From the NCBI RefSeq assembly GCF_001677475.2, contig NZ_CP015229.1: a stretch of DNA of 64,000 nt, one strand, 5' to 3'. Below are positions 1 to 64,000 of this stretch, piece after piece. Position numbers and translations under genes: made by a program. The DNA comes from Escherichia coli. Lineage in GTDB: Bacteria > Pseudomonadota > Gammaproteobacteria > Enterobacterales > Enterobacteriaceae. The notes below the pieces were generated by a model. That model was not told where the DNA came from, ran no database searches, and worked only from the letters and a program-made list of their open reading frames with translations. How positions within the stretch are numbered: position 1 is the first letter of the stretch; every line of letters starts with the position of its first letter.

Positions 1-555
1 TTCTTCCCAGGCGGACGCGCCGGAAACCACCAGATTGGGGCGGAATTGCTCCATTTTTACACTGGCCGGACAACGTTGTTGGAGATCACGTAACGAGGCT
101 TCGTTAGCAAGAAGGTAAGGATAGCCATCAGCAAATGACAGGGGTACAGTGTTGTGGCGTTTCACGCGCCGCGTCATTTGTGGCCCCACCCAGCGCAACT
201 GCACTTCGCGGGAGAAAAATCCACTTAGCCATTTGTTGATCGCGTCTGGCGCAATTCGCGCGGTAAAATGTGTGCCCCAAACTTCGGTTGGTGCGTCTTG
301 TGTGGCGAAATCAGCAAAACGAACATATGCGCTACTGCCATCTGGTGCGGTGAGATGCAAGCCATCATGCACAGGTGAAGGAGTAAACCGTACCATCTGG
401 GGAAACTGGCGAGCGGTAATAAACGTACCGTCAGGTTCCGTGATCATAAAGATGCGATCGAAGGCCAGACCACTGACATCTGCCAGGGCATGTGTAAGAC
501 CAATGCCGCGCATCGATTTAACAGGATGAATAAAAAGCCGGGTTAATGTCGCCAC
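1..555 (-). CDS. ycbX: YcbX (2Fe-2S/MOSC domain protein), N-terminal part; gene runs off window start
   Basis: Reverse-strand translation from ~555 gives [20 protein letters not shown]...; divergent from rlmL as in K-12; not in ORF track because it is truncated by the window edge. Confidence 0.8.
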
Positions 556-798
556 GGTGCGGTCCTCAAATGAAAATAAGCCCTCAACTTTATGACATGA
601 CGCGCTTATTAGCTATAATGCGCAACAATTTTCTTAGCGCCTGTCCCATTAGGCTATTTTATTTGTCAGTTTGGCCCAGGGAAGTGCTCGAAATCCTCAC
701 GTACTTGTGTACGCTCCGGTTTCTCCGCGCTGTCCATGTCCAGACTGACTGCAACAATTACGCCTACTGCGGTAGGCTCTTAGAGTAAAAGTGACGAT

Positions 799-2907
799 AT
801 GAATTCTCTGTTTGCCAGTACGGCCCGTGGGCTGGAAGAGCTGTTAAAAACTGAACTGGAAAACCTGGGGGCCGTTGAATGCCAGGTGGTTCAGGGTGGG
901 GTCCATTTCAAGGGCGACACACGGCTTGTTTACCAGAGCCTGATGTGGAGCCGCCTGGCCTCGCGTATTATGTTGCCGCTGGGCGAGTGTAAGGTTTACA
1001 GCGATTTAGACCTCTATCTCGGTGTTCAGGCGATCAACTGGACAGAGATGTTTAATCCTGGCGCGACCTTCGCTGTCCACTTCAGTGGTTTGAATGACAC
1101 CATCCGCAACAGTCAGTACGGTGCGATGAAAGTGAAAGACGCGATTGTCGATGCTTTCACGCGGAAAAATCTGCCGCGTCCAAATGTTGATCGCGATGCG
1201 CCGGATATCCGCGTTAACGTCTGGCTGCATAAAGAAACTGCCAGTATCGCCCTTGATCTCAGTGGTGATGGTTTACATCTGCGTGGCTATCGCGATCGTG
1301 CTGGTATTGCGCCGATCAAAGAAACCCTGGCAGCCGCGATTGTTATGCGATCCGGCTGGCAGCCAGGAACACCGCTGCTCGATCCGATGTGTGGTTCCGG
1401 TACGTTGCTGATTGAAGCGGCGATGCTGGCGACCGATCGCGCACCAGGCTTGCACCGTGGGCGTTGGGGCTTTAGCGGCTGGGCGCAGCATGATGAAGCT
1501 ATCTGGCAGGAAGTGAAAGCGGAAGCGCAAACTCGCGCCCGCAAAGGCCTGGCTGAGTATAGCTCTCATTTTTACGGTTCGGACAGCGACGCACGGGTGA
1601 TTCAACGTGCGCGCACTAACGCCCGTCTTGCGGGGATTGGTGAACTGATCACCTTTGAGGTGAAAGATGTCGCGCAACTGACCAATCCGCTGCCGAAAGG
1701 GCCGTACGGTACAGTGTTGAGTAACCCGCCATACGGTGAACGTCTGGACAGCGAACCGGCGCTGATTGCGCTGCATAGTCTGCTGGGCCGAATCATGAAA
1801 AACCAGTTCGGTGGCTGGAATCTCTCTTTGTTTAGTGCCTCGCCGGATCTGCTCAGCTGCCTGCAGCTGCGTGCAGACAAACAGTACAAGGCGAAAAACG
1901 GCCCGCTGGACTGCGTACAGAAAAATTACCACGTTGCCGAAAGCACACCAGACAGCAAACCGGCAATGGTAGCGGAAGACTACGCCAACCGCCTGCGTAA
2001 GAACCTCAAAAAATTCGAGAAGTGGGCTCGCCAGGAAGGGATTGAATGTTACCGCCTGTATGACGCCGATCTGCCGGAATATAATGTTGCCGTTGACCGT
2101 TATGCCGACTGGGTGGTGGTGCAGGAGTATGCGCCGCCAAAAACTATTGATGCGCACAAAGCGCGTCAGCGTCTGTTCGATATTATCGCTGCAACCATTT
2201 CGGTACTGGGGATTGCGCCAAACAAACTGGTACTGAAAACCCGCGAACGCCAGAAGGGCAAAAACCAGTACCAGAAACTGGGCGAGAAGGGCGAGTTTCT
2301 TGAAGTTACCGAATATAACGCTCACTTGTGGGTGAACCTGACGGATTATCTCGATACTGGTCTGTTCCTCGATCACCGTATCGCCCGCCGTATGCTCGGT
2401 CAGATGAGCAAAGGCAAAGATTTCCTCAACCTGTTCTCTTATACCGGCAGTGCCACCGTGCATGCGGGATTAGGCGGTGCACGCAGCACCACCACCGTGG
2501 ATATGTCACGTACTTATCTGGAGTGGGCAGAACGCAACCTGCGTCTGAATGGCCTAACCGGGCGTGCGCATCGCCTGATTCAGGCCGATTGCCTGGCGTG
2601 GCTGCGTGAGGCAAATGAACAGTTCGATCTGATCTTTATCGATCCGCCAACCTTCTCTAACTCAAAACGAATGGAAGATGCGTTTGATGTTCAGCGCGAT
2701 CATCTGGCGCTGATGAAAGATTTGAAACGTCTGCTGCGTGCAGGCGGGACGATCATGTTCTCGAACAACAAACGTGGCTTCCGTATGGATCTCGACGGCC
2801 TGGCAAAACTGGGACTGAAAGCACAAGAAATTACGCAAAAAACGCTCTCCCAGGATTTCGCCCGTAACCGCCAGATCCACAACTGCTGGCTGATTACCGC
2901 AGCCTGA
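799..2907 (+). CDS. rlmL: 23S rRNA m2G2445/m7G2069 methyltransferase RlmKL
   Basis: 702 aa ORF, THUMP plus two SAM-MTase regions ([16 protein letters not shown]), K-12 synteny. Confidence 0.93.
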
Positions 2908-2918
2908 AAGGAATAGTA

Positions 2919-4826
2919 ATGTCATTAATCAGTATGCATGGCGCATGGCTGTCGTTCAGCGACGCGCCGCTTCTCGATAACGCAGAACTGCATATCGAAG
3001 ATAACGAACGTGTTTGTCTGGTGGGCCGCAACGGCGCAGGCAAATCGACGTTAATGAAAATCCTCAACCGTGAACAAGGGCTGGATGACGGTCGCATTAT
3101 TTACGAGCAAGATTTGATTGTAGCTCGTCTGCAACAGGATCCGCCGCGTAACGTTGAGGGGAGTGTTTATGATTTCGTTGCCGAAGGCATTGAAGAACAA
3201 GCGGAATACCTGAAACGCTATCACGATATTTCGCGCCTGGTGATGAACGACCCGAGCGAGAAAAATCTCAACGAACTGGCGAAGGTTCAGGAACAGCTGG
3301 ATCACCACAACCTGTGGCAGCTGGAAAACCGCATCAACGAAGTGCTGGCGCAACTGGGGTTAGATCCTAACGTTGCGCTGTCGTCGCTTTCCGGCGGCTG
3401 GTTGCGTAAAGCGGCATTAGGACGCGCGCTGGTGAGCAATCCGCGCGTATTGCTGCTCGACGAACCGACTAACCACCTGGATATCGAAACCATCGACTGG
3501 CTGGAAGGATTCCTTAAAACCTTCAATGGGACGATAATTTTCATCTCCCACGACCGTTCGTTTATCCGCAATATGGCGACGCGCATTGTTGATCTCGATC
3601 GCGGCAAGCTTGTGACCTATCCTGGGAATTACGACCAGTACCTGCTGGAAAAAGAAGAAGCCCTGCGCGTGGAAGAACTACAAAATGCCGAGTTCGATCG
3701 CAAACTGGCGCAGGAAGAGGTGTGGATCCGCCAGGGGATCAAAGCACGCCGTACCCGTAATGAAGGCCGCGTACGCGCCCTGAAAGCAATGCGTCGCGAG
3801 CGTGGCGAACGTCGCGAAGTGATGGGTACCGCAAAGATGCAGGTGGAAGAGGCCAGCCGTTCCGGTAAGATCGTTTTCGAAATGGAAGACGTTTGCTACC
3901 AGGTCGACGGTAAGCAACTGGTGAAAGATTTTTCGGCCCAGGTTCTACGTGGCGACAAAATTGCCCTGATTGGTCCGAATGGATGCGGCAAAACCACGCT
4001 GCTGAAACTGATGCTCGGTCAGCTTCAGGCGGACAGCGGGCGTATTCACGTTGGCACCAAACTGGAAGTGGCTTATTTCGATCAGCACCGTGCGGAACTG
4101 GATCCCGATAAAACGGTGATGGATAACCTTGCTGAAGGTAAGCAAGAGGTGATGGTTAACGGCAAGCCACGCCATGTTTTGGGCTATTTGCAGGACTTCC
4201 TGTTCCATCCGAAACGGGCGATGACGCCGGTACGTGCGCTTTCTGGCGGTGAGCGTAACCGCTTGTTGTTGGCGCGTTTGTTCCTCAAACCAAGCAACTT
4301 ATTGATTCTTGACGAACCGACCAACGATCTTGATGTTGAAACGCTGGAACTGCTGGAAGAACTGATCGACAGCTACCAGGGCACGGTATTGCTGGTGAGC
4401 CACGATCGTCAGTTTGTCGATAACACCGTTACAGAATGCTGGATCTTCGAAGGCGGCGGTAAAATTGGTCGTTATGTCGGCGGTTATCATGATGCCCGTG
4501 GTCAGCAAGAACAGTATGTGGCGCTCAAACAGCCTGCGGTGAAAAAAATCGAAGAAGCCGCCGCGCCAAAAGCAGAAACTGTAAAACGCAGCAGTAGCAA
4601 ACTAAGCTATAAATTGCAGCGCGAACTGGAGCAGCTACCGCAATTGCTCGAAGATCTGGAGGCGAAGCTGGAAGCCCTACAGACGCAGGTGGCGGATGCT
4701 TCCTTCTTCAGTCAGCCGCATGAGCAGACACAAAAAGTGCTCGCTGATATGGCTGCTGCAGAGCAGGAGCTGGAGCAAGCCTTTGAACGCTGGGAGTATC
4801 TTGAAGCGTTAAAAAATGGTGGCTGA
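2919..4826 (+). CDS. uup: ABC-F family ATPase Uup
   Basis: 635 aa, two ABC cassettes (GRNGAGKST / GPNGCGKTT, LSGGE signatures), C-terminal coiled coil. Confidence 0.93.
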   Translation: MSLISMHGAWLSFSDAPLLDNAELHIEDNERVCLVGRNGAGKSTLMKILNREQGLDDGRIIYEQDLIVARLQQDPPRNVEGSVYDFVAEGIEEQAEYLKRYHDISRLVMNDPSEKNLNELAKVQEQLDHHNLWQLENRINEVLAQLGLDPNVALSSLSGGWLRKAALGRALVSNPRVLLLDEPTNHLDIETIDWLEGFLKTFNGTIIFISHDRSFIRNMATRIVDLDRGKLVTYPGNYDQYLLEKEEALRVEELQNAEFDRKLAQEEVWIRQGIKARRTRNEGRVRALKAMRRERGERREVMGTAKMQVEEASRSGKIVFEMEDVCYQVDGKQLVKDFSAQVLRGDKIALIGPNGCGKTTLLKLMLGQLQADSGRIHVGTKLEVAYFDQHRAELDPDKTVMDNLAEGKQEVMVNGKPRHVLGYLQDFLFHPKRAMTPVRALSGGERNRLLLARLFLKPSNLLILDEPTNDLDVETLELLEELIDSYQGTVLLVSHDRQFVDNTVTECWIFEGGGKIGRYVGGYHDARGQQEQYVALKQPAVKKIEEAAAPKAETVKRSSSKLSYKLQRELEQLPQLLEDLEAKLEALQTQVADASFFSQPHEQTQKVLADMAAAEQELEQAFERWEYLEALKNGG

Positions 4827-4955
4827 TCGCAAAATAGTCGATTTAAACAGAGACAGCTGACAACGGTAAAATTGCCTGATGAATTGGGTTTATCAGGCAT
4901 GAAAACCAACACTTTGTTCGTCATCTGTAAAATAGCGCATCATTAAGGAGTACCA

Positions 4956-6209
4956 ATGTGCGAACATCATCATGCCGCGAAGCACATCCTGTGCTCGCAG
5001 TGTGACATGCTGGTGGCGTTACCGCGCCTTGAGCATGGTCAGAAAGCGGCATGTCCCCGGTGTGGCACAACGTTAACCGTGGCGTGGGATGCCCCTCGGC
5101 AGCGTCCCACCGCCTATGCGTTGGCTGCACTGTTCATGCTGTTGCTGTCCAACTTGTTTCCTTTTGTGAATATGAACGTTGCAGGAGTTACCAGTGAAAT
5201 TACATTACTGGAAATTCCCGGCGTGCTTTTTTCTGAGGACTACGCCAGCCTCGGCACCTTTTTCCTGTTGTTTGTGCAACTGGTTCCCGCGTTTTGTCTG
5301 ATAACCATTCTGTTACTGGTGAATCGCGCGGAATTACCGGTCCGTTTAAAAGAGCAACTGGCACGGGTGCTTTTTCAACTCAAAACCTGGGGAATGGCGG
5401 AGATTTTCCTTGCGGGTGTGCTGGTCAGTTTCGTTAAACTGATGGCCTACGGCAGCATTGGTGTCGGCAGCAGCTTTCTCCCCTGGTGTTTATTTTGTGT
5501 CCTGCAACTGCGCGCCTTTCAGTGCGTTGATCGTCGCTGGTTGTGGGACGATATCGCCCCGATGCCAGAACTGCGCCAGCCGCTAAAACCTGGCGTCACG
5601 GGGATACGTCAGGGGCTGCGTTCTTGCTCCTGTTGTACGGCAATCCTTCCTGCTGATGAACCCGTATGCCCGCGCTGTGGTACTAAAGGGTACGTTCGGC
5701 GTAGAAACAGCCTGCAATGGACACTCGCGCTGCTTGTAACGTCCATCATGCTGTATCTTCCGGCTAATATTTTGCCCATCATGGTGACGGATTTATTAGG
5801 CTCGAAGATGCCATCGACGATTCTCGCTGGGGTCATCCTGTTATGGAGCGAAGGATCTTATCCCGTCGCTGCGGTTATCTTTCTGGCCAGTATTATGGTG
5901 CCAACGTTAAAGATGATCGCCATAGCGTGGTTGTGTTGGGATGCCAAAGGGCATGGCAAGCGCGACAGTGAAAGAATGCATTTGATTTATGAAGTTGTTG
6001 AGTTTGTAGGCCGCTGGTCGATGATTGACGTTTTCGTTATCGCGGTGCTCTCGGCGCTGGTGCGTATGGGAGGTTTAATGAGTATTTATCCGGCAATGGG
6101 TGCATTAATGTTTGCTTTAGTCGTCATAATGACAATGTTTTCTGCTATGACGTTTGACCCGCGTTTGTCGTGGGATCGTCAACCTGAATCAGAGCATGAG
6201 GAGTCCTGA
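4956..6209 (+). CDS. pqiA: Paraquat-inducible membrane protein A
   Basis: 417 aa, N-terminal Cys clusters, polytopic membrane protein, followed by pqiB and pqiC. Confidence 0.9.
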   Translation: MCEHHHAAKHILCSQCDMLVALPRLEHGQKAACPRCGTTLTVAWDAPRQRPTAYALAALFMLLLSNLFPFVNMNVAGVTSEITLLEIPGVLFSEDYASLGTFFLLFVQLVPAFCLITILLLVNRAELPVRLKEQLARVLFQLKTWGMAEIFLAGVLVSFVKLMAYGSIGVGSSFLPWCLFCVLQLRAFQCVDRRWLWDDIAPMPELRQPLKPGVTGIRQGLRSCSCCTAILPADEPVCPRCGTKGYVRRRNSLQWTLALLVTSIMLYLPANILPIMVTDLLGSKMPSTILAGVILLWSEGSYPVAAVIFLASIMVPTLKMIAIAWLCWDAKGHGKRDSERMHLIYEVVEFVGRWSMIDVFVIAVLSALVRMGGLMSIYPAMGALMFALVVIMTMFSAMTFDPRLSWDRQPESEHEES

Positions 6210-6213
6210 CAGT

Positions 6214-7854
6214 ATGGAATCTAATAATGGGGAAGCCAAAATCCAGAAAGTGAAGAACTGGTCTCCCGTGTGGATATTTCCTATCGTCACGGCGCTCATT
6301 GGGGCCTGGGTTCTTTTTTATCATTACAGCCATCAGGGGCCGGAAGTGACCCTGATCACCGCGAATGCGGAAGGAATAGAAGGTGGTAAAACCACCATTA
6401 AAAGCCGTAGCGTTGACGTCGGCGTGGTTGAAAGCGCCACACTGGCTGATGATTTGACGCACGTTGAAATCAAAGCGCGGCTGAATTCCGGTATGGAAAA
6501 ATTGCTGCATAAAGATACCGTCTTTTGGGTGGTGAAACCGCAGATTGGTCGAGAAGGGATTAGCGGCCTGGGAACTCTGCTGTCTGGTGTTTATATCGAA
6601 CTGCAGCCAGGCGCGAAAGGCAGCAAAATGGATAAATACGATTTGCTGGACTCACCACCGTTGGCCCCGCCTGATGCGAAAGGTATCCGTGTGATTCTCG
6701 ATAGCAAAAAAGCCGGGCAGCTCTCGCCAGGAGATCCCGTGCTGTTCCGTGGCTATCGGGTAGGTTCGGTTGAAACCAGCACCTTCGATACGCAAAAACG
6801 CAATATCAGCTATCAACTGTTCATCAATGCACCTTATGACCGACTGGTGACCAGCAATGTTCGCTTCTGGAAAGATAGTGGCATTGCGGTTGATTTGACG
6901 TCAGCGGGAATGCGTGTGGAGATGGGCTCATTGACAACGCTGCTTAGTGGCGGTGTCAGCTTTGATGTGCCGGAAGGTCTGGATTTAGGGCAGCCAGTGG
7001 CACCGAAAACAGCTTTCGTTTTGTATGATGATCAGAAGAGCATTCAGGATTCGTTGTATACCGATCACATTGATTATCTGATGTTCTTTAAAGATTCGGT
7101 ACGCGGTCTGCAACCGGGAGCTCCGGTAGAATTCCGGGGTATTCGCCTGGGTACCGTAAGCAAAGTGCCATTCTTTGCGCCGAATATGCGTCAGACATTT
7201 AACGATGATTACCGTATTCCGGTACTGATTCGTATCGAGCCAGAGCGGCTGAAAATGCAGCTTGGCGAAAATGCGGATGTTGTTGAGCACCTTGGCGAAT
7301 TGTTGAAACGTGGTTTACGCGGATCGCTGAAAACCGGAAACCTGGTCACTGGCGCACTGTATGTTGATCTCGATTTCTATCCAAATACGCCTGCAATAAC
7401 CGGTATTCGTGAATTTAATGGTTATCAGATTATCCCGACCGTTAGCGGCGGTCTGGCGCAAATCCAGCAACGACTGATGGAAGCGTTAGATAAGATCAAC
7501 AAACTGCCATTGAATCCGATGATTGAACAGGCAACCAGTACGCTTTCTGAAAGTCAGCGCACAATGAAAAACCTGCAAACGACGCTGGATAGCATGAACA
7601 AGATCCTCGCCAGCCAGTCGATGCAGCAGTTACCGACGGATATGCAGTCAACGTTGCGTGAATTGAATCGCAGTATGCAGGGCTTCCAGCCTGGCTCCGC
7701 AGCCTACAACAAGATGGTGGCGGATATGCAGCGACTTGATCAGGTGTTGCGAGAACTGCAACCGGTGCTGAAAACGCTCAACGAGAAGAGTAACGCGCTG
7801 GTATTTGAAGCGAAGGACAAAAAAGATCCAGAGCCGAAGAGGGCTAAACAATGA
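6214..7854 (+). CDS. pqiB: MCE-domain lipid transport protein PqiB
   Basis: ORF 6154-7854; likely start at ATG 6214 (MESNNGEAKIQ...), 546 aa. Confidence 0.9.
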   Translation: MESNNGEAKIQKVKNWSPVWIFPIVTALIGAWVLFYHYSHQGPEVTLITANAEGIEGGKTTIKSRSVDVGVVESATLADDLTHVEIKARLNSGMEKLLHKDTVFWVVKPQIGREGISGLGTLLSGVYIELQPGAKGSKMDKYDLLDSPPLAPPDAKGIRVILDSKKAGQLSPGDPVLFRGYRVGSVETSTFDTQKRNISYQLFINAPYDRLVTSNVRFWKDSGIAVDLTSAGMRVEMGSLTTLLSGGVSFDVPEGLDLGQPVAPKTAFVLYDDQKSIQDSLYTDHIDYLMFFKDSVRGLQPGAPVEFRGIRLGTVSKVPFFAPNMRQTFNDDYRIPVLIRIEPERLKMQLGENADVVEHLGELLKRGLRGSLKTGNLVTGALYVDLDFYPNTPAITGIREFNGYQIIPTVSGGLAQIQQRLMEALDKINKLPLNPMIEQATSTLSESQRTMKNLQTTLDSMNKILASQSMQQLPTDMQSTLRELNRSMQGFQPGSAAYNKMVADMQRLDQVLRELQPVLKTLNEKSNALVFEAKDKKDPEPKRAKQ

Positions 7855-8414
7855 AAAAGTGGCTAGTGACAATTGCAGCACTGTGGCTGGCCGGATGCAG
7901 CTCCGGCGAAATTAATAAAAACTATTACCAGTTACCTGTGGTGCAGAGCGGTACACAAAGTACCGCCAGCCAGGGCAATCGCCTGTTATGGGTAGAGCAG
8001 GTCGCTGTACCTGACTATCTGGCGGGGAATGGTGTGGTTTATCAAACCAGTGATGTGAAGTATGTGATTGCCAACAACAACTTGTGGGCCAGCCCGTTGG
8101 ATCAACAGTTGCGCAACACCCTGGTAGCCAACCTGAGCACGCAACTGCCCGGCTGGGTGGTTGCCTCCCAGCCTCTGGGAAGCGCCCAGGATACGCTCAA
8201 TGTTACCGTAACGGAGTTTAACGGGCGCTATGATGGCAAGGTCATTGTCAGTGGTGAGTGGTTGTTGAACCACCAGGGACAACTGATCAAACGTCCGTTC
8301 CGTCTGGAAGGGGTGCAAACTCAGGATGGTTACGATGAAATGGTTAAAGTGCTGGCCAGTGTCTGGAGTCAGGAAGCCGCTTCTATTGCGCAAGAGATAA
8401 AGCGTCTACCGTAA
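7851..8414 (+). CDS. pqiC: Lipoprotein PqiC (YmbA)
   Basis: 187 aa, lipobox LAGCSS, overlaps pqiB stop. Confidence 0.88.
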   Translation: MKKWLVTIAALWLAGCSSGEINKNYYQLPVVQSGTQSTASQGNRLLWVEQVAVPDYLAGNGVVYQTSDVKYVIANNNLWASPLDQQLRNTLVANLSTQLPGWVVASQPLGSAQDTLNVTVTEFNGRYDGKVIVSGEWLLNHQGQLIKRPFRLEGVQTQDGYDEMVKVLASVWSQEAASIAQEIKRLP

Positions 8415-8669
8415 TCATAAAGATTTGTAAATATAACCGTCTCCGGTATGTTGCCTGAGGCGGTTTTTTTGTTTCTAACTTGCGGAAAAAGTTGTTCCTC
8501 TTCACATTTTTTGTACAACCGACATGCCCGTGTAGCTCACAAATATGACAGTGGCGTGAATTTTGCGCATTGACGGCAGTTATGATTCGCGGTATTGCTT
8601 AACTGTGATTGCACATTTAGTAATCACTGTTTTCTTTTCCACCAGAAACCAGTATGAGGGAAACGAGGC

Positions 8670-8837
8670 ATGAAGAGACAAAAACGAGATCGCCTGGAAC
8701 GGGCACATCAACGTGGTTATCAGGCCGGCATCGCCGGACGCTCAAAAGAAATGTGTCCCTATCAGACGCTGAATCAAAGGTCACAATGGCTGGGAGGCTG
8801 GCGAGAAGCCATGGCGGACAGGGTAGTAATGGCCTGA
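8670..8837 (+). CDS. rmf: Ribosome modulation factor
   Basis: 55-aa ORF MKRQKRDRLERAHQRGYQAGIAGRSKEMCPYQTLNQRSQWLGGWREAMADRVVMA; below the 60-aa track threshold. Confidence 0.9.
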   Translation: MKRQKRDRLERAHQRGYQAGIAGRSKEMCPYQTLNQRSQWLGGWREAMADRVVMA

Positions 8838-8854
8838 TTCTGTCTCTTTAAAAA

Positions 8855-8887
8855 GAAACCTCCGCATTGCGGAGGTTTCGCCTTTTG
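8855..8887. terminator. Hairpin terminator between convergent rmf and fabA
   Basis: aaacctccgcattgcggaggttt stem-loop followed by T-run. Confidence 0.7.
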
Positions 8888-8906
8888 ATACTCTGTCTGA
8901 TTATAA

Positions 8907-9425
8907 TCAGAAGGCAGACGTATCCTGGAACAGACCGACTTTCAGGTCGCTGGCGGTATAGATCAGACGACCATCAACCAACACTTCGCCATCTGCCAGA
9001 CCCATAATCAGACGACGATTAACAATGCGTTTAAAGTGAATACGGTAGGTCACTTTTTTCGCTGTCGGCAGTACCTGACCAGTGAATTTCACTTCGCCAA
9101 CGCCCAGCGCGCGGCCTTTACCTTCGCCGCCCAGCCAGCCGAGGTAGAACCCTACCAGCTGCCACATTGCATCCAGGCCCAGGCATCCCGGCATAACCGG
9201 ATCGCCAATGAAGTGGCATCCGAAGAACCACAGATCCGGATTGATATCCAGTTCTGCTTCAACATACCCTTTGTCGAAGTTACCACCCGTTTCGGTCATT
9301 TTGACCACACGGTCCATCATCAGCATGTTCGGTGCTGGCAATTGCGGGCCTTTAGCGCCAAACAGTTCACCGCGACCAGAGGCAAGAAGGTCTTCTTTTG
9401 TATAGGATTCGCGTTTATCTACCAT
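8907..9425 (-). CDS. fabA: 3-hydroxydecanoyl-ACP dehydratase/isomerase FabA
   Basis: ORF 8907-9623; real start at [14 protein letters not shown] (172 aa). Confidence 0.93.
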
Positions 9426-9493
9426 GTTCTCTGTAAGCCTTATTTTATTGAAGCACGCAGGATAGCTAACACGTGTACGCTGAACAAGTCCGA

Positions 9494-11254
9494 TCAGTTC
9501 GGAATAAACCAGTTCAGCCAACGTAATGGCCATGGAAAACGGTGACGTCCTTCCTGTTGCGATGCTTGCGCGATACGTTCCTGGATGGTTTGCATCAGCG
9601 TCGTTTGGCCTTCGCCATCCCACACCAGATTTAATAATAACGGCAGTGCGTCAGTCACATCGTCTACTGCCCAGATGGTGAATTTGCCTTCTTCTACCGC
9701 TTTCACCAGTTCACTGTGAAGACTTAAATGGCGAACGTTAGCTGTGGGGATAATGACACCTTGTTTCCCGGTTAACTCACGTTGCTGGCAAATAGCAAAG
9801 AAGCCTTCGATTTTCTCATTTAAACCACCGACCGGCTGGGCGCGACCGAACTGATCGACTGAACCTGTGATAGCGATACTCTGATTCACCGGCACATCGG
9901 CGAGGGCGCTTATCAGGGCGCAGAGTTCAGCCATCGAGGCACTATCGCCATCCACTTCACTGTATGACTGCTCAAATGTCAGCGATGCTGAGAAGGGGAT
10001 CTGTTGCTCAAGCTGTAGTTCCGACATCAGGAACGCCTGCATGATCATCATCCCTTTCGCATGGATATTGCCGCCAAGCTCCGCTTTGCGTTCGATGTCG
10101 GTGAATTCACCATCGCCAATATGCACAACGCAGCTAATGCGAGAAGGTTCGCCAAAAGCGCGTGGATGACCCGGAAATTCAATGACCGAAAGGGCGTTAA
10201 TTTGCCCGATGCGTTCGCCTTCGGTTTCAATCAGGATTTGCTCCTGAAGGATCTCATCCTGCATGCGTTCAGCGAGGAAACCTTCACGCCATTCACGCTG
10301 CTGCAGCATTAAGTTTAGCTGCTCGCCGGAGAAGGTGTCGCCATCGCACAGGGAGGCGACCTCTTTACACTGGCGGAGGATCCACTGCGGGCTAAGCGGA
10401 AGTGTTTCTTGTTCACCGGTGTAGCGGGCTGCTTCGCGGATAAGTACCGGCCAGGCATCCGCTCCCGGTGCAGGTAAGTGATTATGTCTTGCGGTCAATG
10501 TTACCCAGCGACACCACTGACTTACTGACTCCGCATCGACAATCTGCAGAGTATCTTCAAATTCGCTATAAATAGCCTGCTCTGAAAGCTCTGGTTCCAT
10601 CTCCTGGAAATCAGCCAATGATTCGCGTTCGCCTACCAGAATGACTTTCAGCTTCAATGGCATCGAAGGCACAGAGACGGGGAGAGGGCGCGACTCATCA
10701 AACGCAACCCAGTCAAAACGCTCGCGGTTAACGATATTTTTCAGCCGCATCCACAGCAGAGGTTGCGCCAGCAGTGTACGCAAAGAGATGATGAGAATAC
10801 CGCCATTTGCCTGATGCACCAGACCTGGCTGCAGGGTAATGTCGCCATTAAACTGGCGCAGGCAGCCAAAGAGTTGTTCCGCTTCTACCCAGTCGGCAGC
10901 GACAACTTGCGTTAAAGTCGCAAAATTATCATCTGCACTCACTGCGTTACGTAAGCGGATGGTGTGCCCGGAAACCTCATAGTGACCGCCCACCAGTTGG
11001 CCTGCATCGCTTTGTAGCGCACGCGCGGCATCGGCAATAAGATTCAGATACTCAGACTCTTCCGGGGCCTTCGCCAGCATAAAAGAGGAGGATGCTCGCG
11101 TATGCAGCAGCTGCTCCAGCGCAAATTGCAGCCGCGGTTGAGTATCACTGAATAAAGGATCGTTTTCGTCAATCAAATGTGGCTGAGCAAATATTTCCTG
11201 ATAGCTATCGGTATCAGGAACCAGGTCACGCCATGCAAGTTTCGTAATGGTCAA
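9494..11254 (-). CDS. ycbZ: Lon-like protease YcbZ
   Basis: 586 aa, Lon C-terminal proteolytic-domain-like region, K-12 synteny. Confidence 0.88.
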
Positions 11255-11439
11255 AGTTGATGTTTTTTAGTCTGTTGTCAAAGCCGCGATTATACCGTAA
11301 CCGGCACTGCAGCACACGTATAAAGCACCGACAATACTCCTGGCATGGGCGTTAAAGCTCACAGGATGGAGATTCTTTTCTTCACTGGCCTAAAAAGCTG
11401 ATATTCTGTAAAGAGTTACACGGTAACATTGAGATCGCT

Positions 11440-11892
11440 ATGAAATATCAACAACTTGAAAATCTTGAAAGCGGTTGGAAATGGAAGTATCTGGTGAAGA
11501 AGCATCGCGAAGGGGAGTTAATCACCCGTTACATAGAAGCCAGTGCCGCCCAGGAAGCCGTCGATGTGTTGCTCTCGCTGGAAAATGAACCCGTGCTGGT
11601 CAATGGCTGGATTGACAAGCATATGAATCCGGAACTGGTCAATCGCATGAAGCAAACCATTCGGGCCAGACGGAAGCGCCATTTTAATGCGGAACACCAG
11701 CATACGCGCAAAAAATCGATCGATCTGGAATTTATTGTCTGGCAACGTCTGGCTGGTCTTGCGCAGCGTCGCGGTAAAACGCTTTCTGAAACGATTGTTC
11801 AGCTGATTGAAGATGCGGAAAACAAAGAGAAATACGCGAATAAAATGTCTTCTTTGAAGCAGGATCTGCAGGCATTGCTGGGTAAGGAATAA
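11440..11892 (+). CDS. matP: Macrodomain Ter protein MatP
   Basis: 150 aa [26 protein letters not shown]... Confidence 0.93.
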
Positions 11893-11923
11893 CTGACGAA
11901 AGTCAGTTCAATTTTCTAAAGAC

Positions 11924-11953
11924 GAAAAAAAACCCCGCAGCAGCGGGGTTTTT
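11924..11953. terminator. Bidirectional terminator between matP and ompA
   Basis: aaaaaaaaccccgcagcagcggggtttttt. Confidence 0.75.
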
Positions 11954-11967
11954 TACCAGACGAGAAC

Positions 11968-13020
11968 TTAAGCCTGCGGCTGAGTTACAACGTCTTTGAT
12001 GCCTTTAACTTCGATCTCTACGCGACGATCCGGAGCCAGGCAGTCGATCAGTGCAGCACGCTGTTTCACGTTGTCACAGGTGTTGCCAGTAACCGGGTTG
12101 GATTCGCCCATACCACGTGCGGAGATCTTGTCTGCCGGGATACCTTTGGAGATCAGGTAATCAACAACAGACTGAGCACGGCGCTCGGACAGACCCTGGT
12201 TGTAAGCGTCAGAACCGATGCGGTCAGTGTAACCCAGAACAACTACGGAACCGTCTTTCGGATCCAGGTTGCTCAGCTGGCTGTACAGCTGATCCAGAGC
12301 AGCCTGACCTTCCGGTTTCAGGGTTGCTTTGTTGAAGGTGAACAGAACGTCAGACTTCAGAGTGAAGTGCTTGGTCTGTACTTCCGGTGCCGGAGCTGGA
12401 GCCGGAGCAACTACTGGAGCTGCTTCGCCCTGACCGAAACGGTAGGAAACACCCAGGCTCAGCATGCCGTTGTCCGGACGAGTACCGATGGTGTGTGCGT
12501 CACCGATGTTGTTGGTCCACTGGTATTCCAGACGGGTAGCGATTTCAGGAGTGATCGCGTACTCAACACCGCCAGCGAAAACCGGAGAAACGCCGGTGTC
12601 GTGGTCTTTAAAAGATGCGCCACCAGGTACGTTAGCCTTGGTGTCTGCACGCCATACCATACCACCCAGACGAGTGTAGATGTCCAGATCGTCAGTGATT
12701 GGGTAACCCAGTTTAGCGGTCAGCTGAACGCCCTGAGCTTTGTATGCGCCGTTGATGTTGTCGCCTTTGTACGGCATACGACCTAACCAGTCGTAACCCA
12801 TTTCAAAGCCAACATACGGGTTAACCTGGTAACCACCAAAAGCACCTGCACCCAGTTGGTTTTCGTGGGTCGGACCATTGTTAGGAATAAAACCAGTGTC
12901 ATGGTACTGGGACCAGCCCAGTTTAGCACCAGTGTACCAGGTGTTATCTTTCGGAGCGGCCTGCGCTACGGTAGCGAAACCAGCCAGTGCCACTGCAATC
13001 GCGATAGCTGTCTTTTTCAT
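11968..13020 (-). CDS. ompA: Outer membrane protein A
   Basis: ORF 11968-13092; start at [21 protein letters not shown] signal peptide; 350 aa, slightly longer than the 346 aa I recall for K-12. Confidence 0.93.
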
Positions 13021-13376
13021 TTTTTGCGCCTCGTTATCATCCAAAATACGCCATGAATATCTCCAACGAGATAACACGGTTAAATCCTTCACCGGGGGAT
13101 CTGCTCAATATTAACTCTACCGATATCTTCGGCTTATGCCGAGCACCCCTGGCGATGTAAAGTCTACAACGTAGTTGAAAACTTACAAGTGTGAACTCCG
13201 TCAGGCATATGAAAAAAAAGTCTTGTATAAGGTACGTTTAATCTTTTTTGTCAGCGACAATTTACAGAAGAAAATCGCGGAAACCGCTTCAGACAAGCCT
13301 CTGCAAGGAAAATTAGTCACGACTGAAAGCATTGGCTGGGCGACAAAAAAAGTTCCAGGATTAATCCTAAATTTAC

Positions 13377-13886
13377 TTAATGATACAAATTAGAGTGAAT
13401 TTTTAGCCCGGAAAGTTGTCTCGTTGCGTGAGAGGATGCGCTTACCGGACGCATAATAAACCCCATAGCGTTACCTTCATTTGCCGCATCAACAAGTTCA
13501 GCATGCTCTTCTTCAGTCAAATCATCTGCCAACCAACCGATCACCACACTGTAATTGCCCGTGCGTAAAGCGCGAACCATTGACTCCACGGTGTGGCAAG
13601 GGGAGAGCTGGTTAATCTGCATTACTTTCGTTAAGGGTAGCCCAGATGCCTGAACCCATTCCCGACTCAGTTTTTGTTGCGGTGTTAACCAGAGTTGCCA
13701 GCGCGATTGCTGACCGAGTTGCTGTAACAATGGCAACAGTAGAAGTTGCGTCATCATGGGCTGATCTTCGCGATAGACAACTTCACTGATAAGCCCGGCT
13801 GTAGTGTTTTCCGTAGAGACACGCGCAATTTTACTTGCTGCGGATGAGAACGACGAAGAACGATGTGCATAGCCTGAAGTGTACAT
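13377..13886 (-). CDS. sulA: SOS cell-division inhibitor SulA
   Basis: 169 aa from [15 protein letters not shown]... Confidence 0.93.
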
Positions 13887-13908
13887 AATCAATCCAGCCC
13901 CTGTGAGT

Positions 13909-13928
13909 TACTGTATGGATGTACAGTA
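13909..13928. promoter_or_regulatory. LexA (SOS) box of sulA
   Basis: TACTGTATGGATGTACAGTA, CTGT-N8-ACAG consensus, directly upstream of sulA. Confidence 0.85.
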
Positions 13929-14104
13929 CATCCAGTGACGACAAAGATCAACCCTATTTTCGGAAAGAGCCTCGCAAATTTTGTCGTTGGTGACGGGAAA
14001 ACATAAATTAATCTTGCCCCTTAAGAATAAGTTGCCTATTTTCGTAGTTAACGGATCCGTTAATGTGAATCATTCTTTTACGTTATGATTTTAAAAGGAA
14101 TTTT

Positions 14105-14734
14105 ATGAAAAGCCTCTCCTATAAGCGGATCTATAAATCACAAGAATACCTGGCAACGTTGGGCACAATTGAATACCGATCATTGTTTGGTAGTTACAGC
14201 CTGACCGTTGACGACACGGTGTTTGCGATGGTTTCTGATGGTGAGTTGTATCTTCGGGCTTGTGAGCAAAGTGCACAGTACTGTGTAAAACATCCGCCTG
14301 TCTGGCTGACATATAAAAAGTGTGGCCGATCCGTTACCCTCAATTACTATCGGGTTGATGAAAGTCTATGGCGAAATCAACTGAAGCTGGTGCGTCTGTC
14401 GAAATATTCTCTCGATGCTGCGCTGAAAGAGAAAAGCACGCGCAATACCCGGGAAAGACTGAAAGATTTGCCCAATATGTCTTTTCATCTGGAAGCGATT
14501 CTCGGGGAGGTGGGGATTAAGGATGTACGGGCGTTACGTATACTTGGGGCAAAAATGTGTTGGTTGCGACTGCGGCAGCAAAACAGTCTGGTGACAGAAA
14601 AGATTCTGTTTATGCTTGAAGGGGCCATTATCGGCATTCATGAAGCTGCGCTCCCGGTGGCACGCCGCCAGGAGCTTGCAGAATGGGCTGACTCTCTTAC
14701 GCCGAAACAGGAGTTTCCTGCGGAACTTGAGTAA
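14105..14734 (+). CDS. sxy: Competence regulator Sxy/TfoX
   Basis: 209 aa MKSLSYKRIYKSQEYLATLG... Confidence 0.9.
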   Translation: MKSLSYKRIYKSQEYLATLGTIEYRSLFGSYSLTVDDTVFAMVSDGELYLRACEQSAQYCVKHPPVWLTYKKCGRSVTLNYYRVDESLWRNQLKLVRLSKYSLDAALKEKSTRNTRERLKDLPNMSFHLEAILGEVGIKDVRALRILGAKMCWLRLRQQNSLVTEKILFMLEGAIIGIHEAALPVARRQELAEWADSLTPKQEFPAELE

Positions 14735-16859
14735 TCTGGCGTTGCAGACGACCAATCTCTGGCAGTAATGCAATCAATAACCCAACTTGTTGTACGACCA
14801 GAGGTTCTTTGCTGTCTGCCCGTGGTTCAAGTTGCTGCATCCGCTGTTTCAGGCCAGCTAATGCCTGATTGACGCGTTCTTCATCAGCAGGTTGATGATG
14901 TAACGCGTCATCAACATAGCAAACTGCGTCATCAAGAAACGCCAGAATTTCAGGATTAGTTAACTGCTCCCGGTGAGCACCGAGGGCTGAGATATAGCTG
15001 GTAAACGTATGGTTAAGGCACAGCAACCGAAACGCGGCCTCACTAATTTGCGGGGTAACGTTCGGCTCGCTGGACATATTTGATACCACCGACGCCAGTT
15101 CAGCATCACGGTTGTGTGCATCGCGGCGGGCAATACGATACGCCAGACGGTTATCACGCCCCTGATGGTATTGCTCCAGTATGGCATCGAGATAGCGACA
15201 GTTGGCCTCGGTGGCGCGTTCGAGCATGCGCGGCAGATTGCGAAACTTCCAGTCAGGCCAGATGTAGCTCACCGCCGCCCACGCAATGGCACAACCAATC
15301 AGCGTATCGATTACGCGAGGTAACGCCACTTCAAAACCTTCACCCAGCAAGTTAAAACAAAGTAGCACCAAAAGTGTGATGAACATCGTTGCATGGGCAT
15401 ATTGCACGTTACGGAAGGCAAAAAAGAGCACGCCGGTAATAACCAGTAGCACCAGCTGCCCTTCCAGTGACGGCACAAACCACAGCACAGGAATGCCAAT
15501 GGCGATACCTACCAGCGTCCCAATAATCCTTAACTTCAGGCGGTGGCGAGTGGCGTTATAGTTTGGCTGGCAGACAAACAAACTTGTCAGCAAGATCCAA
15601 TACCCGTGATGCATTCCGGTTATCTGAATGATGGCGTAGCCGAAGCACAACACCAGCGACATTCTTACCGCATGACGGAAGAGGGCGGATTCCGGCGTGA
15701 AGTGACGGCTAAGACGCAGCCAGATATCACTCAATCCGTGCGGGCTGTCATCAGCGAGCTCATTTTCGTCATTATTATGGGGCAGTGCCTGGGCCTGTTC
15801 TGATTCAATTGTTGCCAGTTGGGCATCAATAGCGCGTAAATTGTTCAGCAAAAATCCCAGTGTTTTGAGTAAATCGGCAGGCGCGCCGTTATCGCGCATC
15901 CGCTCCAGCGCAGCATCAATATGCGTAAAAGCGCGCTCAAAATGCGGATCATGTTGATAAGGCTGGCGCAGCAAAATACAGCGTGACAGTTGCTGGCACG
16001 CCTGGCCCTGCATCGACATCAGCCGCTGAAAACGGAACAGCACGTCGCTGTGGCGAAAATGTTCACGCAATGTTTGATACTGAATATGAGAAGAGCTGGC
16101 ACGCTCGTGAATATCCTGCGCGACGAAGTAATAATGCAGCGTGCGACGCGTTCCCCGTTGACCACGATCGCCACGTAAGCGGGTCAGCAGCGAGAGTTTC
16201 GTCTGATTCAATGTCGCCATCAGCTGACCGTTGGCGAGAGCCAAATCGTACAGCGGTGCCTGGCTTTCATCTTCAATATCAGGATCAAACATGCGCGACT
16301 TGAGCTCAAGATAACGCGCCAGTTGTTCATAGCAACGCGCCAGGTTGTCCTGCAGCGGGCGGACCGGGAACAGCAGATGACCAATAAGTGTCAGGACGTT
16401 GTACCAGACGGCACCGGCCAGCAGATACATCGGCTGCTGATACCAGTGCTCATACAGTGATGTTCCCAACATAGTGTAAATGGCGATCAGCAATGCACCG
16501 AAGGCAATTGTTGCATAGCGTTGACCCAGACCGCCGAGCAAAATGAAGCCGCTGGTAGAGAGCGTTAAGCCAATCGCAAATAGCCAGGGCCAGGGAAACA
16601 GCAATTCTACTGAGGCCGAGGCGATAAAAAAGCAGAACAGCGTAATGATGAGGTTACGCAAACGTCCCGCCAGTCGGTCATCGAGATCGGTCAGCGCCGC
16701 TGCCACCATCCCCAGCGTTAGCGGAATCGTCAGTTTTACATCACCCAGCCACCACGGAAACGCTGTGGTTCCACAAAGCGCAATAAAAATACGCGCGTAA
16801 TACAGCCAGGCGCTGTTCCAGGTATAGCGTTTGAGCAAAGGACTTAGCATAAAGGCCAT
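14697..16859 (-). CDS. yccS: Inner membrane protein YccS (FUSC-like)
   Basis: 720 aa polytopic membrane protein, K-12 synteny. Confidence 0.85.
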   Translation of the reverse strand: MAFMLSPLLKRYTWNSAWLYYARIFIALCGTTAFPWWLGDVKLTIPLTLGMVAAALTDLDDRLAGRLRNLIITLFCFFIASASVELLFPWPWLFAIGLTLSTSGFILLGGLGQRYATIAFGALLIAIYTMLGTSLYEHWYQQPMYLLAGAVWYNVLTLIGHLLFPVRPLQDNLARCYEQLARYLELKSRMFDPDIEDESQAPLYDLALANGQLMATLNQTKLSLLTRLRGDRGQRGTRRTLHYYFVAQDIHERASSSHIQYQTLREHFRHSDVLFRFQRLMSMQGQACQQLSRCILLRQPYQHDPHFERAFTHIDAALERMRDNGAPADLLKTLGFLLNNLRAIDAQLATIESEQAQALPHNNDENELADDSPHGLSDIWLRLSRHFTPESALFRHAVRMSLVLCFGYAIIQITGMHHGYWILLTSLFVCQPNYNATRHRLKLRIIGTLVGIAIGIPVLWFVPSLEGQLVLLVITGVLFFAFRNVQYAHATMFITLLVLLCFNLLGEGFEVALPRVIDTLIGCAIAWAAVSYIWPDWKFRNLPRMLERATEANCRYLDAILEQYHQGRDNRLAYRIARRDAHNRDAELASVVSNMSSEPNVTPQISEAAFRLLCLNHTFTSYISALGAHREQLTNPEILAFLDDAVCYVDDALHHQPADEERVNQALAGLKQRMQQLEPRADSKEPLVVQQVGLLIALLPEIGRLQRQITQVPQETPVSA

Positions 16860-16868
16860 ATTAGTGGA

Positions 16869-17315
16869 TTATTGGAAACGACGACGTGCATTGGCTTCAC
16901 GCGCAGCTTGCGCTGTTTCTACCGATACCACGCGACGACCAACCGGCCATAGTGCAATAGCGGCAATTTTAAAGTTCGCAATGCCGACAGGAATGCCAAT
17001 GATTGAAATACATTGTGCGATGCCCGTTGCAATGTGCATCAGGCATAACCACCAGCCAAAGAAAATCAGCCAGAAAATATTCAATACCGTACCGCCAGTA
17101 TTTAGCAGCACATTTTTGCCAGCCGGGTTCAGTTCATCGACATGAATAGCTTCATTGCCATAAGGCACCAGAGACAGTTTAGTGATCTCCCAGCAGGATC
17201 GTGTCAGCGGTAAGGTAAAAATCAGCACAATACTGACCAGAGTCGCCAACAGCCAGCCCAGAGTGGTGGCAAATCCGCCAAGCACAAAGTTCAGAATGTT
17301 CAAAACGGTACGCAT
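16869..17315 (-). CDS. yccF: Inner membrane protein YccF
   Basis: 148 aa hydrophobic, K-12 synteny. Confidence 0.85.
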   Translation of the reverse strand: MRTVLNILNFVLGGFATTLGWLLATLVSIVLIFTLPLTRSCWEITKLSLVPYGNEAIHVDELNPAGKNVLLNTGGTVLNIFWLIFFGWWLCLMHIATGIAQCISIIGIPVGIANFKIAAIALWPVGRRVVSVETAQAAREANARRRFQ

Positions 17316-17437
17316 AAAACCTCGCTTTACTGTGGTTTTCAGTAATGGGCGGCAATTGTAACGTTTTTTTGGGCTGGAGCACGTTTTCTCTGACGGTTAC
17401 ACTGATAAGAAATCATTTCGTGTGGATCTACAGAGTC

Positions 17438-19492
17438 ATGGAACTGAAAGCGACAACGCTTGGAAAACGTCTGGCACAGCACCCTTACGATCGGGCGGTG
17501 ATCCTCAATGCCGGGATTAAAGTCTCCGGCGATCGCCACGAATACCTTATTCCTTTCAATCAATTACTGGCGATTCACTGTAAGCGCGGTCTGGTATGGG
17601 GCGAGCTGGAATTTGTACTGCCGGGCGAAAAAGTGGTGCGTCTGCACGGTACCGAATGGGGCGAGACGCAGCGTTTTTACCATCATCTTGATGCTCACTG
17701 GCGGCGGTGGAGTAGCGAGATGAGCGAAATTGCATCTGGTGTTTTACAGCAGCAACTGGATTTAATTGCCACGCGCACCGGAGAAAATAAATGGCTGACG
17801 CGTGAGCAAACCTCTGGCGTGCAGCAACAAATCCGCCAGGCTTTGTCGGCGTTGCCGTTGCCGGTTAACCGACTGGAAGAATTCGATAACTGCCGTGAGG
17901 CGTGGCGTAAATGTCAGGCCTGGTTGAAAGATATTGAAAGCGCTCGGTTGCAGCATAATCAGGCGTATACCGAAGCCATGCTTACCGAGTATGCGGATTT
18001 TTTCCGCCAGGTCGAGTCTTCACCGCTGAATCCGGCGCAGGCCCGGGCAGTCGTTAATGGCGAGCATTCTTTGTTAGTGCTGGCTGGTGCAGGAAGCGGA
18101 AAAACGTCGGTGCTGGTGGCCCGTGCAGGCTGGTTGCTGGCGCGTGGTGAAGCGTCCCCTGAGCAAATTTTATTGCTGGCGTTTGGTCGCAAAGCCGCTG
18201 AAGAGATGGACGAGCGTATTCGCGAACGGCTACATACCGAAGACATTACCGCACGCACGTTTCATGCGCTGGCGCTGCATATTATTCAGCAGGGCAGCAA
18301 AAAAGTTCCGATAGTCAGCAAACTGGAAAATGATACCGCTGCCCGTCATGAACTCTTTATTGCTGAGTGGCGCAAGCAATGCAGCGAAAAGAAAGCGCAG
18401 GCGAAGGGCTGGCGGCAATGGCTGACGGAAGAAATGCAGTGGTCAGTGCCAGAAGGTAACTTCTGGGATGATGAAAAATTACAGCGTCGTCTTGCCTCAC
18501 GCCTCGATCGTTGGGTAAGTCTGATGCGGATGCACGGTGGTGCACAGGCAGAAATGATTGCCAGTGCACCCGAAGAGATTCGCGATCTGTTCAGTAAACG
18601 TATCAAGTTGATGGCTCCGTTATTAAAAGCCTGGAAAGGTGCGCTGAAGGCAGAAAACGCTGTCGATTTTTCGGGCCTTATTCACCAGGCGATTGTGATT
18701 CTGGAGAAAGGTCGCTTTATCAGCCCGTGGAAGCATATTCTGGTTGATGAATTTCAGGATATCTCGCCGCAGCGCGCAGCGTTGTTAGCGGCATTACGCA
18801 AGCAAAATAGTCAAACGACGTTGTTCGCTGTTGGTGATGACTGGCAGGCGATTTACCGTTTCAGCGGTGCGCAAATGTCGCTCACCACCGCTTTCCATGA
18901 AAACTTTGGTGAAGGCGATCGCTGTGATTTAGACACGACTTACCGTTTTAACAGTCGTATCGGTGAGGTGGCAAACCGTTTTATTCAGCAGAACCCAGGC
19001 CAGCTGAAAAAGCCGCTAAACAGCTTAACCAATGGAGACAAAAAAGCCGTCACGTTATTGGATGAGAGTCAACTTGACGCTTTGCTGGATAAGCTCTCTG
19101 GTTATGCCAAACCGGAAGAGCGCATTCTGATCCTGGCGCGTTATCATCACATGAGGCCTGCCAGCCTGGAAAAAGCGGCAACACGCTGGCCGAAGTTGCA
19201 AATCGACTTTATGACCATTCATGCCAGCAAAGGGCAACAGGCGGATTACGTCATCATCGTTGGCTTGCAGGAGGGGAGTGATGGTTTTCCGGCTGCGGCG
19301 CGGGAGTCGATTATGGAAGAGGCGCTACTACCCCCGGTTGAGGATTTCCCGGACGCTGAAGAACGGCGGTTAATGTACGTGGCGCTGACCCGGGCACGCC
19401 ATCGGGTATGGGCATTATTTAACAAAGAGAATCCCTCTCCCTTTGTCGAAATACTGAAAAATCTGGATGTGCCGGTGGCGAGAAAACCGTAG
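17438..19492 (+). CDS. helD: DNA helicase IV (HelD)
   Basis: ORF 17345-19492; start at MELKATTLGKRLAQ; UvrD-like Walker A AGAGSGKTS; 684 aa. Confidence 0.92.
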   Translation: MELKATTLGKRLAQHPYDRAVILNAGIKVSGDRHEYLIPFNQLLAIHCKRGLVWGELEFVLPGEKVVRLHGTEWGETQRFYHHLDAHWRRWSSEMSEIASGVLQQQLDLIATRTGENKWLTREQTSGVQQQIRQALSALPLPVNRLEEFDNCREAWRKCQAWLKDIESARLQHNQAYTEAMLTEYADFFRQVESSPLNPAQARAVVNGEHSLLVLAGAGSGKTSVLVARAGWLLARGEASPEQILLLAFGRKAAEEMDERIRERLHTEDITARTFHALALHIIQQGSKKVPIVSKLENDTAARHELFIAEWRKQCSEKKAQAKGWRQWLTEEMQWSVPEGNFWDDEKLQRRLASRLDRWVSLMRMHGGAQAEMIASAPEEIRDLFSKRIKLMAPLLKAWKGALKAENAVDFSGLIHQAIVILEKGRFISPWKHILVDEFQDISPQRAALLAALRKQNSQTTLFAVGDDWQAIYRFSGAQMSLTTAFHENFGEGDRCDLDTTYRFNSRIGEVANRFIQQNPGQLKKPLNSLTNGDKKAVTLLDESQLDALLDKLSGYAKPEERILILARYHHMRPASLEKAATRWPKLQIDFMTIHASKGQQADYVIIVGLQEGSDGFPAAARESIMEEALLPPVEDFPDAEERRLMYVALTRARHRVWALFNKENPSPFVEILKNLDVPVARKP

Positions 19493-19523
19493 GAAACAGG
19501 TGGCGTTTGCCACCTGTGCAATA

Positions 19524-19982
19524 TTACTTCAGACGGTCCGCGAGATAACGTTGATAATCGGGGATCAGAATATCGACCGCGTCGTTGAAATGCGGTGACT
19601 GGATAATGAAGTCTGCCGTTGCCACGTTGGTGGCGACCGGAATGTTCCATACCGTCGCCAGACGCAGCAAGGCTTTCACGTCAGGATCGTGCGGCACGGC
19701 ATTTAGTGGATCCCAGAAGAAAATCAATACATCAATTTTCCCTTCTGAGATCAATGCGCCAACCTGCTGGTCACCCCCCATTGGGCCACTCAACATCGCG
19801 TTGACGTTCATGCCGGTCGCGCGGGAAATTAAGTTACCGGTAGTGCCTGTTGCATACAGTACGTGTTGTTCCAGTAACGGTTGATGCCGTTCCACCCAGC
19901 TCATCAGCATTTGTTTGCAGTGATCGTGTGCCACCAGCGCAATATGTTTCCGCGCAGGTAAAGTGCGTGTCGTCAGTTCCAT
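19524..19982 (-). CDS. mgsA: Methylglyoxal synthase
   Basis: 152 aa from [23 protein letters not shown]. Confidence 0.93.
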
Positions 19983-20077
19983 AATGTACATCCGTAGTTA
20001 ACTTTCCTACAGATTACTGTAAGCACTTATCGCTGCAAGATAAAGACCGAAAAAGCCTGCGCACAGGCACAAAAATC

Positions 20078-20740
20078 TCAGGAAGATGGTTGTTTTTCCG
20101 CCCATTGCAGAAAAGTATTTCGCGTTTGTGGGTCAGCCAGTTTAAACCAATACTTCAGCCGTTGTTCTGTGAGCACCTGAGACTGCGGTGGAATAGCATC
20201 CAGCTCGGAAACACCCGAAAGCAGCGTACTGTCATCTGCCATCATCGTGGCAAATTGCGGTAGTGAAGCGCGTTTCGCGGATTTGTTATAGCGTTCAACC
20301 TCGACCTCATAATCAATCGTTTTTGCCGTTGAGGTAATGGCGAGAATATCCAGCTTTACCGGAATCGGCGTCGCATCGCCATCCAACAATTCAAGGCGCG
20401 GCGCGGCATCAAAATGGTTAGCTTCCCGCTCATTCTCCAGGCGAGGCAGGCGAAAATTGACCTGGTTGATGAGCTGGGTATTAAAACTGACCACCAGCGG
20501 TGGGGAGATATACAGCCGTTCTTCACTATTGGAAAGATGAATCGTCTTCTCAACGCGAAACACTAACTGATGCGGTCCGTTATCCAGTTCAATGCTGTCC
20601 GCACCGCGCAGCAGAGAGCTGGAAACCTTCTTGCCGTCGAGTACCAGAAGATCGACATCGGTTGAAAGCCGCAGCGTGGTGGCAAAAACGGATACCGGCA
20701 AACATAATGCAATCAAGGTGGTCACGATGCCGGTTTTCAT
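20078..20740 (-). CDS. yccT: Periplasmic protein YccT
   Basis: 220 aa with signal peptide, K-12 synteny. Confidence 0.85.
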
Positions 20741-20912
20741 AGATAGCTCCTGTCAAAAGACCGCCCGAATAATAATGTGTCAAATTTTTTCTTTAATCAT
20801 ACTTACTAACATATAGACATATTTCCCGCTTTTGCTCTCATTCATTCGTATTAGCTGCATGGTTGGCATGTCGGCTTTGTCGTACACTTTGTTAAACAGT
20901 CTGGAGGAAATA

Positions 20913-21326
20913 ATGAAAGAAACCGATATTGCAGGCATTTTAACGTCCACTCACACCATTGCGCTGGTGGGGGCAAGCGACAAACCCGATCGTCCCAGCT
21001 ATCGCGTGATGAAATATCTACTCGACCAGGGGTATCACGTCATTCCGGTTTCACCAAAAGTTGCCGGCAAAACGCTGCTGGGCCAGCAGGGGTATGGCAC
21101 GCTGGCAGACGTTCCGGAAAAGGTCGATATGGTCGATGTTTTCCGTAATTCAGAAGCAGCGTGGGGCGTGGCGCAGGAAGCGATCGCCATAGGCGCGAAA
21201 ACCCTCTGGATGCAACTGGGGGTGATTAATGAGCAAGCGGCAGTACTGGCACGGGATGCCGGATTAAATGTGGTGATGGATCGCTGCCCGGCTATTGAGA
21301 TCCCTCGCCTGGGCCTGGCCAAATAA
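20913..21326 (+). CDS. yccU: CoA-binding protein YccU
   Basis: ORF 20832-21326; start at [11 protein letters not shown] (137 aa). Confidence 0.85.
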
Positions 21327-21365
21327 AAAATCCCCGGAAGGCTAAAACCTTCCGGGGATTTGTTC
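21325..21365. terminator. Bidirectional terminator between yccU and hspQ
   Basis: aaaaaatccccggaaggctaaaaccttccggggattt. Confidence 0.75.
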
Positions 21366-21370
21366 AGGGA

Positions 21371-21745
<375 letters not shown>

Positions 21746-22936
21746 TTACATGACGCGACAGGCAAACCCTTTCAGATATAGCCCTTCCGGATAGGTAGCG
21801 ATCACCGGATGATCGGCTGCCTGACGGAACTGCTCTATAAATTGTACATCACGACCGGCATCAATTGCGGCATCCGCGATGATTTTCTGAAATAAATCGC
21901 TGGTCATCAGACCGGAACAGGAGAAAGTCAGGAGAATACCGCCTTCATTCAGCAGCTGAATCGCCAGCATGTTGATATCTTTATAACCACGACACGCGCC
22001 CATCAACTGGCTTTTATTCTCAACAAACTTCGGCGGGTCCATCACGATAACGTCAAATTTTTCACCGCGATCGCGATAGGTACGCAGCAATTTAAAGACA
22101 TCATCACGGACAAACTCAGCCTTGCTCAGATCCAGTTTGTTCAGCTCAACGTTCTGCCGTGCAATATCCAGGGCTTCCTGGGAGGTATCAACGCTGACAA
22201 CCTGGCTGCAACCGCCCATCAGTGCCGATACGGCGAAACCACCGGTATAGGAGAAACAGTTCAGTACGCGTTTATTTTCAACGTAGCGGCGGGTAGCCAG
22301 GCGGCTATCACGCTGATCCAGGTAGTAGCCCGTTTTGTGTCCGTGCTGAATATCCACCAGCAGCTTCATGCCGTGTTCTTCAATCGGCAGCAGGGCAGGC
22401 GGCAACTCGCCGGTGACGGGGCCCTGGGTCAGCTCCATCCCTTCTTTTTTACGTACCGCAACATCGCTGCGATCGTAAATCGCACATTCCGGGTACAGCG
22501 TTTGCAGGGCGCTAATTAATGCCGCGCGCTGATATTCTGCGCCAGCACTCAGTAGTTGCAGTACCAGAAAATTACCGAAACGATCGATAGTAATACCCGG
22601 CAGGCCATCAGATTCTCCGGCGATTAAACGATAGCTGTCGAGGCCATCTTTTTGTGCCAGCCAGTCACGCCATTTTTGCGCTTGTTGCAAACGGCGGGTA
22701 AAAAAAGCAATGTCGATAGACTCAGACGGGTCAAACGTCCAGACGCGCGCCCGGATTTGCGAAGCTGGCGAATAAGCGCCGCGTGCTAACCATTTTCCCT
22801 GATGATCAACAATATCGATGGTTTCACCGAGGCTGGCTTTACCTTCCATGCGGGCAACGGCCCCGGAAAAGACCCACGGATGGCGACGAAGTAATGATTT
22901 TTCGCGCCCTTTGGCTAACACTAAACGTACACTCAT
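21746..22936 (-). CDS. rlmI: 23S rRNA m5C1962 methyltransferase RlmI
   Basis: 396 aa, PUA plus SAM-MTase. Confidence 0.92.
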
Positions 22937-23030
22937 AATTTACTTTTCTGTCGATGCAAAGAAATGGGCGTCATTGTCCGGAGTTTTCCATGGATTTGCA
23001 ACGCGTCCATTAAGGATAAGGAGAGCAGCA

Positions 23031-23309
23031 ATGTCGAAAGTCTGCATAATTGCCTGGGTTTACGGGCGAGTTCAGGGCGTAGGATTTCGCTACACCACGC
23101 AGTACGAAGCGAAAAAACTGGGCTTAACCGGGTATGCCAAAAATCTTGACGATGGCAGCGTGGAAGTGGTTGCCAGCGGTGAAGAAGGGCAGGTGGAAAA
23201 ATTAATGCAGTGGTTAAAAAGTGGCGGCCCGCGTTCTGCGCGTGTAGAACGGGTGCTTAGCGAGCCGCATCATCCCTCGGGGGAATTAACCGATTTTCGT
23301 ATCCGTTAA
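23031..23309 (+). CDS. yccX: Acylphosphatase
   Basis: 92 aa [21 protein letters not shown] acylphosphatase signature. Confidence 0.9.
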
Positions 23310-23635
23310 ATACATTTTACCGGTTTAGGCAGGCCAGCAATTTTGGTGGCTTGCTTTGCCGGACCTTTCGGAAACAGTCGGTATAAATAGCGGCTGTTAC
23401 CTTTTTCTTCGCCAAATTTATTCGCCATCGCTTTTACCAGCATACGAATCGCCGGAGAAGTATTGAATTCCAGATAGAAATCACGCACAAAACGCACCAC
23501 TTCCCAGTGTTCTGGCGACAGCGAAATCCCTTCGTTCTCTGCAATCACCACTGCCAGCGGCTCACTCCACTGGCTGCTTTCTTTGAGATAGCCTTCGGTA
23601 TCCGTTTCTATCTCTTTACCTTCGAAGATCAGCAT
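23306..23635 (-). CDS. tusE: Sulfurtransferase TusE
   Basis: 109 aa from [17 protein letters not shown], DsrC-like C-terminal Cys. Confidence 0.9.
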
Positions 23636-23725
23636 AATTATTACTACCTTAATCAGACTGGCGGCAGTGTAACAAAAAACAAAGCCCCGCATAAAGCGAG
23701 GCTCGGTAAGTAACCCTGGGCGAGA

Positions 23726-24385
23726 TTAATCGCGGCTGGCGAAGCCCAGAATGCTCAGCAGGCTGACGAAGATGTTGTACAGCGAAACATACAGGCTAAC
23801 CGTGGCACGAATATAGTTCGTTTCACCGCCATGAATGATGTTGCTGGTTTCAAACAAAATAGCGCCAGAGGAGATCAGAATGAAGACCGCGCTGATCGCC
23901 AGATGCAGAGCAGGCAGTTGCAGGAAGATATTCGCAACCATACCAATCAGCACCACCACAATACCCGCCATCAGCATACCGCCGAGGAACGACATATCTT
24001 TGCGGGTGGTCAGCACATATGCAGAGCAGCAGAAGAACACTAACGCCGTTCCGCCCAGTGCCATCGCGATTACGTCACCCATTCCGGCAGACAGATAGGT
24101 ATTCAGAATTGGTCCGAGGATATAACCCAGAAAACCGGTAAAGGCGAATGCGGAGATAATCCCGGTCGGCTTATTCGCCGTTTTATAGGTCAGGAACATC
24201 AAACCATACATACCCACCAGCGTCAGAATCAGACCCGGAGATGGCAGCATCAGCACCGTACTGGCAGTTGCGGTAATCGCCGAAAAGGCCAGCGTCAGGC
24301 TCAGCAGAAAATAGGTATTACGCAGCACCTTATGGGTGCTAAGCAGTGATGTACGGTCATGTGAAGAACTAACAATACGATCCAT
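23726..24385 (-). CDS. yccA: BAX-inhibitor family membrane protein YccA
   Basis: 219 aa, 7-TM, K-12 synteny. Confidence 0.9.
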
Positions 24386-24554
24386 TGAGTCACTCTCTAT
24401 GACAGATGTAATTAATTAAGCAGCATAATGATAATGCGTAAGGGCACCCAGAAGTTTTACCCATCTTTACGCATTTGATCTGGAACAGGTTTAACAGCGG
24501 ATTATCAGGTCATTAAGCAAATATAACGCCCTGAGAATTTCGACAGGCAAAAGA

Positions 24555-24590
24555 AAAAGGGGTTAGCATTTAGCTAACCCCTTATCTTAT
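24555..24590. terminator. Hairpin downstream of the serT 3' end
   Basis: ggggttagcatttagctaacccc stem-loop. Confidence 0.6.
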
Positions 24591-24591
24591 T

Positions 24592-24651
24592 TGGCGGAAG
24601 CGCAGAGATTCGAACTCTGGAACCCTTTCGGGTCGCCGGTTTTCAAGACCG
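24592..24651 (-). tRNA. serT: 3'-terminal ~60 nt of tRNA-Ser (serT), truncated at the anticodon stem; prophage attachment junction
   Basis: Reverse complement reads CGGTCTTGAAAACCGGCGACCCGAAAGGGTTCCAGAGTTCGAATCTCTGCGCTTCCGCCA; the 5' half (D-arm, acceptor) is absent and replaced by phage DNA. Confidence 0.85.
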
Positions 24652-24792
24652 AAGAAAAATAAAGAAAAATCAGTATAATACGCAAAATAGCCGAAAAGTT
24701 AATCAGACTTAACACCAAGAAAAATCAAGATGTTAGGGAGTTATTCAGAGTTAATATACCAGGTCTTTTTGCCAGAAAATTTTCTGGATTGT

Positions 24793-25812
24793 CTACTTAC
24801 TGACCACAAGCGGCAAATCCAGTGTTGGCGTGATTTTGGTTTTACGATCGTAAATCAACACCTGATTTTCTGTTTTGTGTCCACTGAAAATTTGTTTGTC
24901 GCGACTGCTGCCTTCGTAATCTGAAATCCCTTTGGCTTTTATGTCATGGAAGTTGCACCCAAACGGAACGCCGGCTTTTTGCTCGGCTGCACGTTTAGCC
25001 TGATTCCACCAGTTGTTCAGCGTCTTGGCTATTACCTTCCCGCCTTTGGTTGTGTTGATCACATACTCGCATGTGCCGGAAGATACATTTCGGGCTAACT
25101 GGATCGCCGTACGTAATCGCGGAGACCATTCCTTGATTTGTTTAGTGCCAGTCTTGTTTTGCTCAATGTAAATCCCTTTATCCATAATATCCTGCCATTT
25201 CAGCTCGAGTACATCACCGAGCCTTGCCGCACAAAGATAGGATATCTCCATTGCAATACGTAACTGTGGAATTGCTTCCGCATATATTGCTGCATACTGT
25301 TCATCGGTGATGTAAACAGTACGGGCTTTAAGTGTGAATTTTCTGACACCTTTGCATGGATTATTTTTCACATACCCACGCTCATATCCCCATCCGTATA
25401 CACGGCTCAGACTTGCCAGTTCATGGTTTGCCTGGGTCTTGCTCTCAAGTCCTCGCTTATCCATGAAAATTCTTACCTGTTCAATTTTTACATTATCAGC
25501 AAGCACTTTTCCGAATACTGCCAACAATGCCCTTTGATGTTGCCGATAATCTTTTTGGGTTCGGGGGGCCAGTTCTGTAAATGCAGGGGAGTCCATAAAC
25601 ATGTGCCATAATTTAGCTACTGTCATTATGTTGTGGAGTTTTGCTTTTTCCAGCTCATAATTTTGCCAGACTTTAGCTACGCTGGTTTCCCGCACTCTTC
25701 CGAGCCCTATAGTTCTTGTGCTTCCTTCGGGTTTCCATACGTAACTGTAACCGTTCGATCTAACACGCGGTGGTAGTGCATTATCTTTTTTGTTTTTTCT
25801 TGGTCTTCCCAT
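24793..25812 (-). CDS. int: Prophage tyrosine integrase
   Basis: 339 aa, adjacent to tRNA junction, C-terminal H-x-x-K...GH...Y catalytic pattern. Confidence 0.85.
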   Translation of the reverse strand: MGRPRKNKKDNALPPRVRSNGYSYVWKPEGSTRTIGLGRVRETSVAKVWQNYELEKAKLHNIMTVAKLWHMFMDSPAFTELAPRTQKDYRQHQRALLAVFGKVLADNVKIEQVRIFMDKRGLESKTQANHELASLSRVYGWGYERGYVKNNPCKGVRKFTLKARTVYITDEQYAAIYAEAIPQLRIAMEISYLCAARLGDVLELKWQDIMDKGIYIEQNKTGTKQIKEWSPRLRTAIQLARNVSSGTCEYVINTTKGGKVIAKTLNNWWNQAKRAAEQKAGVPFGCNFHDIKAKGISDYEGSSRDKQIFSGHKTENQVLIYDRKTKITPTLDLPLVVSK

Positions 25813-26032
25813 TGTTCAGCGCCTCAAAATCGGGTTCAGCGGAAACCAGCTCAGGTGCTTTTGGCATCGTTGTCAGTCCGTGTGGAATATCCCTGCGAAG
25901 AACTATTGGTTCGTTTTTAGGACCGATTACAAATGGGATGCCGTGCAGCCTTAACTGGTGTTGCTGTTTTGTGTATCGCTCGTATTTCGTGATCTCTTGA
26001 ATCTCTGCTGGCGATAGAGTTAATTCGTACAT
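25781..26032 (-). CDS. xis: Putative excisionase
   Basis: 83 aa basic protein overlapping the int start; call by position. Confidence 0.5.
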   Translation of the reverse strand: MYELTLSPAEIQEITKYERYTKQQHQLRLHGIPFVIGPKNEPIVLRRDIPHGLTTMPKAPELVSAEPDFEALNNGKTKKKQKR

Positions 26033-26098
26033 GTGGTCACGTGCCTTACAGCATGACCGCCGCCAATATAATTCGGAGACGGCGATCAGGGGTGAACA

Positions 26099-28549
26099 TT
26101 AAAAATCAACCGGATTCGGGATCAGTTTTTGCCAGATTGCTGAAACGTATTTTGCCTGGTAACGAGCGTCATCAAGTGCATTATGGCGCTCACCTTCGAA
26201 TGGGATAGCTGTTCTGGCATCGAAGTCTATGGCTTTCCCCAGCTCAACGATTGTGCGTACATCGCGATCGTTGCAGTAGCGCCAAGGGCAGGGGATACCC
26301 TGTCGTTCGTATGAACGGCGTAAAATCACGTTGTCGAAGTTGGCCCCATTACCCCAGACCTGAACAAAAAATTCACCGGAGTTTTCGTCGATAAATTCCC
26401 GCAATTGCAGCAGTGCATCATCTAACGGGATTTCATCGGTCAGAATGGCAGATTGCGCCTCGCGTGATTGCTTAAGCCACCATTTTATGGTGTCACGATT
26501 AATGACTCCGCCAGCAGTTTCCAGATCGATGGTCTTACTAAATTCCGGCCCCATATCTCCGGTTTGCGGATCGAAAAATATTGCACCTATTGAGATAATC
26601 GGGGCATCGGGATTTTTTCCCATGGTTTCAAGGTCGATCATAAGATGGTCACATGACCTGCTTGTGGATGTGATATTGTGATAACCGTTCACCTTAATTA
26701 AGGGATCTGTTGCTTCGCCAGTTTCATTATCGCTGGCGTGATGCTGATTGCCTCCAGTGTTCTCCTTGTGTGGATGTTCAGCGCCTTCCATTTCCTCCGG
26801 ATCATTCTCCTGAGCTTCAACCTGATTCTCTTCATCGAATGTTTCCTGGTATGTTGCGTTTCCCATGACCGCGCCACAGTCAGGACAGTTGCCGCCGCTG
26901 CTCTGACCGCAGACGGTGCAGACTTTTTCCGGTTCCTGTTGCACTACTGGTTCGGATTGTTTCGTTTCTGGTTCGTTTTGTTGCGCATTTGGGCTGTTTT
27001 GTTCCGCTTTCTGGTCGTTCTGTGCCGTTTCTTGCTGGTTCTGGTTCACAGAATCGCGGGTTTCAATCCCCTTCACCCATTTCGGATCATTCGGGTCGCT
27101 AATCCCTGCAACAAATTCACCACGTGATGCAGCGAGCAACTGACTGGCGTCAGGCAGGCTGATATTGGCTGCCTGCATAATTTTGTTTACTTCGTCAGCG
27201 GTAACTTTTACCTGATTAACCGGATCTATCTGTGCCTGAGTATCCAGCGATTGCGTGTCCTGGCGAAGTTCAGTTGTATCCGGCTCCATTGCTTCAGTCG
27301 TTGCCTGTTCATCTGCCATTGCGTCAGACGGTTGTGATTTTTCATCATTATTTTTTTCTTCTTCTGTTTCGCGTTTAGCAGCCAGTTCGCGGTTAACTTC
27401 TTCCTGGATATCTTTTTCCGGTGTATGTCGTGCAGCAGCGAGAGTTTCTTCGGTAGGGTTCTCGTGATCAGTCTCCGTTAAGTGGGCGTTGATATACTCC
27501 TGAAGGCGTCCCGGGTAGAGATAAAGTTCAGGGTGAGCACTTCGGATAAGTGCAAAAATAGCGGCACGGGAATAATCCAGAATACCAGGGGTTGCGCGAA
27601 GTGCTGCGGACCATTCTTTGAACGGACTTTCTTTCTTCCGGACGACTTCTTTTGCGCGACGATAAACGCTGCCCGGAATTTCATAAATATTAAAATCCAT
27701 CGGAAGTGTGGCCGCTGCAATCTCCACATCCAGCGTATCGAAGGTGTGTACTAAATTCGGATTGCGATCGGTTTTGTTCCCGCCGCCAGCATTAGCACCG
27801 GAAGCCGTGCGGATGATGCGTGAAACACGATTCCCCTTCATCCACTCTTTTGTAAGCAGACCGCGATCGGTGTAGTCAGCGCCCAGGTATGCTTCGAAAA
27901 AAGCAGTCATCAGTCCCAGGTCTGAATTGCCAGGATTAGGGAAAACTTTGTCAGTGTCACGAACCAGTTTGTGGAGATCGCGAATTTCCAGCGGTTCGAG
28001 TTGCGCTGCTTTATTTGAGATGGCCAGCGCGGTAACGGCGGGAAGTTTTTCATCCTGTGCGTTATGTAATGCGCGCAGTTCGCCCCGCGAAACGTGAGTG
28101 ATCGGTTTTTCGCTGCCGTGCTGAGCAAGCCAGCGAATGGGAAGTATCTGGCCAGAAACCGGGAGTAGCATATTCTCCTCAATATCAGTCATGTCTTCGC
28201 CGTTGACGTTGGTATTGTCAGTGCTGGCTGGTTTATCCTGAACAGAGGGCGCGATAAATACCATTGTGATACCATCTTCCCCGCCTTTTTCGTATCGGTT
28301 GCAGAATTCGGTATCAAACACACCTTCCGGAGGCAGGTCATTCACAACGGGTAAATGGACGCGGACGGGTTTTTTAAAGTCGTCTTCATCATAATCGTTG
28401 TCATCCATTGCGGTAATACAACGGGAGATGGCAACAGATAATTTTTTTGCTGTGGTCCAGTAAAAACCACCTTTAATTCCCAGGCGTTTTCTGACTTTGT
28501 CATTTTTTGCTTCGCAATATAGCGCAAATTCTTCTTTTTCAGTGCTCAT
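26099..28549 (-). CDS. Large prophage exonuclease with C-terminal DnaQ-like (DEDDh) 3'-5' exonuclease domain and central acidic/Q-rich region
   Basis: 816 aa; C-terminus LMIDLETMGKN...HNALDDARYQA; CxxC...CxxC zinc ribbon; low-complexity E/Q/N-rich segment. Confidence 0.6.
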   Translation of the reverse strand: MSTEKEEFALYCEAKNDKVRKRLGIKGGFYWTTAKKLSVAISRCITAMDDNDYDEDDFKKPVRVHLPVVNDLPPEGVFDTEFCNRYEKGGEDGITMVFIAPSVQDKPASTDNTNVNGEDMTDIEENMLLPVSGQILPIRWLAQHGSEKPITHVSRGELRALHNAQDEKLPAVTALAISNKAAQLEPLEIRDLHKLVRDTDKVFPNPGNSDLGLMTAFFEAYLGADYTDRGLLTKEWMKGNRVSRIIRTASGANAGGGNKTDRNPNLVHTFDTLDVEIAAATLPMDFNIYEIPGSVYRRAKEVVRKKESPFKEWSAALRATPGILDYSRAAIFALIRSAHPELYLYPGRLQEYINAHLTETDHENPTEETLAAARHTPEKDIQEEVNRELAAKRETEEEKNNDEKSQPSDAMADEQATTEAMEPDTTELRQDTQSLDTQAQIDPVNQVKVTADEVNKIMQAANISLPDASQLLAASRGEFVAGISDPNDPKWVKGIETRDSVNQNQQETAQNDQKAEQNSPNAQQNEPETKQSEPVVQQEPEKVCTVCGQSSGGNCPDCGAVMGNATYQETFDEENQVEAQENDPEEMEGAEHPHKENTGGNQHHASDNETGEATDPLIKVNGYHNITSTSRSCDHLMIDLETMGKNPDAPIISIGAIFFDPQTGDMGPEFSKTIDLETAGGVINRDTIKWWLKQSREAQSAILTDEIPLDDALLQLREFIDENSGEFFVQVWGNGANFDNVILRRSYERQGIPCPWRYCNDRDVRTIVELGKAIDFDARTAIPFEGERHNALDDARYQAKYVSAIWQKLIPNPVDF

Positions 28550-28639
28550 TGATAAACCTCATTACAGATTTAAGGGTGAACAAATCCCTGCCATTGCTGG
28601 CATATAAAAATGAAACCGGATATTTATTACTGTGCTGTT

Positions 28640-28831
28640 TTAAAGTCCTGCCGGGACTTCGTTATTATCCATGCGAATAACTTTATCGACCGGATAACAG
28701 TTACCGGGAATTTTTTGTTCTGCTGCGGCAGCCATGCATTCTTTCATTGAACCGTATAAGCCAGTCACCAGCTCAAGAGATTCGCCGGAAACAAGATAAA
28801 CTGTCAGAACGAGTGCAAATGTTGTATTCAT
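28640..28831 (-). CDS. YdfD-like small protein
   Basis: 63 aa immediately downstream of the dicB-like gene, as in the Qin dicB-ydfD arrangement. Confidence 0.45.
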   Translation of the reverse strand: MNTTFALVLTVYLVSGESLELVTGLYGSMKECMAAAAEQKIPGNCYPVDKVIRMDNNEVPAGL

Positions 28832-29016
28832 TGTTTATATCCTTTTTGCCGCAGGTCCAGACGAGCCAGCATTGAAGGAATGCATACTTCATTTAACAGG
28901 TCCTGCTCGAGTGTTCTCTGCTTAATGGCGTCTTCAATAAATGTTTTGTCTCCGGTGATAACGCCAATTTCGAAACGAAGTTCAGACGTACTGGCATTGC
29001 ATGATAACTTTTCCAT
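28828..29016 (-). CDS. dicB: DicB-like cell division inhibitor
   Basis: 62 aa; FEIGV...EDAI..R...LLN..CI.SMLARL pattern matches DicB as recalled. Confidence 0.75.
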   Translation of the reverse strand: MEKLSCNASTSELRFEIGVITGDKTFIEDAIKQRTLEQDLLNEVCIPSMLARLDLRQKGYKQ

Positions 29017-29190
29017 TATCGCGTCCTCAACAATGAATTTTGTGATGCGGTGCCTGGTGCCTCCAGGTGACGTTAACCAGTTAACAATTAACGCCGGAGT
29101 ATTTCACGTTACGCCAGTAAAGGACCGCTTTACTGTTTTAACTGTTCCGCGTGCGCTTAGCCGCATTCACCGCATCACAAAATTCACTTT

Positions 29191-29245
29191 AAAAAGGGCG
29201 GACATCAGCCAGCAATGAAAACTGATGCCGCCAAAGGTACCAATC
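29191..29245 (-). ncRNA. dicF: DicF-like small RNA with intrinsic terminator
   Basis: Reverse strand reads TTTGGCGGCATCAGTTTTCATTGCTGGCTGATGTCCGCCCTTTTT, close to the recalled DicF sequence, immediately upstream of dicB. Confidence 0.5.
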
Positions 29246-29784
29246 AACATGGAGTGTTGCGGCGGGGTTGTCACTCAGGCGTATGGTCAACCTGACAACC
29301 CGGTGTCACCAGTGGGGGTAAGGAAAACCCCGCCATACTTACCGCCGCGCCATTTCGCGGAGTGCCACAACCGGAAGCGCACGGTCGACGAAAATTTAAC
29401 GACAGGCTATCTATGAACCATAAACCTCGCCGTGCGCTTTCGCGTTATGCCCTGACTTTTCAGGGAAATATCCTTTCAGTAAACTGTCAGTGCCGGATGT
29501 TCACCCGTGTCCGGCGCACGCACTCCACCTCACCCGTGGAGAACCCCTTAATTACCAACCCTCAGGAGAGTGAATGTTAAAATCAACTCTTATTGCTAAA
29601 TGCCTTTATCAAAATCGCATGGTAAGCAGCATTTCAATAGGCGAGTCTGCAGTTAAAAGTATTTTCGAAGAGTTCTTTCCCGGGCATGATTTTAATAAAT
29701 GGAATACCAAATTACCGCCAGCAGTTTCAACGCGTATTCTGAAAGCAACTGAAAGAGCAAGTACAATTCGCGTTAACTATTTCA

Positions 29785-30204
29785 TTAAAGATTTGTGGGA
29801 TCTTTGATATCCACAGAGCCTAAAGTATGTGCATATGGATGTGCTATTGTGCGCCCTCGCAGATTTGCATCATTTTCTAAATTCACTGAACGAAACAGGG
29901 CATCAACAAGGCTCTGTACAATGCAAAGGCAATCGAAGACTGTCGCTGTTTCTGTTTTGATTGATGAAAGAACATGGCCATTCACGCAAACAGAAATTAC
30001 CCGTTCATTAACATCGCTTTCCTGCTTTTGATTATCAGAACTATATAGCCCAGAAAAAGCATTGCGCACATTATGAACCATATTATCGATGGTTTCTTTT
30101 TCTACGGTACTCAGGTCAAGAGTCGCCAGTTGAGAACGAACTATATTCGCTGCCATTTCCTGGAATGGTACTGGTAAATCTTTAAATTCCATCGTCAACC
30201 TCAT
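29785..30204 (-). CDS. Hypothetical prophage early protein
   Basis: 139-aa ORF in the leftward early operon. Confidence 0.4.
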   Translation of the reverse strand: MRLTMEFKDLPVPFQEMAANIVRSQLATLDLSTVEKETIDNMVHNVRNAFSGLYSSDNQKQESDVNERVISVCVNGHVLSSIKTETATVFDCLCIVQSLVDALFRSVNLENDANLRGRTIAHPYAHTLGSVDIKDPTNL

Positions 30205-30207
30205 CAG

Positions 30208-30462
30208 TCAGTGGTTTTCAATCTCTCGTGAAACGTTTAATGCCGCGCTTTTTGCCAGAGTGGTAATATCCAGCTCCGCTGACGCCAGTTCTTTAGAGAG
30301 GTGCTCTTTGTTGTTAGCAGCCTGTTTCAGGTCATTAATGGCGCGTATCTTCCCGAACATCCATTCGTAAATTTCATCATCGGTATAGCCTGGTGCGATG
30401 ATGGTGGGTTCTGGTTTCTGCATGTCAGCTCCTTGTGGTTCGCATTGCCTGCTTTTAACCAC
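30208..30462 (-). CDS. Hypothetical prophage early protein
   Basis: 84-aa ORF; start may be the internal Met (MQKPEPTII). Confidence 0.4.
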   Translation of the reverse strand: MVKSRQCEPQGADMQKPEPTIIAPGYTDDEIYEWMFGKIRAINDLKQAANNKEHLSKELASAELDITTLAKSAALNVSREIENH

Positions 30463-30515
30463 GTCAGGCGAGGTGGTATCCTCTGAGGGGTCTGTTACTC
30501 GAGAGGAAATTGGTT

Positions 30516-30716
30516 ATGAATACAATCAAGTTTTCTTGCCCAGAATGTGGTGGCGAAGTCTTTGACACATCCTTTAAGCCGCAGGGCTCTGACAGTTTCG
30601 CGGGAGCCATCTGCAAAAATTGTGGTCACCTTGTAACTGAAGATGAGTCCTCGCAGTTCGATGACGAAATCGTTGATAATATCTTCGGCGCACTCACCAG
30701 AGATTTCCTGAAGTAA
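30516..30716 (+). CDS. Hypothetical zinc-ribbon protein
   Basis: CPECGG...CKNCGH pattern and GAGAGGAAA RBS; conflicts with antisense ORF 30495-30851. Confidence 0.35.
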   Translation: MNTIKFSCPECGGEVFDTSFKPQGSDSFAGAICKNCGHLVTEDESSQFDDEIVDNIFGALTRDFLK

Positions 30717-31116
30717 AAGCGCATGCCGTTTAGTTACCGCTCTGATCATTCTTACTTGTCCGGTAATGGCGCTGACATCAGTATAAAGCGCCATTGCTGC
30801 TTCTTTGCCGATCCCAGGATGCCTTCCATTCTGATGTTTGACTTCGCCCACTGAGAAATCCTCTGTTTCCCCTTAACGCCGGGGTAGCGGAACAAAAACC
30901 TGCTGCATAGTTAAAGTTGAACCCTGCCGTCATGTTCTTACGCCTCGGGCTGGCTACTTAACCCCTGACCACTGCCTGGTAACTCGAAGTATTGCCCTGC
31001 GTTTTGTGGGGCGGGGTGGGTTAGTAAAAATAGTTTATACAAAAATAAACTAAACAGTCAATATGCAACTTAACTCTTTGGCGAGGATAACCCCTGTTGA
31101 GAGGGGCTTCGGGGGA

Positions 31117-31404
31117 TTAAGGTGTTACAGGGAACTGTCGGCGGGCGTGAACTACGCTAACAATTTCAATGCCTGAAATTGTCACGCGGTATAGAATTAT
31201 GTAATTGGGGTGAGCAACAATTTCACGCAAACCCGGAACTCTGTCGCTTGGCGGGTATAAATACGGATGCTCAGATAATGGCAGGACGCAAGTCCTTAAG
31301 CGTTTCCACAAACGTTCTGCCGCATCTATATCAAAACGAGCAATATAGCTAGTTATATCATCCAAGTCGGCATCTGCGCTTTCGAGCCATAAAACCGGTA
31401 ACAT
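31117..31404 (-). CDS. RelE/ParE-family toxin
   Basis: 95 aa, small basic protein immediately downstream of a small antitoxin-like ORF. Confidence 0.6.
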   Translation of the reverse strand: MLPVLWLESADADLDDITSYIARFDIDAAERLWKRLRTCVLPLSEHPYLYPPSDRVPGLREIVAHPNYIILYRVTISGIEIVSVVHARRQFPVTP

Positions 31405-31596
31405 TTACTGCTTGCTCCGTTCCTTGCGCATGTTAGCAAAGCGTTCAGCCATTCTGCGTTCAACTTCGTCATGTGGGATGGCTGGACGTGGATCAGCAAG
31501 GCTTGCGGCCACTTTTGCACGCAGCCATTCGTTATAACTATTTTCTTGCTCGATGGTTTCAAATTCAGAAACCATTGGTGAAAGGGCTGTGTTCAT
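31405..31596 (-). CDS. Cognate antitoxin (small acidic DNA-binding protein)
   Basis: 63 aa from MNTALSPMVSEFE...; abuts the toxin start. Confidence 0.5.
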   Translation of the reverse strand: MNTALSPMVSEFETIEQENSYNEWLRAKVAASLADPRPAIPHDEVERRMAERFANMRKERSKQ

Positions 31597-31631
31597 GGCG
31601 AACCTCGTTTTGTAAGTGCTGGTAATTCTGC

Positions 31632-32027
31632 CTAGGTAACTTTTTGTTGTGCTGCTAGCCACCTTGCAACTATACGATCCATTGTCTCTTTTTTTTCCTT
31701 CATATCTTTAAGTATTTGCTGTTGATCTTCCTCTGGAAATGCCTCAAATGTTTGAAGTAGCTCCTTTTGCTTAGGAGATATTTTTAATATATCCTGTGTT
31801 TTGTCTTCTTTTTCTTCATTTAATGGTAAGAAAAACCAATGTTGGGGAAAACCCGTTACTTCAGATAGTTTATCTAGATTAGCTGCTGTAGGGCTTGATA
31901 TACCACAAACCCACCTTTGGACGGATTGTTGAGCAATACCAATTCTGCGCGCAAGCTCTGCTTGACTCCAGCCTTTTTCTAATAGAAGCATCTTAATTCT
32001 AAGAGCACTAATTTCGAGTACGCCCAT
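31632..32027 (-). CDS. XRE-family HTH repressor (CI/RacR-like), paralog A
   Basis: N-terminal HTH LRIKMLLLEKGWSQAELARRIGIAQQSVQRW; C-terminal domain shared with the next ORF. Confidence 0.65.
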   Translation of the reverse strand: MGVLEISALRIKMLLLEKGWSQAELARRIGIAQQSVQRWVCGISSPTAANLDKLSEVTGFPQHWFFLPLNEEKEDKTQDILKISPKQKELLQTFEAFPEEDQQQILKDMKEKKETMDRIVARWLAAQQKVT

Positions 32028-32057
32028 CTGATATCTCTTGTTCCAGTATGTATCCCG

Positions 32058-32429
32058 TCAGGCTCGGCGACCTTGTCGCGCCAACCAACGTGCAACAAGA
32101 TCTTCCATTGCCTCTTTTTTATTTCTTAGTTCTTTTATGATCTCCTGCTGTTCATTATCAGGAAAAGCACTAAATATTTGTAGTAATTCCAATTGGTTAG
32201 GGGTTAATGCCATAGATCTTGATGACGAAGATTCTGTTGTGTCTTCAGGTTCCATATCAAGATAACCCCCAGGCATCCCATATGTTTGCTCAATACGTCT
32301 AGCTGCCTTTTCGCCAAACGTAGATTTACCGCTCATTAACTGAGATAAGTAACTTTTCTCTTTAGGCGGCAAAGTCCTGTCTTTGAACCACTCTTTGAGG
32401 CGTAAACGCCGAATCTCTTTTGTTTCCAT
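32058..32429 (-). CDS. HTH repressor, paralog B, divergent from cro-like gene
   Basis: C-terminus LTPNQLELLQIFSAFPDNEQQEIIKELRNKKEAMEDLVARWLA parallels paralog A. Confidence 0.6.
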   Translation of the reverse strand: METKEIRRLRLKEWFKDRTLPPKEKSYLSQLMSGKSTFGEKAARRIEQTYGMPGGYLDMEPEDTTESSSSRSMALTPNQLELLQIFSAFPDNEQQEIIKELRNKKEAMEDLVARWLARQGRRA

Positions 32430-32531
32430 ACATTCATTATCTTTAGTAATTGCAAAACAAGCAAATACTTGACTGGTTTATTTAGTTGCGTATAAACTTT
32501 CGCTTGTTCTAAATGTGCTGAGATAAAAATT
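32430..32531. promoter_or_regulatory. Divergent promoter/operator region of the immunity switch
   Basis: AT-rich intergenic region between divergent repressor and cro-like genes; AACAAGC/GCTTGTT inverted half-sites. Confidence 0.4.
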
Positions 32532-32819
32532 ATGACGCTAAAGGAATTCATCAAATCATTAAAAATTGGAGAAGCAAAAAAATTTGCGACCAACCTTGGT
32601 GTGTCTCCATCCTTCTTGTCCCAAATGGCATCTGGAACTTCACCTGTGTCTCCTGTTCGTGCGTTGATGATAGAAGCAGAAACTGGAGGACACGTTACAA
32701 GACGCGAATTGAGACCTAATGACTGGGAGCTTATATGGCCCGAATACACTGGAATCACGTCCCCTTCACGTCACAAATATGAACTTAACACCAAAAAGGC
32801 TGATGGGGTTGACTCATGA
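32532..32819 (+). CDS. Cro/YdaS-like HTH protein
   Basis: 95 aa; position and HTH as for Rac YdaS. Confidence 0.55.
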   Translation: MTLKEFIKSLKIGEAKKFATNLGVSPSFLSQMASGTSPVSPVRALMIEAETGGHVTRRELRPNDWELIWPEYTGITSPSRHKYELNTKKADGVDS

Positions 32820-33241
32820 TAATCAAGCATGAACACATCCGCATGGCGATGAATGCATGGGCGCATCCGGACGGTGAAAAAGTTCCGGCAGCTGAAATAA
32901 CCCGGGCTTATTTTGAGCTGGGTATGACGTTCCCGGAGCTATATGACGACAGGCATCCGGAAGCGCTGGCTCGTAATACCCAGAAAATTTTCCGCTGGCT
33001 GGATAAAGACACCCCTGATGCGGTTAAAAAAATTCAGGCGTTGTTACCAGCTATCGAAAAAGCAATGCCGCCTCTGCTGGTGGCCCGAATGCGCAGCCAC
33101 AGTTCAGCCTATTTTCGGGAACTGGTGGAGACGCGGGAACGACTGGTGAGAGACGCTGATGATTTTGTCGCAGTGGCGATCGCTGGTTTCAATCAGATGA
33201 ATCGTGGTGGTCCGGCGGGAAATGCCGTGGTGATGCACTAA
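32816..33241 (+). CDS. YdaT-like / CII-position protein
   Basis: 141 aa immediately after the cro-like gene. Confidence 0.4.
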   Translation: MIIKHEHIRMAMNAWAHPDGEKVPAAEITRAYFELGMTFPELYDDRHPEALARNTQKIFRWLDKDTPDAVKKIQALLPAIEKAMPPLLVARMRSHSSAYFRELVETRERLVRDADDFVAVAIAGFNQMNRGGPAGNAVVMH

Positions 33242-33248
33242 AAGCACG

Positions 33249-34232
33249 GTGTTCGGGGGTTTTATGAGCAGCAAGCTTCATGGTCTTGTCTGGGAAGGGT
33301 GCGCCTTCACTGGCATGATCTTATCCAGGGTGGCGGTTATGGCCCGTCTTGCAGACTACAGCAATGACGAGGGCGTGTCATGGCCTGCCATTGAAACTAT
33401 CCGGCGTCAGATCGGTGCAAGAAGTGAATCCACCGTGAAATCTGCTATTGCAGAACTGGCGAAAGAGGGCTGGCTGACGAAGGAAGAGCGTAAGGTCGGT
33501 GGGCGTAACGTAAGCAATATCTATCGGCTTAATGTGGAAAAACTCGAAGCAGCTGCAGCGGCGGCGCGTGAGGCATATAAACCGAAAAGAAAAATTAGCC
33601 CGGCAAAAAATGACCAGTTAACAGTTGACCAGTCAAATATTGCCCCATCAATGGTTGGCCCGTCAAATTTTGATGGATCAACTGTTGATAAAAAACTGCC
33701 GATTAGGGGGACGATGATTGACCCCGATCAGTCATTATTAAAACCTGATCCGTCAGATGAAAGATCTTCTTGTCCTGACGTTTCACTGCCGGACAAAAAA
33801 CAATCATCACCAGTTGAGCGATTTCTGGAGAAACACCCGGATGCGCATACCTGGAATGTGCAGAAGCGACAGTGGGGTACCCGTGAGGATGTCGCCTGTG
33901 CGCAGTGGATTTGGGGACGGGTTGTTGCGTTGTATGAACAGGCCGCCAGTGATGATGGTGAGGTATCACGCCCCAGAGAACCTAACTGGACGACCTGGGC
34001 GAATGATGTGCGCATGATGCGTATGCTGGATGGACGTAGTCACCGGCAGATTTGTGAAATGTTTGGGCGTGTCCAGCGGGATTCGTTCTGGGTAAAAAAC
34101 ATCATGAGTCCGGCAAAACTCCGGGAAAAATGGGATGAGCTGGTTATTCGTCTGGGGCGTTCGCCTGTACAGCGTTGCGTGAATCACATTTCTGAACCGG
34201 ATACCGAAATTCCGCCGGGGTTCAGGGGGTAA
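33249..34232 (+). CDS. Putative replication initiation protein (YdaU-like, N-terminal winged HTH)
   Basis: 327 aa; position in early-right operon. Confidence 0.45.
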   Translation: MFGGFMSSKLHGLVWEGCAFTGMILSRVAVMARLADYSNDEGVSWPAIETIRRQIGARSESTVKSAIAELAKEGWLTKEERKVGGRNVSNIYRLNVEKLEAAAAAAREAYKPKRKISPAKNDQLTVDQSNIAPSMVGPSNFDGSTVDKKLPIRGTMIDPDQSLLKPDPSDERSSCPDVSLPDKKQSSPVERFLEKHPDAHTWNVQKRQWGTREDVACAQWIWGRVVALYEQAASDDGEVSRPREPNWTTWANDVRMMRMLDGRSHRQICEMFGRVQRDSFWVKNIMSPAKLREKWDELVIRLGRSPVQRCVNHISEPDTEIPPGFRG

Positions 34233-34274
34233 GTGCTGATTTGAGGTCATGAAGTTATTTTCTCAGGAGAGTTT

Positions 34275-34676
34275 ATGGGGGCTATTTATACCGAAGAACA
34301 GCGGGAAAGGTTACAGCGTCACATCGTTGACCTTGTACGTAAAAACGGGCGTATGACAATGCCACAACTGGCATCGGCAACATATGCTTCACATGATTCC
34401 ATTCGCCGGTACCTGAAGATGCTGGTGAGCCAGGGCGAAGTGTATGTTGTCAGCGGAAAAGGGGTATTCCTTTCAGAGAGAGTTTACCGTGAATGGCTGG
34501 CAAGTTCGGCAAAAAAATCAAGGGTTATCCGCAAACCAGCACAAAAACAGGGTAAGGCCGGAGTACAACCCTACGACCGGCACCAGAACGTAATTTGCCG
34601 GGAATGTCGTAACAGCGAATCAATGCAGCGGGTACTGGCTTTTTACAGGGGTGGATTTCAGGAGCTCGTATCGTGA
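34275..34676 (+). CDS. Hypothetical protein
   Basis: 133-aa ORF. Confidence 0.4.
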   Translation: MGAIYTEEQRERLQRHIVDLVRKNGRMTMPQLASATYASHDSIRRYLKMLVSQGEVYVVSGKGVFLSERVYREWLASSAKKSRVIRKPAQKQGKAGVQPYDRHQNVICRECRNSESMQRVLAFYRGGFQELVS

Positions 34677-34981
34677 AAAAGTGGGTGCGTGCCGAGATAC
34701 TGATTCTACGGCAGTGTGCGGGAACAATGACGGTGGAATGCATCGGGATGCTTATTGGTCGTAGTGAGGCTGCGGTCAGAACGAAAGCGCGGGAACTGGG
34801 TATTAGTATGATGTTACGGGGTGATTATCACCAGTCAGCAAAATATCCGCAGAGTGATATTGAGCTGGCGCGACAGCTGCATCAGCGTGGCGTGTCCAGG
34901 AGAGAAATCGCCAGAAAATTTGGAATGCCGCTGCGCACAGTGAATAACTACGTTTATTTCGACAGGAGGGTGTCTGCGTGA
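34673..34981 (+). CDS. Hypothetical HTH protein
   Basis: 102-aa ORF, overlapping stop/start. Confidence 0.4.
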   Translation: MKKWVRAEILILRQCAGTMTVECIGMLIGRSEAAVRTKARELGISMMLRGDYHQSAKYPQSDIELARQLHQRGVSRREIARKFGMPLRTVNNYVYFDRRVSA

Positions 34982-35223
34982 AAATCCTGTATCAGGATTA
35001 CGGCCCGGTGGGACAGGTGGTTATCAGCAGTACTGTAATGGAGTTCCGGAAGCATAACCGTGTGGTGGATGCAGTGCTGTTAGCCTGTCCGGGGATATCG
35101 GCGAGCCGTGCAGGTGTGTTTTTTATGAAGACGAAGTTATATGGCAGTACAGCGTGGATAAAGAAGGCGTACCGGGTAGCGTTGCAGGAGGTAAACAGTG
35201 AGCGAATCGGCAACCATTCTTGA
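34978..35223 (+). CDS. Hypothetical protein
   Basis: 81-aa ORF. Confidence 0.35.
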   Translation: MKILYQDYGPVGQVVISSTVMEFRKHNRVVDAVLLACPGISASRAGVFFMKTKLYGSTAWIKKAYRVALQEVNSERIGNHS

Positions 35224-35686
35224 TATGTCCTGTGGCAGTCGTATGTTCTGGTTCGATAAGAATGACGACCGGGCGATATTTAGCGATATCAGAAAAGAAG
35301 AGCACACATTATGTGATGGACGACGCCTGATAATTAGCCCTGACCTGATAGCAGATTTTCGTGCATTACCATTTGCAGACGCATCGTTTCCGGTTGTTGT
35401 ATTCGACCCTCCGCATCTTGAGCGTGTTGGTGATAACGCCTGGATGGGAAAGAAATATGGACGGCTGAATAAAGATACCTGGCGTGATGATTTGCGGCAG
35501 GGATTTAAAGAAGCCTTTCGTGTGTTGTGGCCACACGGTGTTCTGATTTTTAAATGGAATGAAACGCAAATACCTGTCCGCCAGATATTGGCACTAACCG
35601 ACGCGAAACCAATCATCAGCCAGCGCACCGGTAAGAACGATAAAACACATTGGATTATTTTTGTGAAGGAAGCGACCAGTGGGTAA
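35198..35686 (+). CDS. Small orphan DNA methyltransferase (DPPH motif)
   Basis: 162 aa; VVVFDPPHLER motif IV-like; no adjacent restriction gene. Confidence 0.55.
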   Translation: MSESATILDMSCGSRMFWFDKNDDRAIFSDIRKEEHTLCDGRRLIISPDLIADFRALPFADASFPVVVFDPPHLERVGDNAWMGKKYGRLNKDTWRDDLRQGFKEAFRVLWPHGVLIFKWNETQIPVRQILALTDAKPIISQRTGKNDKTHWIIFVKEATSG

Positions 35687-35933
35687 ATCAAAATGCCAGG
35701 TTTATGGCAACAAGATAGAACCGAGTACGGCACTGGCAAACTCCCTTGAGCATGATGCTGAATACACGACGCGAAAAGGTCTGCTGATATACAAAATCTG
35801 GAATGAGAGTTTAACTCGCGACCCTGATTTGGTGATGTTGCGTTCCGGTGAATTTTCTAAATCACCAGTGCGGGTTTCATTTTGTCCGTTCTGTGGTGAA
35901 AGTCTGAAAACGTGGGAGAACAGAAATGAATGA
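35679..35933 (+). CDS. Hypothetical protein (CxxC)
   Basis: 84-aa ORF. Confidence 0.35.
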   Translation: MGKSKCQVYGNKIEPSTALANSLEHDAEYTTRKGLLIYKIWNESLTRDPDLVMLRSGEFSKSPVRVSFCPFCGESLKTWENRNE

Positions 35934-36237
35934 AATTAAAGAAATACCAGTAGTACGTGATGAATATGGCTGCTGGACGCATCCTGAATATGAAAAATTC
36001 TGTGATGGTAGAGAACATATTTCAACGGAAGAGTTTAACGCCTGGATGGAGGAAAATAATCTTCAATGGACCATCAGAACTATGGATGAAGATGATTTTA
36101 ATCTGGACGCAGATGGTCCCGATATTGCCTCCTGGAAACCGGAGCGCCCGGAAGGTGAAGGCTGGTTCATTGGTTCAATTCATGACACTGAAGATGGTCC
36201 GGTTTGTGTATGGCTGAGAAATAAGGTTGAAGCATAA
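35926..36237 (+). CDS. Hypothetical acidic protein
   Basis: 103-aa ORF. Confidence 0.35.
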   Translation: MNEIKEIPVVRDEYGCWTHPEYEKFCDGREHISTEEFNAWMEENNLQWTIRTMDEDDFNLDADGPDIASWKPERPEGEGWFIGSIHDTEDGPVCVWLRNKVEA

Positions 36238-36368
36238 AGGCGATAAACCACCTGACAACAAAACACTGAAAAATTTAAATCAGAAGTGAATTTTATTAAA
36301 TCCTTAACCGGAGGGATTCCTGCACTCTCAGAACATCAGGAGACCGCCCGAAAGGGCGGTAATGAAAA

Positions 36369-36836
36369 ATGGCTGAATTAACCAAATGGCTACAAAACAC
36401 GATTACCGGAATTGAAACGGTAGTAGACGATAAATCGTTTGTATGTGATGAAATAGTATTCAAAATCGATGTGGTTAAAAACGTACTTACCGCATTTAAA
36501 GTCGCGCTGGCATCGCTGGAAGCCGAACCGGTGACATGGCGATATCGCTACGTGAGAAAAGGCGTTACGAACTTTCAGGAGAAGCCGTGGGTTGGTGACT
36601 GGAAATATGTACCGACAAAAGAGGATTGCAACGACAGACCGAACTATGAAATTCAGGCGTTATTCACGGCCCAGCCTGTGCCACTGACACCCGAAGGATT
36701 GATTAAAGCGGTGCGCTTCTATGAACAGGTTAAGAGTGAAAATCCGCCAGTCGAAACCGGAGCATGGAAAGACGCTGTTGACTGGGTGCTCAAAGAGGCT
36801 TGTCAGGCTGTAAACATTGGCATCAAAGGAGAGTGA
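36369..36836 (+). CDS. Hypothetical protein
   Basis: 155-aa ORF; N-terminal WLQNTIT motif shared with ORF 37032. Confidence 0.4.
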   Translation: MAELTKWLQNTITGIETVVDDKSFVCDEIVFKIDVVKNVLTAFKVALASLEAEPVTWRYRYVRKGVTNFQEKPWVGDWKYVPTKEDCNDRPNYEIQALFTAQPVPLTPEGLIKAVRFYEQVKSENPPVETGAWKDAVDWVLKEACQAVNIGIKGE

Positions 36837-36837
36837 G

Positions 36838-37029
36838 ATGAACGGACAAATATCAATTGTTCGACCGGGAGCATGTGACGATCGCGAGATACGAATGATT
36901 ATTCGTCTGGCGATGGGGAAAACAATAACTGCTCTCATTACTCCTGAAAATCTCGCATTAGCATTAACAGGAAAGTCAGACCTGCCAATAGAGCTAAAGC
37001 TGCGAAATGTTGAGATTAAGGTGAAATAG
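36838..37029 (+). CDS. Hypothetical small protein
   Basis: ORF 36817-37029, start at MNGQISIV. Confidence 0.3.
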   Translation: MNGQISIVRPGACDDREIRMIIRLAMGKTITALITPENLALALTGKSDLPIELKLRNVEIKVK

Positions 37030-37031
37030 TT

Positions 37032-37244
37032 ATGAATACTCTTACCAAAGAATGGTTACAGAACACGATTACCAGCATTGAGTCAGCACGGGATGAAATA
37101 CCATTCGGACTCGATGAAGATCAAAGCAACATGCTTACCGCATTTACATTCCGGCGAGGAGAAGCAACGATTAAGCCGGGTAATGGTATTGAGCAGGCAA
37201 CTCACAGGATGAAATTACCGGAACCGCCGCAGGAGGTGAACTGA
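37032..37244 (+). CDS. Hypothetical protein
   Basis: 70-aa ORF; N-terminus paralogous to ORF 36369. Confidence 0.35.
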   Translation: MNTLTKEWLQNTITSIESARDEIPFGLDEDQSNMLTAFTFRRGEATIKPGNGIEQATHRMKLPEPPQEVN

Positions 37245-37639
37245 TGAAAGATGAAGTCGACAATGTTATCACCCTGGTACAGCCAAAATCAGAGGAGGAA
37301 GGACTCCTCAACGTTGTGATAACCGACAGAAAAAGCGGCGAGCAAAAATGCTGTCAGCATATCCGTACAACAATTTCAGAAGTGAATCGTACGATTACCT
37401 GCAACCGGTGTGGATTAGCTTTAGAGCCATTCGAGTTTATTCTCGATCGTGCGAGAAACGGTGAAAACATCGTGTCTGAGATTAAATCACTCTATGCAAA
37501 GCGGGATGCTCTTCGTGAAGCTGTGGCAAAACTTGAACGTGAAGAGAAAAACGCCAAAGCCCGGTTACGAGCAGCCAGGACAGCAATACTGTATGCGGAA
37601 AATGACCTTAAAAATATTGAGCAGGAGGTGAATCGATGA
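37244..37639 (+). CDS. Hypothetical protein with CxxC zinc motif and coiled coil
   Basis: 131-aa ORF. Confidence 0.4.
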   Translation: MKDEVDNVITLVQPKSEEEGLLNVVITDRKSGEQKCCQHIRTTISEVNRTITCNRCGLALEPFEFILDRARNGENIVSEIKSLYAKRDALREAVAKLEREEKNAKARLRAARTAILYAENDLKNIEQEVNR

Positions 37640-37719
37640 CCTGGCCTGAGGCATTCACCACGGTAGGAATTGCGATGGCGGTGGCGCTGGTGGTGTATTC
37701 GATTTGCCGCTGGGGATAA
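37636..37719 (+). CDS. Possible 27-aa hydrophobic peptide
   Basis: MTWPEAFTTVGIAMAVALVVYSICRWG, ATGA overlap with upstream gene. Confidence 0.25.
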   Translation: MTWPEAFTTVGIAMAVALVVYSICRWG

Positions 37720-37843
37720 ATCGCCGAAAAAAGATCCCGACACAAACATGAGCCGGGATCTTTGATTTATATAGCCTACGAATCCGCCAGTAAGAGAGGG
37801 GGCGGATGGTTTATTCTACCACCGGAATGATGTGGGTAAAAAT

Positions 37844-38143
37844 TTATAAGAAATCGGTTTCATAACTTTGCCCACCATGATAGATACCGACAATAAAGAC
37901 TTTTCTGCCATCAACGGCAAAAGCAATAATCGTTCTGTGGCGGAAATGAGTTACCCGCATCCCCTGGCGAATATCATCGCGTTTATTGCCCCGATGCGGG
38001 AATGTAGAAAACCCATCAAGATAATCAAGAAGCGCATTGGCATAATTGTCAGCAATGACGTTCCCTGCTTTCTCCGTTATATATCTGTGCAGGTTGATTA
38101 TTTGTTGTTCGGCCTCAGGAGTAATGATGACTTCATATGTCAT
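37844..38143 (-). CDS. ParE/RelE-family toxin
   Basis: 99 aa; paired with upstream ParD-like gene. Confidence 0.65.
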   Translation of the reverse strand: MTYEVIITPEAEQQIINLHRYITEKAGNVIADNYANALLDYLDGFSTFPHRGNKRDDIRQGMRVTHFRHRTIIAFAVDGRKVFIVGIYHGGQSYETDFL

Positions 38144-38148
38144 GCAGA

Positions 38149-38406
38149 TTACTTCCCGGATCGAATCGCGGCGCGAACCTGTGAAATGGAGCGTCCGTTG
38201 TTTGGATTTTCGCGGATAGAATCAAGAGAGGGGGCGGCTGAATGCGTTAACCACGCTTCGATTGCTTTATCGCGCTCATTCAGTGCGCGAAGCCCTTCAC
38301 GAATGACCTCGCTTTCTGAAGCATAGGCACCGGAAGCCACACGGGCGCGCACCATGTCAGCCATCTCGTTAGTTAATGTAATGCTGAATTGTTGGGTTGT
38401 ACGCAT
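38149..38406 (-). CDS. ParD-like ribbon-helix-helix antitoxin
   Basis: From MRTTQQFSITLTNEMADMVRARVASGAYASESEVIREGLRAL. Confidence 0.65.
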   Translation of the reverse strand: MRTTQQFSITLTNEMADMVRARVASGAYASESEVIREGLRALNERDKAIEAWLTHSAAPSLDSIRENPNNGRSISQVRAAIRSGK

Positions 38407-38487
38407 GGTAAACCTCACGGAGTAGGATAGAACACCATTCGATGATAGCACGTTGCCTGTTGACGACAACAGAAATCAGAGACAATA

Positions 38488-38820
38488 TTGCCGCACGCCA
38501 GCCTGAACAACTGGCACCTGCTGCGCCAGCAGAGACAACCGATGGCGCACGATACCAAATTACACAATTCTGATGATTCTGCCGTCTTTGCCAGCAGGCA
38601 CGGGCGGCGTTCCTGCACTTTCAAATCTGACTGGTTCCAGCATGACCCATGCACTGAAGAACAGGCCGAGTGGCTGATTCAGTGCTACCGCAGACACGGA
38701 TACGAGATTAAGAAAGCCCTCAGCCTCGATTATCGTCACTGGATAATCTCCGTCAGGCTTCCTTACTCTGAACGCCCACCACGTCCATCCCGCACATTCC
38801 AGCAACGCATCTGGAGGTAA
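38488..38820 (+). CDS. Hypothetical protein
   Basis: 110-aa ORF. Confidence 0.35.
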   Translation: MPHASLNNWHLLRQQRQPMAHDTKLHNSDDSAVFASRHGRRSCTFKSDWFQHDPCTEEQAEWLIQCYRRHGYEIKKALSLDYRHWIISVRLPYSERPPRPSRTFQQRIWR

Positions 38821-38821
38821 C

Positions 38822-39880
38822 ATGCGGGTATTGCTTCGACCTGTTCTGGTACCGGAACTCGGACTGGTTATCGTTAAGCCAGGCCGTGAATCCATGCAGG
38901 TATTCCATAACGGCAGAGTACTGGTGGAACCGGAACCGAAAAGTATGCGCGGTCTGCCGTCCGGAGTCGTTCCTGCCGTTCGCCAGCCGCTGGAGGAGGA
39001 TAAATCATTACTGCCGTTTTTCAGTAACGCACGGGTGATTCGTGCTGCTGGTGGTGCTGGTGCATTGTCTGACTGGCTGTTGCGCCATATTAAATCCTGC
39101 CAGTGGCCACACGGCGATTATCACCACAGTGAAACCGTCATTCACCGTTATGGCGCTGGCGCGATGGTGTTGTGCTGGCACTGCGACAACCAGTTGCGTG
39201 ACCAGACAGCCGAATCACTCGAGCAACTTGCTCATCAAAACCTGTCAGCATGGATGATTGACGTCATCCGTCACGCAATGAATGGCACACAGGAGCGGGA
39301 ATTATCGCTGGCTGAATTATCCTGGTGGGCAGTCTGCAATCAGGTGGCGGACGCGCTACCGGAGACAGTATTACGTCGTTCTCTGAGGTTACGTGCGGAA
39401 AAAATCCGCTCGGTGTATCGCGAAAGCGACATCGTACCGGGAGAGCAGACCGCCACCAGCATACTAAAGCAGCGCACAAAAAATCTTGCGCCGTTGCCTC
39501 ACTCTCATCAGCAACAGAACCCGCCACAGGAAAAGACGGTGGTCAGCATTGCCGTTGATCCGGAGTCACCGGCTCAGTATCTCCAGCGCCAGAAACCACA
39601 ACGGGAAGAGATGCCCGTATACACGCGCTGGGTAAAAACGCAGAAATGCATGACGTGCGGTAATCAGGCAGATGATCCGCATCACATCATTGGTCATGGA
39701 CTGGGAGGGATGGGAACAAAGGCTGATGATTTGTTTGTTATTCCGCTGTGCCGTAAATGTCATAACGAACTGCACGCCGGGGTAAAAGATTTTGAAGAAA
39801 AACACGGCAGCCAGCTGTTGTTGCTGATTCGTTTTTTAATGCACGCGAGAAATTCGGGTGTCCTGAAGTGGAAAGCATGA
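38822..39880 (+). CDS. YdfU-like (DUF968-type) protein with C-terminal Cys/His zinc motif
   Basis: 352 aa; CMTCGN...HHIIGHG...CRKCHNELH. Confidence 0.5.
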   Translation: MRVLLRPVLVPELGLVIVKPGRESMQVFHNGRVLVEPEPKSMRGLPSGVVPAVRQPLEEDKSLLPFFSNARVIRAAGGAGALSDWLLRHIKSCQWPHGDYHHSETVIHRYGAGAMVLCWHCDNQLRDQTAESLEQLAHQNLSAWMIDVIRHAMNGTQERELSLAELSWWAVCNQVADALPETVLRRSLRLRAEKIRSVYRESDIVPGEQTATSILKQRTKNLAPLPHSHQQQNPPQEKTVVSIAVDPESPAQYLQRQKPQREEMPVYTRWVKTQKCMTCGNQADDPHHIIGHGLGGMGTKADDLFVIPLCRKCHNELHAGVKDFEEKHGSQLLLLIRFLMHARNSGVLKWKA

Positions 39881-40261
39881 ATGACTGAACGCATAGAATT
39901 TGTTTTGCCTTACCCGCCGACGGTAAACACCTACTGGAGACGTCATGGCAATACGTATTTCATCTCGGAAGTCGGAAAGCGTTATCGCCGTGATGTGGCT
40001 CTAATTGTTCGCCAGCAGCGACTGAAATTAAACCTGTCCGGAAGGCTGGCGATAAAGATTATTGCAGAGCCACCGGATAAGCGCCGTCGTGACCTGGACA
40101 ATATCCTGAAAGCACCGCTGGATGCGTTGACGCATGCGGGACTGCTTATCGACGACGAGCAGTTTGATGAAATCAATATTGTGCGCGGTCAGCTTGTTCC
40201 TGGTGGTCGGCTGGGCGTGAAGATTGACGAAATAATGCATGACGGGCAGGTCCAAAAATGA
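39881..40261 (+). CDS. rusA: Holliday junction resolvase RusA
   Basis: 126 aa; PPTVNTYWRRHGN...RRRDLDNILKAPLDALTHAGLLIDDEQ. Confidence 0.85.
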   Translation: MTERIEFVLPYPPTVNTYWRRHGNTYFISEVGKRYRRDVALIVRQQRLKLNLSGRLAIKIIAEPPDKRRRDLDNILKAPLDALTHAGLLIDDEQFDEINIVRGQLVPGGRLGVKIDEIMHDGQVQK

Positions 40262-41079
40262 AACTGGAAGATTTACCGAAATACTATTCCCCAAAATCGC
40301 CAGGCCTGACTGATGCATCCGCCTCGACGTCAAAAGATGCGCTGAGTATCACTGATGTGATGGCTGCGCAGGGTATGACACAGAACCGGGCTGAGATGGG
40401 ATTTTCTGCGTTCCTGGGGAAAATGGGCATTAGTATGAATGACAGGGCGCGGGCAACAGAATTACTGGCAGATTATGCATTAAGTCAGTGCGGTCGTGTG
40501 GCTGCGTTAAGAAAACTTCCGGCAGAGATAAAACCGGCAGTGATGCGCATTATGGCTTCGTACGCTTTTGAGGATTATGCCCGCAGCGCAGCGAGTAAAA
40601 AGCAATGCCCTTGTTGCCGAGGGGAAAAATTTATTGAAAGCGAGGTTTTTACAAACAAGGTTCAGTATCCGGATGGTAAGCCGCCAGTATGGGCAAAGTG
40701 TACAAAAGGCGTGTATCCGTCTTACTGGGAAGAATGGAAAAAAATCCGGGAGGTGGTGAAGGTTTCCTGTCCTGAATGTAAAGGGAAGGGAGAGATTTCG
40801 ACCGCCTGTAAAGACTGCCGTGGGCGTGGTGTAGCCATTCATCGTGAAGAGTCAGAAAAACGGGGTATGCCTGTTATCAGGGACTGCCAGCGTTGTGGCG
40901 GTCGTGGCTATGAAAGACAGCCGTCGACGGAGGCATTTAATGCCATATGTGAGGTGACAAATCAAATAACACGCGCGTCATGGGAAAAAACGGTTAAGCA
41001 ATTCTATGACACTCTGGTGGTTCGGTTTGACATTGAAGAGGCATGGGCGGAGCGGCAGTTAAAAAAGGTAACCAGATAA
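40258..41079 (+). CDS. Putative late-gene antiterminator (Q-like) with zinc-finger cysteines
   Basis: 273 aa; position after rusA and before tR'-like terminator and lysis genes. Confidence 0.5.
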   Translation: MKLEDLPKYYSPKSPGLTDASASTSKDALSITDVMAAQGMTQNRAEMGFSAFLGKMGISMNDRARATELLADYALSQCGRVAALRKLPAEIKPAVMRIMASYAFEDYARSAASKKQCPCCRGEKFIESEVFTNKVQYPDGKPPVWAKCTKGVYPSYWEEWKKIREVVKVSCPECKGKGEISTACKDCRGRGVAIHREESEKRGMPVIRDCQRCGGRGYERQPSTEAFNAICEVTNQITRASWEKTVKQFYDTLVVRFDIEEAWAERQLKKVTR

Positions 41080-41084
41080 CAAGG

Positions 41085-41186
41085 TTGATTTTTCCGGAAT
41101 CTGTGGTAAATTTTCCCTAACGATGGGCGTTTTATGCCTGACGTTAGGATGATTTTTACAACCCGCCGTTGAGCGGGTTTTTTATT
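41085..41186 (+). promoter_or_regulatory. Candidate late promoter with tR'-like terminator
   Basis: TTGATT-N17-TAAATT-like promoter, then hairpin aacccgccgttgagcgggtttttta ~60 nt downstream. Confidence 0.4.
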
Positions 41187-41305
41187 GCCCGAAAAACGGT
41201 ACAGGACGTTAAACGCCCTGGTGGTTATGAATACAGTCTTTCAGCTTGCTGGCTTTTTCGACAAGAGTTATTGGTGTGTCACGTTAACCAGAAAAGGGAA
41301 AAGGC

Positions 41306-41503
41306 ATGCTAAAACAGCAGGATATGACCGAAACCGCCAGAGCCGTGTTTAATGAATTAAGCGTCACCGAACCGGCGACAGTCGGGGAGATTGCTCAGAA
41401 TACTTACCTTTCACGCGAACGCTGTCAGTTAATACTGACCCAGCTTGTTATGGCGGGTCTGGCAGATTATCAGTTCGGTTGTTACAGACGCCTTCCGCAG
41501 TGA
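41306..41503 (+). CDS. Hypothetical small protein
   Basis: 65-aa ORF. Confidence 0.35.
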   Translation: MLKQQDMTETARAVFNELSVTEPATVGEIAQNTYLSRERCQLILTQLVMAGLADYQFGCYRRLPQ

Positions 41504-41639
41504 AGGCTTTTTTATTTGTGGTAATGGGCGGCTGGTGGGTGTTAGCGGCACCTGTCAGTCATGCTCTTATGTGTTGATGAGAATTTACCTTTTGGGGCTA
41601 TAATTGAGCCAACCAATTGCTAATTAAAGTAAAATTATA

Positions 41640-42353
41640 ATGGCTGTTGTCTGTTCAGTTATCATGGTTTGCTCCCCAATTAATATTTTTCTTGAAAAGG
41701 ATAAGTTGTCACTTAAGCCCGGCTCAGTCGTTCTGGCCACCAAATGCATCAGGGAGCTGTTCCTTATGCATTATGGCAAAGTTAAAATTGTCGATATAAA
41801 CCATTCCATAGTAAGTCAATATCTGGAAAGTCAGCATAAGCTGACGAGGACTCGTCTGACTGACATTCCGCTTTACCTGTTCCTGGAACCCAACAATCCT
41901 GCGTTGGCTGCGGCTTTAATTACCAGCCAGAGATTTTACGGAGATACCACGGATATGTTTCTTATGATGGCCTGCCTGTCGCTGTTTGAATCAGATGAAC
42001 GGATGTCATTATTTTTAAGTGGATGTTTATCCAGTATAAGTGCCAAAGTCAGAGCGATAATTCAAACAGATATATCTGCAAACTGGATGCTCGGTGCGAT
42101 TGCGTTACGCCTGCATATGAGTGAGAGTTTGTTAAAGATAAAACTGAAAAATGAAGGGCATATGTTCAGTCGCTTGTTGCTGGAAGAGCGGATGCGGGTT
42201 GCTGTAAATATGTTATGTTCCCGGGATGGGTATGGACAGACAGTGGCAGAAAAATGCGGTTATTCAAGTAGGTCCTATTTTATCTCTGTATTTCACCGCT
42301 ATTATGGCTTCCCGCCAGACAGATATGTATCTATGCAAGGGCTTGATTTTTGA
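41640..42353 (+). CDS. AraC-family transcriptional regulator (prophage cargo)
   Basis: C-terminal AraC HTH (...GYSSRSYFISVFHRYYGFPPDRY); AT-rich; start may be internal Met. Confidence 0.6.
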   Translation: MAVVCSVIMVCSPINIFLEKDKLSLKPGSVVLATKCIRELFLMHYGKVKIVDINHSIVSQYLESQHKLTRTRLTDIPLYLFLEPNNPALAAALITSQRFYGDTTDMFLMMACLSLFESDERMSLFLSGCLSSISAKVRAIIQTDISANWMLGAIALRLHMSESLLKIKLKNEGHMFSRLLLEERMRVAVNMLCSRDGYGQTVAEKCGYSSRSYFISVFHRYYGFPPDRYVSMQGLDF

Positions 42354-42379
42354 TTTCATCTGATTATTATTTTCGGCCC

Positions 42380-42455
42380 GGCCCTTTAGCTCAGTGGTGA
42401 GAGCGAGCGACTCATAATCGCCAGGTCGCTGGTTCAAATCCAGCAAGGGCCACCA
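42380..42455 (+). tRNA. tRNA with CAT anticodon (Met or Ile2-lysidine; ileZ-like)
   Basis: 76 nt cloverleaf, anticodon loop CTCATAA, terminal CCA. Confidence 0.8.
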
Positions 42456-42460
42456 CCTTA

Positions 42461-42541
42461 CCGCCATTAGCTCATCGGGAAGAGCAAATGACATGATAAC
42501 AGGGTTGTTGGTGCGGGGTTCGAGTCCTCGATGGCGGTCCA
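42461..42541 (+). tRNA. tRNA-like sequence (argN-like; non-canonical anticodon arm)
   Basis: Acceptor stem CCGCCAT/ATGGCGG, D-arm and T-arm (GGTTCGAGTCC) present, terminal CCA; anticodon stem does not fold canonically. Confidence 0.5.
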
Positions 42542-42554
42542 TTATCTGCATCAT

Positions 42555-42631
42555 GCGTTGTTAGCTCAGTCGGACAGAGCAATTGCCTTCTAAGCAATCG
42601 GTCACTGGTTCGAATCCAGTACAACGCGCCA
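42555..42631 (+). tRNA. tRNA-Arg (anticodon TCT; argO-like)
   Basis: 77 nt, anticodon loop CTTCTAA, GGTTCGAATCC T-loop, terminal CCA. Confidence 0.8.
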
Positions 42632-42804
42632 TACTTATTTTCCTGGCTCGCTTTTGCGGGCCTTTTTTGTATCCGCGCCACGCCCGGCGCATATCAAAAA
42701 CCACAGAGCCTTTCAGGGGTGAGCTTACGGGATGGTCAGTGTGACTTTCTCTGTGGGCTGGTCACCCCCGGGCGCAGGCTCACCCACTAAAAGGAAAAGT
42801 CACG

Positions 42805-43230
42805 ATGTTTGGTATTTTTAAAAAGAAAACCCGCAAGGCCATTACCGAAGTGAAGAAGATGGAGAACCGCGACGCAGTGGAGGCGACCGTCTGGGGTGCG
42901 TATTCCATTGCATACGCTGACGGCACCTGTGACGCGAAAGAAATCGCAGTGCTGGAGAAAACCATTGCAGCACTTCCTGCCTTTGCGCCGTTCTCCGGTG
43001 AGATTGCACAAATGAGTGCAAATATCCGCGCCCGTTATGAAGCGTCACCGCGTTCTGCCAATGCCGAAGCCCTTCGTCAGCTGGCTGATGTTGCCGGTAC
43101 TGATGATGCAGTTAATGTGCTGTGCCTGTGTCTGGATATCGCTGACCAGGACGGCATTGGCCCGGATGAAGAAGCGCAGCTCAAGAAAATTGCTCAGGCG
43201 CTGCAGTTGCCGCTGGAGCAGTACCTGTGA
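42805..43230 (+). CDS. TerB-like domain protein
   Basis: 141-aa acidic helical protein between tRNA cluster and holin; family assignment is tentative. Confidence 0.4.
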   Translation: MFGIFKKKTRKAITEVKKMENRDAVEATVWGAYSIAYADGTCDAKEIAVLEKTIAALPAFAPFSGEIAQMSANIRARYEASPRSANAEALRQLADVAGTDDAVNVLCLCLDIADQDGIGPDEEAQLKKIAQALQLPLEQYL

Positions 43231-43491
43231 AAAGTGCGCGCCTTGTGCTGGCTGCCATCCTGCTGTTTCTGGTAGTGGTGGTGGATTTTACCGGACGGCT
43301 GATGTCGGTACTGGCAGATGGTGTGCTGGTGGTGATGGTGCTGGTCGTGCTCCGGCCTTTACTGCGCAAATCTGAATAACACCACGCAAAAGGCATCTGC
43401 GGGTGCCTTTGATTGGGTGTTGTTTTTACGGGCCGCTGGTGGCCTTTTTTTGTTTCCATTACACAACGCCCGCATCTGCGAGGTGGGGGTT

Positions 43492-43707
43492 ATGAAATCC
43501 ATGGACAAAATTTCAACGGGCATTGCCTATGGCACCTCCGCAGGCAGTGCTGGCTACTGGTTTTTACAGTGGCTTGATCAGGTCAGTCCGTCACAGTGGG
43601 CTGCGATTGGTGTATTGGGGAGTCTGGTTCTGGGCTTCCTGACTTATCTGACAAATCTGTACTTCAAAATCAGAGAAGACAGAAGAAAGGCTGCGAGAGG
43701 TGAATAA
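43492..43707 (+). CDS. Pinholin (phage 21 S-like) with dual-start motif
   Basis: [29 protein letters not shown]...; two Met codons three residues apart. Confidence 0.8.
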
Positions 43708-44204
43708 TGCCTCCATCATTACGAAAAGCCGTTGCTGCTGCTATTGGTGGCGGGGCTATTGCTATAGCATCTGTGTTAATCACTGGCCCAGGTGGTAACG
43801 ATGGTCTGGAAGGTGTCAGTTACATACCATACAAAGATATTGTTGGTGTATGGACTGTATGCCACGGACACACCGGAAAAGACATCATGCTCGGTAAAAC
43901 GTATACCGAAGCAGAATGCAAAGCCCTCCTGAATAAAGACCTTTCCACGGTCGCCAGACAAATTAACCCGTACATCAAAGTCGATATACCGGAAACAATG
44001 CGCGGCGCTCTTTACTCGTTCGTTTACAACGTGGGTGCTGGCAATTTCAGAACATCGACTCTTCTTCGCAAAATAAACCAGGGTGATATCAAAGGCGCAT
44101 GTGATCAGCTACGGCGCTGGACATACGCTGGCGGTAAGCAATGGAAAGGGCTGATGACCCGTCGTGATATTGAGCGTGAAGTCTGTTTGTGGGGGCAGCA
44201 ATGA
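43707..44204 (+). CDS. SAR endolysin (T4-lysozyme fold)
   Basis: 165 aa; N-terminal Gly/Ala-rich SAR segment [18 protein letters not shown]. Confidence 0.8.
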
Positions 44205-44665
44205 GCAGGGTAACCGCGATTATCTCCGCTCTGGTTATCTGCATCATTGTCTGCCTGTCGTGGGCGGTCAATCATTACCGTGATAACGCCATCGCCTACA
44301 AAGAACAGCGTGATAAAAAAGTCAGTGAGCTGAAGCAGGCAATCGCCACCATCGCTGACATGCAGCAGCGTCAGCGTGATGTTGCTGCGCTCGATGCAAA
44401 GTACTCGAGAGAATTAGCCAATGCGAAAGCTGAAAATGAAACTCTGCGCGCTGATGTTGCCGCTGGTCGTCGTCGGTTGCACATCAAAGCAGTCTGTCAG
44501 TCAGTGCGTGAAGCCACCACCGCCTCCGGCGTGGATAATGCAACCAGCCCCCGACTGGCAGACACCGCTGAACGGGATTATTTCACCCTCAGAGAGCGGC
44601 TGATGACGATGCAGATGCAACTGGAAGGGGCACAGGAGTATATCCGCACTCAGTGCATTAAGTAG
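44201..44665 (+). CDS. Spanin inner-membrane subunit Rz
   Basis: N-terminal TM, coiled coil, overlaps endolysin stop. Confidence 0.75.
44421..44603 (+). CDS. Spanin outer-membrane lipoprotein Rz1, embedded in Rz
   Basis: 60 aa in +1 frame inside Rz; lipobox VVGC; PPPPP tract. Confidence 0.75.
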
Positions 44666-44707
44666 CCTTTTTATCGTGGTAAACATTTCGCAGGGTATGA
44701 GGTATTT

Positions 44708-45058
44708 ATGCCATCACGAATCCCACGCGCCTGCCGTAAGCGTGGATGTGCAGGTACAACCACAGACAGTTCTGGTTACTGCGATAAACATCGTGGCGAA
44801 GGATGGGTACAGCATCAACGCGGACTGAGCCGCCACCAGCGTGGCTATGGCTCGAAATGGGATGCCATACGTGCGCGCATACTGAAGCGTGATAATCATC
44901 TGTGTCAGAACTGCCTGCGCAATGGGAGAGCCGTTGAAGCCAGAACTGTGGACCACATCATTCCGAAAGCTCATGGTGGCACGGATGCAGACAGTAACCT
45001 GCAGAGTCTGTGCTGGCCCTGTCATAAAGCAAAAACAGCGCGCGAACGCATCAATTGA
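44708..45058 (+). CDS. HNH endonuclease (terminase-associated)
   Basis: 116 aa; HIIPKAHGG...CWPCH motif; directly upstream of terS. Confidence 0.75.
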   Translation: MPSRIPRACRKRGCAGTTTDSSGYCDKHRGEGWVQHQRGLSRHQRGYGSKWDAIRARILKRDNHLCQNCLRNGRAVEARTVDHIIPKAHGGTDADSNLQSLCWPCHKAKTARERIN

Positions 45059-45206
45059 TAACAGTTCCCATCTGTAGGGGAGGGGCGGGTCAAATCTCTG
45101 CAACCCTGGCTGCTCAGTACCGCCGCCTGACCCTTCTTCACATCGCCGCAGGTTCGAAAACTTTTTTTTGGAAATGTGAACAAACGATTGATAGGTAAGG
45201 CCGATT

Positions 45207-45689
45207 ATGTCAGGACCTCCGAAAACCCCGCCACGCCTGCATTTGATACGAGGCAACCCCTCAAAGCGCCCCGTTAAAGACCACAAAAAAACCGCTAAAA
45301 AGGATGAAAAAGGTCTTCCTAAAATTCCGCAGCATTTAGGGGCTCAGGGGAAGTACTGGTTCAGGCGAATGGCGGAAGAGCTGAATGCGGAAGGGATCAT
45401 TTCTCAGCTTGATGCGCGTGCACTCGAGTTGCTGGTGGAAGCCTACACCGAATATCGGCATCACTGCGAAACACTCGATGTTGAGGGGTATACCTACCGC
45501 ACGGAAACGCAGAGCGGTGATGTACTGATTAAGGCGCACCCCGCGGCGGCAATGAAAGCGGATGCCTGGAAGCGGATCCGGGCAATGCTTGCAGAGTTTG
45601 GTATGTCACCGGCAAGCCGGGCTAAAGTAAATATCGCCGGACCGGATGATGTTGATCCGCTGGCGGAGCTTTTAAAAGCGAGAGACTGA
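45207..45689 (+). CDS. Terminase small subunit (P27-family-like)
   Basis: 160 aa; homologous to the satellite TerS at 59601. Confidence 0.7.
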   Translation: MSGPPKTPPRLHLIRGNPSKRPVKDHKKTAKKDEKGLPKIPQHLGAQGKYWFRRMAEELNAEGIISQLDARALELLVEAYTEYRHHCETLDVEGYTYRTETQSGDVLIKAHPAAAMKADAWKRIRAMLAEFGMSPASRAKVNIAGPDDVDPLAELLKARD

Positions 45690-46716
45690 TGGCAAAAGTG
45701 GCTGACGGGATCCGCTACGCCGAACGTGTTGTTGCAGGAGAAATTGTTGCTGGCGAATTTGTCCGCCTGGCCTGCCAGCGTTTTCTTGATGATCTGAAGT
45801 ACGGCGAAGAGCGGGGGATTTATTTCAGTGAACCCCGTGCGCAGCACATCCTGAATTTCTACAAATTTGTGCCTCATGTAAAAGGGGCGCTGGCAGGCCA
45901 GCCCATTGAGTTGATGGACTGGCATGTATTTATTCTCATTAATATTTTTGGTTTTGTCATTCCGCTGGTCAATGAAGAGACCGGGGAAGTTGTCATGCGC
46001 AGCGATGGCAGTGGACGTCCGGTGATGGTGCGCCGGTTCCGGACGGCGTACAACGAAGTCGCTCGTAAAAACGCAAAATCAACTCTGTCATCGGGTATCG
46101 GCCTGTATATGACGGGGGCAGATGGTGAAGGCGGAGCTGAGGTGTATTCAGCCGCAACCACGCGTGACCAGGCCAGAATCGTGTTTGAAGACGCCAAAAA
46201 TATGGTCAGAAAAGCCCGGTCGACACTCGGGCGGTTGTTTGATTTCAACAAGCTGGCGATTTACCAGGAGCAGAGCGCATCAAAATTTGAACCGCTTTCT
46301 TCGGATGCAAACAACCTAGACGGTCTGAACATCCACTGCGCCATTATTGATGAGCTGCATGCACATAAAACCCGCGACGTGTGGGACGTTCTGGAAACGG
46401 CAACCGGTGCCCGTCTGCAGTCCCTGTTATTTGGTATCACCACGGCGGGCTTTAACAAGGAAGGGATTTGTTACGAGCAACGCGATTACGCCATCAAGGT
46501 ATTGCGAGGCTATAACAGCGACGTGGAGGGCGCGGTAAAAGACGACTCCTACTTTGCGATTATTTACACGCTCGATGAGGGAGATGATCCGTTTGATGAA
46601 ACGGTCTGGCAGAAAGCGAATCCGGGCCTGGGCATCTGTAAACGCTGGGATGATCTGCGTCGTCTGGCGAAAAAAGCGAAGGAGCAGGTCTCGGCGCGGG
46701 TGAATTTTTTCACGAA
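45689..46716 (+). pseudogene. Prophage terminase large subunit, N-terminal ~343 codons, interrupted by satellite insertion
   Basis: Aligns with satellite TerL N-terminus (PHVKGA..G.PIEL..W); frame runs into unrelated satellite DNA and stops at 46882. Confidence 0.8.
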
Positions 46717-46845
46717 GAAAGTAACATCACGCCGTAACAACAGTGCAGTCTGTCCTGATTTTTTTAGTAACCAAATGAAAGAAAAAGATTTTTTCTTGTT
46801 CGTCGTTTTTGTTTTTTCTGGATGGTTCTGGCTGTTTTCATCATT

Positions 46846-46867
46846 TGTGTATTGCACTGTGTATTGC
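46846..46867. repeat. Tandem GTGTATTGC repeats near satellite left end
   Basis: tgtgtattgcactgtgtattgc; near-identical copy at 62023-62043. Confidence 0.6.
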
Positions 46868-46887
46868 AAAAACGGGTTATAAATCAC

Positions 46888-48111
46888 ATGGCGCTAAACA
46901 AACTGAGCGATAAAAAACTTCGTTCCCTGCTTGGACGCAGGAGTGAGAGACAGGAAACCATCGCTGATGGTAACGGGCTTTCGGTACGGGTCAGTAAATA
47001 CGGATGTGTTAGTTTTGTTTTCTTTTACAGACTGGCGGGAAGGGGAACCGCGCCCATCTGGCTGACACTTGGAAAATATCCTGATCTGAGTCTCAAATCA
47101 GCGAGAGAGATGCGCGATCAGTGTCGAACCTGGCTTGCGGAGGGCAGAGATCCACGGATTCAGATAAAAATTGAACGGGAAGCCACCTTGCAACCTGTTA
47201 CCGTTCGTGAGGCACTTGAATACTGGCTTGATAATTATGCAATGGATAAGCGTAGGGGAGCAGAACATATCAGGCAGTGCTTTGGTAAACATATTTATCC
47301 GGTGATTGGTCATGTACCACTTAGTGATTGCTCTATATCTATGTGGATTAAGTGTTTTGACAAAATAAAAAAAGTAGCACCTGTACAGGCCGGAGCTTTG
47401 TTGCGTATATCAAAACAGGCGCTTAAATTTTGTAGGGTAAGAAAATACGCGATTAGTCATGAAATTGATGATCTTGAGGTCTGTGATGTGGGAAAAAAGT
47501 CTGCGCGAAGAAGCAGGGTTTTAACAGATGATGAAATCAGAGATTTATGGCGAAGTATTAATACTGATTATGACAATCACGAATTATCATATGAAAACCG
47601 AATTATTTTACGTTTCCTGGTAGTTTTTGGTTGCCGACTGTCAGAAGTATTACTGTCGTCCTGGGGAGAGTGGGATTTTGATAAGAAATTATGGCGCGTT
47701 CCCGCTGAACATAGCAAAAATGGCAGGGAAATAATCAGACCGATTCCTGATGGCATGTTTAACTGGTTAGTTACGTTAAAAAAAATAACAGGTAACAAAG
47801 AAAATGTGATTGGGTTTGATATGCGTCAGTGTACGGCAAGCGTAACTATCGGTAAGACATGGAAAAGGATGAAACACTCGGAGAAATGGACGGCGCATGA
47901 TATGCGAAGAGTGTTTGCCACAAAACTAAGTGATCATGGTTTTGAACATAATGTGGTTGAACAGTTGCTTGGGCACACATTAGGCGGTGTTGCCGGGGTT
48001 TATAACAGAAGCCAGTATATGGACAGAAAAAAAGAAGCTATGAACTGGTGGTACGACTATCTGAATAAGCAAATTAGTGGTGACGGTAATGATTCAAATA
48101 GTTACGCGTGA
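46888..48111 (+). CDS. int: P4-type tyrosine integrase
   Basis: 407 aa from MALNKLSDKKLRSLLGRR..GLSVRVSKYG (typical P4-family N-terminus); HDMRRVFAT...LGH...Y. Confidence 0.85.
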   Translation: MALNKLSDKKLRSLLGRRSERQETIADGNGLSVRVSKYGCVSFVFFYRLAGRGTAPIWLTLGKYPDLSLKSAREMRDQCRTWLAEGRDPRIQIKIEREATLQPVTVREALEYWLDNYAMDKRRGAEHIRQCFGKHIYPVIGHVPLSDCSISMWIKCFDKIKKVAPVQAGALLRISKQALKFCRVRKYAISHEIDDLEVCDVGKKSARRSRVLTDDEIRDLWRSINTDYDNHELSYENRIILRFLVVFGCRLSEVLLSSWGEWDFDKKLWRVPAEHSKNGREIIRPIPDGMFNWLVTLKKITGNKENVIGFDMRQCTASVTIGKTWKRMKHSEKWTAHDMRRVFATKLSDHGFEHNVVEQLLGHTLGGVAGVYNRSQYMDRKKEAMNWWYDYLNKQISGDGNDSNSYA

Positions 48112-48142
48112 AGAACTTGAAAATGATAAAACAATCGACAGG

Positions 48143-48310
48143 ATGATTAAGGAAGATGAATGTGCATGGTTAACCGCTCTTGGCAGGAGACACAGATCGT
48201 TACTTGAAAAGGAAGGAAAATTTCCACGAAAAATATGTATTGGTCCACAAACAAAAGTCTGGCGCTTATCTGAGGTGCTGGAATGGGTAAAAGGTGAATG
48301 GAAACCCTGA
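48143..48310 (+). CDS. AlpA-family DNA-binding protein, copy 1
   Basis: ORF 48077-48310; start at the internal Met (MIKEDECAWLTALG...); LSEVLEWV. Confidence 0.6.
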   Translation: MIKEDECAWLTALGRRHRSLLEKEGKFPRKICIGPQTKVWRLSEVLEWVKGEWKP

Positions 48311-48333
48311 GCTAAATTAAATGAGATATAATC

Positions 48334-48357
48334 AACCCGTCTTTTGGCGGGTTTTTT
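48334..48357 (+). terminator. Intrinsic terminator
   Basis: aacccgtcttttggcgggttttttt. Confidence 0.6.
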
Positions 48358-48373
48358 TATAGGTGATATTTTT

Positions 48374-48652
48374 ATGCAAAAATTTATTTATCCTACACCC
48401 GAAGAACGCATTCAGATTCTGAAAGATCATGGCGAACCGTATGATCGCCGTATACGCGAACATGAGTGTGCCAATCGTACCGGGCTTTCAAGAAGCAGAC
48501 GTTGGGTACTTGAACAGGAGGGAGCATTTCCTGCTCGTGCTCATTTAGGGAAAGTGTCTGTTTCCTGGTTGCTCTCTGATGTGCTCTGGTGGGTTATGCA
48601 TCCGCCAGGAGTAAAGGAAGTAAACAGCCCATACAAAAACGCCAATAAGTAA
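48374..48652 (+). CDS. AlpA-family DNA-binding protein, copy 2
   Basis: From MQKFIYPTPEER; ECANRTGLSRSRRWVLEQEGAFPA. Confidence 0.6.
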   Translation: MQKFIYPTPEERIQILKDHGEPYDRRIREHECANRTGLSRSRRWVLEQEGAFPARAHLGKVSVSWLLSDVLWWVMHPPGVKEVNSPYKNANK

Positions 48653-48660
48653 TTACCGAC

Positions 48661-48690
48661 AACCCCGCACCACGCAATGCGGGGTTTTTT
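48661..48690 (+). terminator. Intrinsic terminator
   Basis: aaccccgcaccacgcaatgcggggtttttt. Confidence 0.65.
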
Positions 48691-48706
48691 GTATGTGAGG
48701 TAGAAA

Positions 48707-49303
48707 GTGATGAATAAAAATATTGCCGTGACGGGCAAGGGTGACGCACGTCATGTGAAAAAATTCTGTGATATTCGTGATCTGGTCGTTCTGCGCTTTG
48801 ATAGTGTGAACGTTCGCGTGGTGTATCTGAACGGCGATCCGTGGTTTGTTGGCGCTGATGTGTGTGCGGCGCTGGAAATTAGCAACGTTACCGATGCTGT
48901 TTCAGTTCTGGATAACGATGAGGTAATGACCCTAGCTTTAACCGAGGGTCATTCAGGTAAGCGTGGTGGTGCCAGAAGTTGGAATGTTGTATCAGAATCA
49001 GGTTTTTACAAGTTGATCGCCAGAAGTCGCAAAGCTGTTAATCCTGGCACGTTCGCCCATCGTTTCAGTAATTGGGTATTCAGAAATGTGATACCGGGTA
49101 TCAGAAAAACGGGGGCTTATGGTATCCCGTGGGGCGCATTACAGGATTTTTCCCGCCGCAAAGAGCAATATCAGGTAAGTGCCAGCGAGAAGGGGAGGGA
49201 GCTACAGGCATGTAAGCGCAAAAAGCGTGAGCTAGAGGAAGAAGAAAAAAGGCTGATACGTGAATATCAGCCTGAGTTTTACTTTGGTGAGCGTATTCAG
49301 TAA
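48707..49303 (+). CDS. Bro-N domain protein (antirepressor-like)
   Basis: 198 aa; N-terminal ...VYLNGDPWFVGADVCAALEISNVTDAVSVLDNDE. Confidence 0.6.
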   Translation: MMNKNIAVTGKGDARHVKKFCDIRDLVVLRFDSVNVRVVYLNGDPWFVGADVCAALEISNVTDAVSVLDNDEVMTLALTEGHSGKRGGARSWNVVSESGFYKLIARSRKAVNPGTFAHRFSNWVFRNVIPGIRKTGAYGIPWGALQDFSRRKEQYQVSASEKGRELQACKRKKRELEEEEKRLIREYQPEFYFGERIQ

Positions 49304-49915
49304 CCACACGCGGTGCTGATTATACGGTACATCGTGTTAACCGAGAAGCTACCCACCAGCAAGGCAAAATCTTCTGCTAAAAAATGACATATGGCCAGTC
49401 GTCTGGAAAGCATGAAATTTTACAAAAATGGAAAATGAAGATTTTTATTGTGCTGGTGGGTAAAAACAAAAAGCGCCCCGTTGCCGGAGCGCCCTTGCGA
49501 ACAATTAACCTACTGCGCAAAAAAATGAATCTGTGCAGGGGGATTATATCAACCGTGTGACGAAGCGCCACAATTGCCGGATAACAGGCAAAGAAAAGGC
49601 CACCCGCTACGGTGGCCCTTCGACACAAGCTACACGTTATCCCCAACGCATGAGCGTCGCCAACAATGCCACATTTGCGGCTGGTGGGCAATGTGATCAG
49701 TGTGCTGGCTTGCTGGTGGGCTATTCCTGCTCTTTGGCCTTGCGTTGCTTTAGTGCTGCACGAGCTAATCAATCATTGTATATGAGGCGTGGAATCTTTT
49801 TTTCATCACTCCTGCATACACGCTCATTACTGACGTGTTCATTGCTGATGCAATTTCCCAGGAGGAAAGCAAATAAAAACAAAGAGCCAAGCCAGTATAG
49901 TACTTGCTGCATAAG

Positions 49916-50101
49916 TTATTCCTTATCTGATTCTTTGGTTTTTTTCCGTTGGCGGCGTTTGATCTCGCCACGCATGGCTGCGCTTATAAACTGCCCTGTA
50001 CTTTCGCCATCTTCTTTCACGTTTTCCATGCCTTCAATAATTTCATGGGCAATACGTGCAGTTACAGATTGTGATTTTGCATTCTTTGGACCTGTTGCCA
50101 T
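49916..50101 (-). CDS. Small putative ribbon-helix-helix regulator
   Basis: 61 aa from MATGPKNAKSQSVTARIAHEIIEG; GAGGGG RBS; divergent from rightward operon. Confidence 0.4.
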   Translation of the reverse strand: MATGPKNAKSQSVTARIAHEIIEGMENVKEDGESTGQFISAAMRGEIKRRQRKKTKESDKE

Positions 50102-50122
50102 GTCTAACCCCTCATGTTTTTG

Positions 50123-50204
50123 GTGTAAGACAATATACACGAAAAAAAACTATTTTAAAGGGTTGACGTGTAAGACACTGTTGTTTTATGTTGTGTCTTA
50201 CACC
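50123..50204. promoter_or_regulatory. Candidate operator array: three GTGTAAGACA(C) sites
   Basis: Sites at 50123-50132, 50168-50178 and inverted 50194-50204 (11-bp palindrome, 15-bp spacer) overlapping a TTGACG -35-like hexamer. Confidence 0.5.
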
Positions 50205-50300
50205 TTGAGTGTTCAAGGTTCAGAAACTGCGAAGCCCGTAGGTGCCGCTAACACCCACAGGCTTCTAACCACCAACGATAGTAATAGTATCGAGGCAGCT

Positions 50301-50504
50301 ATGAGAAATCATACCACACACCCGCAAGGGCGGGACTCGCACAACCTGAATAAATACATCTGGCGTTTTATCGCCCTGAGCACGGCACAACCGCGCGTAA
50401 TTCACATCGTGGCCACCAGCGAACAGGAAGCGCGTCAGCAATCTCCTGATGGCTGCGTGATGGTATTCGCCGCCCGTATTCGTCAGGGGTCACATCATGC
50501 GTAA
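50301..50504 (+). CDS. Small Icd-like/Ash-family-like protein, copy 1 (tentative)
   Basis: C-terminal WRF...ATSEQEARQQ...VFAARIRQG motif shared with the next ORF. Confidence 0.35.
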   Translation: MRNHTTHPQGRDSHNLNKYIWRFIALSTAQPRVIHIVATSEQEARQQSPDGCVMVFAARIRQGSHHA

Positions 50505-50790
50505 AAACCGCTTGCAAAAAATTATCACGGGACTGTATGCTTCCCGCGTCACCCACATGGTGACCGGGTTTGACAGCCTGAATACTACAGCGGACAGCCG
50601 CTTACATTCCGATATGCGGTTTTTTTGTGTCCGTAAACCTACCCATACCCGCATTATGGCGGGGCGTAACGGGGGAGCCTTTGCGCTCGCTGGTTCCTGT
50701 AGTGCCAGTCTGTCAACCCTGTTACGTCTCGCCACCATGTTTGACAGCGTAGTAGCGAGACTCCTTAATTTCACTACAGGAGCCTTTCAC

Positions 50791-50964
50791 ATGGCTGTAT
50801 CCACACGCCCTTATTTTGTCTGGCGCTTCATGCAGTGCCATGAAAAACAAACCTCACTCTTTACCGTCACGGCTGCCACTGAGCGCGAAGCACGCGCGCA
50901 GCTGCCGCACGCACATCTGATTTTTGTCGCCCGTATCCGTCAGGGGGTAAACCATGTTCAGTAA
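50791..50964 (+). CDS. Small Icd-like/Ash-family-like protein, copy 2 (tentative; may extend upstream to 50497)
   Basis: C-terminal VWRF...AATEREARAQ...IFVARIRQG. Confidence 0.35.
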   Translation: MAVSTRPYFVWRFMQCHEKQTSLFTVTAATEREARAQLPHAHLIFVARIRQGVNHVQ

Positions 50965-51175
50965 CAACACACCGGACGCAGCCGCAAAAGCGTTAACCAC
51001 GCTGATGCACGCGCTGATTGATATTGAATGCACGGCAGAGCTTGCGCAGAACAAAGGGAAGGAAGATTACACCGCGTTCTGCCTGGAATGTATCCGCTAT
51101 ATTTCTTCCCGCTCTCTGGATGAGGCTAAAAATATTCTTATTGCTGATTGTGAAAATGGGGGGGGTTATGCGTGA
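50954..51175 (+). CDS. Hypothetical protein
   Basis: 73-aa ORF. Confidence 0.3.
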   Translation: MFSNNTPDAAAKALTTLMHALIDIECTAELAQNKGKEDYTAFCLECIRYISSRSLDEAKNILIADCENGGGYA

Positions 51176-51391
51176 TGATCGTTTTAATTCCCTGAAACAG
51201 GAATTTTCCGGCGTGCCTGATGATGCGGCTGATGCGCTTTCGTCAATATCTGAAATAATGAGGGCGGCTTTTTTTCTTTCTTTGCACTGATGAGCACAGG
51301 GATACAGGGTTAAATATTCTTGATATCGCCGCTAACTATGCTGACTTCGTAACGGAAGCAGCGTCAAGAAAAACAACGGGTGGGGATTAAT

Positions 51392-51625
51392 ATGCGTGAT
51401 ATTTACATTGAAACAATAGACCGCGTATTTCTTGCACTTTCTCACAGTGAAAACATGCTGGAAATATTACGCATATGGCTTGAAACGCTTGGAGATAATG
51501 AACGTGATAAACAGAAATCCAGAATTGCCACGGCATTAATAACGCTTCTTGAGCCTGTAATAAATGAGTTACAGGAAATAGAGACATTACACGACAGATA
51601 TAAAGAACAGCACACCGGAGAATAA
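51392..51625 (+). CDS. Hypothetical protein
   Basis: ORF 51380-51625, start at MRDIYIETID. Confidence 0.35.
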   Translation: MRDIYIETIDRVFLALSHSENMLEILRIWLETLGDNERDKQKSRIATALITLLEPVINELQEIETLHDRYKEQHTGE

Positions 51626-51630
51626 AAATA

Positions 51631-51930
51631 ATGAAACTTAAATATTCTGGCTTAACTGCCAGCGGCCCCGCTCGGCCTGAAATCCGTAACGGCGATATTT
51701 ACCGCGACCAGTACGGTGGCACGGTAATGATTAAGGGCGTGGCGGGACGGTGCGTTACCTACCGCCGTGAAGGTTACGAATATGACTGCGTGATGCCTGT
51801 TTATCAGTTCCGGCGTGATTTTTCTCTGGTACAGGCAGCGCAACGCGGTAAGCCCACCAGCAACGCCAGGGCACGTGCAAACATCCAGAAACTGAAAACC
51901 ATGATTAACGGATTCAGGGGTAAAAAATGA
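51631..51930 (+). CDS. Hypothetical protein
   Basis: 99-aa ORF upstream of the rep gene. Confidence 0.35.
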   Translation: MKLKYSGLTASGPARPEIRNGDIYRDQYGGTVMIKGVAGRCVTYRREGYEYDCVMPVYQFRRDFSLVQAAQRGKPTSNARARANIQKLKTMINGFRGKK

Positions 51931-53336
51931 AACTGGCACCGAACGTAAAACTATTACCGAAAGATAAGCACACAGAAGCGATTATTTTCGCGGGTGTTGA
52001 TGCTCACTCATTTGCAGAGCACTACATCATTGCACAGGCCAAAAAGGCGGGAGACCCGACGCCTCCCGTTTACCTGGGCCGTTATCAGTTAAGCGAACTG
52101 GATAACTTGCAGATTGTTGATGAGGGGCGGTACAGGGCGACAGTGATACGCGCCGGAAATATTGACGAAGCGCAGCTGCTAACCATCGCGACGAAACTGG
52201 CGATCGCCGGAGTCCAGGAAGCGCGGCTGCTTTCTGAAAATTTCGAATTGCTGGAGAAATGGACCGACCAGCTACCACGGTTGCGGGAGACATGGGAGAG
52301 AGGGGAAAGCCTGGTAATGGCAAAAAACCCCCAACGAAACACCACGCTACCGATGAGCGTTGGATCTGCCGGATACGACACGCAGCTGGATTACGTGGTT
52401 AAGGGCATTATTCCGGCGTCGTCGCTGTGCAGCATATACGGGGCGAGCGGTTCCTATAAATCATTCCTTGCGGGTTCGTGGGCGTGTCACGTTTCCACGG
52501 GCCGCCAGTGGGGAGGCCGCAGGGTTGCGCATGGTGCCGTTCTCTATGTGGTTGGTGAAGGCGGTATTGGTGTACCACGTCGTGTAAAAGCCTGGGAGGT
52601 TGTGCACGATGTACAGGTGAAAAATCTGTACCTGGTAAACCGCCCCGTCTTTCCGGCGGTCCCGCTTGATGTTGATGAAATGGTTATCGCTGCCCGTCAG
52701 GTGGAGCGGGAAACGGGTAAACCTGTACGCATGATTATTCTGGATACGCTGGCGCGTTGCTTTGGCGGCAATGATGAAAATGATTCCCGTGATATGGGGG
52801 CGTTTATCCGTGGGTGTGACGAACTGAAACGACGCACAGGGGCTACGGTGCTGGTGGTTCACCATTCCGGCAAGGATGAGACGAAAGGCGCGCGAGGTTC
52901 CAGTGCATTCCGTGCGTCACTGGATGCCGAATACCGGATACGCAGAGAGGACGCAGGAAGCGAGGCGCTGGTAATCTCATGTACCAAAATGAAGGACGCG
53001 GAGGAACTTAAAGAAGCCGCCTACGATTTGCGGGTGGTGGAGCTATTTACCGACGCTGACGGCGAATTAATTACGTCGCTGGTGGTGGTGGATAAGCCGC
53101 GTCCTCCCGTTGAACTGGAGCGCATCGAGGAGGCAGGCAACAAGACGGAAAACCATACCGCGTTATGGGGGTGCATCCGGTCGCGCACACAGAACGGTGA
53201 TAAGTGCACTATTGCGCTGTTACGTGACGATATGAAAAAGCTGGGGTATGAGATGAAGCACTTCAGCCGCTGGTTACGCAAGCTGGAAAAAGACGGGGTT
53301 ATTTATATCGACGGTGATGACGTAGGCACGCTGTAA
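51927..53336 (+). CDS. Replication protein: RepA-like RecA-fold helicase/ATPase with C-terminal DNA-binding region
   Basis: 469 aa; Walker A GASGSYKS, Walker B MIILD, HHSGKDETKGARGSSA; iterons immediately downstream. Confidence 0.7.
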   Translation: MKLAPNVKLLPKDKHTEAIIFAGVDAHSFAEHYIIAQAKKAGDPTPPVYLGRYQLSELDNLQIVDEGRYRATVIRAGNIDEAQLLTIATKLAIAGVQEARLLSENFELLEKWTDQLPRLRETWERGESLVMAKNPQRNTTLPMSVGSAGYDTQLDYVVKGIIPASSLCSIYGASGSYKSFLAGSWACHVSTGRQWGGRRVAHGAVLYVVGEGGIGVPRRVKAWEVVHDVQVKNLYLVNRPVFPAVPLDVDEMVIAARQVERETGKPVRMIILDTLARCFGGNDENDSRDMGAFIRGCDELKRRTGATVLVVHHSGKDETKGARGSSAFRASLDAEYRIRREDAGSEALVISCTKMKDAEELKEAAYDLRVVELFTDADGELITSLVVVDKPRPPVELERIEEAGNKTENHTALWGCIRSRTQNGDKCTIALLRDDMKKLGYEMKHFSRWLRKLEKDGVIYIDGDDVGTL

Positions 53337-53530
53337 AAAGTGGGGTGCAAAAGTGGGGAGAGTGAGCAAAACGCCCGAAAAACGCCATTATTCCCCACTT
53401 TTCAACGTATATATACCCAAAAAAGTGGGGAGTAAAAAAATCTTTATGAAACAGCACGATAAAAATCAAAAACTCCCCACCTGTAACGAGGTGGGGAAGT
53501 GTAAAAAGTGGGGCGCAAAAGTGGGGAGTG
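53336..53530. repeat. Iteron array, candidate satellite replication origin
   Basis: Eight or more copies of AAAGTGGGG / CCCCACTTT in both orientations within ~195 bp. Confidence 0.7.
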
Positions 53531-53786
53531 ATGGGGAAATGACCAGAATACGCAGAGACAGAACAGAGCCGAAATATAAAGCGTTAGACATGACAGAGCT
53601 TTCCTTAACGGTGGCAATCAAAGCGATAGACCGCCACACGCGGGAAGGATACGCGAAGGAACATCCCGAACTGATAAGCGCATTCATGGCCGCAGCGGCT
53701 GCAAACTTTGCCACGCTGACAGAACGGGAGACAGCCGAGGCAGAACAGGTAACAACCATCAACGTTAAAACCGGAGGGGTGGAATC

Positions 53787-54212
53787 ATGACGGCACAGAT
53801 AGCAGCTTACGGGCGGCTGGTGGAGGACCCGCAGGTAAAACAGACCAGCAAGGGAACACCCATGACGCTGGCGAGTATGGCGGTTCCCCTGCCATGCAGC
53901 CAGGCAGATGACGGAACGGCGACGATGTGGTTATCCGTCCTGGCGTTTGGCAGACAGGCCGACGCACTGGCAAAACACCGCAAAGGCGAACTGGTGAGCG
54001 TGGCGGGTAACATGCAGGTAAGCCAGTGGACAGGGCAGAACGGCGAAACGCGGCAGGGCTGGCAGGTTATTGCAGACAGCGTAATCAGTGCGCGAACGGC
54101 GCGACCGGGCGGCAAAAAAGGCCAACAGGGGCAGGCCACTGACGCACTGAACAGGGCAAAACAACAGACAGGCCAGCACGATGATCCGTACGGGGACGGG
54201 ATACCGTTTTAA
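53787..54212 (+). CDS. ssb: Single-stranded DNA-binding protein
   Basis: 141 aa; OB-fold-like N-terminus, Gly/Gln-rich linker, acidic tail ending DDPYGDGIPF. Confidence 0.7.
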   Translation: MTAQIAAYGRLVEDPQVKQTSKGTPMTLASMAVPLPCSQADDGTATMWLSVLAFGRQADALAKHRKGELVSVAGNMQVSQWTGQNGETRQGWQVIADSVISARTARPGGKKGQQGQATDALNRAKQQTGQHDDPYGDGIPF

Positions 54213-54227
54213 GCAGTGAGGTACAGC

Positions 54228-54509
54228 ATGATTAAAGACAGCAAAGCGGAAGAACTGGAGGCTAAAGGGCTGTACCGGAGAGCGGCGGCACGTTGGGCTG
54301 ATGTTATGTGGCTGGTGAGCACTGACAAGGAGCGCGAACAAGTGGCAAAGCGTCGCGCGGAATGTATCCGTAAGGCAGCACGCCCACCAGTCATACCGGA
54401 TAATTTCGGAATACTGAAAGAGGCCATAAACCGCACACATACCGGGATGGGCTTACAGAAGCCTGGCGGTGAGATGTTCAGGAACTACCCGAAAAAAGGG
54501 GATAATTGA
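54228..54509 (+). CDS. Hypothetical small basic protein (possibly PerC-like regulator; tentative)
   Basis: ORF 54216-54509; KGLYRRAAARWADVMW motif. Confidence 0.3.
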   Translation: MIKDSKAEELEAKGLYRRAAARWADVMWLVSTDKEREQVAKRRAECIRKAARPPVIPDNFGILKEAINRTHTGMGLQKPGGEMFRNYPKKGDN

Positions 54510-54554
54510 TAACGGTTGTTAACTGTTTCTGGTATCGTGGTAGCAGGAGGAAAC

Positions 54555-54803
54555 ATGCCAGTGACATTTGAAGAAGTCCAGCAACATAAAAAGCTTCATG
54601 GTTTTGATGATCTGGAAACCACGACAGCAAAAAAATATCGCCGGCTGCTTTCTTCCGATGCGTTATTTTTTGTGGATCATCATGATTTTCTGCGTAGCTC
54701 ACTGACCGGGGAAATTTTCGCAACCAACCGTGAGCAGGTGGAAGCGATGATCGAATATCTGTGGAAAATAAGGCGCAGAATGCGTGATCCCGTGAAACGG
54801 TAG
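54555..54803 (+). CDS. Hypothetical protein
   Basis: ORF 54516-54803, start at MPVTFEEVQQ. Confidence 0.35.
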   Translation: MPVTFEEVQQHKKLHGFDDLETTTAKKYRRLLSSDALFFVDHHDFLRSSLTGEIFATNREQVEAMIEYLWKIRRRMRDPVKR

Positions 54804-54811
54804 AATAATAA

Positions 54812-54842
54812 TGGCCTGGTATTTTCCAGGCCATTTTTTTTT
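54812..54842 (+). terminator. Intrinsic terminator
   Basis: ggcctggtattttccaggcc followed by T-run. Confidence 0.7.
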
Positions 54843-55314
54843 AGAAGTCGATCTCTGTATCGCGATTAAATTCATCGCTAAGGTAAAGTGCTTCGCTTGG
54901 GCATTTTCCGTTTTCCAGTAATGTTTCCCAGAAATCTTTATCGAAACACCCCTCAAGATACAGATAGCGGCAGATGTGAAGTAAATCACTTCGTGTCCAT
55001 CCGTGCATGCTGCTACTTGTTACACCATATTCACTTTCTAGTTTATAGAATGTGAGCGCCTCCCGGTCGTGCCAGGCTTTGCACAGACGATCGTATATCT
55101 TTTTAGCTTTGTTTTTAGATGTGCCGAAAAACTCTTCGTAAATTTCATGTGGGCGAGTAGGAATACTTCCGTCGCCATCCTGCAAGAAAGGATAAACATC
55201 TGCCTCCCAGGCATACACGTAAGAATCGCTGAACTCATCATAGTGTTTACCAAGGTGGAGAATCTGCAATCGTTGCTGAATGAACATTGCTTTTTTCAGT
55301 TCATTTTCTGACAT
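54841..55314 (-). CDS. Hypothetical 157-aa protein on the opposite strand (candidate accessory/cargo gene)
   Basis: Only minus-strand gene within the replication-packaging span; no family recognised. Confidence 0.5.
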   Translation of the reverse strand: MSENELKKAMFIQQRLQILHLGKHYDEFSDSYVYAWEADVYPFLQDGDGSIPTRPHEIYEEFFGTSKNKAKKIYDRLCKAWHDREALTFYKLESEYGVTSSSMHGWTRSDLLHICRYLYLEGCFDKDFWETLLENGKCPSEALYLSDEFNRDTEIDF

Positions 55315-55608
55315 AGTTCGTTCCTCCTGATTAACGAGCAGAAAATGTACGGAACAGCTTATTTATTTTTTCAGGTTTTGTAAGTTATTTGTTCGTGGTT
55401 GTTCCAGGTTGTTCGGTGATTCTGGCTGATGTTTACATACTGATTTTTATGTATATGTTGGCGTGTGGCACTCAGACGTGAGCCGCCACAATGCCGCCTG
55501 ACCCCCTGCGCGATGCCGGGTTGATCTGCGAGATGCCGAGAGTGTCGGGCGGCGCTCCCTCCGTGTTGGTTTCACGTCCTGAATCTTAACCAATACGAGA
55601 AAACCTTC

Positions 55609-56754
55609 ATGAAGAAATTAATCGAACTCCGCCAGCAAAAAACCGCCCTGAAAAACCAGATGCGATCCCTGCTGGAAAAAGCCGACAGTGAAAACCGCAG
55701 CCTGAACGATGACGAAGGCAAACAGTTTGATGAACTGCGTGCAAAAGCCGATTCCCTCGACACAGAAATCTCCCGTCTTGAAGCTGTTGCGGATGAAGAA
55801 CGTAACCAGCCAGGTGTTTGCGTCGAAGAGAAAATTACCAAAGACGAACTGCGCTCTTACATTCTGACCGGGGAAACCCGCAACCTGTCCGGCAGTGTTC
55901 CGGCTGATGGTGGTTATACGGTTATCCCGGAACTGAACAGAGAAATTATGCGTCAGCTTTCTGATGAATCGGTGATGCGTAAAATCTGTACTGTTAAAAC
56001 CATTCACAGCAATGAATTTAAGCAACTGGTTTCTGCCGGGGGCGCGGTCGTTGAACACGGTGAAGAAGGCACTACACGTAACCAGACGGCAACCCCAAAA
56101 CTGAATGAAGTCAGTATCCGCCTGTATCCGATCTACGCTTACCCGAAAACCACTCAGGAAATTATCGATTTTTCCGAAGTCGATATTATGGGCTGGTTAT
56201 CTTCTGAAATTGGCGACACTTTCGTTGATACCGAAGAAACGGATCTGGTTTCTGGTGATGGCGAGAAAAAAGCTAAAGGTTTCCTGGCTTTTCCGCGCAC
56301 TGAGGATAACGACAAAACCCGTCCTTTCGGTACGCTCCAGACGAAAAAAGTTACTGGCAGTCTTAGCGCCGACATGCTGATTGACCTGAAATTTACGCTG
56401 CGCAATAAGTACCGCAAAAAAGCTGTATGGGTGATGAACTCAAATACAGCCGCCTCCGCACAAAAACTGAAAAATGCCACTGGTGATTACATCTGGCGCG
56501 ATCGTTTACAGGCTGGTGATCCTGATTCTCTGCTGGGGCTTCCGGTTGAATATCTGGAATTTATGCCGGACGGTGTGATTGCAGTAGGTGACTTTAAGCG
56601 CGGTTATTTCATCGTTGACCATGAAACCGGTACGCGTACCCGTCCGGATTTCAGCGAACCTGGATTCATTAACATCTATACCCAGAAATATCTGGGCGGT
56701 GGTGTGGTGGATTCGAACGCCATCAAGATTCTGGAAATTCAGGCTGGCAAGTAA
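55609..56754 (+). CDS. Major capsid protein (HK97 fold)
   Basis: 381 aa; N-terminal coiled-coil delta region; hairpin after stop. Confidence 0.8.
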   Translation: MKKLIELRQQKTALKNQMRSLLEKADSENRSLNDDEGKQFDELRAKADSLDTEISRLEAVADEERNQPGVCVEEKITKDELRSYILTGETRNLSGSVPADGGYTVIPELNREIMRQLSDESVMRKICTVKTIHSNEFKQLVSAGGAVVEHGEEGTTRNQTATPKLNEVSIRLYPIYAYPKTTQEIIDFSEVDIMGWLSSEIGDTFVDTEETDLVSGDGEKKAKGFLAFPRTEDNDKTRPFGTLQTKKVTGSLSADMLIDLKFTLRNKYRKKAVWVMNSNTAASAQKLKNATGDYIWRDRLQAGDPDSLLGLPVEYLEFMPDGVIAVGDFKRGYFIVDHETGTRTRPDFSEPGFINIYTQKYLGGGVVDSNAIKILEIQAGK

Positions 56755-56803
56755 TGAGCAAAGGGGGCTTCGGCCTCCTTTTTCAGCTTTATGGAGTACA
56801 CCG

Positions 56804-57364
56804 ATGAAAAACACCGATTTTGAAATCCGTACATCTGAACTGACCGCCAGCGATAAAAAACTGGTGGGTTATGCCGTTCGCTGGAACAGCCTTTCAGAAA
56901 TTATTTGGGACGAATTCCGCGAACAGTTCACGCCGGGGGCTTTTGCTGACTATCTGGCGGCGGGTAATGATGTGCGCTGCCTGTATGAGCATGACTATAC
57001 CCGACTGCTGGGGCGCACCAAATCCGGAACACTGGTACTGACTGAGGACAACACCGGGCTACGTTTTGAACTGACACCGCCTGATACCCAGCTTGGAAAA
57101 GATGTGCTTACGCTGGTGGAGCGTGGCGACATTACAGGAATGAGCTTTGGCTTTCGCGCATTATGCGAAGAGTGGAATATCGCGCAAAAACCGTATCTGC
57201 GCACTGTTACCGCCGCAGAACTCCGTGAAATCACGATAACGTCGATGCCTGCTTATCCCGAATCTGGCGTGGAGATTGCCCACCGTTCGTTGTTTGCACA
57301 GCACCCTGAATTACGCCCGGCAGGAAATAATCGTCATCGCTGGGCTGAACTGGCGGGGTTGTGA
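56804..57364 (+). CDS. Prohead maturation protease (HK97 family)
   Basis: 186 aa from MKNTDFEIRTSELTASDKKLVGYAVRWNS. Confidence 0.75.
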   Translation: MKNTDFEIRTSELTASDKKLVGYAVRWNSLSEIIWDEFREQFTPGAFADYLAAGNDVRCLYEHDYTRLLGRTKSGTLVLTEDNTGLRFELTPPDTQLGKDVLTLVERGDITGMSFGFRALCEEWNIAQKPYLRTVTAAELREITITSMPAYPESGVEIAHRSLFAQHPELRPAGNNRHRWAELAGL

Positions 57365-57365
57365 T

Positions 57366-58580
57366 ATGTGGTGGCCTTTTAGTCGTAAAAAAAGCGATCT
57401 GCGTAACCTGTCCATTGATGATTTTCTGGCGCTGTCCGGCGTACCGAATACCGGATCCGGAGAATATGTTTCTGCCGGGACGGCTGAATCATTGCCTGCT
57501 GTGATGAACGCGGTTTCTGTCATCGCTGAGGCGGTGGCCACGATGCCGTGTTATCTGTATCTGGTACGCAATGATAAGGGCAGGGAGGCGCGGGAGTGGC
57601 TGGACAGTCATCCGGTCGATATTCTGCTGAATGAGCAGCCTAATTCGTGCCAGACACCTTACCAGTTTAAACGCACAATGATGCGTCACTGCCTGCTGAA
57701 CGGTAACGCCTATGCGGTTATTGAGTGGGGGCGGGACGGTCAGCCAAAATCACTTCATCCTTATGCGCCGGGGTGTGTTGTACCGGAACGCACTGGCGCG
57801 CACAAATACCGCTATACCATCACCGAACCCTATACAGGAACGGTGCGCACGTATTTACAGGAAGAAGTCCTGCATCTCCGCTATGCCTCGGATGATGGCT
57901 TTCTGGGACGTTCCCCCGTCACGATTTGCCGTGAGGCGCTGGGGCTTGGCCTTGCTCAACAGCGTCACGGAGCCAGCATTATGAAAGATGGCATGATGGC
58001 GGCAGGGATTATCACGTCAGGCGAATGGCTGGACGGTGTGAAAGGTAAACAGGCATTAGACGCCCTGGAACGCTACAAGGGGGCGAAAAATGCCGGAAAA
58101 ACGCCAATCCTTGAAGGGGGCATGGATTACAAGCAACTGGGGATGAGTAACCAGGATGCGGAATGGCTGGCCTCCCGTCGCTTCTCCATTGAAGACATCG
58201 CCCGGATGTTCAACGTGTCGCCGATTTTTCTTCAGGAATACAGCAACAGCACCTACAGCAATTTCAGTGAGGCAAGCCGCGCGTTTCTGACCATGACAAT
58301 GCGCCCATGGCTGGCGAACTTCGAACAGCAAATTAAGGCCGCTTTGCTGGTGGCTTCTCCCGTACCTGGTACCCGTTATCTGGTTGAGTTTGATTCAGCC
58401 GATTTACTGCGCGCTACTCCAACCGAGCGTTACGCCACGTATGAGAAAGGGATTAAGAACGGGATCATGAATCCGAACGAAGCCCGCGAACGTGAGGGGA
58501 TGCCGCCGCGTGAAGGTGGCGACGAATTCAGCCAGGCATGGAAGCAGACGGTGGAAATTAAAGGTGAAAAAGATGAGTGA
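57366..58580 (+). CDS. Portal protein (HK97 family)
   Basis: 404 aa from MWWPFSRKK; homologous to the prophage portal at 63049. Confidence 0.8.
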   Translation: MWWPFSRKKSDLRNLSIDDFLALSGVPNTGSGEYVSAGTAESLPAVMNAVSVIAEAVATMPCYLYLVRNDKGREAREWLDSHPVDILLNEQPNSCQTPYQFKRTMMRHCLLNGNAYAVIEWGRDGQPKSLHPYAPGCVVPERTGAHKYRYTITEPYTGTVRTYLQEEVLHLRYASDDGFLGRSPVTICREALGLGLAQQRHGASIMKDGMMAAGIITSGEWLDGVKGKQALDALERYKGAKNAGKTPILEGGMDYKQLGMSNQDAEWLASRRFSIEDIARMFNVSPIFLQEYSNSTYSNFSEASRAFLTMTMRPWLANFEQQIKAALLVASPVPGTRYLVEFDSADLLRATPTERYATYEKGIKNGIMNPNEAREREGMPPREGGDEFSQAWKQTVEIKGEKDE

Positions 58581-58872
58581 AGAAAAAATTACACCTGATG
58601 AAGTCAGGGCACATCTTCGCCTTGATGACTTTTCCGGAGAGGGCGAACTTCTGAAAATGTATACCGATGCGGCGCTGGAAGCCTGCCAGAAGCATATCGG
58701 GAAACGTTTTGAAGACGGCCTGGAATTTACCCCGGCAATACGTGTTGGTTGCCTGATGTACATTGCTTTCCTGTACGAGAACAGGGAAGCGGTTTCACCT
58801 GTGGAGCAGTCTGAACTGCCTATGGCTATTTCTGCGCTCTGGTCGGTTTATCGTGATGTGGGGGTGTACTGA
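58573..58872 (+). CDS. Head-tail connector/adaptor (gp6-like)
   Basis: 99 aa from MSEEKITPDEVRAHLRLDDFSGEGELL. Confidence 0.6.
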   Translation: MSEEKITPDEVRAHLRLDDFSGEGELLKMYTDAALEACQKHIGKRFEDGLEFTPAIRVGCLMYIAFLYENREAVSPVEQSELPMAISALWSVYRDVGVY

Positions 58873-59312
58873 TGCCGTGGCAACCATTAAGGCGATGCAC
58901 TGAGCCGGGCTGTAATAAGCGCGTGAAGTCCGGCAAGTGTGAAGAGCACAGGCGGGCTGCATGGCGTGCAGAGGATGCCAGACGGGGACACCGCCGCGCG
59001 CGCGGGTATTCCCGACAGTGGGACAAATACCGCGCCCTGTACCTGAGCAAAAACCCGTTATGCGTGCGTTGTCTGGCTAAGGGGATTTATACGCCAGCTC
59101 TTGTGGTGGATCACATCATTCCCATCAATGGCGGCGGTGATGTTCTCTTCTGGCCTGAGTGGAACCACCAGGCATTGTGCCAGACGTGCCACAACCGTAA
59201 GACGACACGGGAAGACCCAGCCACGAAAGCGAACCGTAAGGCGGGCATGTATCGCGAGCAGGAAGAACGGGCGGCACACCGTAACGACTGGATGTATGGC
59301 GATGATGACTGA
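58872..59312 (+). CDS. HNH endonuclease (terminase-associated)
   Basis: 146 aa; CVRCL...VDHIIPINGGG...CQTCHNRKT. Confidence 0.75.
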   Translation: MPWQPLRRCTEPGCNKRVKSGKCEEHRRAAWRAEDARRGHRRARGYSRQWDKYRALYLSKNPLCVRCLAKGIYTPALVVDHIIPINGGGDVLFWPEWNHQALCQTCHNRKTTREDPATKANRKAGMYREQEERAAHRNDWMYGDDD

Positions 59313-59481
59313 ACATGAGCAAAACAGGCTGATACGTGGACTGATAAGGCAACGTGACTTATGGAAGACACAGGAGACAGGGCACAAAGCCAACAGGACA
59401 GGGCGCACAGAACGCACCACAGCGAAGCGATTAACCGACCGTGACCGCGAGGTCATGGAATGTTTTCGCAATCGCTGGTGA
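59302..59481 (+). CDS. Hypothetical small basic protein
   Basis: ~59 aa Arg-rich ORF between HNH and terS. Confidence 0.3.
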   Translation: MMTEHEQNRLIRGLIRQRDLWKTQETGHKANRTGRTERTTAKRLTDRDREVMECFRNRW

Positions 59482-59600
59482 GGCTGTCAGAGGGGGTGGG
59501 GGAGGTTTTCAGGACGAAACCGTCCCTGCCGGACACCGACCGCCTCCTCAAATTTTTGTGCACGGTAATTTTTTTGAAAATAATTGGGCGAAAAAAGAAC

Positions 59601-59957
59601 ATGGCAAGACCACCAAAAGCCCCCGCTTACCTGGATGAAATCGCGGTCAGGCAGTGGAAGGAAAAATCGCGCCAGCTTTCCGTGCGGGAAGACCTTACCC
59701 CCGCCGACTGGAGCAATCTGGAACTGTATTGTGTTAACTACTCCATATACCGCAAAGCCGTCGAAGACCTTGCGACGCGCGGGTTCAGCATTGTTAACAG
59801 TCAGGGCAGCGAGAGCAGAAACCCCGCCCTGAGCGCAAAGGCTGACGCGGAAAGAATAATGATCAAAATGGCTTCTTTGCTGGGTTTTGACCCGGTAAGC
59901 CGCCGCAGAAATCCACCGGAAACAGAGGAAGAGGACGAGCTTGACCGCCTGGCATGA
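59601..59957 (+). CDS. Terminase small subunit (P27-family-like)
   Basis: From MARPPKAPAYLDEIAV; same M-x-x-PPK-xP start as prophage TerS. Confidence 0.7.
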   Translation: MARPPKAPAYLDEIAVRQWKEKSRQLSVREDLTPADWSNLELYCVNYSIYRKAVEDLATRGFSIVNSQGSESRNPALSAKADAERIMIKMASLLGFDPVSRRRNPPETEEEDELDRLA

Positions 59958-61602
59958 GTACGCAGAAGGCGTAAAAAACGGCAAAATTACGGCCTGTAAA
60001 CGACTGAAACAGGCCGTTAAACGGTATTTTTCTGACCTTGAAAACCCCCTTTACACGTTCGAGCCGGAGGTCGTGGAGCGGTTTATTGCCTTTTCCAGGG
60101 TGTGTCCGCACGTAAAAGGCGCAATGCGCGGTAGCCCCATTGAGCTGGAGCCGTGGCAGCAGTTCGCCTTTGCGTGCATCCTGGGCTTTAAGGTTAAGGC
60201 CACCGGACGGCGCAAATACACCAGCGCATTCATTGAAGTACCGCGTAAAAATGCCAAATCCACGGTCGCCGCTATCCTGGCTAACTGGTTTCTGGTTATG
60301 GAAAACGGGCAGCAGGATATTTACACCGCCGCCGTGAGTCGTGATCAGGCGCGGATCGTGTTTGATGATGCGCGTCAGATGTGCCTTTTATCCCGACCGT
60401 TACGAAAGCGGGTAAATATTCAGGCACACAAGGTGATACACCCGAAAACCAACAGCCTGTTAAAGCCACTGGCAGCAAAAGCGGCAACCATTGAAGGTAC
60501 AAACCCGAGTCTTGCTATTGTGGATGAATATCACCTGCACCCTGACAACGGGGTTTATTCCGCGCTTGAACTGGGAATGGGGGCGCGTCCGGAGGGGTTA
60601 TTATTTGCCATCACCACATCGGGGAGCAACGTTGTTTCAGCCTGTAAACAACACTACGACTATTGCTGCCAGATACTGGATGGTGAAGAGGTGAACGAAT
60701 CCATGTTCGTGCTGATTTACGAGCTGGATGATGAAAGCGAGGTTGACGATCCGGCGATGTGGATAAAGGCGAATCCCAATATCGATGTTTCCGTCGATCG
60801 TGAAAAACTGGCCTCAACCATCCAGAAAGCGCGGGGTATTCCGTCGCAGTGGGTGGAGATGCTCACCAAGCGATTCAATATCTGGTGTCAGGGGGCTACG
60901 CCGTGGATGGGTAACGGTGCATGGGCGGAGTGCGCCGGAACGTTCGCGGAGGCGGATTTATACGGGCAGGAGTGCTACGCGGGGCTGGACTTATCATCAA
61001 CCAGCGATATTTCCAGCGTGTGCTATGCCTTTCCGGTCGGTAAAAAGATTATGCTGGTTTCCCGTCACTATCTGCCGGAATTTCAGCTACAGAACCCCGC
61101 CAATAAAAACCGCGCCATCTATCGCCAGTGGGTAAAGGCGGGCTGGATACGCACAACACCGGGTGACTGCATTGATTATGACCGTATCCGTGATGACATC
61201 ATGGCGGATGCAGAGAATTTCAATATCAGGCTGGTGGGCTTCGATACATGGAACGCCACGCACCTGAGGACGCAGCTACAGGGCGCAGGATTTGAGGTGG
61301 AGCCGTTCCCGCAAACATACCTTCGTTTCAGTCCGGCGGCGAAATCGTTCGAAGTTTTTGTTAACCGGAAGGTGATTGTGCATCGTGGTGATCCGGTGCT
61401 GGCCTGGTCAATGAGTAATGTTGTGATGCAGAGTGACGCGAACGCCAATATCAAGCCGAACAAGAAAAAATCATCCAACAAGATAGACCCGAGCGTTGCG
61501 GCGCTGATGGCGTTTGGCACATTCCAGGCAGAGCATGAGGAATTTGCATTCGATATGAGCGACAGCCACAAAGAGCGGCTTGCGGCGTTTGATGGTGTGT
61601 AA
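59941..61602 (+). CDS. Terminase large subunit (intact, satellite-encoded)
   Basis: 553 aa; collinear homolog of the two prophage terL fragments. Confidence 0.85.
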   Translation: MTAWHEYAEGVKNGKITACKRLKQAVKRYFSDLENPLYTFEPEVVERFIAFSRVCPHVKGAMRGSPIELEPWQQFAFACILGFKVKATGRRKYTSAFIEVPRKNAKSTVAAILANWFLVMENGQQDIYTAAVSRDQARIVFDDARQMCLLSRPLRKRVNIQAHKVIHPKTNSLLKPLAAKAATIEGTNPSLAIVDEYHLHPDNGVYSALELGMGARPEGLLFAITTSGSNVVSACKQHYDYCCQILDGEEVNESMFVLIYELDDESEVDDPAMWIKANPNIDVSVDREKLASTIQKARGIPSQWVEMLTKRFNIWCQGATPWMGNGAWAECAGTFAEADLYGQECYAGLDLSSTSDISSVCYAFPVGKKIMLVSRHYLPEFQLQNPANKNRAIYRQWVKAGWIRTTPGDCIDYDRIRDDIMADAENFNIRLVGFDTWNATHLRTQLQGAGFEVEPFPQTYLRFSPAAKSFEVFVNRKVIVHRGDPVLAWSMSNVVMQSDANANIKPNKKKSSNKIDPSVAALMAFGTFQAEHEEFAFDMSDSHKERLAAFDGV

Positions 61603-61681
61603 CGGAATGGATGAGAGAGGACAATGCTCATTTAATGGAATAAATTTTCAGTATTACCGGCACCCACTTTCAGGGATGTTT

Positions 61682-61837
61682 TTGCGGGTTATTTGAGGGG
61701 TGTTTGCGGGTTATTTTGAATGTCTTGCGGGTTACATTCTGGCTGATATTTAAATACGTTGTTTTTTTAACGTATTGATATTAAAGAGTAAAAGATAATT
61801 AGCACGCGAAGATAACCCGCTAACCCGCATAACCCGC
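61682..61837. repeat. Symmetric repeat array near satellite right end
   Basis: Three direct TTGCGGGTTA and three inverted TAACCCGC copies flanking an AT-rich palindrome (aatacgtt...aacgtatt). Confidence 0.6.
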
Positions 61838-62022
61838 ACTGTTTTGTATATATATACGAAAAATTGCATTCAGGGGGGATCGAAATTTCTACTGCCTCTT
61901 ATCTCTTTGAGTGCTCACCTCGTCAGATTGTTACACACAAGAAATAAAAAATGCTTCGCGATGGTAGGTCGAATCACTGTATCAAAAAACGGTGTGTATC
62001 AGCATTAAAACAATACAGATAC

Positions 62023-62043
62023 GTGTATTGCGCTGTGTATTGC
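62023..62043. repeat. Tandem GTGTATTGC repeats near satellite right end
   Basis: gtgtattgcgctgtgtattgc, matching 46846-46867. Confidence 0.6.
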
Positions 62044-62118
62044 TCGATGATTTATAAAGACTGTTTTTTCATGTTAAACGATTGATATACAGACGATTTT
62101 AAAAAGCTTGAAATATTC

Positions 62119-62855
62119 TCACGAAACACATGAATGTGTGGGTCACTGCCGAATCGGCCTGGATGGACATGATTAAGTGGGAGAAGTGCGAATACATCGC
62201 TCCACAGCATGAGCTGAAAACGTATCCCATGTGGGTCGGCGTCGACCTTGCACATAAGATTGATATCTGTGCGGCGGCAAAACTCTGGCGAACGGATAAC
62301 GGGCATGTTCATGCCGATTTTAAATTCTGGCTTCCGGAAGGGCGACTGGAACGGTGTTCACGGCAGCAGGCAGAACTTTACCGGAAGTGGGCGGAGATGG
62401 ATAAGCTCATCCTGACGGATGGTGATGTTATCGATCATGCTCAGATAAAAAGTGACTTACTGGAATGGATTGGTGGTGAAAACCTCAGGGAACTGGGATT
62501 TGACCCGTGGAGCGCGATGCAGTTCAGCCTGGCACTGGCTGAAGAAGGGATACCGCTGGTGGAGGTTCCGCAGACGGTCCGCAATCTGTCAGAGGCCATG
62601 AAGGAAACGGAATCACTGGTCTATGCCGGACGTTTCCACCACAGCAATCACCCGGTCATGAACTGGATGATGTCTAACGTTACGGTGAAACCGGACAAAA
62701 ACGACAATATCTTCCCGAATAAATCCACGCCGGAAGCCAAAATCGACGGCCCTGTTGCGATGTTTACAGCAATGAGCCGGATGCTGGTCAATGGCGGTGA
62801 ACCGGAGCCGGATCTGTCTGAACACCTGATCAGTGTTGGTATCCGCTCGCTTTAA
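62119..62855 (+). pseudogene. Prophage terminase large subunit, C-terminal ~245 codons (resumes after satellite)
   Basis: LTKHMNVWVTAESAWM aligns with satellite TerL LTKRFNIWCQGATPWM. Confidence 0.8.
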
Positions 62856-62866
62856 CTGAGGGCATT

Positions 62867-63049
62867 ATGTTTCTGATAATTCTCACGCCACTGGTGGGCG
62901 TGCTGGGGGCGCTTTTGCTGTCGTATGGCACATGGCTGATTTATCCCCCGGCAGGTTTTGTTGTTGCCGGGGGGCTGTGCCTGTGCTGGTCGTGGCTGGT
63001 TGCGCGATATCTCGACCGTACACAGCCGTCTGTCGGCGGAGGTAAATAG
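62867..63049 (+). CDS. Small hydrophobic protein
   Basis: 60 aa, two predicted TM segments, between terL and portal. Confidence 0.4.
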
Positions 63050-64000
63050 TGTTCTTTTCGGGATTATTTCAACGAAAAAGTGACGCGCCGGTGACCACGC
63101 CAGCAGAGCTGGCGGATGCCATCGGGTTGTCCTACGACACCTATACCGGAAAGCAGATCAGCAGTCAGCGGGCCATGCGACTGACGGCGGTGTATTCCTG
63201 TGTCAGGGTGCTGGCTGAGTCTGTTGGTATGCTGCCCTGCAGTCTCTACAAAATCAGCGGCACCCTTAAAACACGGGCGGTGGATGAACGACTGCATAAG
63301 CTGGTTTCGGCAAAACCTAATGGCTACATGACGCCGCAGGAATTCTGGGAACTGGTCATTGTCTGCCTGTGTCTGCGGGGGAATTTTTACGCCTACAAGG
63401 TAAAGGCACTGGGGGAAGTGGTGGAGCTTCTCCCGATAGATCCGGGCTGTGTGGAACCGAAGCTGAACAGCCAGTGGCAGCCGGTTTATCAGGTGACGTT
63501 TCCGGATGGTTCCGTGGATGTGTTGACCCAGGATGAAATCTGGCATGTGCGCACCCTGACGCTGGATGGACTTGTCGGTCTGAATCCCATTGCGTATGCG
63601 CGTGAGGCCATTTCACTGGCAGCGGCAACCGAGGAGCACGGCGCCAGGCTGTTTGGTAACGGCGCTGTGACATCCGGTGTGTTGCGTACAGAACAAAAGC
63701 TCACGCCGGATGCTTATGAGCGCATGAAGAGGGATTTTGAGGAGCGTCATCTTGGGCTGGGTAATGCGCACCGTCCGATGATTCTGGAAATGGGGCTGGA
63801 CTGGAAGCCGGTGGCACTGAATGCCGAGGACAGCCAGTTCCTGGAAACCCGCAAGTTTCAGCTGGAAGAAATCTGTCGCCTGTTCCGCGTTCCGCTGCAT
63901 ATGGTGCAGAACACTGATCGCGCCACCTTCAACAATATTGAAGAGCTGGGGCTTGGCTTCATTAACTATTCCCTTGTGCCGTATCTGACCCGTATTGAAC
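63049..64000 (+). CDS. Prophage portal protein (HK97 family), N-terminal part; runs off window end
   Basis: Open frame from GTG 63049 with GGAGG RBS; ...MRLTAVYSCVRVLAESVGMLPCSLYKI...; homologous to satellite portal. Confidence 0.8.
   Translation, partial: MFFSGLFQRKSDAPVTTPAELADAIGLSYDTYTGKQISSQRAMRLTAVYSCVRVLAESVGMLPCSLYKISGTLKTRAVDERLHKLVSAKPNGYMTPQEFWELVIVCLCLRGNFYAYKVKALGEVVELLPIDPGCVEPKLNSQWQPVYQVTFPDGSVDVLTQDEIWHVRTLTLDGLVGLNPIAYAREAISLAAATEEHGARLFGNGAVTSGVLRTEQKLTPDAYERMKRDFEERHLGLGNAHRPMILEMGLDWKPVALNAEDSQFLETRKFQLEEICRLFRVPLHMVQNTDRATFNNIEELGLGFINYSLVPYLTRIE

Follow-up and report, generated by a model that had tools for sequence, protein, structure and literature searches.

Among described replicons, those of SaPIs come closest to the replication module analysed here. 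SaPI Rep proteins use a C-terminal winged helix to recognise iterons, 6-12 of which lie just downstream of rep, and the primase is either separate from Rep or fused to it (PMC9371898), and the origins of SaPI1, SaPIbov1 and SaPI5 have been described (Ubeda et al. 2007, as cited in PMC9371898; Qiao et al. 2022). For the E. coli PICIs, Fillol-Salom et al. 2018 (PMC6092414) report plasmid maintenance by a rep-ori segment of EcCICFT073, which was impaired by deletion of rep or of ori; no iteron sequences are listed in the supplements of that paper. The locus described here was analysed in a 64-kb stretch of E. coli DNA (called the window, always at its full length). As in the E. coli PICIs of that paper, PerC and AlpA-type genes surround rep-ori, whereas a helicase-only Rep takes the place of the pri-rep gene reported there for EcCICFT073.

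The likeness to SaPI origins extends to the position directly 3' of rep and to short iterons with a core of 5-6 nt, which form two groups with an AT-rich centre and occur in both orientations; as in SaPI Rep, initiator and helicase would be combined in one protein whose C-terminal winged helix (here predicted) reads the iterons. There is, however, no sequence similarity to SaPIs, the host is Gram-negative, the iteron is GTGGGG, and the outer clusters are co-oriented, against the simplest mirror-image picture. SaPI Rep cores are AAA+ of helicase superfamily 3 or 6 (PMC9371898), whereas the core found here is a RecA-fold AAA_25 domain resembling RSF1010 RepA, T7 gp4 and DnaB. Membership of the SaPI Rep family (SF3/SF6 AAA+) was ruled out by this AAA_25 core, by the match to RSF1010 RepA and by the fold neighbours given below. 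By analogy, Rep appears to act like SaPI Rep while being non-homologous to it, with a RecA-fold helicase in place of the AAA+ helicases that carry the winged-helix-plus-iteron solution in SaPIs. The array is most probably a clean example of the known SaPI/PICI-type origin, and the current picture of PICI biology is unchanged by it.

Two other kinds of replicon were considered and rejected. P4 alpha is a satellite-encoded helicase with winged-helix origin binding to short repeated sites; it contains a primase domain and depends on crr, another cognate site at a distance of several kb. Rep here is without a primase domain (no primase or Toprim domain was matched by PHROG or Pfam profiles), AAAGTGGGG is present at a single place and a distal array at 61.7 kb differs in sequence, which argued against a P4-type alpha/ori/crr replicon. 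Iteron plasmids (pPS10, R6K, F and RK2) have iterons of 17-22 bp in regular phasing (~22 bp), usually with DnaA boxes and a helicase-less initiator, and RSF1010 (IncQ) divides the two tasks between RepC, which binds the iterons, and RepA, which is the helicase. The locus shares with iteron plasmids the repeated initiator sites beside an AT-rich unwinding element, but its sites measure 9-10 bp at 13-bp spacing and a single protein would provide both functions. A classical iteron plasmid origin was ruled out by site length and spacing, by the lack of a DnaA box and by the helicase-containing initiator.

The repeat array downstream of rep

The array (Table 1) has its left edge one base past the rep stop codon (TAA, 53334-53336) and its right edge one base before the ATG at 53539; an earlier note on this DNA had placed it at 53336-53530, which these boundaries confirmed as accurate. 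Six exact copies of AAAGTGGGG were found inside 190 bp (53337-53527), with no other copy in the window, five of them on the + strand (53337, 53350, 53422, 53505 and 53518) and one on the - strand (53393-53401). Shuffled windows contained on average 0.57 copies per 64 kb, and six copies were reached in none of 100 shuffles. The 6-nt core GTGGGG was present eight times in the array, with one core-only copy on each strand (53475-53480, - strand, within the 10-mer CAGGTGGGGA; 53491-53496, + strand, within the 10-mer GAGGTGGGGA), and two degenerate copies, AGAGTGAGCA (53359-53368) and GTGATGGGGA (53528-53537), brought the total to ten sites. The earlier note had counted at least eight repeats in both orientations; the orientations were as described, and the number stood for the core but not for exact 9-mers.

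Table 1. Features of the replication module and its surroundings (positions in the window; a full stop marks features given no strand)
Feature	Position	Strand	Basis or remark
rep, 469-aa initiator-helicase (predicted)	51927..53336	+	Pfam AAA_25, PHROG 2850
Rep C-terminal winged-helix coding region (predicted domain)	53139..53333	+	AF2 model
Iteron 1, AAAGTGGGGT	53337..53346	+	One base after rep stop codon
Iteron 2, AAAGTGGGGA	53350..53359	+	13 bp past iteron 1
Degenerate iteron 3, AGAGTGAGCA	53359..53368	+	Perfect at same place in locus L081 and other relatives
Iteron 4 (TCCCCACTTT on + strand)	53392..53401	-	Left arm of inverted pair round central palindrome
GTATATATAC palindrome	53407..53416	.	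Between inverted iterons 4 and 5
Iteron 5, AAAGTGGGGA	53422..53431	+	Right arm of central inverted pair
AT-rich spacer, proposed unwinding region	53432..53473	.	Base composition
Iteron 6, variant CAGGTGGGGA	53474..53483	-	Inverted partner of iteron 7
Iteron 7, variant GAGGTGGGGA	53488..53497	+	9-bp perfect inverted pair with iteron 6
Iteron 8, AAAGTGGGGC	53505..53514	+	Exact copy
Iteron 9, AAAGTGGGGA	53518..53527	+	13 bp past iteron 8
Degenerate iteron 10, GTGATGGGGA	53528..53537	+	Perfect at same place in loci L081 and L084
Downstream gene, 83 aa, PHROG 1231 (no assigned function)	53539..53790	+	Profile, gene callers, relatives
Satellite SSB	53787..54212	+	PHROG 44; RefSeq annotation of homologues
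Orphan half-origin, other specificity	61682..61863	.	Similarity to Sp7 and 042 arrays

Two to three direct repeats are followed by an inverted pair round GTATATATAC; after ~40 bp of AT-rich sequence come another inverted pair and again two to three direct repeats. The sites fall into a left set (53337-53431, orientations + + (+) - +) and a right set (53474-53537, orientations - + + + (+)) with the AT-rich DNA between them, where GC content was down to 0.25-0.33 (over about 53400-53479), the flanks having 0.5-0.65. PICI origins have been described with two repeat sets and an AT-rich middle of this kind. The clusters on the left and right constitute a 27-nt near-perfect duplication (TGTAAAAAGTGGGGyGCAAAAGTGGGGAG), 168 bp apart, and the outer tandem clusters run in the same direction on both sides, so that the array is no simple mirror image. 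Spacings of 85 and 83 bp (~8 helical turns) separate the sites at 53337, 53422 and 53505, which would therefore lie on the same face of the DNA. No DnaA box (one mismatch allowed), IHF consensus, GATC or oriC-type 13-mer was present in 53300-53560. Two - strand 'terminators' reported by a terminator scan were dismissed, as they corresponded to the inverted iteron pair 6/7 plus an A-run.

Rep and its covariation with the repeats

Rep was matched by PHROG 2850 over its full length and by Pfam AAA_25 over residues 150-318 (E = 4.8e-43), and could be divided into an N-terminal domain (1-127), an AAA_25 RecA-fold helicase core (~150-390) and a predicted winged helix (~405-469); the RepA-like satellite helicase of the earlier note was thus borne out, both by the AAA_25 domain and by the satellite gene setting. 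The protein is intact and shares 97% identity with widespread E. coli proteins, while many of its relatives have a ~700-aa primase-fused form, unlike Rep here. Searching PDB sequences with Rep returned RSF1010 RepA only (1G8Y, E = 0.0075). The AF2 model had a mean pLDDT of 80.9, and the Foldseek neighbours of whole Rep (T7 gp4, Twinkle, DnaB, RAD51 and KaiC) were generic RecA-fold ATPases and SF4 helicases only, with no initiator-specific match. At the C-terminus, helices at 408-422, 429-438 and 446-455 and strands at 459-462 and 465-468 (pLDDT 84-90) were modelled as a helix-helix-helix-hairpin domain (408-468), with 446-455 as the predicted recognition helix; the Foldseek neighbours listed for this domain were overwhelmingly winged-helix proteins, none of them significant (best E = 0.04), and no particular winged-helix family was assignable from them. 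NCBIfam assigned none of the Rep, DUF4222 and 83-aa proteins to a family. The phage genome collection contained no full-length relative of Rep, matches being restricted to the helicase core at <=53% identity, with a Salmonella contig as the best 'phage' record, and it provided no evidence for use of the Rep replicon by true phages.

Repeats were called by a one-mismatch k-mer method at 70 loci of Rep relatives (Xenorhabdus, Hafnia, Kosakonia, Serratia, Pectobacterium, Erwinia, Morganella, an Oceanospirillaceae MAG and others). The most repeat-rich 300-bp window lay directly after rep at 41 of the 70 loci, and the layout of the array and its distances from the rep stop were kept in most of the ~70 (repeat offsets from the stop of approximately +2 to +6, +12 to +18, -55 to -60, +84 to +90, +143 to +160, +170 to +176 and +181 to +195). 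The repeat sequence itself depended on the clade (GTGGGGA, GTGGGGGA, GTGAGGA, GTGCGC or GTGCGGC), and among the more distant loci roughly one in four was without clear repeats by the k-mer method. A (G/C)TATA(T/C)A core occupied the position of the palindrome in nearly all relatives, regardless of the iteron sequence, and the five iteron positions that are invariant among the compared relatives are all perfect in the array here. Also in relatives with other downstream genes the array was still located 3' of rep, which the earlier note had called the classic position of a PICI origin. That note had made its reading depend on the repeats being present in related elements, and same-place repeats were indeed found at most loci of Rep relatives.

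Where the iteron sequence changed, its fourth base (G or A) covaried with residue 445 of Rep (His or Asn). All eight loci with K-H-(F/L)-x-R-W in Rep had GTGGGG or GTGGGn repeats, and all 24 with K-N-(F/L/M)-x-R-W had GTGAGG, degenerate in a few (ATGAGG, GTGAGT); within an array, all clear iterons switched the fourth base together. The His/Asn switch was observed in at least three backgrounds, namely E. coli GYEMK[H/N]F, E. coli GYD[T/V]K[H/N] and GID-T-K[H/N], the last setting Kluyvera and Superficieibacter against the Oceanospirillaceae MAG. Other pairings were SKKF with TGGGGGA, VRKSF with GTGCGGC and GRRGF with GTGCGC. At the level of sequence comparison, this covariation shows that Rep recognises the repeats. 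We propose K444-H445-F446, at the N-terminal end of the predicted recognition helix, as the specificity determinant, and His445 with GTGGGG and Asn445 with GTGAGG provide a testable recognition rule. Binding of Rep to the repeats could, instead of initiation, serve autoregulation or copy control.

Exchange of rep and the array between satellites

Judged from its gene content, the host element is a 15-kb capsid-forming PICI (cf-PICI) satellite. Its ORFs (46.9-61.6 kb) are collinear with Sakai Sp7 and with the RefSeq-annotated element of E. coli 042, and include genes for integrase, AlpA-like, Bro-like, DUF4222, SSB, PerC, capsid, protease, portal, HNH, TerS and TerL proteins. The full cf-PICI set of integrase/regulators, rep-ori, capsid, protease, portal, connector, HNH, TerS and TerL was found, without tail genes. 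EcCIEDL933/Sp7 and 042 have the same order of int, regulators, DUF4222, rep, ori, (83-aa gene), SSB and PerC, followed by capsid, protease, portal, connector, HNH, TerS and TerL as here. An origin or iterons are not described in the cf-PICI preprint (bioRxiv 10.1101/2022.09.08.507074), and a literature search of titles and abstracts gave nothing relevant on cf-PICIs inserted in prophage terL.

When compared with Sakai Sp7 (EcCIEDL933 type), homology ended 77 nt into rep and restarted at 53534, a breakpoint that is exactly the right edge of the array. Outside the rep segment, identity was 72-87% to Sp7 and 93-96% (over most of the aligned length) to the 042 satellite, in which only the segment from rep to 53753 was replaced. 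Sp7 and 042 encode a Rep of ~710 aa, of DUF927/primase type and weakly matching the SCCmec Cch1 helicase, as opposed to the AAA_25 Rep here, and their iteron is TGCGGGTTA as opposed to the GTGGGG type. The Sp7 Rep, a primase-type protein of 710 aa, is unrelated, and Sp7 has 11 copies of TGCGGGTTA and none of AAAGTGGGG; the N-terminal domain of Rep is 46% identical to Sp7 ECs_1582 (Rep residues 1-122; ECs_1582 1-127). From these alignments, rep and the array are exchanged as a unit between otherwise homologous satellites.

A second, orphan array at 61682-61863 (Table 1) comprises three copies of TTGCGGGTTA, an AT-rich stretch, three copies of (A/C)TAACCCGC on the other strand (two of them exact) and a GTATATATATAC palindrome. 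With the right half of the Sp7 origin this array shares 79% identity, and with the distal array of the 042 satellite 98%; in the 042 satellite the TGCGGGTTA origin is split into a left half beside the primase-type rep and a right half after terL, ~8 kb off, an arrangement that recalls ori/crr of P4. Being non-cognate to the Rep encoded here, the orphan array was treated as background and not counted towards the working origin.

Function of the array and alternative explanations

The interval 53337-53537 is very probably the vegetative replication origin of the cf-PICI, with the repeats as iterons for the upstream-encoded Rep; origin activity, and with it binding, melting and helicase loading, are inferred from the analogous replicons of SaPIs and E. 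coli PICIs. After induction, the C-terminal winged helix of Rep would bind every GTGGGG site, His445 reading the fourth base. The inverted pairs would bracket the GTATATATAC palindrome and the AT-rich stretch, and this bracketing, together with the placement of sites on the same face, would let Rep oligomers, probably hexamers, assemble on either side of the AT-rich DNA. That DNA (about 53402-53473) would then melt, and the RecA-fold core of Rep would self-load onto the single strands, which the satellite SSB would probably coat as Rep unwinds them. With no primase domain in Rep, priming and elongation are presumed to fall to host enzymes.

The repeats might instead be the by-product of a peptide motif in the N-terminal 62 residues of a 145-aa protein, as an open frame with a GTG start exists in the window (53353-53790) and the translated repeat reads KKWGAKVG twice, but the probability of this is practically negligible. 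The long ORF is, on comparison with homologues, a chance 5' extension of a gene whose real start is 53539, and the earlier note had rightly suspected it of being over-extended. Its GTG 'start' is the GTG of iteron 2, the PHROG 1231 profile (83 positions) corresponds to residues 63-145 only, and in RefSeq and three other sources of gene calls the homologue begins at the ATG matching 53539, which leaves a gap of ~200 bp. In seven relatives the frame is closed 1-25 codons before the ATG, the rep-to-ATG gaps (199, 201, 202, 203 and 207) differ by lengths that are not multiples of 3, and the repeats lie on both strands. The gene call is corrected from a start at 53353 to 53539, and the array region, which the earlier note required to be free of protein-coding sequence, is non-coding. 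Small terminases and regulators often have short repeats as their sites, and the satellite has its own TerS/TerL and several regulators, yet it is extremely unlikely that the array is a packaging signal (small terminase/cos-adjacent) or a set of operators for PerC, AlpA or the Bro-like protein in place of Rep sites: the repeat sequence follows the Rep winged helix residue by residue, the repeats swap with rep while the packaging genes remain 87-93% identical, near-identical PerC, SSB and packaging modules occur with a wholly different repeat beside a different Rep, and terS is ~6 kb from the array.

A mainly regulatory or copy-control function of the Rep sites (throttling of read-through, or 'handcuffing'), with initiation elsewhere, is quite unlikely. 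Iterons of plasmid replicons commonly serve both replication and regulation or copy control. The array lies within a co-directional string of genes from rep to the 83-aa gene, SSB and PerC, its final degenerate iteron directly adjoins the ribosome-binding region and start codon of the gene that follows, and covariation proves recognition but not initiation. Against this, the AT-rich centre and the TATA palindrome with its inverted sites are kept across clades and would be superfluous for a simple operator, a second cognate repeat cluster is absent from the element, no sigma-70-like promoter was found in the array by a promoter scan, and the equivalent region is a functional origin in EcCICFT073 and SaPIs (PMC6092414; PMC9371898). 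A dual role in initiation and regulation is possible and compatible with the array being the origin. The array could also be the decayed, non-functional relic of an origin, given that two of its ten positions (53359 and 53528) are degenerate here and perfect at the matching places in relatives, and that the orphan half-origin of another type demonstrates the persistence of origin remnants in this element; this is very unlikely, however, with an intact Rep nearly identical to widespread E. coli proteins, the full GTGGGG core at eight sites and all five invariant iteron positions perfect.

As the origin, the array would mark where and how the satellite amplifies after induction of the helper phage, and Rep-iteron specificity would decide which satellites coexist or cross-replicate. 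Its signature could be used for origin annotation in hundreds of enterobacterial satellites. It is rather doubtful that the satellite carries two origin modules, the cognate GTGGGG array and a retained half-origin of TGCGGGTTA type at 61682-61863. If the distal half were functional, cf-PICIs of the 042 lineage would use a two-part origin, and the Rep of an EcCIEDL933-type satellite resident in the same cell could replicate the satellite described here in trans or, alternatively, be titrated by it, the satellites thereby parasitising or competing with each other.

Repeat array and coding status of the region

The 9-mer AAAGTGGGG was present in six exact copies in the 64-kb window (five on the plus strand and one on the minus strand), all between 53337 and 53526, in an array of proposed iterons (numbered 1 to 10 from left to right) that begins one base after the stop codon of rep. 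Dinucleotide-preserving shuffles of the window averaged 0.57 copies, and six was not reached in any of 100; with one mismatch allowed, nothing above background was found in the remainder of the window. The earlier note had counted at least eight repeats, a number that holds for the six-nucleotide core GTGGGG (eight copies, two of them additional to the 9-mers) and not for the exact 9-mer. The left and right clusters of the array constitute a near-perfect duplication of 27 nt, 168 bp apart, and the sites at 53337, 53422 and 53505 follow each other at 85 and 83 bp.

Features of the rep-array region and of the satellite (window positions)
Feature	Position	Remark
Resident prophage terL, N-terminal part	45689-46800	reaches integrase end of satellite; junction near 46722
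Resident prophage terL, C-terminal part	62130-62855	resumes beyond right end; junction near 62125
Satellite	about 46.7-62.1 kb	~15 kb
GTGTATTGC(n3)GTGTATTGC repeats	46846-46867; 62023-62043	near both satellite ends
DUF4222 gene	51631-51930	directly upstream of rep
rep	51927-53336 (+)	469 aa
Rep N-terminal part	51927-52300	residues 1-127
Homology to Sp7, left	51616-52003	DUF4222 and first 77 nt of rep
Homology to Sp7, restart	53534	last bases of array
Only segment replaced relative to 042 element	52160-53753	
Array	53337-53537	
Degenerate repeat AGAGTGAGCA	53359	perfect copy at same position in relatives
Inverted pair	53392(-)/53422(+)	brackets palindrome
Palindrome GTATATATAC	53407-53416	
GC dip	~53400-53479	0.25-0.33; flanks 0.5-0.65
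Putative melting region	about 53402-53473	
Inverted pair	53474(-)/53488(+)	
Extra GTGGGG core	53475-53480 (-)	10-mer CAGGTGGGGA
Extra GTGGGG core	53491-53496 (+)	10-mer GAGGTGGGGA
Degenerate repeat GTGATGGGGA	53528	perfect copy at same position in relatives
ORF as called	53353-53790	GTG start is GTG of iteron 2
PHROG-1231 gene, predicted	53539-53787	
Second array	61682-61863	beyond satellite terL

The ORF called across the array had been suspected of being over-extended, and four lines of evidence show that the 62 codons at its start extend the gene by chance. The PHROG 1231 profile (83 positions) aligned to residues 63-145 of the called ORF and to the entire product of the shorter gene; the RefSeq gene at this position in E. 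coli SCU-171 and Sakai is only 252 bp; in six more contigs from E. coli or Salmonella, gene calls made independently leave roughly 200 bp unassigned; and the frame leading into the ATG stays open for only 1 to 25 codons in seven relatives, with gap lengths differing by non-multiples of three. The predicted gene start is corrected to 53539. In one E. coli relative (L078, position ~3102) the PHROG-1231 gene (83 aa) carries ATA in place of the start ATG, with an ATG three codons downstream; the call may be misplaced, or the gene impaired.

Conservation of the array and its covariation with the predicted winged helix of Rep

A scan of one genome per species produced 73 loci with Rep relatives (32-74% identity), 70 of which were analysed; a search of 50,697 phage records gave no full-length Rep relative. 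The 300 bp following rep were richer in 8-mer repeats than any other window of the locus in 41 of the 70. With one mismatch allowed, repeats recurred at near-constant distances from the rep stop codon: direct copies near +2 to +6 and +12 to +18, in some cases also near +23 to +28, an inverted copy at ~+55 to +60 and a direct copy at ~+84 to +90 with a (G/C)TATA(T/C)A core between them, then an AT-rich gap and copies at ~+143 to +160, +170 to +176 and +181 to +195. This architecture was kept while the motif varied by clade: GTGGGGA in this window, Kluyvera, Superficieibacter and Trabulsiella, GTGGGGGA in Serratia, Pectobacterium, Erwinia and Morganella, GTGAGGA in Xenorhabdus, GTGAGGC in an Oceanospirillaceae MAG, GTGCGC in Hafnia, and GTGCGGC in Kosakonia, Enterobacter soli, Phytobacter and Rosenbergiella. 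At one Xenorhabdus beddingii locus (L002, ~4026-4330) a single rep gene is followed by two origin-like modules, a complete GTGAGG array and a second that opens as the GTGGGG type (AAAAGTGGGGAG, AAAAATGGGGAA, GGTGGGGAAG ... CCCCACTTTTTCTGTATAT).

The Rep relatives share a constant unit of helicase and C-terminal domain behind a variable N-terminus, resulting in proteins of about 350, 455 or 700 aa; the ~700-aa forms are probably primase fusions, which fits the PICI rule that pri and rep are sometimes fused (PMC6092414). AlphaFold2 models of the whole Rep and of its last 85 residues both placed helices at 408-422, 429-438 and 446-455 and a beta-hairpin at 459-468 (pLDDT about 85-94). Among the Foldseek matches listed for this domain, winged-helix proteins were in the overwhelming majority (ArsR/SmtB, MarR-type MepR and SarZ, LexA, Fur, DtxR/IdeR, the DnaD N-terminal domain and an ORC chain), with probabilities up to 0.96 but E-values above 0.01.

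In the third helix, R448, W449 and K452 are invariant among relatives, and the residues directly N-terminal to the invariant R-W are variable and track the repeat sequence. K-H-(F/L) accompanied GTGGGG or GTGGGn iterons (8 of 8 loci) and K-N-(F/L/M) accompanied GTGAGG (24 of 24); S/N/D/E-K-K-F was found with TGGGGGA and V-R-K-S-F with GTGCGGC, each in several genera, and G-R-R-G-F with GTGCGC in Hafnia. The His/Asn switch occurred in three separate sequence backgrounds, including a near-identical domain pair (window, LGYEMKHFSRWLRKLEKDGVIYIDGDDVGTL; Salmonella locus L084, LGYEMKNFRRWLGKLEKDGVIYIDGDDVGPL). Across eight aligned E. coli and Salmonella origins, the central palindrome and the AAAAGTG.G positions at clear iterons were invariant, and the fourth core base was G at every clear iteron of His-type loci and A at every one of Asn-type loci. 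That all sites change in concert, in step with a residue at the start of the putative recognition helix, is what would be expected of an initiator that reads its iterons, and His-guanine and Asn-adenine pairings agree with common protein-DNA contact preferences. The comparison adds a putative specificity rule in which one residue would correspond to one base.

Exchange of rep with its array and assignment as a probable origin

Rep matched Pfam AAA_25 (E = 4.8e-43) and, over its full length, PHROG 2850; its E. coli homologues are named 'helicase RepA family protein' in RefSeq. The satellite encodes a tyrosine integrase, two AlpA-like proteins and a Bro-N protein; DUF4222, Rep, the 83-aa PHROG-1231 protein, SSB and PerC; and an HK97-type capsid protein, protease, portal, connector, HNH, TerS and TerL. 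Since it is collinear with the Sakai prophage-like element Sp7 and 93-96% identical across most of its length to the sister satellite in E. coli 042, it is, as judged from sequence, a capsid-forming PICI by the definition in bioRxiv 10.1101/2022.09.08.507074. Sp7 is entered as 'Same as' the EDL933 entry in the supplement of the PICI paper (PMC6092414).

Alignment with Sp7 and the 042 element gave the exact borders of an exchanged rep-origin segment (see table). At the rep position Sp7 carries an unrelated 710-aa protein with a weak match to the SCCmec Cch1 helicase, only its N-terminal ~125 residues being common to Rep (46% identity); its gene is followed by 11 copies of TGCGGGTTA, and AAAGTGGGG is absent from that array. 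The DUF4222 gene is retained with both Rep types, and together with the Rep N-terminus may form a shared adaptor module. Three relatives (L080, L082 and L083) have other genes downstream of rep (ProQ-like and others) and nonetheless carry the array directly after it, and the repeats therefore belong to rep and not to downstream or packaging genes.

The repeats, their conserved architecture, their covariation with Rep and their joint exchange with rep, all demonstrated here along with the repeat statistics and the non-coding status of the array, support the earlier proposal of a PICI-type origin, and by analogy the array is very probably the satellite's Rep-dependent replication origin. Rep would bind the repeats and assemble as oligomers on either side of AT-rich DNA, which would melt; the helicase would then load itself, the satellite SSB coat the strands and host enzymes prime. 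Most of the small remaining probability falls to a reading in which the Rep-binding sites serve mainly in regulation or copy control, a role that could also be a second one of a real origin. A classical plasmid iteron origin was rejected (sites too short, no DnaA box, helicase within the initiator), as was a P4 alpha/ori/crr system, Rep having no primase domain and the array no second cognate cluster.

For the Rep-dependent origin there is precedent in EcCICFT073, where a rep-ori segment supports plasmid maintenance, which is impaired without rep or ori (Fillol-Salom et al., PMC6092414). In SaPIs, Rep is a self-loading helicase that uses its C-terminal winged helix to recognise 6-12 iterons of five or six nucleotides; these lie just 3' of rep and have an AT-rich centre (PMC9371898), and the window's origin agrees point by point with this functional description. 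SaPI Reps are, however, SF3 or SF6 AAA+ helicases (PMC9371898), and because the helicase core of the window's Rep is RecA-fold and SF4-like, Rep is, by analogy, SaPI-like in its working yet not a homologue. The array would be a well-documented new case of an already known type of origin, to which is added the use of a SaPI-style design by a RecA-fold helicase.

Insertion in terL and a second array

The satellite interrupts terL of a resident prophage, an insertion site of which no mention was found in the titles and abstracts scanned. In the RefSeq annotation of E. coli 042, terL is split in the same way, with portal, capsid and tail genes of a phage after it, and the right junction is the same in at least 33 E. 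coli genomes. The GTGTATTGC(n3)GTGTATTGC repeats may serve as arm sites for the integrase.

The second iteron-like array consists of three copies of TTGCGGGTTA (21-22 bp apart), an AT-rich stretch, three copies of (A/C)TAACCCGC on the opposite strand (two of them exact) and then TGTTTTGTATATATATACGAAAAA, and shares 79% identity with the right half of the EcCIEDL933-type Sp7 origin with iteron TGCGGGTTA. Iterons of this type accompany a DUF927/primase-type Rep in Sp7 and E. coli 042; because the satellite has no such Rep, the array appears to be an orphan half-origin. More unusual than the origin itself are this half-origin, with its differing specificity, and the location of the satellite inside a prophage terL. 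In the 042 element (L085) the two halves of the TGCGGGTTA origin are separated: the left one (8943-9067; two direct and four inverted copies) adjoins the primase-type rep, and the right one (17081-17235) lies ~8 kb away, after terL, while the Sp7 halves are contiguous. The separation could represent an origin in two parts, as in P4 with ori and crr, or the product of a rearrangement.

Follow-up and report, generated by a model that had tools for sequence, protein, structure and literature searches.

The window analyzed here comprises 64,000 nucleotides of an Escherichia coli chromosomal contig (NZ_CP015229.1) and contains a capsid-forming PICI (cf-PICI), delineated from its open reading frames and from the RefSeq annotation of near-identical islands. 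From the left, the island encodes an integrase, two AlpA-type HTH genes, BRO-N, DUF4222, a RepA helicase, SSB, PerC, and a small hypothetical gene, after which comes a cargo hotspot; to the right of the hotspot lie genes for the HK97 capsid, protease, portal, connector, HNH, TerS, and TerL. Tail and lysis genes are absent from 46822-61602, and the element is assigned to the cf-PICIs on this absence together with its integrase, AlpA, replication genes, and capsid and packaging genes of its own. The same gene order is kept in more than 30 loci. In this island, the hotspot is occupied by a single gene, which we call ORF157.

46822-61602, plus strand: cf-PICI, the host element
54516-54803, plus strand: gene closing the replication/regulation module, to the left of the hotspot (RefSeq: hypothetical protein of 83 aa, starting at 54555)
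54841-55314, minus strand: ORF157 coding sequence, 157 aa (ORF call, homologs of constant length, dN/dS)
55432-55459, plus strand: promoter-like site of the capsid operon, TTTACA-16-TATGTT (found by scan; both hexamers conserved in alignment)
55609-56754, plus strand: HK97-type major capsid gene, which opens the packaging module to the right of the hotspot

An earlier, sequence-only reading had singled out this 157-aa frame as the sole gene on the minus strand from the replication module to the capsid module, and this description stands: the frame opens with an ATG preceded by AGGAGG, and all annotated neighbors from DUF4222 to TerL are on the plus strand. Further small minus-strand genes are located near 49.9-50.1 kb, in the regulatory region, and are annotated in relatives as YlcI/YnfO and hypothetical proteins.

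The island is inserted within the large-terminase gene of a resident prophage (window positions 45689-46880 and 62130-62855), with the N-terminal part of the resident TerL to the left of the integrase and its nuclease part to the right of the island's own TerL. The endolysin, Rz, HNH, and TerS genes of this prophage are found at 43.7-45.7 kb, and the same split terminase is seen in the RefSeq annotation of related strains. Hence, a packaging gene of a phage resident in the same genome is split by the satellite.

The gene just 5′ of the hotspot is variable. A PerC-family regulator occupies this place in the window (54216-54509) and in some other islands, while others carry a ProQ/FinO-family protein instead. 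In sister islands the variable gene is found at L205:9226-9768, and in L145, L153, and L155 an ORF of 180 aa or 176 aa precedes the small hypothetical gene.

ORF157 is a gene under purifying selection

ORF157 is a real gene under purifying selection. Its homologs in Enterobacter, Serratia, Raoultella, Rouxiella, Edwardsiella, and others are 156-158 aa long at 49-63% identity, and Nei-Gojobori dN/dS values for the informative pairs range from 0.05 to 0.24, with a median of 0.08. RefSeq annotates the product as a hypothetical protein, and the exact protein is on record from 722 contigs. The G+C content of the gene is 42.4%, against about 52% in both flanking modules. The homolog of one cf-PICI (L035:7946-8053) is reduced to 35 codons by a premature stop, so that the gene is occasionally a pseudogene.

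Expression signals could be assigned on both sides of the reading frame, whose ATG start codon is at 55314-55312 on the minus strand.

55323-55328, minus strand: Shine-Dalgarno sequence AGGAGG, 8 nt 5′ of the ATG, read from the sequence
55356-55384, minus strand: putative sigma-70-like promoter, with -35 CTTACA (55384-55379), a 17-nt spacer, and -10 TAAGCT (55361-55356)
54810-54835, no strand assigned: G+C-rich hairpin, putative bidirectional terminator between convergent genes (terminator scan of both strands; part of the variable cassette)

In an alignment of 17 cf-PICI intergenic regions, a TTTACA + 17 nt + TAnnnT pattern is kept across genera about 60 nt 5′ of the ATG. The -35 box of ORF157 belongs to the conserved island backbone and is also kept at empty sites, while the -10 box is within the cassette. 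A consensus promoter scan of the window did not call this promoter, and both of its hexamers are weaker than those of the relatives. The conserved promoter-like sequence nevertheless makes expression of ORF157 in the lysogen plausible, and we infer that the integrated satellite would express the gene whether or not it is induced.

The hairpin has a 10-bp stem and begins 5 nt past the ORF157 stop codon, which agrees with the earlier assignment of a terminator to the gene, but it is not exclusively its own. The T-run is on the plus strand, where it serves the convergent upstream gene (54516-54803), and the minus-strand tail is weaker. Because the hairpin sequence differs from that of islands without ORF157, it travels with the cassette. 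No Rfam family matched in the region 53.5-56.5 kb.

The promoter-like site of the capsid operon is back to back with that of ORF157. Between the two divergent promoters, three GAACAA(C) repeats with a spacing of approximately 10-11 bp (55391-55420; GAACAACCTGGAACAACCACGAACAAATAA on the minus strand) may represent activator or repressor sites. Two elements stand out in the leader of the capsid operon, a 25-nt palindrome, GTGGCACTCAGACGTGAGCCGCCAC, at 55465-55489 and a downstream box, TGGTTTCACGTC, at approximately 55565-55576. Both are nearly invariant among cf-PICIs whose proteins are only 50-70% identical and neither has an Rfam match; they may form an RNA structure or a protein-binding site for the control of late expression.

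ORF157 is optional cargo in a slot with unrelated occupants

Pairwise alignment with the corresponding island of E. coli JP538, which does not carry the gene, defines the boundaries of the insertion.

54804-55361, no strand assigned: cargo cassette of about 558 bp (hairpin, ORF157, 5′UTR, and -10 box), in place of about 33 bp in islands without the gene

The empty allele replaces this segment cleanly by its ~33 bp, which contain a different hairpin. Among complete E. coli genomes, the flanks of the slot are present in about 155 records, 147 of which lack ORF157 and 8 of which carry it; this corresponds to 8 of the 5426 complete genomes. An ORF157 homolog with 49-61% protein identity is found at the same place and in the same orientation in more than 30 cf-PICIs (IMG/VR contigs and Serratia and Edwardsiella genomes). 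There, it diverges from the capsid gene at a distance of approximately 260-295 bp, and capsid, portal, and TerL are 66-87% identical.

A survey of cf-PICIs retrieved by their capsid protein revealed that the slot is mostly empty. Some islands contain ORF157, some phrog_5789, and some phrog_5789 together with a partner of 252-258 aa. One island (L038) holds the ORF157 homolog and, between it and the capsid gene, an extra 120-aa ORF (L038:7480-7842, minus strand) with no PADLOC or PHROG match. The commonest alternative cargo is phrog_5789, a minus-strand gene for a protein of 166-170 aa, present in 51 of the 5426 complete E. coli genomes.

L152:2708-3214, L164:2722-3222, and L166:2726-3238, minus strand: phrog_5789 alone
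L165:1940-2497 + 2507-3265 and L181:1938-2447 + 2477-3253, minus strand: phrog_5789 with its partner, the two-gene form

The phrog_5789 protein combines an RHIM-like motif, SGNQVQIGEHNHMLVN (Pfam RHIM, E=0.05), with a C-terminal tail that is hydrophobic, and the partner displays a similar motif, N.FNI..V.S.Y.Q.G..NNI. The pair recalls the amyloid-signaling pairs Bab/Agp (bioRxiv 10.1101/2024.11.07.622273), although the proteins differ, and it has no PADLOC match.

ORF157 is thus an optional cargo gene, or moron, in the cf-PICI slot between the replication/regulation module and the promoter of the capsid operon. Its presence is polymorphic with sharp boundaries, and unrelated cargo takes its place elsewhere; a promoter-like sequence and a putative terminator, an orientation independent of the neighbors, and an atypical base composition complete the description. 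The proposal of the sequence-only reading that this would be an accessory gene at an inter-module position of a satellite is therefore borne out by its occurrence in 8 of ~155 E. coli islands, by the unrelated genes found in the same slot, and by its low G+C content and own promoter-like sequence and hairpin. The placement of ORF157 is accounted for by the hotspot rather than by coupling to the capsid operon.

Cargo hotspots of satellites and prophages were reportedly described by Fillol-Salom et al. in 2022. The cf-PICI slot resembles the P4/P2 hotspots in being a fixed site bounded by conserved core genes with unrelated cargos in sister elements, and in its swappable, low-G+C, often opposite-strand cargo with a promoter of its own. 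In contrast to the P4/P2 hotspots, it lies in a capsid-forming element, and no cargo here matches a known defense system. We found no description of a cargo hotspot or of defense cargo in cf-PICIs in the searchable literature, and a 2026 preprint reports that PICI and cfPICI have no homologs of the P2/P4 defense genes (bioRxiv 10.64898/2026.02.27.708500). Since the alternative cargos are likewise unannotated, the slot is not a proven defense hotspot.

ORF157 belongs to a large unannotated family

The ORF157 protein is acidic (pI 4.9), contains 16% aromatic residues, and is all-alpha in an AF2 model (pLDDT 90). It matches nothing in Pfam, PHROG, NCBIfam, PADLOC, or the PDB sequences, and a PDB search with a 73-sequence family profile yielded nothing significant. 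None of the PADLOC-DB v2 models matches ORF157 (E up to 1) or the X domain of ten relatives. Foldseek comparison of the model with AFDB50 retrieved X-family proteins only, with no structural neighbor that would suggest a mechanism, and a literature search by the ORF157 protein accessions returned nothing. Remote homology and structure prediction were proposed with the initial description of the gene; across the curated libraries, the PDB, and AFDB50, they gave no match to a structural or replication protein.

Relatives are nevertheless abundant. An exhaustive search of 1.84 billion cluster representatives identified 256 clusters at E<=1e-3, of which 123 also pass E<=1e-10; the family thus comprises at least 256 clusters at 50% identity. 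The gene had been described as an orphan with no recognizable family. This holds for the curated libraries, but there are hundreds of unannotated relatives, and in the sense of a lineage-restricted gene the term orphan is wrong. ORF157 is a stand-alone member of this large unannotated family, which we name the X domain. Named AFDB50 relatives are mostly from Proteobacteria. A profile search of genome contigs with a narrow family alignment gave nine loci, and a viral search with an alignment of RHH-X proteins recovered mostly unrelated RHH proteins. A 1213-aa match (P0057), a repeat protein that does not look bacterial, was treated as spurious.

The most conserved residues of the family are A35, W36, P42, F63, F89, E93, R108, L111, R116, Y117, L120, W129, P139, and A142. 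We recognized no catalytic, sensor, nuclease, NTase, pore, or other toxin motif in ORF157. A possible HEPN motif (R108-x4-H113) was dropped, as H113 is not conserved.

Relatives occur on mobile elements and near defense genes

Outside cf-PICIs, approximately two thirds of the distinct contexts of X relatives are on mobile elements. In Vibrio, a genomic island that carries a relative also has the conjugation genes TraG/TraH; Enterobacter has a relative on a CP4-like island, and in Aeromonas a relative is flanked by two serine recombinases. Others lie at the border of P2/P4-type integrations, in Phytobacter and in Kosakonia, or in a Mu-like prophage. In temperate phages, the relatives are located in early regions, mostly on the strand opposite to their neighbors and once with a lipoprotein gene. 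Several others are lone genes among housekeeping genes.

A recognized defense gene is found within about 2 kb in 7 of the ~19 distinct non-cf-PICI contexts, a raw count that carries no background statistic. The neighbors are CBASS; a type IV restriction enzyme with SymE; a short pAgo with its REase partner; a DRT-type reverse transcriptase; a TIR-like effector; the candidate system PDC-S32, located 43 nt upstream; and a Schlafen-type protein similar to pAgo-associated proteins. Because the family travels on mobile elements and beside anti-phage genes, ORF157 appears to be a good candidate for a phage-conflict gene.

Fusions to DNA-binding domains and comparison with antitoxins

About one in six family representatives is 190-260 aa long, with an N-terminal DNA-binding extension. 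RHH is the commonest type of fusion, alongside Phd/YefM (TIGR01552 above the cut-off), MazE/AbrB, and a winged HTH (HTH_43), and one relative has an Aca2/YdiL-like HTH N-terminus. ORF157 itself has no N-terminal DNA-binding domain of the RHH, Phd, MazE/AbrB, or HTH type. No Aca-type HTH repressor, the mark of an anti-CRISPR/Aca arrangement, is fused to ORF157 or follows it, and the cassette consists of one gene rather than the two genes of a type II TA operon.

In none of the ~19 distinct contexts does a toxin gene adjoin a fused or unfused relative, and all copies examined are solitary; in one case, a SymE-like gene follows the relative at a distance of 100 nt. The fused relatives have the N-terminal DNA-binding folds of the classical type II antitoxins (MazE, Phd/YefM, and RHH/CopG). 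In those antitoxins, however, a disordered tail wraps around the toxin, whereas the X domain is a folded unit of about 150 aa, and ORF157 has neither a DNA-binding domain nor an adjoining toxin. One public source labels the exact E. coli protein "antitoxin MazE," though it has no MazE domain; this label probably spread from MazE-X fusion proteins.

In one Tn7-like element (L008:3699-5618), a Phd/YefM-X gene and a type II CBASS operon (patatin, CD-NTase, E1/E2, and JAB) are transcribed away from each other, 289 bp apart. CBASS regulators usually sit divergent from the CBASS operon, and this fusion protein may regulate the operon that it adjoins.

Comparison with Panacea

The AFDB name of one family member, "SocA-like Panacea domain-containing," provided a lead that we followed with the validated PanA of the Burkholderia prophage phi52237 as the reference (PMC8832971); the PanA profile is narrow (29 sequences, Neff 3.7). 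None of the 147 family members scanned matches PF13274 (DUF4065) at E<=0.1. Alignment of the X and PanA profiles by hhalign gave a probability of 0.1-0.2%, hmmsearch scores were near zero, and no genuine DUF4065 protein was present among the X-family structural matches from Foldseek. Compared by secondary-structure order, predicted PanA has a beta-hairpin and orders its helices differently from ORF157. On these five lines (Pfam, hhalign, hmmsearch, Foldseek, and secondary-structure order), membership of the Panacea/PanA family was rejected, and the "AW" motif common to X and PanA is no evidence of homology.

The two families are alike in other respects: both consist of globular domains of ~150-160 aa that are frequent in phages and prophages and sometimes preceded by a DNA-binding domain (PMC8832971, PMC10440598). 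They are distinguished by the adjoining toxin of PanA, which was not found in any X context examined, although only about half of the PanA genes were detected in conserved two-gene TA-like loci (PMC8832971).

Discussion

Several features of ORF157 point in the same direction. The absence of an enzymatic motif, the acidity of the protein, and the pattern of fusions in its relatives suggest a protein-binding module. Placement as an opposite-strand moron, in satellites as in phages, favors expression in the lysogen, which in turn speaks for protection or exclusion, while a counter-defense role early in infection is less favored. Lysogenic-conversion exclusion genes are known among prophage morons, for example, P2 tin and old and lambda rexAB. 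ORF157 shares with prophage morons the form of an autonomous promoter-gene-terminator unit between operons, in opposite orientation and with atypical G+C content, although it has no sequence or fold relationship to the characterized moron products. The base rate from P4 also leans toward a protective role, given that six of eight unknown hotspot cargos chosen at random protected against phages (bioRxiv 10.64898/2026.02.27.708500).

Our preferred interpretation is that ORF157 is a lysogen-expressed moron that encodes a non-enzymatic protein-binding factor in phage/mobile-element conflict, most likely in defense, and we would rate its chance of being correct as somewhat short of even. The gene would be transcribed from its own promoter in the integrated satellite, and the small, acidic, all-alpha protein would bind a protein of a phage or mobile element, or a host factor that such an element needs. 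This binding would give the lysogen or the satellite an advantage, most likely through exclusion of, or defense against, non-helper phages. Fused relatives would use their DNA-binding domain for autoregulation and, in one case, possibly to control the adjoining CBASS operon. An anti-phage function of ORF157, as raised by the sequence-only reading, is suggested by this scheme. Several points count against it: the lack of any PADLOC match, of a recognized catalytic or sensor motif, and of a structural neighbor; the unannotated state of the alternative cargos; the relatives that stand alone among housekeeping genes; the weakness of both promoter hexamers in the window; and the cf-PICI prototype, whose influence on its helper is reported to be negligible (PMC10085698).

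The alternative that survives best, though we consider it unlikely, is that the solitary X protein resembles an orphan antitoxin and neutralizes a host TA or abortive-infection effector in trans, which would let the satellite and its helper finish their cycle. The four classical antitoxin DNA-binding folds and the single Aca2/YdiL-like HTH carried by relatives are in line with such a role, as is the small size and acidity of ORF157, traits of antitoxins and of many anti-defense proteins. The "antitoxin MazE" label on the exact protein, the one Panacea-named AFDB member, and the occurrence on mobile elements could be read in the same way. However, the label was probably transferred from MazE-X fusions, the similarity to Panacea is unsupported, and no toxin adjoins the gene in any of the ~19 contexts, those of the fused forms included. 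Moreover, a moron placed on the opposite strand would more likely be expressed in the lysogen than early after entry.

A function in host fitness or some other accessory role unconnected with phage conflict, or the decay of a passenger gene, is likewise unlikely. It would fit with the relatives found alone among housekeeping genes, with the truncated L035 copy, and with the rarity of ORF157 in complete E. coli genomes. Against it stand the strong purifying selection, a length that stays constant from genus to genus, the position kept in more than 30 islands, and the mobile setting of about two thirds of the non-cf-PICI contexts, seven contexts having a defense gene within ~2 kb.

ORF157 could also be an island-specific regulator that modulates the divergent capsid/packaging operon or the sensing of the helper, for example, as an anti-activator or co-factor. 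We regard this as improbable: the same promoters are found in the 147 of 155 E. coli islands without ORF157, so that the gene is dispensable, and its replacement by unrelated genes indicates that the position reflects the hotspot. That most islands lack ORF157 and that others have unrelated replacements thus argues against a core regulatory role, as do the wide distribution of the family outside cf-PICIs and the absence of a DNA-binding domain from ORF157.

Least probable of all, and by our estimate very improbable, is a conditionally toxic effector in which X is a toxin restrained in cis by the fused domain and the solitary copy kills the cell upon infection: single-chain toxin-antitoxin fusions such as CapRel and EzeT are known, the family is associated with defense islands, and phrog_5789, an alternative occupant of the slot, resembles a cell-death effector (RHIM-like motif and hydrophobic tail), but ORF157 is acidic and has no toxin motif, the DNA-binding domain of classical antitoxins is not their neutralizing part, and a strong ribosome-binding site and a conserved sigma-70-type promoter of its own without an antitoxin partner gene argue against an unrestrained toxin.

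Returning to the preferred reading of ORF157 as a protein-binding moron, a broader proposal concerns the family as a whole. The X domain could be a new, widespread, non-enzymatic sensor or neutralizer module of the conflict between phages and bacteria, Panacea-like in its logic though unrelated. It could act alone, as a single-gene defense that satellites, phages, and further mobile islands carry, or, when joined to antitoxin-type DNA-binding domains, as an autoregulated switch in one protein. This is possible, but we lean against it more clearly than against the narrower claim for ORF157.

cf-PICIs spread between species, and ORF157 marks a site in them at which at least three unrelated, unannotated cargos are swapped. 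The family to which it leads has at least 256 clusters and no name in any curated library. Without a phenotype in protection or neutralization, ORF157 would be an ordinary hypothetical moron. If it does protect its host, or neutralizes a host effector, it would represent a new single-protein family in the immune or counter-immune repertoire and would explain the many solitary genes in Proteobacteria that combine an antitoxin domain with X, and the region upstream of the cf-PICI capsid gene would be the place to look for more. Should the X domain prove to be a conflict module, the slot upstream of the cf-PICI capsid would constitute an unmined reservoir of immune genes, including the pair with RHIM-like amyloid motifs.

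Follow-up and report, generated by a model that had tools for sequence, protein, structure and literature searches.

In P4, the alpha protein binds both the ori and the crr clusters, and crr is needed in cis for replication. The origin of PICIs has been described as two sets of iterons around an AT-rich region that directly follows the 3' end of rep, and in EcCICFT073 this rep-adjacent region was reported to be sufficient for the replication of a plasmid (Fillol-Salom et al., ISME J 2018; PMC6092414). [quoted passage not shown] The attP of P4, as annotated in NC_001609, carries tandem 12-bp arm repeats at -64 to -87 and +122 to +146 from the core, and the int ATG is located at +161.

The satellite and its insertion site

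The window, that is, the whole 64 kb stretch of E. coli DNA that was analysed, contains a PICI satellite of 15.4 kb (46717-62118) whose target gene is the terL of a prophage. The left boundary within the prophage terL was placed at an attL core, TCACGAA (46710-46716), and the prophage terL frame resumes at an attR core of the same sequence (62119-62125); both were read from the sequence and from a rebuilt empty site. For the rebuild, positions 46560-46716 were joined to 62126-62285, which gave an uninterrupted terL with one copy of the 7-bp repeat, and 905 E. coli genomes contain an unbroken match to this product, with an identity of up to 99.1%. The ends of the satellite are fixed because the rebuilt site matches intact terL genes, and since the site was rebuilt as one terL, the 7-bp core is duplicated at both ends. 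The prophage gene is split at positions 448/449 of the PHROG profile. Its halves are located at 45689-46716 and 62126-62855, and the satellite has a complete terL of its own (59941-61602) that belongs to the same family, phrog_9. Because the satellite interrupts the helper terL, the helper prophage is without a terminase of its own until the satellite is excised.

Among the early genes, PHROG searches identified a tyrosine integrase, two AlpA/excisionase-like proteins, a BRO/anti-repressor, a replication helicase, an SSB, and a PerC-like regulator; the head and packaging set was complete (major capsid protein, protease, portal, adaptor, HNH, TerS, and TerL). Based on this gene content and on the insertion in terL, the satellite is a capsid-forming PICI (cf-PICI) and a HE-PICI at once. 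As expected of a HE-PICI, the int, AlpA-like, and rep genes run in the same direction as the prophage terL (+ strand). The integrase (46888-48111, + strand; PHROG integrase) contains the Pfam domains Arm-DNA-bind_3 at residues 6-92 (E = 2.4e-17) and Phage_integrase at residues 211-377, and the replication protein of 469 aa (51927-53336, + strand) is a RepA-family helicase with the Pfam domain AAA_25. The two AlpA/excisionase-like genes follow int in tandem (48077-48310 and 48344-48652), as they do in E. coli 042; most of the PICIs examined have one. The E. coli 042 satellite shows the same arrangement, and its copy of the 516-bp region between the satellite terL and the right end (61603-62118) is 98.6% identical. 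The gap between HNH and terS (59313-59600) contains a G-rich stretch and, 21 bp apart at 59376 and 59397, direct repeats of GACAGGGCRCA; with an HNH-dependent terminase, it is where the satellite's own cos site would be expected.

Doubled motifs on either side of the attachment core

The sequence GTGTATTGC was found in exactly four copies in the 64 kb, arranged as two tandem pairs with a 12-bp period (46847/46859 and 62023/62035); 0.55 copies were expected by shuffling, and none of 100 shuffles reached four. The int-proximal doubled motif, TGTGTATTGCA-c-TGTGTATTGCA, is located on the + strand at 46846-46868, at 133-155 bp from the core centre, and the int start codon follows 20 bp after it. 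The core-distal doubled motif, cGTGTATTGCgcTGTGTATTGCt, is located on the + strand at 62022-62044, at 78-100 bp from the core centre. These measurements agree with the initial annotation, which had placed the pairs at about 130 bp inside the left end and about 75 bp inside the right end. An IHF consensus, TATCAATCGTTTA (62075-62087, - strand), lies between the right doublet and the core.

The doublets correspond to the published HE-PICI motif in that tandem pairs of tgTGTATTGCantgTGTATTGCa are present in two co-oriented copies, with nearest edges at about 78 and 133 bp. Sequence, copy number, distances, and late-gene insertion with co-orientation are the same as reported, and nothing essential differs (PMC10111431). 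An exact-pattern scan of IMG/VR, in which the motif columns are conserved by construction, returned at least 120 stretches with the doublet. Among the matches listed, the stretches were typically co-oriented pairs about 8.6-11.6 kb apart, and at least 52 distinct contexts on the int side and at least 54 on the far side were represented. In the first subset (41 int-side and 36 far-side distinct contexts), the doublet was the only conserved stretch and the flanks were divergent. A strict IHF consensus was present in 12 of the 54 distinct far-side contexts, against 0.6 expected by shuffling, and nine of these were at the same offset (again among the matches listed). The IMG/VR contig L192 has, in place of a doublet, an array of at least 12 units of the TGTATTGC type with a 12-bp period (5142-5800).

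The geometry is close to that of the P4 attP. The window equivalents of the P4 arm positions are -78 to -100 and +133 to +155, with the int start at +175, and in both systems tandem 12-bp repeats of the same orientation are present on both sides of the core, the int start is 16-20 bp past the int-side pair, and the integrase has an arm-binding domain. The two systems differ in that the repeat sequences are unrelated (TTGGGGGCAT in P4, TGTGTATTGCA here), P4 has two further single copies of its repeat, and the target here is a prophage gene and not a tRNA gene.

The best reading of the doublets is that they are predicted arm-type integrase sites, a prediction based on position, conservation, and analogy with P4. 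In the excised circle, the TGTGTATTGCA doublets would flank the TCACGAA core within attP, where they would be bound by the N-terminal Arm-DNA-bind_3 domain of this P4-family tyrosine integrase. Bending of the IHF type in the DNA that separates the right doublet from the core may help to build the recombination complex, as in the attP of P4 and lambda. AlpA could be the protein that binds the doublets instead of Int. Arm-type sites were also the reading of the initial annotation, which thus gains from position, conservation, the P4 analogy, and the arm-binding domain of the integrase, and which had already been published (PMC10111431). Since the doublet motif itself is known, what is added here is the parallel with the P4 arm geometry and the IHF consensus in a subset of elements.

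The right-end repeat block and its relatives

The second repeat structure is located at 61682-61837 and consists of three direct and three inverted copies of GCGGGTTA around a 78-bp AT-rich spacer, all six falling within 156 bp, which is the layout described for PICI origins. The exact coordinates bear out the six copies counted in the initial annotation. On the left arm (61682-61734, + strand), exact direct copies of TTGCGGGTTA start at 61682, 61704, and 61725 with spacings of 22 and 21 bp; on the right arm (61813-61837, - strand), the inverted copies, TAACCCGC, start at 61813, 61821, and 61830 with spacings of 8 and 9 bp. In the spacer (61735-61812), an AT-rich palindrome had been noted (AATACGTT at 61752-61759 and AACGTATT at 61769-61776). 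This palindrome is no longer intact in E. coli 042 and PSS-15 lacks it; the feature that is conserved instead is an IHF consensus, TATCAATACGTTA, at 61768-61780 (- strand). The block is closed by TGTTTTGTATATATATACGAAAAATTG (61840-61866, + strand), which is invariant in the right-end alignment and is found after such blocks across iteron classes; it is possibly a DNA-unwinding element or a promoter. It is followed by a segment without an ORF (61867-61968, about 100 bp) that is 80-90% conserved with any iteron type or integrase and is common only to elements that have the block at the right end.

Of the 516-bp query, the part common to many E. coli islands is confined to positions 60-366 (window 61662-61968), and the last 150 bp by the core, doublet included, are specific to terL-embedded elements. 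The layout of three direct and three inverted iterons closed by TGTATATATATACGAAAAATTG recurs at the right end of PICIs that differ in integrase, att site, and packaging strategy, inserted at yejO/tRNA-Pro (PSS-15), cspD-clpS (F11, Rpp-type, without terminase genes), and rcnR-thiM (CEA106S). In these right-end relatives, the iterons, the spacer IHF consensus, and the closing sequence are conserved while the flanks diverge: in five right-end blocks, none of 48 columns within the iteron cores was variable, against 39 of 154 outside the cores (p = 1e-5). A scan of genome contigs with the anchor TATATATATACGAAAAATTG returned one locus only, in E. albertii.

The same relatives bear on whether the block supplies extra Int or AlpA/excisionase sites of attP, since its distance from the core is no more than about 440 bp and the arm that it occupies also bears the doublet. 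The integrases of the block-bearing PICIs at the other sites are only 23-46% identical to that of the window, and the block is kept across all four sites (terL included); it is the 150 bp adjacent to the core that change with the integrase, and the block does not. HE-PICIs with the same doublets are often without the block, and in other elements it is placed kilobases from att, next to rep. This reading is given hardly any weight.

In a second group of elements, block homologues adjoin rep (L004, L007, L034-L046, and others). AR_0077 and EC20017429 have a rep-adjacent GCGGGTTA cluster followed directly by a GCGGGTTA block. Among 80 IMG/VR loci with homologues of the DUF927 Rep (57-100% identity), the commonest layout was that of a first iteron cluster (part A) and then a second (part B) after the rep stop codon; in this contiguous layout, 2 direct, 4-5 inverted, 2-3 direct, and 3 inverted iterons occupy about 300 bp. 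In E. coli EC20017429 (L007), the tight inverted run of part B has grown from three to seven tandem copies of TAACCCGC (12969-13026), which suggests slippage-type variation in iteron number.

In the DUF927 lineage, part B either follows part A directly or is found 2-9 kb away at the right end of the element; in the lineage related to E. coli 042, it is displaced by 7.4-9.3 kb. E. coli 042 and PSS-15 have a rep-adjacent cluster of GCGGGTTA (2 direct and 4 inverted copies) and a right-end block that is also of GCGGGTTA, and in SCU-115, CM2, and E. albertii both the rep-adjacent and the right-end clusters are made of GGGACAAG, with the same arrangement of three and three and the same closing sequence. 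A distal second cluster of the same iterons was found in these five and in at least 16 IMG/VR loci; the window is without a partner cluster. Further iteron families in the IMG/VR DUF927 loci are ACCCGCA, TAACCCA, GGGACAA/GGACAAC, GGGATAA, GAACCAA, and AACCACG. In about 90 related elements, which between them use at least six iteron sequences, the iteron of part B was always that of part A. A DnaA-box consensus, TTATNCACA, was observed right after the two direct iterons of part A in E. coli DUF927-type elements (L001 at 8964, L002 at 6651, L004 at 13841, and L005 at 11604); no DnaA box was found in part B or in the RepA-type origin of the window.

On this sequence comparison, block 61682-61837 is assigned as part B of a putative two-part iteron origin for a DUF927-type primase-helicase. 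It shares with the published PICI origin the two iteron sets and the AT-rich region, and its homologues are often immediately 3' of rep; it differs in that the origin is doubled in the DUF927 lineage and its second part is movable to the right end (PMC6092414). Of the options offered in the initial annotation, a replication signal is favoured by these data. Further recombination sites are disfavoured by independence from the integrase and by the rep-adjacent position in relatives, and a packaging signal by a cf-PICI that lacks the block.

That cf-PICI is located at the fis site of E. coli D8 and has nearly the same packaging proteins as the window (identical residues: TerS 117/118, TerL 550/553, and HNH 145/146), and it contains neither GCGGGTTA nor the anchor. 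It bears on whether the block could be a cos or pac site for the HNH-TerS-TerL of the satellite, comparable to the R sites of cosB with IHF: the block directly follows terL, and its order of repeats, IHF, and repeats recalls lambda cosB. Such a role is very improbable, given that the block is also present in PICIs without any terminase genes (F11, PSS-15, and SCU-115), adjoins rep in many elements, and co-varies in sequence with Rep and not with TerS, and that the lambda-like cosN matches of F11 are upstream of its block.

Part B has also been considered as a promoter or operator controlled by Rep, acting on the SSB operon in the contiguous forms, or on int across attP after circularisation in the right-end forms. 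In contiguous origins, the three tight iterons and TTTTGTATATATACG..AAAAAT end 25-35 nt before the RBS and start codon of the next gene, and excision would place the block, in the orientation of int, some 450 bp upstream of that gene. This role is quite improbable: a scan of 61500-62300 returned no sigma-70-like promoter (shuffles averaged 2.3), and the three widely spaced direct iterons and the IHF spacer would be left unexplained. A terminator scan of the same region was also empty, and an Rfam scan of it returned only a meaningless miRNA match (E = 0.6). A candidate sRNA at 61838-61975 was examined with RNAalifold on both strands and is not supported: hardly any compensatory changes were seen, and the best hairpin is disrupted in the window.

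The assignment to an origin is tied to the replication protein by covariation. The central region of the DUF927 Rep is at least 95% identical across iteron types, and in its C-terminal 130 aa or so, identity is 97-100% among proteins of one iteron type and 32-50% among those of different types; about 71 of the 88 alignment columns that discriminate the types are in this C-terminal part, and its three classes track three iteron families. Because of this three-way covariation, which is the main evidence, the C-terminal domain is predicted to bind the block, and it is from the covariation that we infer that these 130 aa specify the iteron. The AlphaFold model of the domain is of low confidence (pLDDT 54.5), with a helix-helix-hairpin topology that fits a winged helix; no match to the domain was found among PDB sequences, and literature searches with the iteron sequences and with DUF927 plus iterons gave nothing relevant. 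In cognate elements such as the E. coli 042 satellite, Rep would bind both the rep-adjacent part A and part B.

An arrangement of this kind is seen in P4, where ori and crr are two clusters of the same iteron located kilobases apart, one adjoining the replication gene and one distal to it, with one of the two adjoining attP and int (NC_001609). The two systems differ in that the rep-adjacent cluster, crr, is the one that adjoins attP in P4, and the distal cluster adjoins attP in PICIs. No detectable sequence similarity was found between P4 alpha and the DUF927 Rep.

A probable half-origin beside another replication module

In this window, the block is 8.3 kb downstream of rep, and the rep-adjacent place is held by a different origin, which had been missed in the initial annotation together with the fact that the end-block iterons do not match it. 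This resident origin (53336-53535, + strand), directly 3' of rep, is of the canonical PICI form, with at least six AAAAGTGGGG (AAAAGTGGGGA) iterons in two sets around an AT-rich stretch. A tblastn search over the 64 kb found no GCGGGTTA-type Rep C-terminal domain (best E = 0.4). The window Rep is 80-94% identical to proteins annotated as 'helicase RepA family protein' in L010 and L011 and matches the 042 DUF927 Rep only over the N-terminal 130 aa or so (132 aa, 62.9% identical). Each of the RepA-type PICIs L010, L011, L125, L152, and L182 has one origin only and is without an end block, as is normally the case for RepA-type PICIs, including HE-PICIs with AAGTGGG iterons. Most genes on both sides of the replication module have 94-100% protein identity to those of E. 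coli 042; the capsid protein has 68%.

The N-terminal domain of about 130 aa is common to the RepA-helicase, DUF927, and primase-type Reps, with 39-69% identity between types and no Pfam match (window 51927-52320, L001 6800-7195, and the rep genes of L003, L010, and L212), and it is always encoded after a DUF4222 gene. Cf-PICIs with a 'DNA primase family' Rep have rep-adjacent CTGTTCACC iterons (L092 7247-7464 and L212 8328-8545), and these contain the 8-mer TGTTCACC, which recurs through the crr region of the P4 record. One capsid-forming packaging module thus travels with at least three replication modules. The satellite SSB (window 53787-54212; 86-95% identical) is present in every element with part B and is absent or much more divergent in three block-less PICIs. 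A presence/absence screen for another block-binding protein was also performed; only SSB co-occurs with the block, and since SSB is not a sequence-specific binder, this candidate was rejected.

Because no GCGGGTTA-type Rep is encoded in the window, the block is probably a non-cognate orphan here. The simplest history would be that the replication module was swapped recently for a RepA-type helicase with its own AAAAGTGGGGA origin, and that part B was left behind. The orphan block would be silent unless a GCGGGTTA-type Rep were supplied in trans. The overall explanation, in which the doublets are predicted arm sites and the block, as a cis-acting system unrelated to them, is a part B half-origin that is orphaned in this window, is given a probability of about 0.7.

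An intact GCGGGTTA block was found beside three non-cognate Reps, namely the RepA of the window, the GTAGACAG-type primase of F11, and the CTGTTCACC alpha-like primase of CEA106S. Iterons that are invariant in such mismatched elements could reflect a function that is independent of the resident Rep, and not a recent leftover. The block might then be a working cis element here, either a second origin or a crr-like enhancer acting through IHF, through unwinding at the TATATATA run, or through the shared N-terminal domain of Rep. In keeping with this, the iteron cores are invariant in all three kinds of mismatched element, more than one Rep family is involved in such mismatches, both the IHF consensus and the TGTATATATATACG element persist from one iteron class to another, and the Reps of the window and of E. 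coli 042 share the N-terminal domain noted above. That domain, however, does not track iteron type: E. coli 042 and AR_0077 share iterons and are only 28-57% identical there. RepA-type PICIs are normally without the block, and the rep-adjacent origin of EcCICFT073 replicates a plasmid by itself (PMC6092414). The flanks are 97-100% identical to those of 042, and because the swap therefore looks recent, the iterons could be intact without any selection. A working cis element in this window is considered unlikely.

A related suggestion, made tentatively and at similarly low odds, is that the half-origin is kept by selection between satellites. It might be a handle by which the DUF927 Rep of another PICI in the same cell replicates the element, or it might act as a decoy for the Rep of a competitor (iteron-type incompatibility); in cognate elements, it might act like crr, with looping to the rep-adjacent half being needed for firing. 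Over both suggestions, the orphan half-origin remains the preferred reading. What is new is this proposed half of a two-part iteron origin, which is displaced and, in this window, does not match the resident Rep; the doublet motif is known.

For annotation, the comparison is a warning that end repeats of this kind should not be called att or cos sites. For the biology of these satellites, it describes a large Enterobacterial PICI lineage with a two-part iteron origin, the second half of which may sit kilobases off beside attP, and in which both origin halves evolve together with the C-terminal domain of Rep. Module swaps between satellites would leave intact, mismatched half-origins behind. 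This provides a testable model of satellite replication by looping of the P4 ori/crr kind, of the diversification of replication specificity, and of how satellites may use or block each other's Reps.
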